A DNA stretch of 64,000 nucleotides, taken from positions 187,550,001-187,614,000 of the forward strand of contig NW_027362770.1 in assembly GCF_046119375.1 (NCBI RefSeq), given 5' to 3'. A program made the translations under genes and the position numbers. Positions 1 through 64,000 of this stretch are shown piece by piece (position 1 is the first letter of the stretch; each line of letters opens with the position of its first letter). Under the pieces are notes generated by a model that was given only the letters and a program-made list of their open reading frames with translations, was not told the DNA's origin and did not search any database. The stretch is from Phyllobates terribilis (lineage: Eukaryota).

Positions 1-3000
1 GTAGATGATTGCTATTGTGGCGCCTGTGTAAAGGGATCAGTAGATGATTGCTATTATGGCGCCTGTGTAAAGGGATCAGTAGATGATTGCTATTATGGCG
101 CCTGAATAAAGGGATTAGTAGATGATTGCTATTGTGGCGCCTGTGTAAAGGGATCAGTAGATGATTGCTATTATGGCGCCTGTATAAAGGGATCAGTAGA
201 TGATTGCTATTGTGGCGCCTGTGTAAAGGGATCAGTAGATGATTGCTATTGTGGTGCCTGTATAAAGGGATCAGTAGATGATTGCTATTGTGGCGCCTGT
301 GTAAAGGGATCAGTAGATGATTGTTATTATGGCGCCTGTGTAAAGGGATCAGTAGATGATTGTTATTGTGGCGCCTGTGTAAACGGATCAATAGATGATT
401 GCTATTGTGGCGCCTGTGTAAAGGGATCAGTAGATGATTGCTATTGTGACGCCTGTGTAAAGGGATGAGTAGATGACTGCTATTGTGGCGCCTGTGTAAA
501 GGGATCAGTAGATGACTGCTATTGTGGCGCCTGTGTAAAGGGATCAGTAGATGATTGCTATTGTGGCGCCTGTGTAAAGGGATCAGTAGATGATTGTTAT
601 TATGGCGCCTGTGTAAAGGGATCAGTAGATGATTGCTATTGTGGTGCCTGTATAATGGGATCAGTAGATGATTGCTATTGTGTCGCCTGTATAAAGGGAT
701 CAGTAGATGATTGCTATTGTGGCGCCTGTATAATGGGATCAGTAGATGATTGCTATTGTGGCGCCTGTATAATGGGATCAGTAGATGATTGCTATTGTGG
801 CGCCTGTGTGAATGGATCAGTAGATGATTGCTATTGTGTCGCCTGTATAAAGGGATCAATAGACGATTGCTATTGTGGCGCCTGTGTAAAGGGATCAGTA
901 GATGATTGCTATTGTGGCGCCTGTGTAAAGGGATCAATAGACGATTGCTATTATGGCGCCTGTGTAAAGGGATCAGTAGATGATTGCTATTATGGCGCCT
1001 GTGTAAAGGGATCAGTAGATGATTGTTATTGTGGCGCCTGTGTAAAGGGATCAGTAGATGATTGCTATTATGGCGCCTGTGTAAAGGGATCAGTAGATGA
1101 TTGCTATTATGGCGCCTGTGTAAAGGGATCAGTAGATGATTGCTATTGTGACGCCTGTGTAAAGGGATCAGTAGATGATTGCTATTGTGGCGCCTGTGTA
1201 AAGGGATCAATAGACAATTGCTATTGTGGTGCCTGTGTAAAGGGATCAGTAGATGATTGCTATTGTGTCGCCTGTATAAAGGGATCAGTAGATGATTGCT
1301 ATTATGGCGCCTGTGTAAAGGGATCAGTAGATGATTGCTATTGTGGCGCCTGTGTAAAGGGATCAGTAGATGATTGCTATTATGGCGCCTGTGTAAAGGG
1401 ATCAGTAGATGATTGCTATTGTGACGCCTGTGTAAAGGGATCAGTAGATGATTGCTATTGTGACGCCTGTGTAAAGGGATCAGTAGATGATTGCTATTGT
1501 GGCGCCTGTGTAAAGGGATCAGTAGATGATTGCTATTATGGCGCCTGTGTAAAGGGATCAGTAGATGATTGCTATTGTGACGCCTGTGTAAAGGGATCAG
1601 TAGATGATTGCTATTGTGGTGCCTGTGTAAAGGGATCAGTAGATGATTGCTATTATGGCGCCTGTGTAAAGGGATCAGTAGATGATTGCTATTGTGGTGC
1701 CTGTGTAAAGGGATCAGTAGATGATTGCTATTGTGACGCCTGTGTAAAGGGATCAGTAGATGATTCCTATTATGGCGCCTGTGTAATGGGATCAGTAGAT
1801 GATTGCTATTGTGGTGCCTGTGTAAAGGGATCAGTAGATGATTACTATTGTGGTGCCTGTGTAAAGGGATCAGTAGATGATTGCTATTATGGCGCCTGTA
1901 TAAAGGGATCAGTAGATGATTGCTATTATGGCGCCTGTATAAAGGGATCAGTAGATGATTGCTATTGTGGTGCCTGTGTAAAGGGATCAGTAGATGATTG
2001 CTATTGTGGCGCCTGTATAAAGGGATCAGTAGATGATTGCTATTATGGCGCCTGTATAAAGGGATCAGTAGATGATTGCTATTGTGGTGCCTGTGTAAAG
2101 GGATCAGTAGATGATTGCTATTGTGGTGCCTGTGTAAAGGGATCAGTAGATGATTGCTATTATGGCGCCTGTATAAAGGGATCAGTAGATGATTGCTATT
2201 GTGGTGCCTGTGTAAAGGGATCAGTAGATGATTGCTATTGTGGTGCCTGTGTAAAGGGATCAGTAGATGATTGCTATTATGGCGCCTGTATAAAGGGATC
2301 AGTAGATGATTGCTATTCTGGCGCCTGTATAAAGGGATCAGTAGATGATTGCTATTGTGGTGCCTGTATAAAGGGATCAGTAGATGATTACTATTGTGGT
2401 GCCTGTGTAAAGGGATCAGTAGATGATTGCTATTGTGGTGCCTGTGTAAAGGGATCAGTAGATGATTGCTATTATGGCGCCTGTATAAAGGGATCAGTAG
2501 ATGATTGCTATTCTGGCGCCTGTATAAAGGGATCAGTAGATGATTGCTATTGTGGTGCCTGTGTAAAGGGATCAGTAGATGATTGCTATTGTGGCACCCA
2601 TGTCTGTGGATCAGTAGATGACTGCTATTGTGGTGCCTGCGTAAAGGGATCAGTAGATGATTGCTATTGTGGTGCCTGTGTAAAGGGATCAGTAGATGAT
2701 TGCTATTGTGGTGCCTGTGTAAAGGGATCAGTAGATGATTACTATTGTGGTGCCTGTGTAAAGGGATCAGTAGATGATTGCTATTGTGGTGCCTGTGTAA
2801 AGGGATCAGTAGATGATTGCTATTGTGGTGCCTGTGTAAAGGGATCAGTAGATGATTGCTATTGTAGTGCCTGTGTAAAGGGATCAGTAGATGATTGCTA
2901 TTGTGGTGCCTGTGTAAAGGGATCAGTAGATGATTACTATTGTGGTGCCTGTATAAAGGGATCAGTAGATGATTGCTATTGTGGTGCCTGTGTAAAGGGA

Positions 3001-3170
3001 TCAGTAGATGATTGCTATTGTGGTGCCTGTGTAAAGGGATCAGTAGATGATTGCTATTGTGGTGCCTGTGTAAAGGGATCAGTAGATGATTACTATTGTG
3101 GTGCCTGTATAAAGGGATCAGTAGATGATTACTATTGTGGCGCCTGTATAAAGGGATCAGTAGATGATTG
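1..3170. repeat. 39-bp minisatellite (GTAGATGATTGCTATTGTGGCGCCTGTGTAAAGGGATCA)n, about 80 copies, truncated by window start
   Basis: Directly visible 39-bp period; gives the artefactual 857-aa (GSVDDCYCGACVK)n ORF; in-frame TGA variants occur in the same array near 104 and 466. Confidence 0.97.
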
Positions 3171-3419
3171 CTCAGTCTTTGATACGACTCTTGCCTTCTC
3201 CACCACAGCACATAATCCTCTCTGCTAAATGCACAGACCCATCTCAGTTACAGATATAGGTTCTCCTTGGTTACAGGCACACAATCAGCTCTGCTATGTT
3301 CCCTGCGCCCCTCTAACACAACTCTGTGAATAGAGCAGAACTTCACTGGGCCCAATCCAGCATGAACACTCCTGATCCACACACTCGGCTCTGCTGCACG
3401 CACACGAGTCACGTGTCCA

Positions 3420-3610
3420 ACTCCTCCTCTCGCCCCGCCCACCTGTGCGCCGCAGAGGAGACGTGAATTTAGCCGGCGCTGATTGGCTAAACATGAACCA
3501 ATCAGAGTCAGGCTGTTTTCCGCAGTGGCTTCTACAACTTCTCACAAGAGGAGGAGCCTCAGTCAGCAGCTTGTGCTGCACGTGATGTCACAGGGGCCAC
3601 AGGTAGAGAT
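3420..3610 (+). promoter_or_regulatory. Candidate promoter / non-coding first exon, possibly of a4galt
   Basis: GC box CCCCGCCC (~3433-3440), ATTGG (3482-3486), CCAAT (3498-3502), CACGTG near 3579, donor-like CAG|GTAGAG near 3603; 2.4 kb upstream of the a4galt coding exon. Assignment to a4galt is inference. Confidence 0.4.
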
Positions 3611-3647
3611 ATATGACCAAGTATGTTCATAGCCAATGTATTAGTGA

Positions 3648-4435
3648 CACCAGTGTGTGAGGGCCGTGTGCTGTATACGGCCAGTGTGTGAGGGCTGTGT
3701 GCTGTATACAGCCAGTGTGTGAGGGCTGTGTGCTGTATACAGCCAGTGTGTGAGGGCTGTGTGCTGTATACAGCCAGTGTGTGAGGGCTGTGTGCTGTAT
3801 ACAGCCAGTGTGTGAGGGCCGTGTGCTGTATACGGCCAGTGTGTGAGGGCTGTGTGCTGTATACGGCCAGTGTGTGAGGGCCGTGTGCTGTATACGGCCA
3901 GTGTGTGAGGGCTGTGTGCTGTATACGGCCAGTGTGTGAGGGCCGTGTGCTGTATACGGCCAGTGTGTGAGGGCCGTGTGCTGTATACGGCCAGTGTGTG
4001 AGGGCCGTGTGCTGTATACAGCCAGTGTGTGAGGGCCGTGTGCTGTATACAGCCAGTGTGTGAGGGCCGTGTGCTGTATACGGCCAGTGTGTGAGGGCCG
4101 TGTGCTGTATACGGCCAGTGTGTGAGGGCCGTGTGCTGTATACGGCCAGTGTGTGAGGGCCGTGTGCTGTATACGGCCAGTGTGTGAGGGCCGTGTGCTG
4201 TATACAGCCAGTGTGTGAGGGCTGTGTGCTGTATACGGCCAGTGTGTGAGGGCCGTGCGCTGTATACGGCCAGTGTGTGAGGGCTGTGTGCTGTATACGG
4301 CCAGTGTGTGAGGGCTGTGTGCTGTATACGGCCAGTGTGTGAGGGCCGTGCGCTGTATACGGCCAGTGTGTGAGGGCCGTGTGCAGTATACGGCCAGTGT
4401 GTGAGGGCTGTGTGCAGTATACAGCCAGTGTGTGA
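3648..4435. repeat. 31-bp minisatellite (GGCCAGTGTGTGAGGGC[C/T]GTGTGCTGTATAC)n
   Basis: Visible period; the minus-strand ORF repeats every 31 aa (3 units). Confidence 0.95.
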
Positions 4436-4539
4436 GTCTTGGGTCATTAAGGAGTTAAGCAGAATTGAGTTTGTAGCAGAGCCAACTAATTGTTGCGCTC
4501 AAACATCAGAGACGAGTATAATAATAAAAGTATATGGAT

Positions 4540-5262
4540 GTAGCAGAGCTGAAATTCTGTTGCTCATGTGTGCTGTTTAGCTAATATTGTGGCTCTGCTG
4601 AAGATGGTGGATGTAGCAGAGCTGAGTGTGTGAATGTAGGAGAGCTGAGTTTGGATGTAGGAGAGCTGAGTACGTGGATATAGCAGAGCTGATTAGGTGA
4701 ATGTAACATAGCTAAAAGTGTGGTGCTCATATGTGGAGTTTGGCTAATATTGGAGCTTTGCAGAAGATAGTTGATGTAGCAGAGCAGAGTATGTGGATTT
4801 ATTAGGGCTGAGTATGTGAATGTAACAATGATGAGTATGTGGATGTAGCAGAGCCGAGTATGTGAATGTAGAAGAGTCGAATATGTAGATCTAGCAGAGC
4901 AGAGTATGTGGATGCAGCATTGCTATGTGGATGTAGCAGAGCCGAGTATGTGAATCTAGCAGAGCTCAGTATGTGGATGTAGCAGAGCCGAGTATGTGGA
5001 TGTAGCAGAGCTGAGTATGTGGATGTAGCAGAGTATGTGAATGTAGCAGAGTATGTGGATGCAGCATTGCTATGTGGATGTAGCAGAGCTCAGTATGTGG
5101 ATGTAGCAGAGCTCAGTATGTGGATGTAGCAGAGTATGTGGATGTAGCAGAGTATGTGGATGCAGCATTGCTATGTGGATGTAGCAGAGCTCAGTATGTG
5201 GATGTAGCAGAGCTCAGTATGTGGATGTAGCAGAGTATGTGGATGTAGCAGAGTATGTGGAT
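4540..5262. repeat. Degenerate short-period tandem repeat (GTAGCAGAGCTGAGTATGTGGAT)-like
   Basis: Recurrent GATGTAGCAGAG/GAGTATGTGGAT motifs with 16-25 bp periods. Confidence 0.8.
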
Positions 5263-5279
5263 GTCCCAGCGATATGTTC

Positions 5280-5790
5280 ATAATCCAGACAGGCCTGGAT
5301 TATGGCCGGCCGCGACCAATCAGCGATTTTGGCGCCAAATTTAAACCCCGCTCTGCTAATTGGTCGCGGATGCCGGCCGCGATTAATCAGCATTATTGGC
5401 GCCAAATTTAAACACCGCTCTGCTGATTGATCGCGGTCGCTGAATGCTAAAACTGTCCTGTCTTTATTATTCTCCAGGTCATTACGAGTTCGTAGATACC
5501 AAACATGTAGAGGTTCTTTTTTATTTAAGTGGTAAAAAAATCCAAAGTTTTGCTAAAAAAAAATAATAATAAAATGGCGGCATTTTCCGAAACTCGTAGC
5601 GTCTCCATTTTTCAAGATCAGGGGCCAAGTGAGGGCTTATTTTTTTGCGTGTCGAACTGACGTTTTTATCACCCGTTATTGCATTTTATTTCAATGTTGC
5701 GATGGCCAAAAAAACGTAATTCTGGCGTTTAGAATTTTTTCTCGTTACGCCGTTTACAGATTGGATTAATTTTTTTTTATATTGATAGAA
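5280..5790. repeat. Dispersed-repeat fragment (probable non-autonomous DNA transposon remnant) with two tandem ~62-bp palindromic units
   Basis: CCGCGACCAATCAGC...GCTAATTGGTCGCGG hairpin unit duplicated at about 5308-5440, followed by an A/T-run-rich segment; family not identified. Confidence 0.4.
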
Positions 5791-5979
5791 CCCATACTTG
5801 ACCCCCCAAATACTCGTACTGTGTTAAATTTTTGGAAAATGTTGAAATTCATAAAAGTATTAGAGGGTCTTCAATGTCCATGATTACAAAGTTGACAATT
5901 AGGTTCTTCTGACCACATGAATTGACCTTTTTTTTCTCTCTTCTAGATAATCAAAAATTCTCTAATTTGACCAAAAAAC

Positions 5980-7032
5980 ATGTTATCCAACTATTTGTCC
6001 TCGGGACTAAAAATGAACTTTAAGTCATGGTTGATGTCATTGGCTTCCTTCAGTTTGCTTACCTTTGTATTCCTCTTCGTGTATCTAAAGTTCACGTCTG
6101 ACACAGAAGAAGAAGCCCACCTTCACCATTTACCCAAGGAGGTCACCTGCCCAGCTTCAATCCCGAATGAATCAGACAACTCTCCAACCAACACAACCAG
6201 TGGTGGTGGCATCTTCTTCTTGGAGACATCAGACAGGACTAGTCCGTCCTTCCAGGTGATGTGTGCAGTGGAATCAGCTGCCCGAGCCAATCCCCACACA
6301 AAAATAACCATCATGATGAACGGGTTAAGGGGCAACAACCAATCATTGCCTCGAAATTTTGGAATTTCCTTTCTTAGTTGCTTCTCGAACGTAGAGTTAG
6401 TTCCCCTGGACTTTAAGAAATTGTTTTCAGATACCCCTATGAGCACATGGTATTCCAAGGTTGAAAGACACGCAGAATTGGTCGACTACCCAACACTGTC
6501 AGACGCCTGCCGATTGGCCATCCTTTGGAAATGGGGTGGAATTTACCTGGACACTGACTTTATTATTCTCAAAAATTTACTAACTATCACAAATGCGATG
6601 GCCTTACAATCATTGTACATCGTTAACGGAGCCTTCCTCACCTTCCAACCTAGGCACAAGTTCATAGAGCTCTGCATGAGGGACTTTGTGAACACTTACA
6701 ACTACTGGCTGTATGGCCATCAAGGTCCTCAGCTTCTGACACGGGTCTACAAGAAGTGGTGTGGGACCCGTAGACTGAGGGACAAGAACAACTGTCAAGG
6801 GGTGAATGTTCTTCCCAAGGAAACCTTCTACCCAGTTGACTGGCAGGACTGGAAAAAGTACTTTGAGTTGATTGAGCTGGAAGAGATGAAGACATTGTTG
6901 AGGAACAGCTATGGGGTGCATCTCTGGAACAAAAAAAGCCAAGGACAACGTCTGGAGAAAGGATCTTTTTTGGAACATCTTCAGTTGGAGTATTGTCCTA
7001 CAACGAACAGTCTAATGAAGATGTATCTTTAA
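5980..7032 (+). CDS. a4galt: Lactosylceramide 4-alpha-galactosyltransferase (Gb3/CD77 synthase), 350 aa, single coding exon
   Basis: N-terminal TM segment (FSLLTFVFLFVYLKF), IFFLETSDRT motif, DXD motif GGIYLDTDFI, GHQGPQLLTRV, WQDWKKYFE and C-terminus YCPTT...MKMYL match recalled human A4GALT; acceptor TTCTAG at ~5946; linkage to cyb5r3 as in human 22q13. Confidence 0.95.
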   Translation: MLSNYLSSGLKMNFKSWLMSLASFSLLTFVFLFVYLKFTSDTEEEAHLHHLPKEVTCPASIPNESDNSPTNTTSGGGIFFLETSDRTSPSFQVMCAVESAARANPHTKITIMMNGLRGNNQSLPRNFGISFLSCFSNVELVPLDFKKLFSDTPMSTWYSKVERHAELVDYPTLSDACRLAILWKWGGIYLDTDFIILKNLLTITNAMALQSLYIVNGAFLTFQPRHKFIELCMRDFVNTYNYWLYGHQGPQLLTRVYKKWCGTRRLRDKNNCQGVNVLPKETFYPVDWQDWKKYFELIELEEMKTLLRNSYGVHLWNKKSQGQRLEKGSFLEHLQLEYCPTTNSLMKMYL

Positions 7033-7644
7033 GGATAGATCGAAGGAATTGTTACATAATGACCCAACCTTATCTACCAATGATCCACATTGGATAACCA
7101 CGCCTAAGGATCTTGAAGCCATGAGGAACTATAGTCCCTACGTTGACCACCATATTTGAGCCCATTGGTCTATTTTGTCAGTGGAGAGGTTAATTTTTGA
7201 CTGAGAGTCATGTTGTCTTTCTAGGAAGCCCCAGAGATGTTCCCATTGACCCTTCTGCATGACATAGATATAAAATTCAATAGCTATGTCTCCCATGCAC
7301 GTACATGCTCACTCCCGATGGGTAAAGGGGAGTAAGTCTGTACCAGACACTTCTGGTGGTAGCTCAGCTGCAATGACATCAAAAAGATTAGGCATGTTGA
7401 AAACCAACAGCTCCACCTTTTTTTTCCTTTGACTTGTCATTAGGGAAGAGTCAGGACACTTCTTACTATTCACACTACATGAATGTCCACTCCCACCATG
7501 TTGGCAGGTCTGGCTAAGATTGTACTAACTTGTATGGCCACCTGAGTGGGGTAGCTGCTCTTTGATTCTTTATATCACACCAGGAAGTTGTTTTTTTTTT
7601 TTTTTTTACAAATGGTGGGATATTTCCAATGTGATGAACTTCAT

Positions 7645-8965
7645 AGATGTCTTTCAGATGTAGATAAGTCTTTGGATGAGATGTCCTTCAAATGTAGATG
7701 AGATGCTATTCAGATGTGGATAAGTCTTCAGATGAGATGTCCTTCAGATGTAGGTGAGTCTTCACATAAGATGTTCTTCAGATGAGATATCCTTCAGATG
7801 TAGAGAAGTCTTCAGATGAGATGTCCTTCAGATGTATGTCTTCAGATGAGATGTCCTTCAGATGTGGGTATGTCTTCAGATGATATGTCCTTCAGATGTA
7901 GGCAAGTCTTCATATAAGATGTCCTTCAGATGAGATGTCCTTCAGATGTAGGTATGTCTTCAGATGTGATGTCCTTCAGATGTAGAGAAGTCTTCAGATG
8001 AGATGTCCTTCAGATGTAGGTATGTCTTTAGATGAGACGTCCTTCAGATGAGATGTCCTTCAGATGTAGGCATGTCTTCAGATGAGATGTCCTTCAGATG
8101 TAGAGAAGTCTTCAGATGTGATGTCCTTCAGATGTAGGCAAGTCTTCAGATGAAATGTCCTTCAGATGAGATGTCCTTCAGATGTAGGTATGTCTTCAGA
8201 TGAGATGTCCTTCAGATGTAGGTATGTCTTCAGATGAGATGTCCTTCAGATGTAGGTATGTCTTCAGATGAGATGTCCTTCAGATGTAGGTATGTCTTCA
8301 GATGAGATGTCCTTCAGATGTAGGTATGTCTTCAGATGAGATGTCCTTCAGATGTAGGCATGTCTTCAGATGAGATGTCCTTCAGATGTAGGCATGTCTT
8401 CAGATGAGATGTCCTTCAGATGTAGGCAAGTCTTCAGATGTGATGTCCTTCAGATGAGATGTCCTTCAGATGAGATGTCCTTCAGATGTAGGTATGTCTT
8501 CAGATGTGATGTCCTTCAGATGAGATGTCCTTCAGATGTAGGCATGTCTTCAGATGAGATGTCCTTCAGATGTAGAGAAGTCTTCAGATGTAGGTATGTC
8601 TTCAGACGAGACGTCCTTCAGATGAGATGTCCTTCAGATGTAGGCATGTCTTCAGATGAGATGTCCTTCAGATGTAGGCAAGTCTTCAGATGTAGGTATG
8701 TCTTCAGACGAGACGTCCTTCAGATGAGATGTCCTTCAGATGTAGAGAAGTCTTCAGATGTAGGTATGTCTTCAGACGAGACGTCCTTCAGATGAGATGT
8801 CCTTCAGATGTAGGCATGTCTTCAGATGAGATGTCCTTCAGATGTAGAGAAGTCTTCAGATGTGATGTCCTTCAGATGTAGAGAAGTCTTCAGATGTGAT
8901 GTCCTTCAGATGTAGGCAAGTCTTCAGATGAAATGTCCTTCAGATGTAGAGAAGTCTTCAATGTA
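7645..8965. repeat. Complex minisatellite built from TCTTCAGATG / GAGATGTCCTTCAGATG / TAGGTATG subunits
   Basis: Visible higher-order repetition of 13-34 bp subunits. Confidence 0.93.
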
Positions 8966-11064
8966 GATAAGTTTTTTATGGCCGCCTGTTATTATAGCTT
9001 ACCATTTTTAGTTTTAAATGAGTGAACAATATCTCATTCTGAGTTTATGGTGGCTGTAAATGGCGTCACATCGTGGAGCTACGAATATGGTTATTGTTAA
9101 CAATGGATGATGTAGCGGCATTTATACCTTACACGACAAGAAAGTTCTCATATTTATGTATCTCATATCTATGTTTCATATATATCTATCTCACATCTAT
9201 TTATCTCTGTATCCATCTACCTATCTCAAGATCTAGAAGAAGGGTCAGACCTTGAGCCGAAACGTTGTGTACCTTTGGCATGGAATACATTTTTGCTATG
9301 TTTGGAGTGCGACCTCTTTTTCTCCTATATCTCGCTATCACATCTTTAGGGTTTTGATCACAATCTGCTCTTAATGTGCCACCATTTATAGTCATGTGAC
9401 AACGATCGGGGCTTTTTTATGATGTGAATGGATAAAAAAAAAACACGTCATCGATGTACCGACCACGCACAGACCCCAGTCTGGGGTTTCCCTTTCTTCC
9501 CCTTGTTTACAGCTCTAGACCTAAAATCCTGCAATTCTAAATATTTTTGCACCATGAATTGATGGAAAAAAAAAAATCACAACCCAGATACAACGTGATT
9601 GCAACGTTGCCAACAGGCAAGGGGAATAATACATTTCTGCAGTATTGGCTTTATGGCGTAATATGACAATAATTAAACACATTTGGTCTATTTACCAAGC
9701 TATAAAAAGTCTTCACGCCCGTGGACATTGCTCTGGAGAAAATGACTTGCCTTAGGTTAAAGTGAAAAATGATTGCGCCCTAATCTATAATCAATACATT
9801 AATGATTGATAATGGATGGCAGATCTCTGCGCCCCCCTCTATGTCAGTGATCAGGGGTCACCTCTGTCGGCAATGACATGCCTGACTTCTCTACCTTCTT
9901 GGCAGCTGTGGGCACTCTTACTATTTTCCTATCCTGTTTTTCTATAACCTCGATGTCCCGCTGTCTTTTTTTTCTGGCTGCAGAATGAGTAAACTGAGAA
10001 TCTATCAGCGAGCTAATTTTGCCTGTAAAGTCTGCAATGCTTTTTTTTTTTTTCTGGCTTCTCTCAGCTGATTTATGACCAAAGTGGAATGTGCCGGTAA
10101 GCAAAGAGACTGTCGAAGCCAAACGGCGCAACGTTTTTAAATGTCACCCCCAGTTCCCAAAATTATTTTCACAAGGGTGTGAATACTTTTCATGCCACAA
10201 CTTCAGATTTTAAAATTTAAGGGTCTGAAGTCGACCTTATATTATACATATATGAGCTGTGCCCAAATTCATTAGAAAGGGTGTGTAAACTTTTGCAATA
10301 TGTTTTTTTATGGATACAATATGAAATATTTTATTAAGTCTGATAGGAGCTATGATGTCAAAGTGATATTCCCTCTTTCTGATATCCTACAGACAGAGGG
10401 AGAGGAGTAACAATAGCAGCGATATCAATCTGCGTAGGAGCTGCATACATAAAACGGTAGGAGTTAAGTTTTTATTATATTTAAAATCAAGATTATGAGC
10501 GAAGTTGCTTCATTTTTTTTTTTTTTTTTTTTTACTTTACATTCATAGGATCAATAAAAATAGTGATTGCAAAAGTTAACACACCTTTCCAGAGCTGATT
10601 CAAAGGGCGGTCATGGGACGTAAATTCCCACAATGTCGCCCGCAGCTTAAGACGCAGTAAAAATTTTTAGGATATTGTAAATTCTATTGTTTGAACCAGA
10701 AATCTATAAAGATAAAGACTAATGAGCGCGGCCGCGAGACGTGCAAAGGATGCGGGCGCCGCTTATCTCCTCTAGGACAGGAAGTCTACTCCAGAGGGAT
10801 CGTCCCCGGAAGATTCACCATCAAGGAGCCGGGAAAACATTAGATGACTGCCCCCTACTGGAGCTGCAATGTGAAGCCATGATAGACGTCACCCAACTTT
10901 TCCAGGACTTCTTGTGAATATAGAGGACAACATGTCGCGCACCGGCGTGTCCGAAACGATAAAAAGAAAACGCGACGTAAAGAAATAAATGTTATTAAAG
11001 TCACATAGGAAACAAAATAATTCACAGATTAAGACATTTTACACAAAGGATTCCTAAAATATCC

Positions 11065-12080
11065 ACTCAGTGACCTCTAGTGGCAGCATTAGTGTAGCAC
11101 CACTTCACTGTCTGTAGTGACAACTAGTGGCGAGTGAGTGCAGCACCACATCAATCTAGTCTGCAGTGACCTCTAGTGGCAGCAATAAGTGCAGCACCAC
11201 TTCAATTCACTGTCTGCAGTGACCTCTAGTGGTAGTAATAAGTGTAGCATCGCTTCAATCCACTGTCTGCAGTGACCTCTACTGGCAGCAAGAACTGTAG
11301 CACCACTCCAATCCACTGTCTGCAGTGACCTCTAGTGGCAGCAAGAAGTGTAGCACCAATCCAATCCACTGTATGCAGTGACCTCTAGTGGCAGCAAGAA
11401 GTGTAGCATCACTTCAATCCACTGTCTGCAGTGACCTCTAGTGGTAGCAATAAGTGCAATACCACTTCACTGTCTGTAGTGACATCTAGTGGTGAGTGAA
11501 TTCAGCACCCCTTTAATCCACTGCAGTGACCTCTAGTGGTAGCAATAAGTGTAGCATCGCTTCAATCCACGGTCTGCAGTGACCTCTAGTGGCAGTAATA
11601 GTGCAGCACCACTTCAATCCACTATCAGCAGTGACCTCTAGTGGCAGCAATAAGTGCAGCACCTCTTCAGTCCACTACAAGTAAACTATAGCGGCCAGTG
11701 GTGGTTTAACACTTCATCTATGGGCTGTAGTGACCCGTAATGGTCAGTGGTAGTATAACAAACACTTCTTCATCTACTGTCTGCAGTGACCTCTAGAGGC
11801 CTTTGGTCGTATTACACTCCATCCATGGTCTGCTGTAAACTCTAGTGAACATAGGTGACCTAAATCTCCTCCATTATTGGTCTAAAGTGATCTCTAGTGG
11901 ACAATAATGATATAACAATCCTTCATCTACAGTGGCCTCTAGTGGTCAGTGGTGGTATAACACCAACTATGGTCTGCAGTGACTTCTAGTGGGCACAGGT
12001 GAGATAACAGCTAGTGGTCAATGTTGATATAACACTCAATCTGTTTTCTGCAGTGACCTCTAGTGGCCTGTAGTAATATC
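11065..12080. repeat. Degenerate ~55-bp tandem repeat with core GTGACCTCTAGTGGCAGC (CTCF-like motif on minus strand)
   Basis: Roughly 18 copies of CAGTGACCTCTAGTGG separated by diverging spacers. Confidence 0.85.
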
Positions 12081-12541
12081 ACATCTTCCAGTTACTGTTT
12101 TGTGTTCACTAATGTGACTATTTTGCACCTCATAATCAATAACAAACATTGTAGATACAGGTTTTGAATGTATAACCTTCCATGGAGGTCAAGATACTTT
12201 GATGAAAAGGAACAGCGCCCTCCAGTGTTCATTTCTGATACAAAGTCTCATGGATTTTATTAACTTGAAATGAATGACGACATGAGAAATTACAAACATT
12301 TGCAAGAAAAAGGCACAAGATGGAAGCTCTGGTGTCACAAAGAGAAATCAGCAGCGTACACATGGCAACACTCCCTGCCCCTGTGATCCGGCCGTTCAGT
12401 GTTATCATAGGGACGTACAGTAACCAGTGAGAAGTACAGAGAGTGGCTCCTCTCCTTCTCCTGAGTCCCTTTACGTTACACACGTGGCATTTGTTATGTG
12501 TGTAATAAGCGCACGTGTGTAATCTATGTATGGGTGTAAAT

Positions 12542-13419
12542 TCTATATATTTTATATTGCACTGAACGCATACCGCGATCTCCGGACCCCTAACCACTCA
12601 CCTATCCGGGAGACCACGCTGTGTCTTCGGGCTGGTAGCCGGGAGATGAATGCGCCGTCGGAATCGGCACATGCGCATAGCGCTATCCGGCGCCATTGTA
12701 ATGAAGACATATTTGCAGTGTGTCTTCAGCAAAATGGCGCCGGACAGTGCGGTATGGGCAAGCGCGTACTCCAGCACCTCACTCCTCCCCCGGCTTCCGG
12801 CAGAACAGGACGCAGCAGCGCTGGAGCACAGGGAAGAAAGAAGGGTTTGTTTTTTTTGTATGTGTGCAGCATGAAAGGGATGAGGAGGCCACACATACCA
12901 GGATTGGGGGATGAGGGGGCACACATACCAGGATTGGGGGATGAGGAGGCCACACATACCAGGATTGGGGGGTGAGGGGGGCCACACATACCAGGATTGG
13001 GGGGTGAGGGGGGCCACACATACCAGGATTGGGGGGGGTGAGGGGGGCCATGCATACCAGGATAGGGATGAGGGGGCCACACATACCAGGATTGAGGGGG
13101 CCATACATACCAGGATTGGGGGTGGTGAGGGGTGCCATGCATACCAGGATTGAGGGGGGTGAGGGGGCCATACATACCAGGATTGGGGGGGGTGAGGGGG
13201 CCATACATACCAGGATTGAGGGGGATGAGGGGGCCATACATACCAGGATTGAGGGGGCCATACATACCAGGATTGGGGGGGGGTGAGGGGTGCCATGCAT
13301 ACCAGGATAGGGATGAGGGCAGCACATAACAGGATGGAGGCAGCACAAATACCAGGAGGGGAGACCATATACCAATAAAAATGCTCGCCACCTGGGCGTA
13401 GAGCGGGCTCAATAGCTAG
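12542..13419 (+). mobile_element. Probable non-autonomous Helitron carrying an internal G-rich minisatellite
   Basis: 5' TCTATATA at 12542; 3' CTAG at 13416-13419 followed by T; GC-rich hairpin GCTCGCC-ACCTG-GGCG-TA-GAGC ending ~11 nt before the CTAG. The base before the 5' TC is T, not the canonical A. Confidence 0.45.
12885..13350. repeat. ~31-bp G-rich minisatellite (GGGGGCCACACATACCAGGATTGGGGGGTGA)n
   Basis: Visible period; source of several overlapping low-complexity ORFs. Confidence 0.9.
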
Positions 13420-13718
13420 TGTATTATATATGTATGTGCATAATGTGTATTTCTATAAATGTCATTTGTATGTGTAATATGGATGTGTGTATAATGTGTA
13501 TTTATATGTGTGTGATGTTTATAATGTAACATGTAGTCAGGAGTGCGATGTGCTTGTATGTACATTTGTGTAATCTGTATTTACACCTGCGATGAATACC
13601 TGATGCATTAGAATCGGGCCACCATCTAGTATATATATATATATATGTCATTGGTATGAATGTGTGTGTAATGTGAATATACTGTGTGTAGAGTATAATT
13701 ATATATGTGTGGCACATA

Positions 13719-15183
13719 CAGTGGGTGCGGAAAGTATTCAGACCCCTTTACATTTTTCACTCTTTGTTTCATTGCAGCCATTTGGTAAATTCTAAAAAGT
13801 TCATTTTTTTTCTCATTAATGTACACTCTGCACCCCATCTTGACTGAAAAAAACAGAAATGTAGAAATTTTTGCAAATTTATTTGAAAAGAAAAACTGAA
13901 ATATCACATGGTCATAAGTATTCAGACCCTTTGCTCAGACACTCATATTTAAGTCACATGCTGTCCATTTCCTTGTGCTCCTCCTTGAGATGGTTCTACT
14001 CCTTCATTGGAGTCCAGCTGTGTTTAATTAAACTGATAGGACTTGATTTGGAAAGGCACACACCTGTCTATATAAGACCTCACAGCTCACTGTGCATGTC
14101 AGACCAAATGAGAATCATGAGCTCAAAGGAACTGCCCAAGGAGCTCAGAGACAGAATTGTGGCAAGGCACAGATCTGGCCACGGTTACAAAAGAATTTCT
14201 GCATTACTCAAGGTTCCTAAGAGCACAGTGGCCTCCATAATCCTTAAATGGAAGAAGTTTGGGACCACCAGAAGTCTTCCTAGACCTGGCCGTCCAGCCA
14301 AACTGAGCAATCGTGGGAGAAGAGCCTTGGTGAGAGAGGTAAAGAAGAACCCCAAGATCACTGTGGCTGAGCTCCAGAGATGCAGTAGGGAGATGGGAAA
14401 AAGTTCCACAAAGTCAACTATCACTGCAGCCCTCCACCAGTCGGGCCTTTATGGCAGAGTGGCCTGACGGAAGCCTCTCCTCAGTGCAAGACATATGAAA
14501 GCCCGCATAGAGTTTGCTCAAAAACACATGAAGGACTCACAGACTATGAGAAATAAGATTCTCTGGTCTGATGAGATGAATAATTCTAAGCGGTATGTGT
14601 GGAGAAAACCAGGCACTGCTCATCACCTGCCCAGTACAATCCCAACAGTGAAACATGGTGGTGGCAGCATCATGCTATTGGGGTGTTTTTCAGCTGCAGG
14701 GACAGGACGACTGGTTGCAATTGAAGGAAACATGAATGCGGCCAAGTACAGAGATATCCTGGATGAAAACCTCTTCCAGAGTGCTCTGGACCTCAGACTT
14801 GGACGAAGGTTCACCTTCCAACAAGACAATGACCCTAAGCACACAGCTAAAATAACAAAGGAGTGGCTTCAGAACAACTCTGACCATTCTTGACTGGCCC
14901 AGCCAGAGCCCTGACCTAAACCCAATTGAGCATCTCTGGAGAGACCTGAAAATGGCTGTCCACCAACGTTCACCATCCAACCTGACGGAACTGGAGAGGA
15001 TCTGCAAGGAAGAATGGCAGAGGATCCCCAAATCCAGTGTGAAAAACTTGTTGCATCATTCCCAAGAAGACTCATGGCTGTACTAGCTCAAAAGGGGGCT
15101 TCTACTCAATACTGAACAAAGGGTCTGAATACTTATGACCATGTGATATTTCAGTTTTTCTTTTTTAATAAATTAGCAAAAAT
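13719..15183 (+). mobile_element. Decayed Tc1/mariner (IR-DR type) DNA transposon, right TIR truncated
   Basis: TA|CAGTG start at 13717-13723; left TIR with two AAGTATTCAGACCC direct repeats (~13732, ~13917); inverted copy of the inner TIR (AAAGGGTCTGAATACTTATGACCATGTGATATTTCAG) at ~15118-15183; outer right TIR absent. Confidence 0.9.
14117..15115 (+). pseudogene. Tc1 transposase pseudogene (DD34E type)
   Basis: HTH region MSSKELPKELRDRIVARH...GRPAKLS; catalytic motifs WSDE, QDNDPKH, SPDLNPIE; in-frame TGA at 14465-14467, deletion after WSDE, frameshifts near 14880 and ~15037. Confidence 0.9.
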
Positions 15184-15884
15184 GTGTGTGGTATAGCGGC
15201 ACTATGAACATGCGCTGCATGGCGGTATTATGAATGTGGATTGGCATTATAATATGTATGTGACATTACTTTTTGTCTGTGTGAATACCTAGCAATAGTT
15301 CTGGGTCTATGAAGTGGTCCTTATTTTTCTTTAATAACGGAGCTCCCAAAGCCCAGGGGCAGGAAGTGTTGTCATATGGACGCCGCATATTAAATAAAAT
15401 TTAAAAAAAAAAAAAAAAAAAAATCACATTTTTTAGACTCATGAAATAATCTTTGGTAATTTGTCTCCTAAGAAGACGGAATCTGAAATGCAGAGAATGG
15501 GAAATGGAGGACGCTACAATCCTGGAGAACCCCTTTAATTGCTGATTTTGCTACACTGAATTAAAGGGATCGTCCAGTCTTATGTAAACAAAGCACAACG
15601 AGAAATCCTGCAACTTTTAATAGACTTCAAGATCTCCGCTTGCTGTCAGTCAATGGGAATATTCCTGTTTGTTACTGGAGGTGGAAAACTTGTACAAACT
15701 TCGACCTTCTCACAGCTGAGGGTTTGTTACAGCCTCAGCCGCGCGGTTATACTTGTTCGATGAAGGTTTCCGTTCACCGACAGCAAGAAGAAATCTCAAA
15801 AGTGGTGAAGAACTGCTACATAAAGTCTAGTAGAAAGCTGAAGCCCTTCTCATGCCGCACTTGGATTAGGGGGGCACTCGGGGG

Positions 15885-18800
15885 TCAGTATAAGTCGGGG
15901 TTGTTGCTGCTCAGCAGGACGGGATACGCGGTGCCGATGTAGCGCCCGTGACGATTGACCACCACCTGCAGTTCGTACTCCTCCACCCGGACGATCTCTT
16001 TGGTGGTCTTCTCCTGGGACATGAGGAAGACTATGGTGTAGACAGCGACCTCAAACTCCGGGCTGACCCCGATGAAGCTGCTTCCCACCGGCTTCACCAT
16101 GTCCTTCCAGCTGAACTGCAGATTCAACACCTGGTCGTCTTCATCGGGCTGCGGGGGGAGGAGAGACGTCAGAATGGCCCCCAGGACTAATATTTGGATA
16201 TGTCTATAGGGCTCCAAAGACTCCAGTTCTTACCCGGCTCTTGTGCTGACGGCCCACAAATCCCTTGTAGTCGACGTTGTTCCTCTTCTCCTGGAGGTAG
16301 AACTGGACCCAATTGTGGAGCCCCATGATCTCCTGGCCGCGCTTTGACTCCCCCACAAACACATGCTCAAAGCCGCAGGAATCCGGGCTGCAAAAGTGAA
16401 CAACCCCCATCATTAGTCCATATAACCACATTAGTCCATATAACCGACCAGGACGGAGGGGGACCTGCTGACTTTTTTTTTTGCAAAAATGCTAAGGTAA
16501 AAAACTTTTGCAGTAGATTTAATGAAAATCTTTCACTTAACTTATTTTTTGATTAACTATCTTGTAGAAATCCCCAAGCTCCTCTGATTCTGCCGCTCTT
16601 TTCCGTTTTGCTCTGTGTCGCTCCTTTGTCGAGATATTCACATTTGTTTGTTCTGGAGCGCACTATGTGAAATCTCTGCTTTCAGCACAACTCGTCGTTT
16701 CATCAGAGTCTTCTCTGGGGGCGTGTGCGCTTTCACCCCTCCCACTCTGTCTCAGATGCTGCTGAGCTGCGATTGGCAGAAGGCTAGATCAGCTGCTGAG
16801 CTGGGATTGGAGGGATGAAAGCACACGCCCCCAGAGAAGACTCTGAAGAAACGTCTGATTGTGCTGAAAGCAGAGATTTCACATGCTGCGCTCCAGAAGA
16901 AACAAATGTGAATATCTCTGCAATGCAGCGACATAGAGCAAAACGGAAAAGAGCGGCAAAATCAGGGGAGTTCAGGGATTTCTACAAGGTATTGGTCTTA
17001 TTTTTTTGAGAATGTGCTTCCGCTTTTATAGGAGGAAACTCTCTGTACTCACCCCTTGCCCGGCTCCCGGCTGTAGAGCTGGAACCAGATGTTGTACAAC
17101 TGAGATTTGAAGTCTTTCACATTCAGTTTTGACCATTTTTTCCTGACCAGATATTCATGAGCGACCTGTAACCAAACACGAACGGTTAACGCCACCTCCT
17201 CAGGGTTAGCTCCACTTACCGGTATGTTTAGTTCCTGAAGTAATCTCCTCCCATCAAGGATAACACCACCTCCTCAGGGGTAGCTCCGTACCTGTGTTAG
17301 CTCCATTATGTTTGGTTCTAAGGTAGGGTCCTCCCATCAAGGTTAACAGGACCTCTTCTAAATTGACTCCACCCTTTAGGGTTAGCTTTACCTCCTCAGG
17401 GTTGCCCCTTGTTTTAAATTGCACCTCCTAAAATTAGTCCCTCCCCTCAAGGTAAACCCCACCTCCTCAGGATTATTTCCCCTGCCACCTCCTCATAGTG
17501 AGTTCCATCTCCCCAGGGTTGGTTCCACCTCTTCAAGGTTGTCTCCTCCCTTCAGGGTGAGCTCCACCTCCTCATGGTTAGCTCCACCTCCGCAGAGCAG
17601 GTCCAGTGTGATATAAAGATTAATCATTATATAATAAATATTTTGGAGGGTGGGGGGGGGATTGACATCACCTTCATCACTTTAGTTTCCAGGATGGCGT
17701 CAAGGAACCGGTTCATTTCCGCGATTTCTTCCGAGGTCACAACTTCGGCCACCCCAGTGGACATCTCGTAGTTGTCGAGAAGGGAAATGAAGGCTACATG
17801 GGGGGGGGGGGGATGAGAGGAGCAGACATTATTTATAGTGGAGACCCCAATTAATGGTAATAAGGCAGGATCTGATTGGATGATATGTCCAGGAGGCGGA
17901 GCTCAGAAATGATATGTCCAGGAGGAGGAGCTGAGAAATAAAATTTAAAGGGGAAGTATCACTTCAAACTATGGAAAGGAAAAGAATGAGGAACTTTTCG
18001 GTTAATGGACTTACAAAGCTGATAAAAGAGACGTTCATGCACAAGTAAGTTTTGGGATTAGTGAATGATCTCTGTACATGCCTTGAACCACACAGCAAGC
18101 AGGATTGTGAATGCAGCTTTGGATGTGACTAGAGTATAATAAAAACCCAAGATCTTAATAACTGCGAGGAGGAGGAGATATGAACGACACTCAGAGGCTT
18201 CTCACAGTCCGGGAGTCGTCTTATCCAAAATCCCAGAGTTTTGTTTGCTTAAGTTCTGTAGGAAAGAGTTTCTGTTTGTACAAAAACCTGCTCAGTAACG
18301 AACCTGCAGCTCTGAGACGTCCACAGCTAAATTATAACTATAACGTCCCGTCTCTTACCTGCAAAGGTCTTTATGCTTTTCAGCTTCTCCTCATTGACAA
18401 ATTTGAAGAGCGGGAAATGAGCGCTGTCTCTGGCCTGGTGACTGCCAGCGGGTACATACCCGGCCTTACCCTACAGAGCGGGGGACGGAGGGCGGCAGAT
18501 GAGAGGCAAAAGGAACCATCCCGACATCACAGGAAGAAATATACCAGCGATATTACTGCACATAGGGGGCGGTATTATACCAGCGATATTACAGCACATA
18601 GGGGGCGGTATTATACCAGCGATATTACTGCACATAGGGGGCGGTATTATAGTAGTTATATTCCTGTACATAGGGGGCAGTATTATAGTAGTTATATTCT
18701 TGTACATAGGGGGCAGTATTATAGTAGTTATATTCTTGTACATAGGGGGCAGTATTATAGCAGTTATATTCTTGTACATAGGGGGCAGTATTATAGTAGT

Positions 18801-21800
18801 TATATTCTTGTACATAGGGGGCAGTATTATAGTAGTTATATTCTTGTACATAGGGGCAGTATTATAGTAGTTATATTCTTGTACATAGGGGGCAGTATTA
18901 TAGTAGTTATATTCTTGTACATAGGGGGCAGTATTATAGTAGTTATATTCTTGTACATAGGAGGCAGTATTATAGTAGTTATATTCCTGTACATAGGGGG
19001 CAGTATTATAGTAGTTATATTCTTGTACATAGGGGGCAGTATTATAGTAGTTATATTCCTGTACATAGGGGGCAGTATTATAGTAGTTATATTCCTGTAC
19101 ATAGGGGGCAGTATTATAGTAGTTATATTCTTGTACATAGGGGGCAGTATTATAGTAGTTATATTCTTGTACATAGGGGCAGTATTATAGTAGTTATATT
19201 CTTGCACATAGGGGCAGTATTATAGTAGTTATATTCTTATACATAGGGGGCAGTATTATAGTAGTTATATTCCTGTACATAGGAGGCAGTATTATAGTAG
19301 TTATATTCCTGTACATAGGAGGCAGTATTATAGTAGTTATATTCCTGTACATAGGGGGCAGTATTATAGTAGTTATATTCTTGTACATAGGAGGCAGTAT
19401 TATAGTAGTTATATTCTTGTACATAGGAGGCAGTATTATAGTAGTTATATTCTTGTACATAGGGGGCAGTATTATAGTAGTTATATTCTTGTACATAGGG
19501 GGCAGTATTATAGTAGTTATGTTCTTGTACATAGGGGGCAGTATTATAGTAGTTATATTCTTGTACATAGGGGGCAGTATTATAGTAGTTATATTCTTAT
19601 ACATAGGGGCAGTATTATAGTAGTTATATTCTTGTACATAGGGGACAGTATTATAGTAGTTATATTCTTGTACATAGAGAGCAGTATTATAGTAGCTATA
19701 TTCTTGTACATAGGGGGCAGTATTATAGTAGTTATATTCCTGTACATAGGGGGCAGTATTATAGTAGTTATATTCTTGTACATAGGGGGCAGTATTATAG
19801 TAATGTTCTTGTACATAGGGGGCAGTATTATAGTAGCTATATTCTTGTACATAGGAGCAGTATTATAGTAGTTATATTCTTGTACATAGGGGGCAGTATT
19901 ATAGTAGTTATATTCTTGTACATAGGCGGCAGTATTATAGTAGTTATATTCTTGTACACAGGGGCAGTATTATAGTAGTTATATTCTTGTACACAGGGGC
20001 AGTATTATAGTAGCTATATTCTTGTACATAGGGGGCAGTATTATAGTAATGTTCTTGTACATAGGGGGCAGTATTATAGTAGCTATATTCTTGTACATAG
20101 GAGCAGTATTATAGTAGTTATATTCTTGTACATAGGGGCAGTATTATAGTAGTTATATTCTTGTACATAGGCGGCAGTATTATAGTAGTTATATTCTTGT
20201 ACACAGGGGCAGTATTATAGTAGTTATATTCTTGTACACAGGGGCAGTATTATAGTAGCTATATTCTTGTACATAGGAGCAGTATTATAGTAGTTATATT
20301 CTTGCACATAGGAGCAGTATTATAGTAGCTATATTCTTGCACATAGGAGCAGTATTATAGTAGTTATATTCTTGCACATAGGGGCAGTATTATAGTAGTT
20401 ATATTCTTGTACATAGGAGCAGTATTATAGTAGTTATATTCTTGTACATAGGGGGCAGTATTATAGTAGTTATATTCTTGTACACAGGGGCAGTATTATA
20501 GTAGTTATATTCTTGTACATAGGGGGCAGTATTATAGTAGCTATATTCTTGTACATAGGAGCAGTATTATAGTAGTTATATTCTTGCACATAGGGGCAGT
20601 ATTATAGTAGTTATATTCTTGTACATAGGAGCAGTATTATAGTAGTTATATTCTTGTACATAGGAGCAGTATTATAGTAGCTATATTCTTGTACATAGGA
20701 GCAGTATTATAGTAGTTATATTCTTGCACATAGGGGCAGTATTATAGTAGTTATATTCTTGCACATAGGGGCAGTATTATAGTAGTTATATTCTTGTACA
20801 TAGGAGCAGTATTATAGTAGTTATATTCTTGTACATAGGAGCAGTATTATAGTAGTTATATTCTTGTACATAGGGAGCAGTATTATAGTAGTTATATTCT
20901 TGTATATAGGAGCAGTATTATAGTAGTTATATTCTTGTACATAGGGAGCAGTATTATAGTAGTTATATTCTTGTATATAGGAGCAGTATTATAGTAGTTA
21001 TATTCTTGTATATAGGAGCAGTATTATAGTAGTTATATTCTTGTACATAGGAGCAGTATTATAGTAGTTATATTCTTGTATATAGGAGCAGTATTATAGT
21101 AGTTATATTCTTGTACATAGGAGCAGTATTATAGTAGTTATATTCTTGTACATAGGAGCAGTATTATAGTAGTTATATTCTTGTACATAGAGAGCAGTAT
21201 TATAGTAGTTATATTCCTGTACATAGGGGGCAGTATTATAGTAGTTATATTCTTGTACATAGGAGCAGTATTATAGTAGTTATATTCTTGTACATAGGGG
21301 GCAGTATTATAGTAGTTATATTCTTGTACATAATAGCAGTATTATAGTAGTTATATTCGTGTACATAGGGGGCAGTATTATAGTAGTTATATTCGTGTAC
21401 ATAGGGGCAGTATTATAGTAGTTATATTCTTGTACATAGAGAGCAGTATTATAGTAGTTATATTCTTGTACATAGAGAGCAGTATTATAGTAGTTATATT
21501 CCTGTACATAGGGGGCAGTATTATAGTAGTTATATTCTTGTACATAGGAGCAGTATTATAGTAGTTATATTCTTGTACATAGGGGGCAGTATTATAGTAG
21601 TTATATTCTTGTACATAATAGCAGTATTATAGTAGTTATGTTCTTGTACATAGAGAGCAGTATTATAGTAGTTATATTCTTGTACATAGGGGGCAGTATT
21701 ATAGTAGTTATATTCTTGTACATAGGGGCAGTATTATAGTAGTTATGTTCTTGTACATAGAGAGCAGTATTATAGTAGTTATATTCTTGTACATAGGGGG

Positions 21801-24800
21801 CAGTATTATAGTAGTTATATTCTTGTACATAATAGCAGTATTATAGTAGTTATGTTCTTGTACATAGAGAGCAGTATTATAGTAGTTATATTCTTGTACA
21901 TAGAGAGCAGTATTATAGTAGTTATATTCCTGTACATAGGGGGCAGTATTATAGTAGTTATATTCTTGTACATAGGAGCAGTATTATAGTAGTTATATTC
22001 TTGTACATAGGGGCAGTATTATAGTAGTTATATTCCTGTACATAGGGGCAGTATTATAGTAGTTATATTCTTGTACATAGGAGCAGTATTATAGTAGTTA
22101 TATTCTTGTACATAGGAAGCAGTATTATAGTAGTTATATTCCTGTACATAGGGGGCAGTATTATAGTAGTTATATTCTTGTACATAATAGCAGTATTATA
22201 GTAGTTATGTTCTTGTACATAGAGAGCAGTATTATAGTAGTTATATTCTTGTACATAGAGAGCAGTATTATAGTAGTTATATTCCTGTACATAGGGGGCA
22301 GTATTATAGTAGTTATATTCTTGTACATAGGAGCAGTATTATAGTAGTTATATTCTTGTACATAGGGGCAGTATTATAGTAGTTATATTCTTGTACATAG
22401 GGGCAGTATTATAGTAGTTATATTCCTGTACATAGGGGCAGTATTATAGTAGTTATATTCTTGTACATAGGGGCAGTATTATAGTAGTTATATTCTTGTA
22501 CATAGGGAGCAGTATTATAGTAGTTATATTCTTGTAAATAGGGGGCAGTATTATAGTAGTTATATTCTTGTACATAGGAGCAGTATTATAGTAGATATAT
22601 TCTTGTACATAGGGGCAGTATTATAGCGGTTATATTCTTGTACATAGGGGGCAGTATTATAGTAGTTATATTCTTGTACATAATAGCAGTATTATAGTAG
22701 TTATATTCTTGTACATAGGGGGCAGTATTATAGTAGTTATATTCTTGTACATAATAGCAGTATTATAGTAGTTATATTCTTGTACATAGAGAGCAGTATT
22801 ATAGTAGTTATATTCTTGTACATAGAGAGCAGTATTATAGTAGTTATATTCTTGTACATAGAGAGCAGTATTATAGTAGTTATATTCGTGTACATAGGGG
22901 CAGTATTATAGTAGTTATATTCTTGTACATAGAGAGCAGTATTATAGTAGTTATATTCTTGTACATAGAGAGCAGTATTATAGTAGTTATATTCCTGTAC
23001 ATAGGGGGCAGTATTATAGTAGTTATATTCTTGTACATAGGAGCAGTATTATAGTAGTTATATTCTTGTACATAGGGGGCAGTATTATAGTAGTTATATT
23101 CTTGTACATAATAGCAGTATTATAGTAGTTATGTTCTTGTACATAGAGAGCAGTATTATAGTAGTTATATTCTTGTACATAGGGGGCAGTATTATAGTAG
23201 TTATATTCTTGTACATAGGGGCAGTATTATAGTAGTTATGTTCTTGTACATAGAGAGCAGTATTATAGTAGTTATATTCTTGTACATAGGGGGCAGTATT
23301 ATAGTAGTTATATTCTTGTACATAATAGCAGTATTATAGTAGTTATGTTCTTGTACATAGAGAGCAGTATTATAGTAGTTATATTCTTGTACATAGAGAG
23401 CAGTATTATAGTAGTTATATTCCTGTACATAGGGGGCAGTATTATAGTAGTTATATTCTTGTACATAGGAGCAGTATTATAGTAGTTATATTCTTGTACA
23501 TAGGGGCAGTATTATAGTAGTTATATTCCTGTACATAGGGGCAGTATTATAGTAGTTATATTCTTGTAAATAGGGGGCAGTATTATAGTAGTTATATTCT
23601 TGTACATAGGAGCAGTATTATAGTAGATATATTCTTGTACATAGGGGCAGTATTATAGCGGTTATATTCTTGTACATAGGGGCAGTATTATAGCAGTTAT
23701 ATTCCTGTACATAGGGGGCAGTATTTTAGTAGTTATATTCTTGTACATAGGGGGCAGTATTATAGTAGTTATATTCTTGTACACAGGGGCAGTATTATAG
23801 TAGCTATATTCTTGTACATAGGGGCAGTATTATAGTAGTTATATTCTTGTACATAGGTAGCAGTATTATAGTAGTTATATTCTTGTACATAGGAGCAGTA
23901 TTATAGTAGTTATATTCCTGTCCATAGGAGCAGTATTATAGTAGTTATACTCTTGTACATAGGGGGCAGTATTATAATAGTTATATTCCTGTACATAGGA
24001 GCAGTATTATAGTAGTTATATTCTTGTACATAGAGGCAGTATTATAGTAGTTATATTCTTGTACATAGGGGGCAGTATTATAGTAGTTATATTTACCTGC
24101 AGGGAGATGCGGTAATCTTTTCCAGGACACATACGATTCACGTCGGCGTCCCAGAGCTCATTGTACAGTTTGGACAGCTCATGATTCAGGTTTCCTCTGT
24201 GAAGAACAGAAATTATTCAGAAGTTGATTGAATCTCGCTCTGGTTGAACAGAACTGATGGGACACAACTATTATTTCCATCCGGGACGTTTTTATGTGTT
24301 TTTTACGGGAGGAGTTTTGAGAACTTTATTATGTTTCCTTATTGTCGGTGTTGTCACCTTTCTTTGTTTCTCACTTTCGGTGCAGATTAACATTAATTAA
24401 TACTTAAAGTGAAATCATTACCGTTGTCATCAGGTTCTCTGTCCCTTATTATTGGTCGCAGACAAGTCAAAGATCTCATGTATGTGAATGATAAGATAAA
24501 TGAGAACAATGGGGACGCGCGTTGGGGGGGGGGGGTGTCGGAGGAACAGTCCTGCTCAGTGGAGATAACAGTCTAACGTTTTTTTTGACAGATGTATATA
24601 GCGGGGGATTCGCGCTGACGCTGCCTGACGCTTACAGTAAAGTTGCTGCATAAGCGGGATTTCTTCTATTACATTCCCTTTGTATGACCCCATCGTAGAG
24701 GGATACAGATGGCAGAAGTGACTCCATCCTGACGCGTCGAGACCAAAGCAGCCGTCACAAGGACGCAACATGTCTGATGTAGAGTCCGGATCCTACAACG

Positions 24801-27800
24801 TAAGGAAGGGAACAAAAATCTGCATTGAGGGCGAGACCCCTGTACTAAGTCTAATGACCCCGTATGTTTCTATCCCTCTGTGTCCTGTGTGCATACAGGA
24901 CGAATGCTGAGCAGGCAACAGCGCGCTCTGTAAATCAGACCAGAATAATACAGGCGGCGACATTTTTTATATGGACCCGAGCTTCCTGTGACAATAGCCA
25001 GTGACGGAGGAGGGAGGAACGCGGCGGAGGAGGAGGAGGAGAAAAAGAGGAGGGAGGAGGAGGAGAAAAAGAGGAGGGAGGAGGAGGAGTGCAGCGGAGG
25101 GGAAAAAGAGGAGGGAGGAGGAGGAGCGCGGCGGAGGGGAAAAAGAGGAGGGAGGAGGAGGAGCGCGGCGGAGGGGAAAAAGAGGAGGGAGGAGGAGGAG
25201 CGCGGCGGAGGGGAAAAAGAGGAGGGAGGAGGAGGAGCACGGCGGAGGGGAAAAAGGGAAAGGAGGAGGAGCGCTGCGGAGGGGAAAAAGGGAGACGAGA
25301 AGCGCGGTGGAGGGGAAAAAGGGGGGAGAGGAGGAGGAGCGCGGCGGAGGGGAAAAAGGGGGGAGAGGAGGAGGGGCAAAAGGGAGACGAGAAGCGCGGC
25401 GGAGGGGCAAAAGGGAGACGAGAAGCGCGGCGGAGGGGAAAAAGGGAGACGAGAAGCGCGGCGGAGGGGAAAAAGGGAGACGAGAAGCGCGGCGGAGGGG
25501 AAAAAGGGAGACGAGAAGCGCGGCGGAGGGGAAAAAGGGAGACGAGAAGCGCGGCGGAGGGGAAAAAAGGGAGAGGAGAAGTGCGGCGGAGGAAGAAGGA
25601 GTGGAGGACTGTGGAGAAGGTAAAGAAAAAGATGGAAATAGAGGAAAATTTGAAGAGAATTTTTAAAAGGGTAGAGGAAATGACTGGGGCGAAGATGAAT
25701 TCTAGAAACGGAAGGAAAAAAACTGGACATATAGTAAGAGGGGTAAATGTGGGGCACATGGAAGTCGGATTATGAGGACCTGGGTCAAGAGAAAGGAAAG
25801 GGGGAATGTAGGAAAAAAACCTGGAGTGAGGGGCGACAGCCGGGAGATGATACGGATTAACTGACAAAGAGCGGAGGCTACGAGAGGACGGATCTGACAA
25901 AGGACTGGAGGCCAAACTGCTGACGTGACCCGGCGGCGACCATGATCCGGCCTTTATGAGAAGCTGCTGGGTTATCGGAGTTCACAGTCTGAATTGGGTT
26001 TATCCTAACAGAAAACTCTGCCGAACAGGCAAAAACCACCAGTAAAGCGGTGCAGGGGCAGATACGGGAGAGGAAACGCCTTCAGGTTGAACAAGAATAA
26101 ATTACAATCCAAAAAGGTAATAATACATCGCCCATTCAGTGTTATCATAGGGACACTTGGCCTTATAACAACTAGCTACAGTCCAGCTTCTACATTTCTA
26201 GGCAAGGTCAAATACAATGAAAAAGAGATTTGTCTGGTGTCTGCGGCCAGTGTCCCCAGAGTCTGCTGCAACACAGAGACAGGAAGTGTTGTCATAGGAG
26301 CCATATCACAATTGAATAAAACATTCTCCTTTAAGAAGTAAAAACAAAATCTACCAGACTGACTTTCTAAGTGACTGAACATATGACAGGAAGGATCAGG
26401 GTGGGCACTGTTACTAGAGACAACATGGGAGCGGCATTAGACCACAAAACCGCAGCCACCCACACATCCAGTATCCTCAGCTGCTGCGCACCTCTCTGCA
26501 CCGGCTGCATCCAAACTGCTCAGGCACCAGGAAATATAAATACACAAAACTGGTTCCATCTAATCTCTGCAGGTGACGTCTATGACCCATGGGAGAAAGG
26601 GGAACGAGAAAATCATCAAACCCAGAGAAACAAGCCCTGCTGGGTGTGGAAAGACATGAGGCCCCCTCTAGTGGTGGCTGTATAAATCTGTATGTAGTGA
26701 GCTCCCTCTAGTGGTGGCTGTATAAATCTGTATGTAGTGAGCTCCCTCTAGTGGTGGCTGTATAATCTGTATGTAGTGAGCTCCCTCTAGTGGTGGCTGT
26801 ATAAATCTGTATGTAGTGAGCTCCCTCTAGTGGGGGCTGTATAAATCTGTATGTAGTGAGCTCCCTCTAGTGGTGGCTGTATAAATCTGTATGTAGTGAG
26901 CTCCCTCTAGTGGTGGCTGTATAAATCTGTATGTAGTGAGCTCCCTCTAGTGGTGGCTGTATAAATCTATATGTAGTGAGCTCCCTCTAGTGGTGGCTGT
27001 ATAAATCTGTATGTAGTGAGCTCCCTCTAGTGGTGGCTGTATAAATCTGTATGTAGTGAGCTCCCTCTAGTGGTGGTTGTATAAATCTATATGTAGTGAG
27101 CTCCCTCTAGTGCTGGCTGTATAAATCTGTATGTAGTGAGCTCCCTCTAGTGGGGGCTGTATAAATCTGTATGTAGTGAGCTCCCTCTAGTGGTGGCTGT
27201 ATAAATCTGTATGTAGTGAGCTCCCTCTAGTGGTGGCTGTATAAATCTGTATGTAGTGAGCTCCCTCTAGTGGTGGCTGTATAAATCTGTATGTAGTGAG
27301 CTCCCTCTAGTGGTGGTTGCATAGATCTGTATGTAGTGAGCTCCCCCTAGTGGTGGCTGTATAAATCTGTATGTAGTGAGCTCCCTCTAGTGGTGGCTGT
27401 ATAAATCTGTATATAGTGAGCTCTCCCTAGTGGTGGCTGTATAAATCTGTATGTAGTGAGCTCCCTCTAGTGGTGGCTGTATAAATCTGTATATAGTGAG
27501 CTCTCCCTAGTGGTGGCTGTATAAATCTGTATGCAGTGAGCTCCCTCTAGTGGTGGCTGTATAAATCTGTATGCAGTGAGCTCCCTCTAGTGGTGGCTGT
27601 ATAAATCTGTATGTAGTGAGCTCCCTCTAGTGGTGGTTGCATAGATCTGTATGTAGTGAGCTCCCCCTAGTGGTGGGTGTATAAATCTGTATGTCGTGAG
27701 CTCCCCCTAGTGGCGGTTGCATAAATCCACATGCAGTGAGCTCCCTCTAGTGGTGACTACAGGCTGACAGAGTCTGATCATTCAATGCTATGGCTGTGTG

Positions 27801-29110
27801 GAGGGACGGGGGATTCCTTTTTACAGGGGTCTTCTCCTTCCAGCTGTAGGTCCTTGGTGAAGAAGAGATCCACAATCTAAATCTGACAACCCCGACAGTC
27901 TCTTATGGATTTGCCCTTCGCCTCCCCAGCGGTTTCCGTGTCACATGATGCACAATGGCGCTGCGCTGCTGGTTTTGGAGAACGTCCAGACAAGGTGTAT
28001 TCAGTCTCCAGCACTACGGCCAATGGATTAACACTGCGAATGCCAAAGAGGAAAGTGGCGCAGTAGATGAACGAGTGGTGCAGTCTCCCATTGTGACCAA
28101 TCAGGTTGATGCTTTCCAGAGATCTGAGCTGTAGTTGGACTTGTTACCACCAGGTGGCAAAACTGAGCACATGAGAAAGCGGAATATCAAACTGCACCCT
28201 GAGGCATGATGGGAGTGATCTATGGAACAAAATCCGGGTACCTAGGAAGGATTCCTGCGAGTATCAGAAGTGGTCGGAGCGCCCCTTTAATACAGGACAC
28301 AAGGGCCATTGTTATGGTCGGTGTATTACGGGGTGTACGTAATAACAGGATTACTTCGGTGTCATCCAATCCCTGCTCCAGAGGCCAAAAACAAGGACAG
28401 ACCCCAAATAATCGGCCCCTCCCCGGTGTCCGTCCGGAGCTCTGTGCAGTAAATGCTGGTACTTCCTGGGGGAAGGGAACGGCGAATCTGCAGGGACGTC
28501 CTCACCTGAGCTTCAGGAGCTGCGACGGGTCCACACAAAGCAATGGTGTCCGGGACGGCTGTGGACCCCATTATTGTCCCCCACACGGCTGCGCTTATGA
28601 GGCTGCCGGAGACCTTTACCGTTAATAAAGGCATAGACTAACCTAAGAGGAAGGAAATGCGGCCCCCTTGTTAGAAGATCTCGGGGGTCTCACCCCAAAT
28701 AATGATTTTCTGTGATGTCCGAATTTAAAGGGGCGTTTCTCTAGCCCTTTAATTCAGAGGTGATGATCCGTGTAGATGCAGAGGAGCGCGACCCAAGTAT
28801 TGGGGTCCAGGAAAGAGGTCAGGGGATGGGATGGGGGTGGGGGGGGGGGGGTCTCAGCTTCTGGACTCCAATGATCAAAACTTCTGACAGATGGAAAGTT
28901 TATTTTAAAGTGACAGTCACCCCTTTAAGTGGCCTCATAGTTGCCCCAAAAGCTTGCAATCAATACCCATAGGAAATGATTACTGGAGCGCAGGGTCTCC
29001 AGCTTGTGGCTCTGCATGCTGGGAGTAGTAGTGTTGTGGCTCCCAGGATGCTCCACCAGGTCGGCTATAGGGGGCGCTCTGCCCCGGGCTGGCTCTCACC
29101 TGGCGGCCAT
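15885..29110 (-). CDS. endou: Poly(U)-specific endoribonuclease, XendoU type (291 aa, no signal peptide or somatomedin-B domains)
   Basis: Seven GT-AG exons with consistent phases: 29100-29110 (MAAR), 24097-24196, 18359-18470, 17672-17793, 17053-17165, 16234-16387, 15885-16148. Protein [22 protein letters not shown]...[22 protein letters not shown]...[10 protein letters not shown]...[15 protein letters not shown] closely matches recalled Xenopus XendoU; catalytic His, His and Lys present. Confidence 0.95.
16560..16989. mobile_element. MITE: ~430-bp element with ~195-bp inverted arms, TA-flanked, in endou intron 5
   Basis: Left arm CTTGTAGAAATCCC... mirrors right arm ...GGGATTTCTACAAG; the ORF track shows near-identical peptides on opposite strands (16615+ and 16752-); TA at 16558-16559 and 16990-16991. 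Confidence 0.8.
17190..17590. repeat. Degenerate tandem repeat (ACCACCTCCTCAGGGTTAGCTCC-like) in endou intron 4
   Basis: Repeated CACCTCCTCAG / AGGGTTAGCTCC motifs with irregular spacing. Confidence 0.55.
18540..24091. repeat. 34-36-bp satellite (GCAGTATTATAGTAGTTATATTCTTGTACATAGG[G/A])n filling endou intron 2
   Basis: Visible period, about 155 copies; same family at 50507-50970 and 57985-64000. Confidence 0.98.
24990..25610. repeat. Purine-rich minisatellite (GAAGCGCGGCGGAGGGGAAAAAGGGAGAC / GGAGGA)n in endou intron 1
   Basis: Visible ~29-32 bp period; produces R/G/E-rich and P/S/F-rich spurious ORFs. Confidence 0.88.
26665..27755 (-). repeat. 40-bp satellite (GAGCTCCCTCTAGTGGTGGCTGTATAAATCTGTATGTAGT)n, about 27 copies, in endou intron 1
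   Basis: Visible 40-bp period; reverse complement of the array at 32620-34315. Confidence 0.96.
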
Positions 29111-29457
29111 GACGAGCTCCGTCCTCCGGTCTCCGGTCGCTTCAGACAAAATACTGCAGAGCCGCCGGATGAAAGAGACCGGATGAGCCAATCACAGCGC
29201 AAGGCCTGGCCCCGCCCACCTATAGCGGAGACAAGGGCGTGGACATAACTGATGTCTCCCGGAGCCAATCAGTGAGCGGATAGAGGAGGAGTCTGGCCCT
29301 GACAGGGAAGAGCGAGGATAATGATTGGCAGCGCTCTGAGCCAATCAGGGATCGGTGGGCGGAGCCAGGCTGACATCTCGGCCGCGTTCTACTTTAGAAC
29401 GTTCAGTTGTAACTTTGTATCTTTCCTGGGAGTCGGCGCCGTTTAGTCACCGGCCAC
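29111..29457. promoter_or_regulatory. Bidirectional promoter shared by endou and cyb5r3
   Basis: Start codons diverge at 29110 (-) and 29458 (+); CCAAT at 29188, 29265, 29341 and ATTGG at 29324, all in RCCAATCA context; GC boxes at ~29210 and ~29357; CpG-rich. Confidence 0.85.
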
Positions 29458-32400
29458 ATGGGGGCGCACATCAGCACGGTGAGCGGGGCCGGGGATGACA
29501 CAGCACGGAGGGCACAGTATGGAGGGCAGGAAGCGGCGGCCGCAGGGCCTGGGTGGGTGTGACCACTGCTGTGTGCAGGCAAGAGGTTCTGCAGCAGCCG
29601 CCCCCTGCTCGGGAAGAGGCACTCCAGGCCTCAGCGCTTACAATCTACTGCCAAATCGGGCGGATGAGGCTGGTGGTCCTGGTGTAGCCCCCAGTGCAGT
29701 CGTCAGGTGACCTTGGAGGTGGTCGGTGGGTTCTGGGCAGGGCCCCAGTATTGGACCATATAGATCCTATGCTAATGGGGCTATAAGTACCCAGTGGGTG
29801 GTCCTGAGCCTGTGGTAAACGCCCCTGCTCCTCCCCGCCCCTTTGTCTTAATTGACGACGCCATTTATATTCCGCATGTCCCGACCCCTCTCCGCCTCTC
29901 TTCCCCTCCTCTCCCCAGCCTCTGTCCCCTCCGGGGTGTTCTCTTGTTCCCCCTCTCCCCAGCCTCTGTCCCCTCCGGGGTGCCCTCTTGATCCCCCCCT
30001 CTCCCCTCCGGGGCAGTCCCGACCCTTCTCAGCCTCTGTCCCCTCCGGGGTGCCCTCTTATTCCCTCTCCCCTCTGGGGCGATCCTGACCCTTCTCTGCC
30101 TCTGTCCTCTCTGGGCCTCTGTCCCCTCCGGGGTGCCCTCTTGATCCCCCCTCTCCCCTCCGGGGCAGTCCCGACCCTTCTCAGCCTCTGTCCCCTCCGG
30201 GGTGCCCTCTTATTCCCTCTCCCCTCTGGGGCGATCCTGACCCTTCTCTGCCTCTGTCCTCTCTGGGCCTCTGTCCCCTCCGGGGTGCCCTCTTGTTCCC
30301 TCTCCCCTCTGGGGCGGTCCTGACCCTTCTCAGCCTCTGTCCCCTCCGGGGTGCCCTCTTGTTCCCTCTCCCCTCCGGGGCAGTCCCGACCCCTTTCAGC
30401 CCCTGTCCCCTCCGGGGTGCCGTCTTATTCCCTCTCCCCTCCGGGGCGGTCCCGATCCTTCTCTGCCTCTGTCCCCTCCGGGATGCCCTCTTGATCCCCC
30501 TCTCCCCTCCGGGGCGGTCCCGAACCCTTTCAGCCTCTGTCCCCTCCGGGGTGCCCTCTTGTTCCCTCTCCCCTCTGGGGCGGTCCCGACCCTTCTCTGC
30601 CTCTGTCCCCTCTGGGCCTCTGTCCCCTCCGGGGTGCCCTCTTGTTCCCCCTCTCCCCTCTGGAGCGGTCCTGACCCTTTTCTGCTTCTGTCCCCTCCAG
30701 GGTGCCCTCTTGGTCCCCCTCTCCCCTCCGGGGCGGTCCCGACCCCTTTCAGCCTCTGTCCCCTCCGGGGTGCCCTCTTGTTCCCCCTCTCCCCTCTGGA
30801 GCGGTCCCGACCCTTTTCTGCTTCTGTCCCCTCCGGGGTGCCCTCTTGGTCCCCCTCTCCCCTCCGGGGCGGTCCCGACCCCTTTCAGCCTCTGTCCCCT
30901 CCGGGGTGCCCTCTTATTCCCTCTCCCCTCTGGGGCGGTTCCGACCCTTCTCTGCCTCTGTCCCCTCTGGGCCTCTGTCCCCTCCGGGGTGTCCTCTTGA
31001 TCCCCCTCTCCCCTCCGGGGTGGTCCCGACCCCTTTCAGCCTCTGTCCCCTCCGGGGTGCCCTCTTATTCCCTCTCCCCTCTGGGGCGGTCCCGACCCTT
31101 CTCTGCCTCTGTCCCCTCTGGGTCTCTGTCCACTCCGGGGTGCCCTCTTTTTCCCCTTCTCCCCTCTGGGGCGGTCCCGACCCTTCTCAGCCTCTGTCCC
31201 CTCCGGGGTGCCCTCTTGTTCCCCCTCTCCCCTCTGGGGCGGTCCTGACCCTTCTCTGCCTCTGTCCCCTCTGGGCCTCTGTCCTCTCCGGGGTGCCCTC
31301 TTGTTCCCTCTCCCCTCTGAGGCGGTCCCGACCCTTCTCAGCCTCTGTCCCCTCCGGGGTGCCCTCTTATTCCCTCTCCCCTCTGGGGCGATCCTGACCC
31401 TTCTCTGCCTCTGTCCTCTCTGGGCCTCTGTCCCCTCCGGGGTGCCCTCTTGTTCCCTCTCCCCTCTGGGGCGGTCCCGACCCTTCTCAGCCTCTGTCCC
31501 CTCCGGGGTGCCCTCTTATTCCCTCTCCCCTCTGGGGCGATCCTGACCCTTCTCTGCCTCAGTCCCCTCTGGGCCTCTGTCCCCTCCTGGGTGCCCTCTT
31601 GATCCCTCTATCCCCTCCGGGGCGGTCCTGACCCCTCTCAGCCTCTGTCCCCTCCGGGGCACTGCAACTGTCAAGTTCAACTGTCAATTAAGTCTAAGTG
31701 AGCAGAGCAAGTAAGTGTTTATCAGAGCTCAGGACCACCCATTTGCCACTTCATTAGCATATGGTCGAAAGATAAAATTGTAGATCTCCGTTTAAAGGCC
31801 ATGTGGGCGGATCCTCACTTGTATTTAGGTTCCCAGTGGCCATAAAGCAGCTGACACTCCCTTTAATTCTCTCCTTGGCCACTAGGGGGATTTAAGTCAC
31901 ATGACTCATTGTCCAGTTCCGATCCTGTGTCCGGCCCCTGTATTGTGGTGGGGGACACGGCCTGTATTGTGGTGGGGGACACGGCCTGTATTGTGGGCGT
32001 ATTAAAGGGATGACACCAAATTAGGTTCACATTGCTATTAAGGGATGATGTGGTCAGGCTGGTGGGGTGGGGTGGGGTGGGGTCTGGTCCCTGGTCAGAT
32101 TAGGGTCCCTGTCTCCATGATGCGGGGGCGGTCAGGACCCCCCTCCGGCTGGTGATGTCGGCTGCTGTTTACACCAGTAATAATTTGGATCGTGTTCCAG
32201 CTGTCACGCGGTCGCCCTCGTATAGGAATGCAGGGATAATGGGGCCGTATCTCCGACATTCAGCAGCGGCCTGTGCTCCTCCACATCCCTTCCTGAGGCA
32301 TTATGGGTGCTGGAACTCCCCCCAGTGATTGACCCACCCATGTGTGCTCTGGATTATGGAAATCTCTCTACAATCCTGGATGAGGTTCCTTTCTCCACCA

Positions 32401-35400
32401 CTAGTTGTAGTTCGGCTGTTAACCCCTTCATTGCTGAGGCGTTGCAAGCGATTAACCTGAAATCTGTTGCTTCTCTCATGTAAAGGTTGATGGGTATCGG
32501 GGGTTTGGCTGATGCTCAATTCTACCGATCTCACAACACGTTGTGCACTGATACCGGGCAAACATGGAGGAACTGTAGCCTCTTATGTATGTCAGGTGTG
32601 GGGAGAGGGTGTCCCATAGGAGAGCTCACTACATACAGATTTATACAGCCCCCACTAGGGGGAGCTCACTACATACAGATTTATACAGTTACCACTAGGG
32701 GGAGCTCACTACATACAGATTTATACAGCCACCACTACTGGGAGCTCACTACATACAGATTTATACAGCCCCCACTAGGGGAGCTCACTACATACAGATT
32801 TATACAGCCACCACTACGGGGAGCTCACTACATACAGATTTATACAGCCCCCACTAGGGGGAGCTCACTACATACAGATTTATACAGCCACACTACGGGG
32901 AGCTCACTGCATACAGATTTATACAGCCCCCACTAGGGGGAGCTCACTACATACAGATTTATATAACCACCACTAGAGGGAGCTCACTACATACAGATTT
33001 ATACAGCCACCACTAGGGGGAGCTCACTACATACAGATTTATACGGCCACCACTAGGGGGAGCTCACTACATACAGATTTATACGGCCACCACTAGGGGA
33101 GCTCACTACATACAGATTTATACAGCCATCACTATGAGGGAGCTCACTACATACAGATTTATACGGCCACCACTAGGGGGAGCTCACTACATACAGATTT
33201 ATACGGCCACCACTAGGGGAGCTCACTACATACAGATTTATACGGCCACCACTAGGGGGAGCTCACTACATACAGATTTATACGGCCCCACTAGGGGGAG
33301 CTCACTACATACAGATTTATACGGCCACCACTAGGGGGAGCTCACTACATACAGATTTATACGGCCACCACTAGGGGGAGCTCACTACATACAGATTTAT
33401 ACGGCCACCACTAGGGGGAGCTCACTACATACAGATTTATACGGCCACCACTAGAGGGAGCTCACTACATACAGATTAATACGGCCCCCACTAGAGGGAG
33501 CTCACTACATACAGATTAATACGGCCCCCACTAGAGGGAGCACACTACATACAGATTAATACGGCCCCCACTAGAGGGAGCACACTACATACAGATTAAT
33601 ACGGCCCCCACTAGAGGGAGCACACTACATACAGATTAATACGGCCCCCACTAGAGGGAGCACACTACATACAGATTAATACGGCCCCCACTAGAGGGAG
33701 CACACTACATACAGATTAATACGGCCCCCACTAGAGGGAGCACACTACATACAGATTAATACGGCCCCCACTAGAGGGAGCACACTACATACAGATTAAT
33801 ACGGCCCCCACTAGAGGGAGCACACTACATACAGATTAATACGGCCCCCACTAGAGGGAGCACACTACATACAGATTAATACGGCCCCCACTAGAGGGAG
33901 CACACTACATACAGATTAATACGGCCCCCACTAGAGGGAGCACACTACATACAGATTAATACGGCCCCCACTAGAGGGAGCACACTACATACAGATTAAT
34001 ACGGCCCCCACTAGAGGGAGCACACTACATACAGATTAATACGGCCCCCACTAGAGGGAGCACACTACATACAGATTAATACGGCCCCCACTAGAGGGAG
34101 CACACTACATACAGATTAATACGGCCCCCACTAGAGGGAGCACACTACATACAGATTAATACGGCCCCCACTAGAGGGAGCACACTACATACAGATTAAT
34201 ACGGCCCCCACTAGAGGGAGCACACTACATACAGATTAATACGGCCCCCACTAGAGGGAGCACACTACATACAGATTAACACGGCCACCACTAGGGGGAG
34301 CTCACTACATACAGCTCCTGTAGTAGTCAATAGGAAGCGTATAAATACATTTTTAGCTAGCTCCCTCTAGTGGTGGCTGCCCACTATGTTGGTAAATCTG
34401 TATTTCTCGTGTCTCCATCACAGTAGATATTTTTTCACCTTTAAGTGAATGACGCGAGATGTTCAGGAAAGTCTTTATAACGTCCAACAGCTGAAAGAAA
34501 CCTGTGAATCTGTGTGTGATTATGACCCTTCCTGTATATTACAGAGATGGCCGAGCGGCTGCAGGCAGGAGAGTAGGTGACTCCACACAGGGCGGCCCTG
34601 ACTGAAGAATGTACAATCTCAGGGGACAGGAGGGCTGTGCTGACTCATAGGAGTGGAATTGTGAGCGAAATACAGGGGCGGACAGATCCTAAATATATCC
34701 ACTGTACAGAATAGTGAGCGCAGCTCTGGAGTATAATACAGGATGTAACTCCGGATCAGTAATGTAATGTATGTACACAGTGACTGCACCAGCAGAATAG
34801 TGAGTGCAGCTCTGGAGTATAATACAGGAGGTAACTCAGGATCAGTAATGTAATGTATGTACACAGTGACTGCTCCAGCAGAATAGTGAGTGCAGCTCTG
34901 GGGTATAATACAGGAGGTAACTCGGGATCAGTAATGTAATGTATGTACACAGTGACTGCACCAGCAGAATAGTGAGTGCAGCTCTGGAGTATAATACAGG
35001 ATGTAACTCAGGATCAGTAATGTAATGTATGTACACAGTGACTGCACCAGCAGAATAGTGAGTGCAGCTCTGGAGTATAATACAGGATGTAACTCCGGAT
35101 CAGTAATGTAATGTATGTACACAGTGACTGCTCCAGCAGAATAGTGAGTGCAGCTCTGGGGTATAATACAGGAGGTAACTCGGGATCAGTAATGTAATGT
35201 ATGTACACAGTGACTGCACCAGCAGAATAGTGAGTGCAGCTCTGGAGTATAATACAGGATGTAACTCAGGATCAGTAATGTAATGTATGTACACAGTGAC
35301 TGCACCAGCAGAATAGTGAGTGCAGCTCTGGAGTATAATACAGGATGTAACTCAGGATCAGTAATGTAATGTATGTACACAGTGACTGCACCAGCAGAAT

Positions 35401-38400
35401 AGTGAGCGCAGCTCTGGAGTATAATACAGGATGTAACTCAGGATCAGTAATGTAATGTATGTATACAGTGACTGCACCAGCAGAATAGTGAGTACAGCTC
35501 TGGGGTATAATACAGGATGTAACTCAGGATCAGTAATGTAATGTATGTACACAGTGACTGCACCAGCAGAATAGTGAGTGCAGCTCTGGAGTATAATACA
35601 GGAGGTAACTCAGGATCAGTAATGTAATGTATGTACACAGTGACTGCACCAGCAGAATAGTGAGTGCAGCTCTGGAGTATAATACAGGATGTAACTCAGG
35701 ATCAGTAATGTAATGTATGTACACAGTGACTGCACCAGCAGAATAGTGAGTGCAGCTCTGGAGTATAATACAGGAGGTAACTCAGGATCAGTAATGTAAT
35801 GTATGTACACAGTGACTGCACCAGCAGAATAGTGAGTGCAGCTCTGGAGTACAATACAGGATGTAACTCAGGATTAGTAATGTAATGTATGTACATAGTG
35901 ACTGCACCAGCAGAATAGTGAGTGCAGCTCTGGAGTATAATACAGGATGTAACTCAGGATTAGTAATGTAATGTATGTACACAGTGACTGCAGGTGCAGA
36001 ATAGTGAGTGCAGCTCTGGAGTATAATACAGGATGTAACTCCGGATCAGTAATGTAATGTATGTACACAGTGACTGCACCAGCAGAATAGTGAGTGCAGC
36101 TCTGGAGTATAATACAGGATGTAACTCGGGATCAGTAATGTAATGTATGTACACAGTGACTGCAGCGGCAGAATAGAGAGTGCAGCTCTGGAGTATAATA
36201 CAGGAGGTAACTCAGGATCAGTAATGTAATGTATGTACACAGTGACTGCACCAGCAGAATAGTGAGTGCAGCTCTGGAGTATAATACAGGAGGTAACTCA
36301 GGATCAGTAATGTATGTACACAGTGACTGCTCCAGCACAATAGTGAGTGCAGCTCTGGAGTATAATACAGGAGGTAACTCAGGATCAGTAATGTAATGTA
36401 TGTACACAGTGACTTCACCAGCAGAATAGTGAGTGCAGCTCTGGAGGATAATACAGGATGTAACTATGGATCAGTAATGTAATGTATGTACATAGTGACT
36501 GCACCAGCAGAATAGTGAGCGCAGCTCTGGAGTATAATACAGGATGTAACTCAGGATCAGTAATGTAATGTATGTACACAGTGACTGCACCAGCAGAATA
36601 GTGAGTGCAGCTCTGGAGTATAATACAGGATGTAACTCAGGATCAGTAATGTAATGTATGTACACAGTGACTCCACCAGCAGAATAGTGAGTGCAGCTCT
36701 GGGGTATAATACAGGATGTAACTCAGGATCAGTAATGTATGTACACAGTGACTGCCCCAGCAGAATAGTGAGTGCAGCTCTGGAGTATAATACATGATGT
36801 AACTCAGGATCAGTAATGTATGTACACAGTGACTGCTCCAGCAGAATAGTGAGTGCAGCTCTGGAGTATAATACAGGATGTAACTCAGGATCAGTAATGT
36901 AATGTATGTACACAGTGACTGCACCAGCAGAATAGTGAGTGCAGCTCTGGGGTATAATACAGGATGTAACTCGGGATCAGTAATGTAATGTATGTACACA
37001 GTGACTGCACCAGCAGAATAGTGAGTGCAGCTCTGGGGTATAATACAGGAGGTAACTCGGGATCAGTAATGTAATGTATGTACACAGTGACTGCACCAGC
37101 AGAATAGTGAGTGCAGCTCTGGAGTATAATACAGGATGTAACTCAGGATCAGTAATGTAATGTATGTACACAGTGACTGCACCAGCAGAATAGTGAGTGC
37201 AGCTCTGGAGTATAATACAGGATGTAACTCAGGATCAGTAATGTAATGTATGTATACAGTGACTGCACCAGCAGAATAGTGAGTGCAGCTCTGGGGTATA
37301 ATACAGGATGTAACTCAGGATCAGTAATGTATGTACACAGTGACTCCACCAGCAGAATAGTGAGTGCAGCTCTGGAGTATAATACAGGGTGTAACTCAGG
37401 ATCAGTAATGTAATGTGTGTACACAGTGACTGCACCAGGAGAATAGTGAGTGCAGCTCTGGAGTATAATACAGGATGTAACTCAGGATCAGTAATGTAAT
37501 GTATGTACACAGTGACTGCAGCGGCAGAATAGAGAGTGCAGCTCTGGAGTATAATACAGGAGGTAACTCAGGATCAGTAATGTAATGTATGTACACAGTG
37601 ACTGCACCAGGAGAATAGTGAGTGCAGCTCTGGAGTATAATACAGGATGTAACTCAGGATCAGTAATGTAATGTATGTACACAGTGACTGCACCAGCAGA
37701 ATAGTGAGTGCAGCTCTGGAGTATAATACAGGAGGTAACTCCGGATCAGTAATGTAATGTATGTACACAGTGACTGCACCAGCAGAATAGTGAGTGCAGC
37801 TCTGGAGTATAATACAGGAGGTAACTCAGGATCAGTAATGTAATGTATGTACACAGTGACTGCACCAGCAGAATAGAGATTGCAGCTCTGGAGTATAATA
37901 CAGGATGTAACTCAGGATCAGTAATGTATGTACACAGTGACTGCTCCAGCACAATAGTGAGTGCAGCTCTGGAGTATAATACAGGAGGTAACTCAGGATC
38001 AGTAATGTAATGTATGTACACAGTGACTTCACCAGCAGAATAGTGAGTGCAGCTCTGGAGGATAATACAGGATGTAACTATGGATCAGTAATGTAATGTA
38101 TGTACACAGTGACTGCACCAGCAGAATAGCGAGTGCAGCTCTGGAGTATAATACAGGATGCTACTCAGGATCAGTAATGTAATGTATGTACACAGTGACT
38201 GCACCAGCAGAATAGTGAGTGCAGCTCTGGGGTATAATACAGGAGGTAACTCAGGATCAGTAATGTAATGTATGTACACAGTGACTGCACCAGCAGAATA
38301 GTGAGTGCAGCTCTGGAGTATAATACAGGAGGTAACTCAGGATCAGTAATGTATGTACACAGTGACTGCTCCAGCACAATAGTGAGTGCAGCTCTGGAGT

Positions 38401-41400
38401 ATAATACAGGAGGTAACTCAGGATTCAGTAATGTAATGTATGTACACAGTGACTTCACCAGCAGAATAGTGAGTGCAGCTCTGGGGTATAATACAGGATG
38501 TAACTCAGGATCAGTAATGTATGTACACAGTGACTGCACCAGCAGAATAGTGAGTGCAGCTCTGGAGGATAATACAGGATGTAACTATGGATCAGTAATG
38601 TAATGTATGTACACAGTGACTGCACCAGCAGAATAGCGAGTGCAGCTCTGGAGTATAATACAGGATGCTACTCAGGATCAGTAATGTAATGTATGTACAC
38701 AGTGACTGCACCAGCAGAATGTGAGTGCAGCTCTGGGGTATATACAGGAGGTAACTCAGGATCAGTAATGTAATGTATGTACACAGGGACTGCACCAGCA
38801 GAATAGTGAGTGCAGCTCTGGAGTATAATACAGGAGGTAACTCTGGATCAGTAATGTATGTACACAGTGACTGCTCCAGCACAATAGTGAGTGCAGCTCT
38901 GGAGTATAATACAGGAGGTAACTCAGGATCAGTAATGTAATGTATGTACACAGTGACTTCACCAGCAGAATAGTGAGTGCAGCTCTGGGGTATAATACAG
39001 ATGTAACTCAGGATCAGTAATGTATGTACACAGTGACTGCACCAGCAGAATATGTGAGCGCAGCTCTGGAGGATAATACAGGATGTAACTCAGGATCAGT
39101 AATGTAATGTAAATACACAGTGACTGCACCAGCAGAATAGTGAGTGCAGCTCTGGAGTATAATACAGGATGTAACTCACGATCAGTCATGAATGTATGTA
39201 CACAGTGACTGCTCCAGCAGATAGCGAGTGCAGCTCTGAGTATAATACAGGATGCTACTCAGGATCAGTAATGTAATGTATGTACACAGTGACTGCACCA
39301 GCAGAATAGTGAGTGCAGCTCTGGGGTTTAATACAGGATGTAACTCAGGATCAGTAATGTATGTACACAGTGACTGCACCAGCAGAATAGTGAGCGCAGC
39401 TCTGGAGTATAATATAGGAAGTAACTCAGGATCAGTAATGTAATGTATACACACTATTCTGCTGGAGCAGTCACTGAGTGCAGCTCTGGAGTATAATACA
39501 GGATGTAACTCACGATCAGTCATGTAATGTATGTACACAGTGACTGCACCAGCAGAATAGTGAGCGCAGCTCTGGAGTATAATACAGGATGTAACTCAGG
39601 ATCAGTAATGTAATGTATGTACACAGTGACTGCACCAGCAGAATAGTGAGTGCAGCTCTGGAGTATAATACAGGATGTAACTCACGATCAGTCATGTAAT
39701 GTATGTACACAGTGACTGCACCAGCAGAATAGTGAGTGCTGCTCTGGAGGATAATACAGGATATGTGATGTCTCTTGTATTTTGGTGTTAGATGACTTGC
39801 GCTCTCGTTTGCGTTGCTGTTTCCGTCGTTGCTCCTGGCCGTCGCTCGGTTAACGCTGCCGCTCTCTTTCAGTTGGGGCGGGTCGTTACTTATCCTTTCT
39901 ACATCGTCTTTGCGATCTTCAGAAGACTTTTCGGGAAGCCCCCTCCGGCCATCACCTTAGAGAGCGCGGATGTGAAATACCCCCTGCGGCTGATCGATAA
40001 GGAGGTAAGTCCTGATGCCGACGGTCACTTGATCGGGATGAACGGGACAATAATTGGCTCCATCTTGATGTCTGCTCCTAGGTCATCAGCCATGACACCC
40101 GCCGCTTCCGCTTTGCGCTGCCGTCTCGTGAACACATCCTGGGTCTCCCCATCGGTAAGAATGAGGGCTGTATCGGTCACTCGAGTCGGATGTAGCTTTG
40201 GCCCCCGTCCTTTCTAACCGCCCCCGTCCCCTGTCATTCCCATCCGCCCCCGGTCTGGTGACTTCTTCTCTTTCGGTTGCTTCCAGGGCAGCACATCTAC
40301 CTGTCGGGCCCGGGTGGACGGGAACCTGGTTGTCCGCCCCTACACTCCGGTGTCCAGTGACGATGATAAGGGCTACGTGGACCTGGTGGTGAAGGTGCGT
40401 GCGCCGTCCCGTGGTCGGCTAGACGATCGGCGTCCGCCTCGTTAATCCGAGTATTTTCTTCCAGATTTATTTAAAGGCATACACCCCAAATTCCTGAGGG
40501 CGGCAAAATGTCTCAGTACCTAGAAGCCCTGAAGATCGGGGAGACCATCGACTTCAGGGGCCCAGTGGGCTGCTGACCTACAGCGGGAGGGGTAATGTCC
40601 CACCGACCGGCGGGGGAGGGGAGGGATCGGGCACGAGGGGCGATCAGGATACAATTTTTTCTTGTTCTTTAAGGAACTTTCGAGATCCGTCCTGACAAGA
40701 AATCTCCACGGTCACCAAGAAGGTTCAGCAGCTGGGACTGATCGCGGGGGGCACAGGTACTGGCGCCGGGACTACAACTCTCATCATATGAGAGGGGAGG
40801 GGTTTATGCAGATAATTCCCTGGCAGTGGATGTGATTGGCTGTCAGTCTGTGCCCCGCCCCCTGGGATCGTGATGGTGGATGATGATTGCGTCTTGTCTC
40901 CTCTGCAGGGATCACCCCCATGCTGCAGCTCATCCGCGCCGTCATGAAGGACAAAGACGACCGCACTGTCTGCTACCTGCTGTTTGCTAATCAGGTCTGT
41001 ATGATGGCCGCCATGAGGGCGGGGGCTGCTGTGACTGGTGGTGGAGCGGATACGACTCCTGTGACTGGTAGTTCGTGGGGAGGGGCTGGCGGTAGTGATG
41101 TGGGGAGGGGCTGGCGGTAGTGGATGTGGGAGGGGCTGCCGGTAGTGGATGTGGGGAGGGGCTGCGGTAGTGGATGTGGGGAGGGGCTGGCGGGTAGTGG
41201 ATGTGGGAGGGGCTGGCGGTAGTGGGATGTGGGGAGGGGCTGGCGGTAGTGGATGTGGGGAGGGGCTGGCGGTAGTAGATGTGGGGAGGGGCTGGCGGTA
41301 GTAGATGTGGGGAGGGGCTGGCGGTAGTAGATGTGGGGAGGGGCTGGCGGTAGTAAGTGTGGGGGGGGAGGGACGACTGGCGGTAGTAGGTGTGTGGGGG

Positions 41401-42998
41401 GAGGGACGACTGGCGGTAGTAGGTGTGTGGGGGGAGGGACGACTGGCGGTAGTAGGTGTGTGGGGGGAGGGACGACTGGCGGTAGTAGGTGTGTGGGGGG
41501 AGGGACGACTGGCGGTAGTAGGTGTGTGGGGGGAGGGACGAGCTGGCGGTAGTAGGTGTGGGGGGAGGGACGACTGGCGGTAGTAGGTGTGTGGGGGGGA
41601 TTGACTGGCGGTAGTAGATGTGGGGGGGGGATTGACTGGCGGTAGTAGATGTGGGGGGGGGGGATTGACTGGCGGTAGTAGATGTGGGGGGGGGGATTGA
41701 CTGGCGGTAGTAGATGTGGGGGGGGGATTGACTGGCGGTAGTAGATGTGGGGGGGGGGGATTGACTGGCGGTAGTAGATGTGGGGGGGGGGGATTGACTG
41801 GCGGTAGTAGATTGGGGGGGGGGGATTGACCTGGCGGTAGTAGATGTTGGGGGGGGGGGGATTGACTGGCGGTAGTAGATGGTTGGGGGGGGGGATTGAC
41901 TGGCGGTAGGTATGGTGGGGGGGGGATTGACTGGCGGTAGTAGATGGTGGGGGGGGGATTGACTGGCGGTAGGTAGTAGTGGTGGGGGGGGGGATTGACT
42001 GGCGGTAGTAGATGGTGGGGGGGGATTGACTGGCGGTAGTAGATGGTGGGGGGGGGATTGACTGGCGTAGTAGATGGGGGGGGGATAGGTAGATGGGGGG
42101 GGACTGGCGGTAGTAGATGGGGGGGGGGGGGGGGGGAAGATGTGCCCGTGCTACCCCCTCACTGATATACATAGATGGACTCTAGGACTATGTTTATTCC
42201 TGAACATGCAGATATTCACCTCTAGTCACATCCAGAGCTGCCCCTCCAGGTTGTGCTGCAGCTCTGGCTGTGACTGGAGTCGGCCGCTGTTCTCACTGTT
42301 CTCGCTTCTTTCAGGCGGAGAAGGACATTCTGTTACGGGAGGAGCTGGAGGAGATCCGGACCAACCACTCCGGCAGATTCAAGCTGTGTACACGCTGGAC
42401 CGGGCGCCCGAGAGTAAGAGCCTCCTCCTCAGTGACCCCCTGTGCTCTGGACACTGCAGGGACTACAGCTCCCAGCATGCACGGCCCAGCGGCTGGATAT
42501 TGGAGCATGCTGGGAGCTGTATTTTTCAGCAGCCCTGGTGTGTCCCCTGAGGTCGTGTCATTGATATGTTATACAGCTGAATGGTTTGTTACAAATGTGT
42601 TTTAGGATAACCTCATATGGATAAGGGGGGGGGAGGTGGTCAGACAAGGTGAGATGTTCTCATTCACTGACAGCAAGCAGCATCTTGAAAATGGTGATGA
42701 ATTGTAAAGCTGAGGGTTTGAGTAGTTCAGAAACTTTTTCCCAGACTCTTTTCAGAAAAGTTTTGTGTGTGATCCCCTCTGTGGCCACCAGGGGCGCCAT
42801 GCTCTCACTATATTGTCTATCTCCAGGTTGGGATTACAGCCAGGGCTTCGTCAATGAGGACATGATCCGCTCCTTTATGCCCCCACCCGGGGACGACGTG
42901 CTGATCCTGATGTGCGGACCACCCCCATGATCCAGTACGCCATTAACCCCAGCCTGGACAAGCTGAGCTACCCCCAGGACCGCAGATTTGCCTACTAG
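29458..42998 (+). CDS. cyb5r3: NADH-cytochrome b5 reductase 3 (membrane form, N-myristoylation exon MGAHIST); seven 1-nt indels, probably assembly errors
   Basis: Exons 29458-29478, 39873-40004, 40082-40154, 40287-40394, 40465-40591, 40674-40756, 40909-40994, 42315-42413, 42827-42998. Lengths equal the recalled human CYB5R3 exon sizes (21,132,73,107,130,84,86,100,173) apart from +1,-3,-1,-1,-1 nt. Motifs RPYTP, GKMSQYL, AGGTGITPMLQ, CGPPPM; MGAHIST|LGRVV matches CYB5R3 MGAQLST|LGH, not CYB5R1. Confidence 0.93.
29895..31665. repeat. C-rich minisatellite (CCTCTGTCCCCTCCGGGGTGCCCTCTTGTTCCCTCTCCCCTCTGGGGCGGTCCCGACCCTTCTC..)n in cyb5r3 intron 1
   Basis: Visible ~62-80 bp units; strong C/T strand bias; source of P/S/L-rich ORFs. 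Confidence 0.92.
32620..34315 (+). repeat. 40-bp satellite (GAGCTCACTACATACAGATTTATACAGCCACCACTAG[G/A]GG)n, about 42 copies, in cyb5r3 intron 1
   Basis: Reverse complement of 26665-27755; contains a homogeneous variant sub-array at ~33480-34280. Confidence 0.96.
34703..39762. repeat. 86-bp satellite (…GTAATGTAATGTATGTACACAGTGACTGCACCAGCAGAATAGTGAGTGCAGCTCTGGAGTATAATACAGGATGTAACTCAGGATCA…)n, about 59 copies
   Basis: Minus-strand ORFs recur at 86-bp offsets (34756, 34842, 34928...); 81-bp variants lack one GTAAT. Confidence 0.97.
41060..42135. repeat. G-rich ~25-30 bp minisatellites (GGGGCTGGCGGTAGTGGATGTGGGGA and derivatives) filling cyb5r3 intron 7
   Basis: Three successive related unit types with long G runs. 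Confidence 0.9.
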
Positions 42999-44027
42999 GC
43001 GCCATTGTGTGAGCCGAGCGCAGAGAGAACGTCTCCTCCATCCCGGCATCGTTGTGACAGGCGCGCGGACTGCTGCCGCCAGCGGGGGGCGCTACTGCTG
43101 TCAGTGACGCTGGGTATCCATAGGTGGGGGCTCTTAAAGGGGCGGGTGTTATGCACTAGGCAGGTTATAAGTTCAGTCGGCACTTGACTAAACCAAAGTA
43201 AGGACTTTGTGGTAATTGAAAGTGCCAGCTGGGAGTTGTAGTCCTACTTCTCCAATTGAGTATTCGATGTGACACTAAGGAAAGTGGAAACGCGGCGGGC
43301 GCTCGTCACAAGGTGCCTGGATCTGCTTCTGACCCCTCTACTTGCACTATCCCCCTTTTCGCCTCGTCTCTCGCCTTCGTCACCTTTCCGTGTGTACAAT
43401 GTATTTTTATTCTTCATCAAAAATACAGGAAAATACTTTGATTTCCGTCTCCCGTCTCATTATTTAATATTATTATTTTTTTTTTTTTGCAGTGCAATAC
43501 CAAATTCTGCCACCAGAGGGCACTAATACAAGATGTTTTTAACAGATATTTAGGGTGTATGGCCCTTTAAAAACAAAGTACAAAGTTTGAATTCTGGTCA
43601 ATCGTAATTAAAGGGGCGCTCCATACAGTCCCGGGTTCCCAGTGATCGGCTGTAAACTCTGGATGGATGGCTACAGCGCTTCTAATGGAAAAAGGAAGAA
43701 TTACAATTGCCATTTAAAATTAGCAGAGTAAAAGGGGGTCGTAGAGCAGAGACCACCTAAAAGAAGACTTTACTAGAAAGGTCCCTTTAATAATAATAAT
43801 GTACAGCAGTGATTCATGCTCTTGTAGTGACGGCATCAGACAATGGAGAGAAACATCGGAGCCAGAATGTAACTGGACTCAACAATAGGGTCATGTGACG
43901 CCGCGTGCACCGCACCGCAACGTGGGAGAGGCTAAAGGAGAACCAGCAAACGTGTACAAGCCCCTGCTGTACTAATACAAGCGCCAATCCTCTCCATAAA
44001 CATTTACATGAGACTGTATTCCTGTAG

Positions 44028-45015
44028 CCCCACCACTAGGGGGAGCTCCCTTGTATACAGAGATACATGATAAGATCCCTGTCTGCTGCCACCACTAGGG
44101 GGAGCTACCTGTATACAGAGATACAGGATACGATCCTGTCTGCAGCCACCACTAGGGGGAGCTCCCTGTATACAGAGATACATGAATAAGATCCTGTCTG
44201 CAGCCACCACTAGGGGGAGCTCCCTGTATACAGAGATACATGATAAGATTCTGTCTGCAGCCACCACTAGGGGGATGCTCCCTGTATACAGAGATGCATG
44301 ATAAGATCCTGTCTGCAGCCACCACTAGGGGGAGCTCCCTGTATACAGAGATACAGGATACGATCCTGTTTTCAGCCACCACTAGGGGGAGTTCTCTGTA
44401 TACAGAGATACATGATCAGATCCTGTCTGCAGCCACCACTAGGGGGAGCCCCTGTCTACAGAGATGCATGATCAGATCCTGTCTGCAGCCACCACTAGGG
44501 GGAGCTCCCTGTATACAGAGATGCATGATAAGATCCTGTCTGCAGCCACCACTAGGGGGAGCTACCTGTATACAGAGATACAGGATACGATCCTGTTGCA
44601 GCCACCACTAGGGGGATTTCCCTGTATACAGAGATGCATGATAAGATCCTGTCTGCAGCCACCACTAGGGGGAGCTCCCTGTATACAGAGATACATGATA
44701 AGATCCTGTCTGCAGCCACCACTAGGGGGATTTCCCTGTATACAGAGATGCATGATAAGATCCCTGTCTGCAGCCACCACTAGGGGGATTTCCCTGTATA
44801 CAGAGATGCATGATAAGATCCTGTCTGCAGCCACCACTAGGGGGAGCTACCTGTATACAGAGATACAGGATACGATCCATGTTTGCAGCCACCACTAGGG
44901 GGAGTTCCCTGTATACAGAGATGCATGATAAGATCCTGTCTGCAGCCTCCACTAGGGGGAGCTCCCTGTATAGAGAATGTTTGATTATAAAACAATGCAG
45001 TGAGCTCCCTCTAGT
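44028..45015 (+). repeat. ~57-bp satellite (CAGCCACCACTAGGGGGAGCTCCCTGTATACAGAGATACATGATAAGATCCTGTCTG)n
   Basis: About 17 copies; shares the CAGCCACCACTAGGGGGAGCT core with the 40-bp arrays. Confidence 0.93.
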
Positions 45016-45529
45016 GGGAGAAATACAGAACAGTCACTATAAATGCAGCAGATTGGGATCTCTGTATCAGTAAAACAAGTCTCCTGTAGATATTATGAAT
45101 TGCTGCTCATCAGACCTATAACCAGAGATGGAAATTGCTGTAACAGGATACCATCTGTGCGCCCCTATGGACAACACTTCCTAACGGTCAGTCAGAAGAT
45201 AGTGTTGGCAGGGGTGTCCGGCTGTCTTGCTATAACAATATCTGGGTGTGTAAAGCATGGAGGCCGCGGGGGTCTGGTAAAGCTCAGACATATCCTAATA
45301 TGTAATACTTTACTGATACCCAGCGACTTAGTGCAGATAGCGCCACCTTCTGTCCATATAGAGGAATGCCTACACAGGGGGGGGGGGGGGTGTTATAAGT
45401 TTCTCACAGCTGAAGGTTTGTCACAATGTATCAGTGTGTGAGCCAGCAGCAGCTGCACATCCCTCCTGTGCTGGACGTGTCGTTACAATGTATCAGTCTG
45501 GAGTCCGGTTGTGGTCAGATTCCCGGTGA

Positions 45530-46247
45530 CTATAGGAAGTTGATGTAGACTTTGCCGATGTTCCTCCGTCCGGTCCTCCGGGACATACAGGCGTCCAGCA
45601 GGTCCCGGGTGGGCAGGAAGGTGTCGGTGTCCTGGATGTACTGCTGCAGGGCGCGCTCCCCGCCGTTCTTCTTCTCCTCCTTGCTGACGCTCTCCAATAA
45701 GATCCCGCGGACGTCCTTGGGTTTTCCGGTTAATCCGAACACCATGAAGAGTCCCAGGCAGTCGGCGCCGACCAGGCGGCAGAACTCCTCCAGCTTCTCG
45801 TAGCGGCTGCGCTCCTTGGAGGAGGAGTCGGGGAGCTGCATCTCCTTCAGGGCCCCCGGTGGAAGGTGTCGGGGGCCCCTCGGCCGTCGCCGGTGAAGTC
45901 GGACATCTGCAGGGCCTGGACGGCGATCTGGAGCCGCACCGACTTGTCGGGACCCAGCAGCGTCCAGATCCAGTCCACCCGAGGAGCGCGGTCTGCTGCG
46001 CGGTCATCTTGCTGGTGCAGATCCGCTCCTCCACACCTTTCTCCACGCAGAAGGTGATGAAGTCCACTAGGAAGATGTCCGTCAGGGTGTCCGTGTGGGG
46101 ACGCAGCGTCCCATGAGGGTCCTGGAATCCCAGGTAGTGGCGGAGCTTGTGCGAGGCGTGCACCACTCCCTGGCTGAAGACCTCGCACACGACGTCCGCC
46201 TTCTCCAGCGGGGGCACGATCACCGGGGCGGACGGCGTCTGACCCAT
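45530..46247 (-). CDS. rep15: Rab15 effector protein (intronless CDS, ~239 aa after correcting two 1-nt deletions)
   Basis: Three track ORFs join into MGQTPS...VVCEVFSQGVVHASHKLRHYLGF...SKMTAQQTALLG|VDWIWT...LQIAVQALQMS...|SRYEKLEEFCRLVGADCLGLFMVFG..GKPKDVRG...GKVYINFL, matching recalled human REP15; frameshifts at ~45978-45980 and ~45851-45900; next to ppfibp1 as in human 12p11. Confidence 0.9.
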
Positions 46248-46579
46248 GGCGGTCAGATCGGAGGAGACGAGCGGAGCAGCTGTGCGCTGCCAGCGGGGAC
46301 AGACGGGGGCGGGGACGGGAGCTGCCCGAACCAGACCGACAACTTTCACACGGAGACACTTAAAGGGGCGGTTGTCATAACGGAGCAAAGTCTGACCTGA
46401 AGGCTTAGAAAAAGCGTCGGAGGTGAGACTGCAGCTCAGGACCAGCCTCTTCGGTGTAGATGCAATGCCAAACACAACCTGAGGACAAGGGGGCGCTGGT
46501 GTTTTCTTATCATATACGTTCCCTTTAAGCAGGGGTTGAATGAAAGAAGCTGTCACTTTAAAAAAAAGTGTAACGTCTC

Positions 46580-47290
46580 TCTTCTATGTCCCCGATGCCC
46601 CCCACTCCTCCCTTCTATGTGCCAGGTGCCCCCACTCCTCTCTCTTTGTGCCTGGTGCCCCCCCATTCCTCTCTTCTTTGTGCCGGGTGCCCCCCCCCAT
46701 TCCTCTCTTCTATGTGCCGGGTGCCCCCCCCCATTCCTCTCTTCTATGTGCCGGGTGCCCCCCCCATTCCTCTCTTCTATGTGGCGGGGGCCCCCCCCCC
46801 CATTCCTCTCTTCTATGTGCCGGGTGCCCCCCCATTCCTCTCTGCATTGTGCCGGGTGCCCCCCCATTCCTCTCTTCTATGTGCCGGGTGCCCCCCCCCC
46901 CCATTCCTCTCTTCTATGTGCCGGGTGCCCCCCCCCCCCCATTCCTCTCTTCTATGTGCCGGGTGCCCCCCCATTCTCTCTGCATTGTGCCGGGTGCCCC
47001 CCCCATTCCTCTCTGCATTGTGCCGGGTGCCCCCCCCATTCCTCTCTGCATTGTGCCGGGTGCCCCCCCCATTCCTCTCTGCATTGTGCCGGGTGCCCCC
47101 CCCATTCCTCTCTGCATTGTGCCCGGGTGCCCCCCCCATTCCTCTCTGCATTGTGCCGGGTGCCCCCCCATTCCTCTCTTCTATGTGCCGGGTGCCCCCA
47201 CTCCTCTCTTCTATGTGCCAGGTGCTCCCCCATTCCTATGTTCCGGGTGCCCCAATTCCTCCTCTTTATGCTGGGTGCCCCCACTCCTCT
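46580..47290. repeat. ~33-bp C-rich minisatellite (GTGCCGGGTGCCCCCCCCATTCCTCTCTTCTAT)n
   Basis: Visible period with variable C-run length. Confidence 0.9.
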
Positions 47291-47879
47291 TCTTTGGGGT
47301 GGGGGGGGGGGGTATGTACATTTCCAAAATAAACTTTAAAAAAAGAAAAAAACTTTGCAAAACAGTCCAAAATCAAACTACCGTTTTGTGTATGCAGCTC
47401 TGTTTCCATGGTTACAGACTACAATCGCTTCTGTAGTCAGGTGACTGTCGCTTCTGTCTGCAGGCTACTTGGGATAAGAGGAGGCAGAGGGAAGAGTTAC
47501 AGGGTGGGAACAGTCAGTATGCAGGCACATAAGTCTGGCTCAGAGCTGTATACACAAACGGTAAGAGGTTTTTAAGCTGAGCCATTGGTAAAGTTGCGCT
47601 ATTTGTTTTAGATACATTGTGTAGGTTGCAAAAGTCTACACGCCCTTCAGATCTACAACGGCTCAGCCGACAATGGGTTAATAGCTGCACCCGATGTCCC
47701 CAGTTCCGGTGGTCACATGACTAGTTTTAGTATCAAAGCTCCCCCCCCACCTGAAAGTAAAGACGCCCCTATAACTGCAAATCCCCAGCTGTTAGAAATT
47801 ACTTTATAATGTTTCCCACTGCTCAGGAGCACAGAGTATTTCAGGAGGAACAAATGTGCTAGTTTTGTAGGACGATGCA

Positions 47880-48350
47880 GAGTCCTCAGCAGCACAGAGT
47901 ATTTCAGGAGGAGAGTGGAATCATCTCATAGGTCGTCACAGAATGAGGGAAAAAAAAGCAGGGTCCTCAGCAGCACAGAGCATTTCAGGAGGATGCATAG
48001 TGGTAGGAGCAGGATCCTCGGCAGCACAGAGCATTTCAGGAGGATGCATAGTGGTAGGAGCAGGATCCTCGGCAGCACAGAGCATTTCAGGAGGATGCAT
48101 AGTGGTAGGAGCAGGATCCTCGGCAGCACAGAGTATTTCAGGAGGATGCATAGTGGTAGGAGCAGGATCCTCGGCAGCACAGAGTATTTCAGGAGGATGC
48201 ATAGTGGTAGGAGCAGGATCCTCGGCAGCACAGAGTATTTCAGGAGGATGCATAGTGGTAGGAGCAGGATCCTCGGCAGCACAGAGTATTTCAGGAGGAT
48301 GCATAGTGGTAGGAGCAGGATCCTCGGCAGCACAGAGTATTTCAGGAGGG
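47880..48350. repeat. 51-bp minisatellite (CAGCACAGAGTATTTCAGGAGGATGCATAGTGGTAGGAGCAGGATCCTCGG)n with dispersed CAGCACAGAGTATTTCAG copies out to ~48680
   Basis: ORFs repeat every 17 aa; about 7 clean units plus degenerate flanks. Confidence 0.9.
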
Positions 48351-50215
48351 GAGTGTGCTCACCTTATAGGCAGTCACAGACTGAGGTAGTGGAAGGGACA
48401 GGGTCTTCAGCTGCACAGAGTATTTCAGGAGGGCAGTATGCTGATCTTGTAGGAGGTCACAGCCTGTGCTTAGGTTCTCCGCAGCACAGAGTATTTCAGC
48501 TGAGGAATGTGTGAAGTCTTAGGGTGGACAATTCCTCAGTCCGGGTTGTTCCAGAACAAGCTGCACAGCAGCACAGAGTATTTCAGAAGGGAAGTACATG
48601 GTTCTTGTCGAGGAGGTGGTCAAGACCTGTGTTTTAGGTAAATTGATAGAGCACGGTTCTCAGCAGCACAGAGTATTTCAGCAGCAGTGTGCAGATCCGG
48701 CGTGCGTCAGGAGGTAGACACTTCCTCGTTATTCTGGGAATCAAATTTATGCAAATTATTTATGCAAATGATCAGCAGGAAACTCTATGGAACCATCATT
48801 CTCTGCTCAGGAATTGGTTGTATGTGGCGACTTACACCAGAAACAGCGCCCCCTCCTGTGCACAGGCAGGATGTGGTACTGCGGCCACGTAAGAATATTG
48901 ATGATGGTGGAGCTCGGTCTGGAGATTTTTTTTTGGGGAGGTTCGTGTTATTAAGATTTAATCAGAAACGGCTGATAACAGAGAGCGGTAGATGACTGTA
49001 AAGCAAATAGGAGTCACCGGCAGAGACGCCTTCAAGTTAAACATAAGCTTTTATTACAGTCAGATATAGACGGACGCGATAACATCTGCTCGTATACTTT
49101 ATAGTGTTATAACGACCTCCGGGGGCCGCGCCTCCCTCCCCCGATAACGTGCGGAGTCAGTGCCGCGTCACCTGCACCCCCCCACGATCATCATAAATAA
49201 ACATACAAAACAAGAAGCATAAATATCAGCAGAAGATGCAGCCGCCCCCCCAGCACAAGACCACCCCCGCGGCTGCTGGCCCTTTAAATAAAAAAAAAAA
49301 TAATTATCAGTGAGTCGCCCCCTGCTGGAAAGTTTCTAAAAACTTTTAATAAACTTTTGATTGCAGAGGACGACCCCAGGGCTGGACATATTTCTTATTT
49401 TTAGGGCACAAATGTTTTATTCCAACCCCCCCAACACTGACTAAGACCCGAGCCATCCGTAGGCACAGCCCGCCCCCTCCAGAACCCAGCTGGCACGTAA
49501 ACTGGAAATACTGGTATAGAAAACTAGACCTTATGGGGTTTTGTTTTGTTTTTTCGTAAAACTTTTCTTTTTTTCACACTTTAAAATAGAAAAATTTGTA
49601 TAAAAAGTAACAGCGCCGTGAATCGTATAGTATAAAAACTGCAAAGGGTTAAAAAAAAACAAAAAAAAAACAGCGCCACTCTCAGCCAAGTGGATGCGTC
49701 TGGTATTGCAAGCTCTGCTGCATAAAATGGGACTGAGCTGCAATACCAGAAGCTGCCACATGAGGCGAGTAACAAAAAAAAAACCCCCAAATCCCAACAG
49801 CTCCACACTCCTCCAAGTGGCCGTACGGGGTACTGCAGCTCAGTCTGAAAATTGGATGCAATTTTTTACATCATAATAAAAAATACAGACAACGTTGTCT
49901 TTAAACAACTCGTCCCACCCCTTTAATTATGGCAGTACAACGCATTGTATAATTTGGCGCTGCTCAATGCACTCCCCCTCTGCAGCCACTAGAGGGCGCT
50001 GTGGTACAAATGTTATTAGTCACTGACTAAATACTACCCATAGAGGCACCAACGCTCTCCGCTGCGCAGACGCGCTACAAACGGCTGGCGGTCATTTTTA
50101 TTATCACTTTTAAAGGCACGGTCTCCCCTCCCCCCGAACCCGGAGCGCAAAAACAGTGACGCAAAAAATAACAATCGCAAACACAAGGAATAAAAATGGC
50201 GGCCGGAGCGCGGAG

Positions 50216-53200
50216 TCACACGTTGGAGTCGTCGTCTGTGATGCTGGCGCTGGGGGATCGGGCGGAGTATCCCGGAACATGTCGTCTTCCTTCAGCATGT
50301 GCTGCGGGGAGGGAGACAAGAGTGTGAACGCAGCTCTGGATGTGAGTGGAGGATAGAATGTAAGAGACACGGAAAAAAGAGAGTGTGACGTATGATAGCG
50401 GGAATAATACCGTCAGGTTATTGATGCCTTCAGAAAACGCCCCGATCTGCCGCACTGTTCCCTCCGAGTCTTCCATCTAACAGGAGAAAGACCGCAACGT
50501 TATCCATAGGGGGCAGTATAATAGCAGTTATATTCTTGTACATAGGAGCAGTATTATAGTAGTTATATTCTTGTACATAGGGGCAGTATTATAGTAGTTA
50601 TATTCTTGTACATAGGGGCCAGTATTATAGTAGTTATATTCTTGTACATAGGGGCCAGTATTATAGTAGTTATATTCTTGTACATAGGGAGCAGTATTAT
50701 AGTAGTTATATTCTTGTACATAGGAGCAGTATTATAGTAGTTATATTCTTGTACATAGGAGCAGTATTATAGTAGGTATATTCTTGTACATAGGGGGCAG
50801 TATTATAGTAGTTATATTCTTATACATAGGGGCAGTATTATAGTAGTTATATTCTTGTACACAGGAGCAGTATTATAGTAGTTATATTCTTGTACACAGG
50901 AGCAGTATTATAGTAGTTATATTCTTGTACATAGGGGGCAGTATTATAGTAGTTATATTCTTGTACACAGNNNNNNNNNNNNNNNNNNNNNNNNNNNNNN
51001 NNNNNNNNNNNNNNNNNNNNNNNNNNNNNNNNNNNNNNNNNNNNNNNNNNNNNNNNNNNNNNNNNNNNNNTCTTAAACTCTTCTTCCGGGAGGTCGTCCT
51101 CCTGGTTTAGGGTGGTGGACTGACTCCTCTTCAGCCTGGAAAAGGCAAAATTAGAAACAAGTCACATTCTGACCCCCATAAAAGTCCCCAGAGGGGCAAC
51201 AAGGACTATAGGCCGACGGTTCTCACCTCCCGAATAACTTCTTAATCCCGCGCGGCTTCTTCTTAGAGTCCGGAGAAGATGGCGAGCTGTGGCTGCTTCC
51301 ACCGTCCGACGAGCGAGGAGACACCGCCAGGTCCAGGTGGTCGGCTGAGCCCTTTTCTGCCTCTGCTGCAACATTTAACAGTGTCATTAATGATTTCACA
51401 AAATGATTCCCGCTCTGCCATTCTTAGGGCTTGAATCAGCAAACCCCCCCCCCCCCCCAAAAAAAAAAGTAACTTTCCTGCACCTTCCTGATACTGAGCG
51501 ACCCAAAATGCTGACCCCAGCTGAAAAAAAAAAAAAAAAAACGGGCCAGCCACAGGCTTGGAAAAAAATAGTGCTGATCACAGTCTAGGGGGGAAAAAAA
51601 GGGTGCTGATCACAGTCTAGGGGGAAAAAAAAGGTGCTGATCACAGTCTAGGGGGAAAAAAAAGGTGCTGATCACAGTCTAGGGGGAAAAAAAGGTGCTG
51701 ATCACAGTCTAGGGGAAAAAAAGGTGCTGATCACAGTCTAGGGGGAAAAAAAGGTGCTGATCACAGTCTAGGGGGAAAAAAAAGGTGCTGATCACAGTCT
51801 AGGGGGAAAAAAAAGGTGCTGATCACAGTCTAGGGGGAAAAAAAAGGTGCTGATCACAGTCTAGGGGGAAAAAAAGGTGCTGATCACAGTCTAGGGGGAA
51901 AAAAAGGTGCTGATCACAGTCTAGGGGGAAAAAAGGTGCTGATCACAGTCTAGGGGGAAAAAAAGGTGCTGATCACAGTCTAGGGGGAAAAAAAGGTGCC
52001 GATCACAGTCTAGGGGGAAAAAAAGGTGCCGATCACAGTCTAGGGGGAAAAAAAAGGTGCTGATCACAGTCTAGGGGGAAAAAAAGGTGCTGATCACAGT
52101 CTAGGGGGAAAAAAAGGTGCTGATCACAGTCTAGGGGGAAAAAAGGTGCTGATCACAGTCTAGGGGGAAAAAAAGGTGCTGATCACAGTCTAGGGGGAAA
52201 AAAAGGTGCTGATCACAGTCTAGGGGGAAAAAAAGGTGCTGATCACAGTCTAGGGGGAAAAAAAAGGTGCCGATCACAGTCTAGGGGGAAAAAAAAGGTG
52301 CCGATCACAGTCTAGGGGGAAAAAAAAGGTGCCGATCACAGTCTAGGGGGAAAAAAAAGGTGCTGATCACAGTCTAGGGGGAAAAAAAGGTGCTGATCAC
52401 AGTCTAGGGGGAAAAAAAAGGTGCTGATCACAGTCTAGGGGGAAAAAAAGGTGCTGATCACAGTCTAGGGGGAAAAAAAGGTGCTGATCACAGTCTAGGG
52501 GGAAAAAAAAAGGTGCTGATCACAGTCTAGGGGGAAAAAAAGGTGCTGATCACAGGCTGGGGGAAAAAAAGGTGCTGATCACAGGCTGGGAGAAAAAAAA
52601 GGTGCTGATCACAGTCTAGGGGGAAAAAAAGGTGCTGATCACAGGCTGGGAGGAAAAAAAAGGTGCTGATCACAGTCTAGGGGGAAAAAAAGGTGCTGAT
52701 CACAGTCTAGGGGAAAAAAAAAGGTGCTGATCACAGTCTAGGGGGAAAAAAAAGGTGCTGATCACAGTCTAGGGGGAAAAAAAGGTGCTGATCACAGTCT
52801 AGGGGGAAAAAAAAGGTGCTGATCACAGTCTAGGGGGAAAAAAAGGTGCTGATCACAGTCTAGGGGGAAAAAAAGGTGCTGATCACAGTCTAGGGGGAAA
52901 AAAAGGTGCTGATCACAGGCTGGGGGAAAAAAAGGTGCTGATCACAGGCTGGGAGAAAAAAAAGGTGCTGATCACAGTCTAGGGGGAAAAAAAAGGTGCT
53001 GATCACAGTCTAGGGGGAAAAAAAAGGTGCTGATCACAGTCTAGGGGGAAAAAAAGGTGCTGATCACAGTCTAGGGGGAAAAAAAGGTGCTGATCACAGT
53101 CTAGGGGGAAAAAAGGTGCTGATCACAGGCTGGGGGAAAAAAAGGTGCTGATCACAGTCTAGGGGGAAAAAAAGTGCCGGCCACAGGCTGGAAAAAAAAT

Positions 53201-56200
53201 AAAGTGGCGATCACAGGTTGGAAAAAAAATAAAGTGCCGGCCACAGGCTGGAAAAAAAATAAAGTGCCAGCCACAGGCTGGAAAAAAAATGAAGTGCCGG
53301 CCACAGGCTGGGGAAAAAAAAAATGAAGTGCCGGCCACAGGCTGGAAAAAAAATGAAGTGCCGGCCACAGGCTGGGGAAAAAAAAATGTCCATCAGATGC
53401 CGGAAAACAGCGGGCTAATATGTGCCATTATCCTGCTTCCTTATCGCAGAGCAGAAATTGTCAGCACCGAGTGCACTCGGCTGCACTGCATTGTGGGAGA
53501 TGTATATGCTGTGCAGTATGCAGTGCTCTGATGCAAGAAAAAAAACTACAAAATCTCCCAAAAAGGTTTGGCAGAAAGTAAGGCATTATAGGATGTCAGC
53601 TCAGCAGTTAGCAATGCCCGGCAGCAGAATTATGAATGCAGCTCTGGAGTATAAGCAGGAAGATTAAAGGTGAGGTGACCTGTAAAAATCTCTCAATATG
53701 ATGAGGATTAAACAGGGACAGGATGAAACTCATCAAATACACACAACATATACCTAATAAATACTAATAGAGGATCACTAGGTCGAAAGTCCATATATTA
53801 TAATAGCACGGGAGTATTATAAGGCGAGCGGCCGATATCGGCCCTGGAGATACATCTGACAAAGTAGTGATCACAGGACAGCCATTTTCCCAAAAATAAT
53901 GAAAAATAAAAAATTGATTTGTAATTGTGCCAACTTGTAATGAGTCACTGTGAACACCAGATGGCGCCAGATTAGGGCAAAGAATAGGGAACAGGTTAGT
54001 ACATGGAGGGCACACGGGGGAGTGATGACGCTCTATGTACGGGGAGATATATGTTTAGCGAGGCGGCACAAGGTGATGGTTAGAGGATGATGGGGGGCAC
54101 AGCACGCCGGGGGAAGGAGGGGCAGGGATTTGGGACGGACATGCAGTTTTACCGTACCTAAAGTGGGGGCGCTCGCACTTCGACTGCGATCTTCAGGTTC
54201 CCAATACATTGCAGAAAATCGAAGGTGGAGAAGGTGCAGAGAGACATTTATTATACTGAAAGAGAACAGCAGGGGGAGCAAGAGACACAAAACACAGAGC
54301 CCCCTGATATAAGGAGATAGGAAATACACAGGGAAGTGAGCAGGCAGCGGGAGGCGCTGCAGTGCTGGATCCCACGAGGGGTTAATCACGAGCGCGTCTG
54401 TACTTCAGGGGGGTCGCGGGTCCGGTTGGCTGAACGTGGAGTCCGCATACCTAGATTCGGGGTGCTTGATGTCTTCTTGTTGGGATTTTTCAGCTTGAAG
54501 AAACCTCGGCCGAACGACGATCTCGCTTTGCGGCTGCCAAAAGCCTCCTCCTCAGGGGTCACCGCGTGTGCCGGGGGTCGGGGCGGCAGAGTCTCAAACT
54601 TTCCAGAGTCAGGAGATGTCGGCTTCTATATGGGGGATCAAGAGGCTCTGTATTAATAAAGGATCTCAGCTGTGCGTGCCTGCCTATCTAGTCTCCAGCA
54701 GCAGAACAGAGGCGGCTACCTCTACTGGTCACTTCACTCTTCGCAGCAGGCTCAAAAGTGAGATGTTACAACAGGAAGTGAATGTTTATTCTGCTGACCC
54801 CTACAGGTCAAAATGAAGATGGCAGCATTGCGGAAGGCGCGGGGGGGACGGAGGGCACCTCGGAAGGCGCGGGGGGGACGGAGGGCACCTCGGAAGGCGC
54901 GGGGGGGACGGAGGGCACCTCGGAAGGCGCGGGGGGACGGAGGGCACCTCGGAAGGCGCGGGGGGGACGGAGGGCACCTCGGAAGGCGCGGGGGGGACGG
55001 AGGGCACCTCGGAAGGCGCGGGGGGGACGGAGGGCACCTCGGAAGGCGCGGGGGGGACGGAGGGCACCTCGGAAGGCGCGGGGGGGACGGAGGGCACCTC
55101 GGAAGGCGCGGGGGGGACGGAGGGCACCTCGGAAGGCGCGGGGGGGACGGAGGGCACCTCGGAAGGCGCGGGGGGGACGGAGGGCACCTCGGAAGGCGCG
55201 GGGGGGACGGAGGGCACCTCGGAAGGCGCGGGGGGGACGGAGGGCACCTCGGAAGGCGCGGGGGGGACGGAGGGCACCTCGGAAGGCGCGGGGGGGACGG
55301 AGGGCACCTCGGAAGGCGCGGGGGGGACGGAGGGCACCTCGGAAGGCGCGGGGGGGACGGAGGGCACCTCGGAAGGCGCGGGGGGGACGGAGGGCACCTC
55401 GGAAGGCGCGGGGGGACGGAGGGCACCTCGGAAGGCGCGGGGGGGACGGAGGGCACCTCGGAAGGCGCGGGGGGGACGGAGGGCACCTCGGAAGGCGCGG
55501 GGGGGACGGAGGGCACCTCGGAAGGCGCGGGGGGACGGAGGGCACCTCGGAAGGCGCGGGGGGGACGGAGGGCACCTCGGAAGGCGCGGGGGGACGGAGG
55601 GCACCTCGGAAGGCGCGGGGGGGACGGAGGGCACCTCGGAAGGCGCGGGGGGGACGGAGGGCACCTCGGAAGGCGCGGGGGGACGGAGGGCACCTCGGAA
55701 GGCGCGGGGGGGACGGAGGGCACCTCGGAAGGCGCGGGGGGGACGGAGGGCACCTCGGAAGGCGCGGGGGGGACGGAGGGCACCTCGGAAGGCGCGGGGG
55801 GGACGGAGGGCACCTCGGAAGGCGCGGGGGGGACGGAGGGCACCTCGGAAGGCGCGGGGGGGACGGAGGGCACCTCGGAAGGCGCGGGGGGGACGGAGGG
55901 CACCTCGGAAGGCGCGGGGGGACGGAGGGCACCTCGGAAGGCGCGGGGGGGACGGAGGGCACCTCGGAAGGCGCGGGGGGGACGGAGGGCACCTCGGAAG
56001 GCGCGGGGGGGACGGAGGGCACCTCGGAAGGCGCGGGGGGGACGGAGGGCACCTCGGAAGGCGCGGGGGGGACGGAGGGCACCTCGGAAGGCGCGGGGGG
56101 ACGGAGGGCACCTCGGAAGGCGCGGGGGGGACGGAGGGCACCTCGGAAGGCGCGGGGGGGACGGAGGGCACCTCGGAAGGCGCGGGGGGGACGGAGGGCA

Positions 56201-57643
56201 ACTCGGAAGGCGCGGGGGGACGGAGGGCACCTCGGAAGACGGGGGGGGGACGGAGGGCACCTCGGAAGACGGCGGGCGCCTCGGAAGACGGGGGGGGGGC
56301 GGGCACCTCGGAAGACGGGGGGGGGGGGGGGACGGCGGGCACCTCGGAAGACTGGGGGGGACGGCGGGCGCCTCGGAAGACTGGGGGGACGGCGGGCGCC
56401 TCGGAAGACGGGGGGGGGGGGGGCGGCGGGCACCTCGGAAGACGGGGGGGACGGCGGGCACCTCGGAAGACGGGGGGGGGGGGGACGGAGGGCACCTCGG
56501 AAGACGGGGGGGGGACGGAGGGCACCTCGGAAGACGGGGGGGGGGGGGCGGAGGGCACCTCGGAAGACGGGGGGGGGGGGGCGGAGGGCACCTCGGAAGA
56601 CGGGGGACGGGGACGGAGGGCACCTCGGAAGACGGGGGGGGGGGGGGACGGAGGGCACCTCGGAAGACGGGGGGGGGACGGAGGGCACCTCGGAAGACGG
56701 GGGGGGGGGGACGGAGGGCACCTCGGAAGACGGGGGGGGGGACGGAGGGCACCTCGGAAGACGGGGGGGGGGGGGAGGAGGGCCACCTCGGAAGACGGGG
56801 GGGGGGGAGGAGGGCACCTCGGAAGACGGGGGGGGGGGGAAGGAGGGCACCTCGGAAGACGGGGGGGGGACGGAGGGCACCTCGGAAGACGGGGGGGGGG
56901 ACGGAGGGCACCTCGGAAGACGGGGGGGGGGACGGAGGGCACCTCGGAAGATGGGGGGGGACGGAGGGCACCTCGGAAGACGGGGGGGGACGGAGGGCAC
57001 CTCGAAGACGGGGGGGGACGAAGGGCACCTCGGAAGACGGGGGGGACGGAGGGCACCTCGGAAAACGGGGGGGGGCGGAGGGCACCTCGGAAGACGGAGG
57101 GCACCTCGGAAGACGGGGGGGGGGGGGACGGAGGGCACCTCGGAAGACGGGGGGGGGGGGGGACGGAGGGCGCCTCTGAAGACGGCGGGCACCTCGGAAG
57201 ACGGGGGGGGGGGGGGGGGACAGCGGGCACCTTGGAAGACGGGGGGGACGGCGGGCACCTCGGAAGACGGGGGGGACGGCGGGACCTCGGAAGACAGGGA
57301 CGGCGGAAGACAGGGATGAGATTGGCCCTGCCGGCTGCAGGTGACGGAGGAGTGGGAGGGGATGGCACCGCTAGCATACAGGTAATTGGGGGGAGGGGTA
57401 CAGTGTGTAGGGGATGGGGGTAGCAAGTAAGGAATGGTCTGCAGAGCGGCTGCCTATCTGGGCAGATAATGACAGAGCGCGCTCAGCAGTGCAGGGTATT
57501 TATATCTCTGTCGCCCCTGGGAAGCTGTAATTACTCTGGGAAGCCATCATTACACTCCTCCTGCGCACAGCGGAGACGTGACGCTCACCCGCTCCGGAGT
57601 CTTCTTCAAGTTGTCTAAGCTGCTCGACTTCTTCACAGGAGAC
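50216..57643 (-). CDS. ppfibp1: Liprin-beta-1 (PTPRF-interacting protein binding protein 1), partial; SAM-domain exons missing in gap, 5' exons beyond window
   Basis: GT-AG exons: 57589-57643 (SPVKKSSSLDNLKK), 54451-54625 (FETLPPRPP...RKARSSFGRGFFKLK...TSSTPNL), 54158-54190 (DRSRSASAPTL), 51227-51365 (AEAEK..DHLDLA..SPDSKKKPRGIKKLFGR), 51071-51135 truncated (LKRSQSTT..EFK), 50411-50476 (MEDSEGTVRQIGAFSEGINNLT), 50216-50301 (HMLKEDDMF..ARSPSASITDDDSNV*, one 1-nt deletion). All match recalled human PPFIBP1. Confidence 0.93.
50507..50970. repeat. 35-bp GCAGTATTATAGTAGTTATATTCTTGTACATAGG satellite running into the gap
   Basis: Same family as 18540-24091. Confidence 0.95.
50971..51070. other. Assembly gap (100 N placeholder)
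   Basis: Run of exactly 100 N; interrupts a ppfibp1 exon at 51071. Confidence 0.99.
51575..53390. repeat. 29-31-bp minisatellite (AGGTGCTGATCACAGTCTAGGGGGAAAAAA)n in ppfibp1 intron
   Basis: About 55 copies, ending in related GTGCCGGCCACAGGCTGGAAAAAAA units. Confidence 0.96.
54825..57290. repeat. ~29-bp GC-rich minisatellite (GGACGGAGGGCACCTCGGAAGGCGCGGGGG)n, then a CTCGGAAGACGGGG variant, in ppfibp1 intron
   Basis: Visible period; almost stop-free on both strands, giving five 770-870 aa spurious ORFs. Confidence 0.97.
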
Positions 57644-57984
57644 CTAAACCAGAGAGCAGCGTCACACAGAGCGGACCCTCCACCGCACAGATCTCCCCCC
57701 ATCCTGTATCTCCTGTTCCCTGTTATCTGCCACCTCTATCCGCCCTCCTTTATCTCACATCTCCAGATACATTTACATCTAGATCTGACGCTGATATCAG
57801 CCGGAAAAAGCCGGATCTAAAGAAATAACAGTGCCGAGATCAGCGGCCGATCCACCGAGATCTCACCGCGGGAAGGAAAGGTCTAATGTGGAGGCGACAT
57901 GTGCAGATAACAGACCACCGAACATCAGAGCGCGAGCGACCCCCAATATACACCAGACCCCGGGCAACTCCACAACAGCATACA

Positions 57985-60900
57985 TATAGGAGCAGTATTA
58001 TAGTAGTTATATTCTTTTACATATAGGAGCAGTATTATAGTAGTTATATTCTTGTACATAGGGGGCAGTATTATAGTAGTTATATTCTTGTACATAGGAG
58101 CAGTATTATAGTAGTTATATTCTTGCACATAGGGGCAGTATTATAGTAGTTATATTCTTGTACATAGGGGCAGTATTACAGTAGTTATATTCTTGTACAT
58201 AGGAGCAGTATTATAGTAGTTATATTCTTGCACATAGGGGCAGTATTATAGTAGTTATATTCTTGTACATAGGAGCAGTATTATAGTAGTTATATTCTTG
58301 TACATAGGAGCAGTATTATAGTAGTTATATTCTTGCACATAGGGGCAGTATTATAGTAGTTATATTCTTGTACATAGGGGCAGTATTATAGTAGTTATAT
58401 TCTTGTACATAGGAGCAGTATTATAGTAGTTATATTCTTGCACATAGGGGCAGTATTATAGTAGTTATATTCTTGTACATAGGGGCAGTATTATAGTAGT
58501 TATATTCTTGTACATAGGAGCAGTATTATAGTAGTTATATTCTTGTACATAGGAAGCAGTATTATAGTAGTTATATTCTTGTACATAGGAGCAGTATTAT
58601 AGTAGTTGTATTCTTGCACATAGGGGCAGTATTATAGTAGTTATATTCTTGTACATAGGGGGTAGTATTATAGTAGTTATATTCTTGTACATAGGGGGCA
58701 GTATTATAGTAGTTATATTCTTGTACATAGGGGGCAGTATTATAGTAGTTATACTCTTGTACATAGGAGCAGTATTATAGTAGTTATATTCTTGTACATA
58801 GGAGCAGTATTATAGTAGTTATATTCTTGTACATAGGAGCAGTATTATAGTAGTTATATTCTTGTACATAGGGGCAGCATTATAGTAGTTATATTCTTGT
58901 ACATAGGAGCAGTATTATAGTAGTTGTATTCTTGCACATAGGGGCAGTATTATAGTAGTTATATTCTTGTACATAGGGGTTAGTATTATAGTAGTTATAT
59001 TCTTGTACATAGGGGGCAGTATTATAGTAGTTATATTCTTGTACATAGGGGGCAGTATTATAGTAGTTATACTCTTGTACATAGGAGCAGTATAATAGTA
59101 GTTATATTCTTGTACATAGAGGGCAGTATTATAGTAGTTATATTCTTGTACATAGGAGCAGTATTATAGTAGTTATATTCTTGTACATAGGGGCAGTATT
59201 ATAGTAGTTATATTCTTGTACATAGGAGCAGTATTATAGTAGTTATATTCTTGTACATAGGAGCAGTATTATAGTAGTTCTATTCTTGTATATAGGGGGC
59301 AGTATTATAGTAGTTCTATTCTTGTACATAGGAGCAGTATTATAGTAGTTATATTCTTGTACATAGGGGGCAGTATTATAGTAGTTATATTCCTGTACAT
59401 AAGAGCAGTATTATAGTAGTTATATTCTTGTACATAGGAGGGGCAGTATTATAGTAGTTATATTCTTGTACATAGGAGCAGTATTATACTAGTTATATTC
59501 TTGTACATAGGGGGCAGTATTATAGCAGTTATATTCTTGTACATAGGAGCAGTATTATACTAGTTATATTCTTGTACATAGGGGGCAGTATTATAGTAGT
59601 TATATTCTTGTACATAGGGGCAGTATTATAGTAGTTATATTCTTGTACATAGGAGCAGTATTATAGTAGTTATATTCTTGTACATAGGAGGCAGAATTAT
59701 ACTAGTTATATTCTTGTACATAGGGGGCAGTATTATAGTAGTTCTATTCTTGTACATAGGAGCAGTATTATAGTAGTTATATTCTTGTACATAGGGAGCA
59801 GTATTATACTAGTTATATTCCTGTACATAGGAGGGGCAGTATTATAGTAGTTATATTCTTGTACATAGGAGCAGTATTATAGTAGTTATATTCTTGTACA
59901 TAGGAGGCAGTATTATACTAGTTATATTCTTGTACATAGGGGGCAGCATTATAGTAGTTATATTCTTGTACATAGGAGCAGTATTATAGTAGTTATATTC
60001 TTGTACATAGGGAGCAGTATTATACTAGTTATATTCCTGTACATAGGAGGGGCAGTATTATAGTAGTTATATTCTTGTACATAGGAGCAGTATTATACTA
60101 GTTATATTCTTGTACATAGGGGGCAGTATTATAGCAGTTATATTCTTGTACATAGGAGCAGTATTATACTAGTTATATTCTTGTACATAGGGGGCAGTAT
60201 TATAGTAGTTATATTCTTGTACATAGGGGCAGTATTATAGTAGTTATATTCTTGTACATAGGGGCAGTATTATAGTAGTTATATTCTTGTACATAGGAGG
60301 CAGTATTATACTAGTTATATTCTTGTACATAGGGGGCAGTATTATAGTAGTTCTATTCTTGTACATAGGAGCAGTATTATAGTAGTTCTATTCTTGTACA
60401 TAGGAGCAGTATTATAGTAGTTATATTCTTGTACATAGGGGGCAGTATTATAGTAGTTATATTCTTGTACATAGGGGGCAGTATTATAGTAGTTCTATTC
60501 TTGTACATAGGAGCAGTATTATAGTAGTACTATTCTTGTACATAAGAGCAGTATTATAGTAGTTATATTCTTGTACATAGGGGGCAGTATTATAGTAGTT
60601 ATATTCTTGTACATAGGGGGCAGTATTATAGTAGTTATATTCTTGTACATAGGAGCAGTATTATAGTAGTTATATTCTTGTACATAGGAGCAGTATTATA
60701 GTAGTTATATTCTTGTACATAGGGGGCAGTATTATAGTAGTTATATTCTTGTACATAGGGGCAGTATTATAGTAGTTATATTCTTGTACATAGGGGCAGT
60801 ATTATAGTAGTTATATTCTTGTACATAGGGGGCAGTATTATAGTAGTTATATTCTAGTACATAGGAGCAGTATTATAGTAGTTATATTCTTGTACATAGG

Positions 60901-63900
60901 GGGCAGTATTATAGTAGTTATATTCTTGTACATAGGGGGCAGTATTATAGTAGTTATATTCTAGTACATAGGGGCAGTATTATAGTAGTTATATTCTTGT
61001 ACATAGGGAGCAGTATTATAGTAGTTATATTCTTGTACATAGGGAGCAGTATTATAGTAGTTATATTCTTGTACATAGGAGCAGTATTATAGTAGTTATA
61101 TTCTTGTACATAGGGAGCAGTATTATAGTAGTTATATTCTTGTACATAGGGAGCAGTATTATAGTAGTTATATTCTTGTATATAGGAGCAGTATTATAGT
61201 AGTTATATTCTTGTACATAGGGAGCAGTATTATAGTAGTTATATTCTTGTACATAGGGAGCAGTATTATAGTAGTTATATTCTTGTACATAGGGAGCAGT
61301 ATTATAGTAGTTATATTCTTGTACATAGGGAGCAGTATTATAGTAGTTATATTCTTGTACAAAGGGAGCAGTATTATAGTAGTTATATTCTTGTACATAG
61401 GAGCAGTATTATAGTAGTTATATTCTTGTACATAGGAGCAGTATTATAGTAGTTATATTCTTGTACATAGGGGGCAGTATTATAGTAGTTATATTCTTGT
61501 ACATAGGGGCAGTATTATAGGAGTTATATTCTAGTACATAGGGGCAGTATTATAGTAGTTATATTCTTGTACATAGGGAGCAGTATTATAGTAGTTATAT
61601 TCTTGTACATAGGGGGCAGTATTATAGTAGTTATATTCTAGTACATAGGGGGCAGTATTATAGTAGTTATATTCTAGTACATAGGGAGCAGTATTATAGT
61701 AGTTATATTCTTGTACATAGGGGGCAGTATTATAGTAGTTATATTCTTGTACATAGGGGGCAGTGTTATAGTAGTTATATTCTTGTACATAGGAGCAGTA
61801 TTATAGTAGTTATATTCTTGTACATAGGAGCAGTATTATAGTAGTTATATTCTTGTACATAGGGGGCAGTATTATAGTAGTTATATTCTTGTACATAGGA
61901 GCAGTATTATAGTAGTTATATTCTTGTACATAGGGAGCAGTATTATAGTAGTTATATTCTTGTACATAGGGAGCAGTATTATAGTAGTTATATTCTTGTA
62001 CATAGGGGCAGTATTATAGTAGTTATATTCTTGCACATAGGGGGCAGTATTATAGTAGTTATATTCTTGTACATAGGGGGCAGTATTATAGGAGTTATAT
62101 TCTAGTACATAGGGGCAGTATTATAGTAGTTATATTCTTGTACATAGGGGGCAGTATTATAGTAGTTATATTCTAGTACATAGGGAGCAGTATTATAGTA
62201 GTTATATTCTTGTACATAGGGGCAGCATTATAGTAGTTATATTCTTGTACATAGGGGGCAGTATTATAGGAGTTATATTCTAGTACATAGGGGCAGTATT
62301 ATAGTAGTTATATTCTTGCACATAGGGGGCAGTATTATAGTAGTTATATTCTTGTACATAGGGGGCAGTATTATAGGAGTTATATTCTAGTACATAGGGG
62401 CAGTATTATAGTAGTTATATTCTTGTACATAGGAGCAGTATTATAGTAGTTATATTCTTGTACATAGGAGCAGTATTATAGTAGTTATATTCTTGCACAT
62501 AGGGGGCAGTATTATAGTAGTTATATTCTTGTACATAGGGGGCAGTATTATAGGAGTTATATTCTAGTACATAGGGGCAGTATTATAGTAGTTATATTCT
62601 TGTACATAGGGGGCAGTATTATAGTAGTTATATTCTAGTACATAGGGAGCAGTATTATAGTAGTTATATTCTTGTACATAGGGGGCAGTATTATAGTAGT
62701 TATATTCTTGTACATAGGGGGCAGTGTTATAGTAGTTATATTCTTGTACATAGGAGCAGTATTATAGTAGTTATATTCTTGTACATAGGAGCAGTATTAT
62801 AGTAGTTATATTCTTGTACATAGGGGGCAGTATTATAGTAGTTATATTCTTGTACATAGGAGCAGTATTATAGTAGTTATATTCTTGTACATAGGGAGCA
62901 GTATTATAGTAGTTATATTCTTGTACATAGGGAGCAGTATTATAGTAGTTATATTCTTGTACATAGGGGCAGTATTATAGTAGTTATATTCTTGTACATA
63001 GGGGCAGTATTATAGTAGTTATATTCTTGTACATAGGGGGCACTATTATAGTAGTTATATCCTTGTATAGGGGCAGTATTATAGTAGTTCTATTCTTGTA
63101 CATAGGAGCAGTATTATAGTAGTTATATTCTTGTACAAAGGGGCAGTATTATAGTAGTTATGTTCTTGTACATAGGAGCAGTATTATAGTAGTTATATTC
63201 CTGTACATAGGGGCAGTATTATAGTAGTTATGTTCTTGTACATAGGGGGCAGTATTATAGTAGTTATATTCTTGTACATAGGGGCAGTATTATAGGAGTT
63301 ATATTCTAGTACATAGGGGCAGTATTATAGTAGTTATATTCTTGTACATAGGGAGCAGTATTATAGTAGTTATATTCTTGTACATAGGGGGCAGTATTAT
63401 AGTAGTTATATTCTAGTACATAGGGGGCAGTATTATAGTAGTTATATTCTAGTACATAGGGAGCAGTATTATAGTAGTTATATTCTTGTACATAGGGGGC
63501 AGTATTATAGTAGTTATATTCTTGTACATAGGGGGCAGTGTTATAGTAGTTATATTCTTGTACATAGGAGCAGTATTATAGTAGTTATATTCTTGTACAT
63601 AGGAGCAGTATTATAGTAGTTATATTCTTGTACATAGGGGGCAGTATTATAGTAGTTATATTCTTGTACATAGGAGCAGTATTATAGTAGTTATATTCTT
63701 GTACATAGGGAGCAGTATTATAGTAGTTATATTCTTGTACATAGGGAGCAGTATTATAGTAGTTATATTCTTGTACATAGGGGCAGTATTATAGTAGTTA
63801 TATTCTTGCACATAGGGGGCAGTATTATAGTAGTTATATTCTTGTACATAGGGGGCAGTATTATAGGAGTTATATTCTAGTACATAGGGGCAGTATTATA

Positions 63901-64000
63901 GTAGTTATATTCTTGTACATAGGGGGCAGTATTATAGTAGTTATATTCTAGTACATAGGGAGCAGTATTATAGTAGTTATATTCTTGTACATAGGGGCAG
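57985..64000. repeat. 34-36-bp GCAGTATTATAGTAGTTATATTCTTGTACATAGG satellite, over 6 kb, continues past window end (ppfibp1 intron)
   Basis: Same family as 18540-24091; higher-order repeats of unit variants visible at 61.4-64 kb. Confidence 0.98.

What the first reader, a model, noticed from the sequence alone, without database searches (positions are those of the whole stretch)
26665..34315. One CTCF-like satellite in two inverted arrays bracketing the endou/cyb5r3 promoter in divergent orientation
Seen: the 40-bp unit occurs as ~27 copies at 26665-27755 and as ~42 reverse-complement copies at 32620-34315, one array in intron 1 of each gene, both in the same sense relative to the host transcript. 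Each unit carries CCACTAG[A/G]GGGAGCT, which fits the CTCF core CCASYAGRKGGCRSY except for C->A at the conserved GGC position. The motif points away from the promoter on both sides. Established: clusters of divergent CTCF sites mark loop/TAD boundaries. Inference: tandem amplification may have built a high-valency insulator around this promoter, i.e. a satellite-made boundary. The mismatch may weaken binding, so this is a hypothesis.
Basis: partly seen in the sequence, partly recalled or inferred. Interest (0 to 1): 0.72.

Follow-up and report, generated by a model that had tools for sequence, protein, structure and literature searches.

The report
Inverted CTCF-motif minisatellites flanking frog promoter
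Two arrays of one 40-bp repeat sit in opposite orientation in the first introns of the head-to-head frog genes endou and cyb5r3, and nearly every unit strongly matches the binding motif of the genome-folding protein CTCF; they look like ordinary repeat expansions from a small palindromic element, and any boundary role is untested.

Summary
Array A (26664-27755, 27 units) and array B (32622-34314, 42 units) are one 40-bp family in inverted orientation. A lies in endou intron 1 and B in cyb5r3 intron 1. In both, the motif is sense to the host gene and points away from a 348-bp CCAAT/GC-box bidirectional promoter.

The core matches the CTCF consensus at 14 of 15 positions (A at C12). It scores about 18-20 of 26 bits on a CTCF matrix recalled from memory (p about 1e-7). 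The 20 youngest units of B carry a weaker variant (13.8 bits).

The insulator reading is not shown.
- 58% of the window is tandem repeat.
- The arrays share no flanking homology.
- Two other satellite families in the window carry the same core.
- Array B and the 57-bp array each end in a solo inverted copy forming a hairpin, which suggests amplification of one arm of a short palindromic, MITE-like element.
- The core is no more conserved than the rest of the unit.
- Divergent orientation of two arrays has a 1-in-4 chance. The sense orientation also happens to be free of GT splice donors.

The scan has noted many other CTCF-motif minisatellites elsewhere in this genome. I judge it a plausible, untested CTCF platform of a kind known from mammals.

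The parts
26664..27755 (-). Array A. 27 units of the 40-bp minisatellite with the CTCF-like core on the minus strand (commonest form CCACCACTAGAGGGAGCTC). It lies in endou intron 1, 1344 bp from the exon 1 donor.
   Evidence: TRF; sequence. 27 hits at p<1e-4 on the minus strand of array A, median 18.1 bits. 24 exact cores. CpG o/e 0.04.
32622..34314 (+). Array B. 42 units of the same family with the core on the plus strand. It lies in cyb5r3 intron 1, 3144 bp from the exon 1 donor. The proximal part (to about 33470) is heterogeneous, with units scoring about 19-20 bits. The distal part (about 33470-34280) is about 20 near-identical units of a weaker variant (13.8 bits).
   Evidence: TRF; sequence; PWM; unit alignment.
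34355..34404 (-). Solo inverted, degenerate unit 45 bp beyond the distal end of B (core 34359-34379). It pairs with the last unit of B into a hairpin and is the presumed second arm of a palindromic source element.
   Evidence: blastn; alignment. DNA fold -31.7 kcal/mol, z -7.6.
29110..29457 (.). 348-bp interval between the endou and cyb5r3 start codons, read as a bidirectional promoter. It holds 4 CCAAT boxes (3 forward, 1 reverse) and 2 GC boxes and no TATA. GC is 0.62 and CpG o/e 0.69.
   Evidence: Sequence; motif and CpG counts.
29099..29109 (-). endou exon 1 coding part (ATGGCCGCCAG, then a gt donor).
   Evidence: Sequence. It joins exon 2 in frame to give [11 protein letters not shown]..., matching the XendoU N-terminus.
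24097..24196 (-). endou exon 2. This makes 24197-29098 intron 1.
   Evidence: PDB 2C1W residues 4-38, E 5e-14, with ag acceptor and gt donor.
29458..29478 (+). cyb5r3 exon 1 coding part (MGAHIST, the N-myristoylated membrane form), followed by a gt donor.
   Evidence: Sequence.
39873..40005 (+). cyb5r3 exon 2. This makes 29479-39872 intron 1, of which 82% is tandem arrays.
   Evidence: (match to CYB5R3 structures).
44030..45018 (+). Related 57-bp satellite (44030-44976) sharing the 19-22 bp core on the plus strand, 1 kb downstream of the cyb5r3 stop codon. It also ends in a solo inverted core (44999-45018, minus strand).
   Evidence: TRF; 17 PWM hits; blastn; sequence; hairpin z -5.3.
11068..12069 (-). 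53-bp satellite (11068-11676) with a degenerate tail reaching 12069. It has a CTCF-like core on the minus strand (CCACTAGAGGTCACT) and lies downstream of the endou 3' end.
   Evidence: TRF. 12 PWM hits, median 18.5 bits. Sequence.

Best explanation
A and B are two independent arrays of a 40-bp minisatellite family that earlier scan notes (unchecked) report elsewhere in this genome.

Origin (inferred from anatomy). The family arose by tandem amplification of one arm of a short palindromic, MITE-like element, through unequal crossing-over or replication slippage. This happened in a frog chromosome region saturated with satellites.

Motif (shown). The amplified arm carries a CpG-free, near-consensus CTCF core, so every unit is a potential CTCF site.

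Function (inferred). I think the arrays were most likely not built or kept as an insulator. Their divergent, sense-to-transcript orientation is either chance (1 in 4) or a by-product of selection on intronic repeats, because the sense orientation has no GT dinucleotides and so no cryptic splice donors.

If the chromatin is open, CTCF could load on them. One 40-bp unit is about one full 11-finger footprint. A (reverse) and B (forward) would then stall cohesin arriving from outside and leave the 4.9-kb promoter island between two loop domains. That step is conjecture.

My odds: repeat origin as described 0.75; CTCF occupancy in some tissue 0.45; a real, selected boundary function 0.2.
For: - 58% of the window is tandem arrays. 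cyb5r3 intron 1 is 82% satellite, and endou intron 2 is almost entirely a 36-bp satellite.
- The flanks of A and B share no homology, so the arrays arose independently rather than by a segmental inversion.
- B and the 57-bp array each end with a solo inverted copy of the core 25-45 bp past the array, forming hairpins with z -7.6 and -5.3.
- The only block shared by the 40-, 57- and 53-bp units is the core.
- Within arrays the core is not less variable than the rest of the unit: 9 minor-allele counts over 19 core columns against 15 over 21 non-core columns in A.
- The youngest, homogenised block of B carries a weaker motif, 13.8 against about 19-20 bits.
- The 36-bp satellite keeps one orientation on both sides of the promoter, so the locus has no general mirror symmetry.
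- GT density is 1 per kb in sense orientation against 141-148 per kb antisense.
- Literature: frog subtelomeric minisatellites derive from pieces of transposable elements and expand with recombination. In X. tropicalis, CTCF-motif density correlates with recombination rate (r 0.54) (PMC10794172 and its Supplementary Table 14).
Against: - The motif match is strong: 14 of 15 consensus positions and p about 1e-7 on the recalled matrix.
- The core is CpG-free, so DNA methylation at C2 cannot block binding (PMC10484683).
- All four CTCF-like arrays in the window follow one pattern, reverse to the left of the promoter and forward to the right. The exact pattern has probability 1/16.
- The shared core coincides almost exactly with the CTCF footprint, which is also what selection for CTCF binding would produce.
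- No terminal inverted repeats at element ends or target-site duplications were found, and array A has no palindromic partner, so the MITE origin is inferred and not proven.
- The 86-bp satellite in cyb5r3 intron 1 carries GTRAG donors in sense orientation (10.5 per kb), so a splice filter is not a general rule here.
Confidence: 0.6

Rival explanations
1. The two arrays are a functional, high-valency divergent CTCF boundary. CTCF bound to reverse sites in A and forward sites in B stops cohesin coming from either side and insulates the endou/cyb5r3 promoter from both neighbouring domains.
For: - A has 27 hits at p<1e-4 and 35 of B's 42 units pass; best p is about 1e-7.
- The window has 74 consensus hits against 0.82 expected.
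- Divergent geometry is typical of TAD boundaries (PMC7422557).
- The vertebrate motif and orientation rule hold in a frog (X. tropicalis, PMC8270788).
- Tandem CTCF sites insulate better than single ones (PMC7087399 and PMC7200164, abstracts seen).
- The CpG-free core escapes methylation control.
- Outer arrays at 11.1 kb (reverse) and 44.0 kb (forward) repeat the pattern.
Against: - There are no occupancy or contact data.
- C12, which is read by the vertebrate-conserved Glu362 of zinc finger 4, is replaced by A in every unit.
- There is no extra conservation of the core.
- A weaker variant swept half of B.
- Canonical single sites already exist nearby, for example 43507 at 23.1 bits and 49983 at 22.4 bits.
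- Deleting a CTCF-rich repeat locus can leave a boundary intact (Firre, PMC5899154, abstract).
- The sample is only two arrays.
Confidence: 0.25
2. The orientation was set by splicing constraints and has nothing to do with chromatin. Intronic copies survive only in the orientation that adds no 5' splice sites to the pre-mRNA. For two divergent genes this automatically gives an inverted, motif-outward pair. This explains the orientation only and is compatible with the best explanation.
For: The sense strand of both arrays has about 1 GT per kb and no GTRAG. The antisense strand has 141-148 GT per kb and 14-25 GTRAG per kb. The 36-bp satellite in endou intron 2 also has fewer GT in sense orientation, 29 against 109 per kb.
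Against: The 86-bp satellite in cyb5r3 intron 1 has 10.5 GTRAG per kb in sense orientation, and the C-rich array has more GT in sense than antisense. The 53- and 57-bp arrays lie outside the coding exons (UTR extents unknown) yet show the same orientation pattern.
Confidence: 0.15
3. The conserved core is kept because it is the recognition sequence of a transposase or another DNA-binding protein of the source element, and its likeness to the CTCF motif is incidental.
For: The core is the shared block of three otherwise different satellite units, and it lies in inverted solo copies at array ends, as the arm of a palindromic element would.
Against: No autonomous element, target-site duplication or defined element termini were found in the window. 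A chance match at p about 1e-7 in a 40-bp unit is unlikely, about 1e-5 per family before allowing for the number of families. Earlier notes from this scan report unrelated CTCF-motif minisatellites elsewhere in the genome (unchecked).
Confidence: 0.12
4. The pair is the two arms of one event: a segmental inverted duplication, or a foldback-type element with long terminal inverted repeat arrays that happens to enclose the promoter.
For: There are long inverted arms, up to 991 nt at 86-92% complementarity, separated by about 4.9-5.5 kb.
Against: There is no homology between the distal or proximal flanks of A and B. The enclosed DNA is a CCAAT/GC-box promoter with the first exons of two conserved genes. 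The arrays differ in sub-variants and length.
Confidence: 0.03

Closest known systems
Mammalian tandem-repeat CTCF platforms (DXZ4, FIRRE, ICCE) (PMC6985041, PMC6125249)
   Same: Tandem arrays in which each unit carries a co-oriented CTCF motif. Orientation of the array is expected to matter for long-range contacts.
   Different: They are X-linked, bound mainly on the inactive X, and have measured CTCF binding and contact effects. Here the array is autosomal-type and intronic, comes as an inverted pair, and has no binding data.
Divergent CTCF site clusters at TAD boundaries (PMC7422557)
   Same: Reverse-oriented motifs on the left and forward-oriented motifs on the right, within about 5-100 kb, around an active promoter region.
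   Different: Known boundaries use a few unique sites with the canonical C at position 12. Here there are about 60 repeat-borne sites with A at that position, and insulation has not been measured.
Transposon-borne CTCF motif expansions (for example rodent SINE B2; from my own knowledge, not checked here)
   Same: A mobile or selfish sequence carrying a CTCF-like core multiplies potential sites in a lineage-specific way.
   Different: Here the multiplication is local tandem amplification of one arm of a small palindromic element. In the SINE case it is dispersed retrotransposition.
Frog extended-subtelomere minisatellites derived from parts of transposable elements (PMC10794172)
   Same: Dense arrays of short units derived from pieces of transposable elements, in a GC-richer, satellite-saturated region. 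In X. tropicalis, CTCF-motif density rises with recombination rate and satellites.
   Different: That paper does not describe a satellite whose unit is itself a CTCF motif. The chromosomal position of this window and the recombination rate here are unknown.

Membership tests
CTCF binding site (sequence level) | Match to the 15-bp CORE read by zinc fingers 3-7 | tested here: met
   14 of 15 positions match the consensus. On the PWM, units score 18-20 of 26.1 bits, p about 1e-7; the late B variant scores 13.8 bits (matrix MA0139.1 recalled from memory, column sums consistent).
CTCF binding site (sequence level) | Cytosine at CORE position 12, contacted by Glu362 of ZF4 | tested here: not met
   Position 12 is A in all units of A, B and the 57-bp array. 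The role of C12 is described in PMC10484683. A occurs there in about 11% of sites in the recalled matrix.
CTCF binding site (sequence level) | Occupancy by CTCF in vitro or in vivo | not testable with these tools
Tandem-repeat CTCF platform (DXZ4/FIRRE/ICCE kind) | One co-oriented CTCF motif per unit along a tandem array | tested here: met
   A: 27 hits, all on the minus strand. B: 35 of 42 units, all on the plus strand.
Tandem-repeat CTCF platform (DXZ4/FIRRE/ICCE kind) | CTCF/cohesin binding and an effect on long-range contacts | not testable with these tools
   This needs ChIP or CUT&Tag and Hi-C in this species.
Divergent-CTCF TAD boundary | Reverse sites upstream and forward sites downstream within 5-100 kb | tested here: met
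   A (reverse) and B (forward) are 4866 bp apart. The outer arrays at 11.1 kb (reverse) and 44.0 kb (forward) follow the same pattern.
Divergent-CTCF TAD boundary | Insulation minimum or directionality switch in contact maps | not testable with these tools
   No Hi-C data are available.
TE/MITE-derived minisatellite | The unit is traceable to part of a dispersed element (inverted arms, solo copies) | tested here: inconclusive
   Solo inverted copies at the distal ends of B and the 57-bp array form hairpins. No target-site duplication, no defined termini and no partner for array A were found. Genome-wide dispersal is known only from unchecked scan notes.
Segmental inverted duplication / foldback element | Homology extends into the flanks of both arms | tested here: not met
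   blastn of the flanks gives only chance-level hits of 9-18 bp.

The most novel reading that the evidence does not exclude
In this frog lineage a small palindromic element with a CpG-free, methylation-proof CTCF core has repeatedly seeded minisatellites at promoters and first introns. These arrays are bound by CTCF and act as repeat-built, orientation-specific loop-extrusion barriers. That would be a genome-wide wave of CTCF-site creation by tandem amplification, in place of retrotransposition, with this locus as a divergent pair isolating a bidirectional promoter.
Probability: 0.2. Interest if true: 0.75.

Novelty: new member of a known kind. Interest (0 to 1): 0.4.

Why it matters
If the arrays bind CTCF, they would show that ordinary minisatellite expansion can create dozens of oriented, methylation-insensitive cohesin barriers next to a promoter within a short evolutionary time.

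That would give an amphibian counterpart to DXZ4/FIRRE and to SINE-borne CTCF sites. It would also offer a possible explanation for the published correlation in X. tropicalis between CTCF-motif density, satellites and recombination.

If they do not bind, the locus is a useful negative control: strong motif matches inside satellites that are not functional sites. That matters for motif-based boundary prediction in repeat-rich genomes.

Tried and rejected
Exon junctions and transcription start sites therefore rest on sequence and homology only.
- Spliced models were never joined for a search. Exons were searched one by one by reference.
- Rfam scan of the whole window: no family reached threshold, so the arrays are not a known RNA.
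- Test for extra constraint on the core within arrays: no difference from non-core positions.
- Segmental inverted duplication or foldback element: rejected for lack of flank homology.
- General mirror symmetry of repeats around the promoter: rejected, because the 36-bp satellite keeps one orientation on both sides.
- Search for the unit in the supplements of the X. tropicalis genome paper: the core string was not found.
- The P. terribilis draft-genome paper says nothing on satellites.
- The large protein searches were not used because the PDB and Pfam scans settled the exons.
- Species identity was not established by me. An earlier follow-up note calls this genome the golden poison frog (unchecked). 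The roughly 86% identity of two endou exons to X. laevis XendoU fits an anuran.
Full report
**1. Observation**

Tandem Repeats Finder reports a 40-bp array at 26664-27755 (27.3 copies, 94% matches) and another at 32622-34314 (42.4 copies, 96% matches). Reading both stretches and the inverted-repeat scan shows that they are the same unit in opposite orientation. The arms reach 991 nt at 86-92% complementarity.

The string CCACTAGRGGGAGC occurs 24 times in A, all on the minus strand, and 35 times in B, all on the plus strand. None is expected in shuffled sequence. The published CORE consensus CCASYAGRKGGCRSY with at most one mismatch gives 74 hits in the window against 0.82 expected.

One correction is needed. 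The distal half of B (about 33470-34280) is about 20 near-identical units of a variant ending ...GAGCA and preceded by CCCCC. That variant has two consensus mismatches.

**2. Gene context**

I therefore mapped exons by sequence and by searching each exon separately.

- *cyb5r3, plus strand.* The ATG is at 29458. The coding part of exon 1 reads MGAHIST and is followed by a gt donor at 29479. Exon 2 is 39873-40005, preceded by a pyrimidine tract and ag. It aligns to the N-terminus of solved CYB5R3 structures. Later exons run to a stop near 42995.
- *endou, minus strand.* Exon 1 reads ATGGCCGCCAG and is followed by a gt donor after 29099. Exon 2 is 24097-24196. It matches XendoU (PDB 2C1W) residues 4-38 at E 5e-14 and joins exon 1 in frame. 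The next exon matches residues 39-75. Four further exons match Pfam XendoU positions 56-262.
- *Introns.* Array A lies in endou intron 1 (24197-29098), and array B lies in cyb5r3 intron 1 (29479-39872).
- *Promoter.* The 348 bp between the two start codons hold four CCAAT boxes and two GC boxes in a CpG-rich stretch.
- *Orientation.* Both arrays are sense to their host transcript. Because the genes diverge, this is the same fact as 'both motifs point away from the promoter'.

**3. Strength of the motif**

I scored the window with the JASPAR CTCF matrix MA0139.1. I recalled it from memory, and its column sums are self-consistent, but it should be re-checked against the database.

- Array A gives 27 hits at p<1e-4, with a median of 18.1 of 26.1 bits (p about 1e-7).
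- In B, 35 of 42 units pass. Proximal units score about 19-20 bits and the homogenised variant 13.8 bits (p about 4e-6).
- A at position 12 is the second commonest base there in that matrix, at about 11%.
- Structurally, C12 is read by Glu362 of zinc finger 4, a residue conserved across vertebrates. The satellite therefore loses one specific contact.
- Methylation blocks CTCF only at C2 when that position is a CpG (PMC10484683). The satellite core has CpA at positions 2-3 and no CpG at all, so methylation could not directly block binding.
- The same paper crystallised zinc fingers 3-11 on a 35-bp duplex and fingers 1-2 on the next 6 bp. A full footprint is therefore about one 40-bp unit.

**4. 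What the surroundings say**

*Repeat load.* The window is 58% tandem repeat. cyb5r3 intron 1 is 82% satellite, made up of a C-rich 66/151-bp array, array B and a 5-kb 86-bp satellite. endou intron 2 is almost wholly a 36-bp satellite. A repeat array in a first intron is therefore the local norm.

*Other families with the same core.* Two other satellite families in the window carry it.
- A 57-bp array lies at 44030-44976 (plus strand), 1 kb beyond the cyb5r3 stop.
- A 53-bp array lies at 11068-11676, with a degenerate tail reaching 12069 (minus strand), beyond the endou 3' end.
- An alignment of the units shows that the core is essentially the only block they share.

*Palindromic ends.* B and the 57-bp array each end, 25-45 bp past the last unit, in a single inverted copy of the core (34359-34379 and 44999-45018). 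These junctions fold as DNA hairpins far better than shuffles, with z -7.6 and -5.3. At the end of B the pairing extends over a whole degenerate unit. This is what one expects if a short palindromic, MITE-like element had one arm amplified in tandem. An earlier scan note proposed the same origin for the 57-bp family elsewhere in this genome (unchecked).

*Limits of the origin argument.* Array A has no such partner. I found no target-site duplications or element termini, so the origin is inferred.

*Independence of A and B.* The flanks of A and B share no homology. The pair is therefore not a segmental inverted duplication or a foldback element.

**5. Tests bearing on selection**

- Within arrays, variation in the 19 core columns (9 minor-allele counts in A) is no lower than in the 21 other columns (15).
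- The most recent expansion in B spread the weaker variant.
- A divergent orientation of two arrays has probability 1/4.
- Adding the 53- and 57-bp arrays gives the pattern reverse, reverse | promoter | forward, forward, with probability 1/16. This is suggestive only.
- As a control, the 36-bp satellite has the same orientation on both sides of the promoter.
- A different reason for the orientation also exists. In sense orientation the 40-bp arrays have about 1 GT per kb and no GTRAG. In antisense orientation they have 141-148 GT and 14-25 GTRAG per kb. The orientation found therefore adds no candidate 5' splice sites to either pre-mRNA.
- That filter is not general. The 86-bp satellite has 10.5 GTRAG per kb in sense orientation.

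**6. Literature**

- Divergent CTCF clusters are enriched at TAD boundaries (PMC7422557).
- X. tropicalis uses the vertebrate motif, with convergent orientation at TAD borders, and needs CTCF and Rad21 for TADs (PMC8270788).
- Tandem CTCF sites strengthen insulation (PMC7087399 and PMC7200164, abstracts).
- Tandem repeats with one CTCF motif per unit are known from mammals: DXZ4, FIRRE and ICCE (PMC6985041 and PMC6125249). Deleting Firre left its boundary intact (PMC5899154).
- Frog chromosome ends carry long satellite-rich regions in which minisatellites derive from parts of transposable elements and expand with recombination. In X. tropicalis, CTCF-motif density correlates with recombination rate (r 0.54) (PMC10794172).
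- I found no paper describing a frog satellite whose unit is a CTCF motif.

**7. Earlier scan notes**

This scan has logged 19 notes on CTCF-motif repeats in the same genome. They include a 40-bp satellite about 3 Mb away and three followed-up cases that were judged plausible but untested. These are leads only and not evidence. They do indicate that this locus is one instance of a recurrent pattern.

**8. Verdict**

The best-supported account is that A and B are independent expansions of a minisatellite derived from a palindromic element, whose amplified arm happens to be, or was inherited as, a strong CpG-free CTCF-like site.

Whether CTCF binds is an open question; I put it at about 0.45. 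Whether the pair acts as a boundary is a hypothesis; I put it at about 0.2-0.25. The mechanism it would use, a divergent barrier that stops cohesin arriving from outside and lets promoter-loaded cohesin out, follows known rules.

It is a new member of a known kind. The interest is moderate and lies mainly in the genome-wide pattern, less in this single locus.

Noticed in passing
window 18560-24096: The 36-bp satellite (about 155 copies) fills nearly all of endou intron 2 and starts within 3 bp of the exon 2 splice donor (gt at 24096-24095). The same satellite recurs at 50505-50967 and 57986-64000 in the same orientation. Its unit contains ATAGGGGGCAG, which resembles the 3' half of a CTCF core but lacks the CCA.
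   Followed up: partly
window 34707-39762: An 86-bp satellite (59 copies, 5 kb) in cyb5r3 intron 1 carries a GTGAGT donor-like string in sense orientation in many units (about 10.5 GTRAG per kb). It ends only 110 bp before the exon 2 acceptor. How splicing tolerates this is unexplained.
   Followed up: partly
window 29901-31659: A C-rich 66/151-bp tandem array (GC about 0.68, GC skew about -0.37) begins about 420 bp after cyb5r3 exon 1, so the template strand is G-rich. Possible R-loop or G-quadruplex relevance was not examined.
   Followed up: no
window 43507-43525, 49983-50001, 53951-53969, 45338-45356, 28144-28162: These are single-copy, canonical CTCF motif matches with C at position 12, scoring 19-23 bits. 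The best one lies just 3' of cyb5r3. Unique sequence in the window has 37 hits at p<1e-4, several-fold above expectation.
   Followed up: partly
window 29451-29469: A moderate CTCF matrix hit (15 bits) overlaps the cyb5r3 start codon. It is probably a by-product of the Kozak context plus the MGA codons.
   Followed up: no
window 5971-7029 (+): An intact 353-aa single-exon ORF has Gb3_synth and glycosyltransferase DXD Pfam domains (A4GALT-like). I recall A4GALT as a neighbour of CYB5R3 in human, but I did not check this.
   Followed up: partly
window 45486-46583 (-): A Rab15-effector (PF15208) coding region is split between two reading frames: profile positions 1-90 in one ORF and 132-240 in another. 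This is an apparent frameshift, so either a pseudogene or a sequence error.
   Followed up: no
window 13865-15083 (+): A Tc1/Sleeping Beauty-type transposase remnant (HTH_SB and Tc3 HTH domains) is broken over several frames. It lies between the 53-bp array and the endou 3' end.
   Followed up: no
window 1-64000: About 58% of the window is tandem arrays from roughly 15 unit families. There is an N gap at 50971-51070, directly after a 36-bp array.
   Followed up: partly
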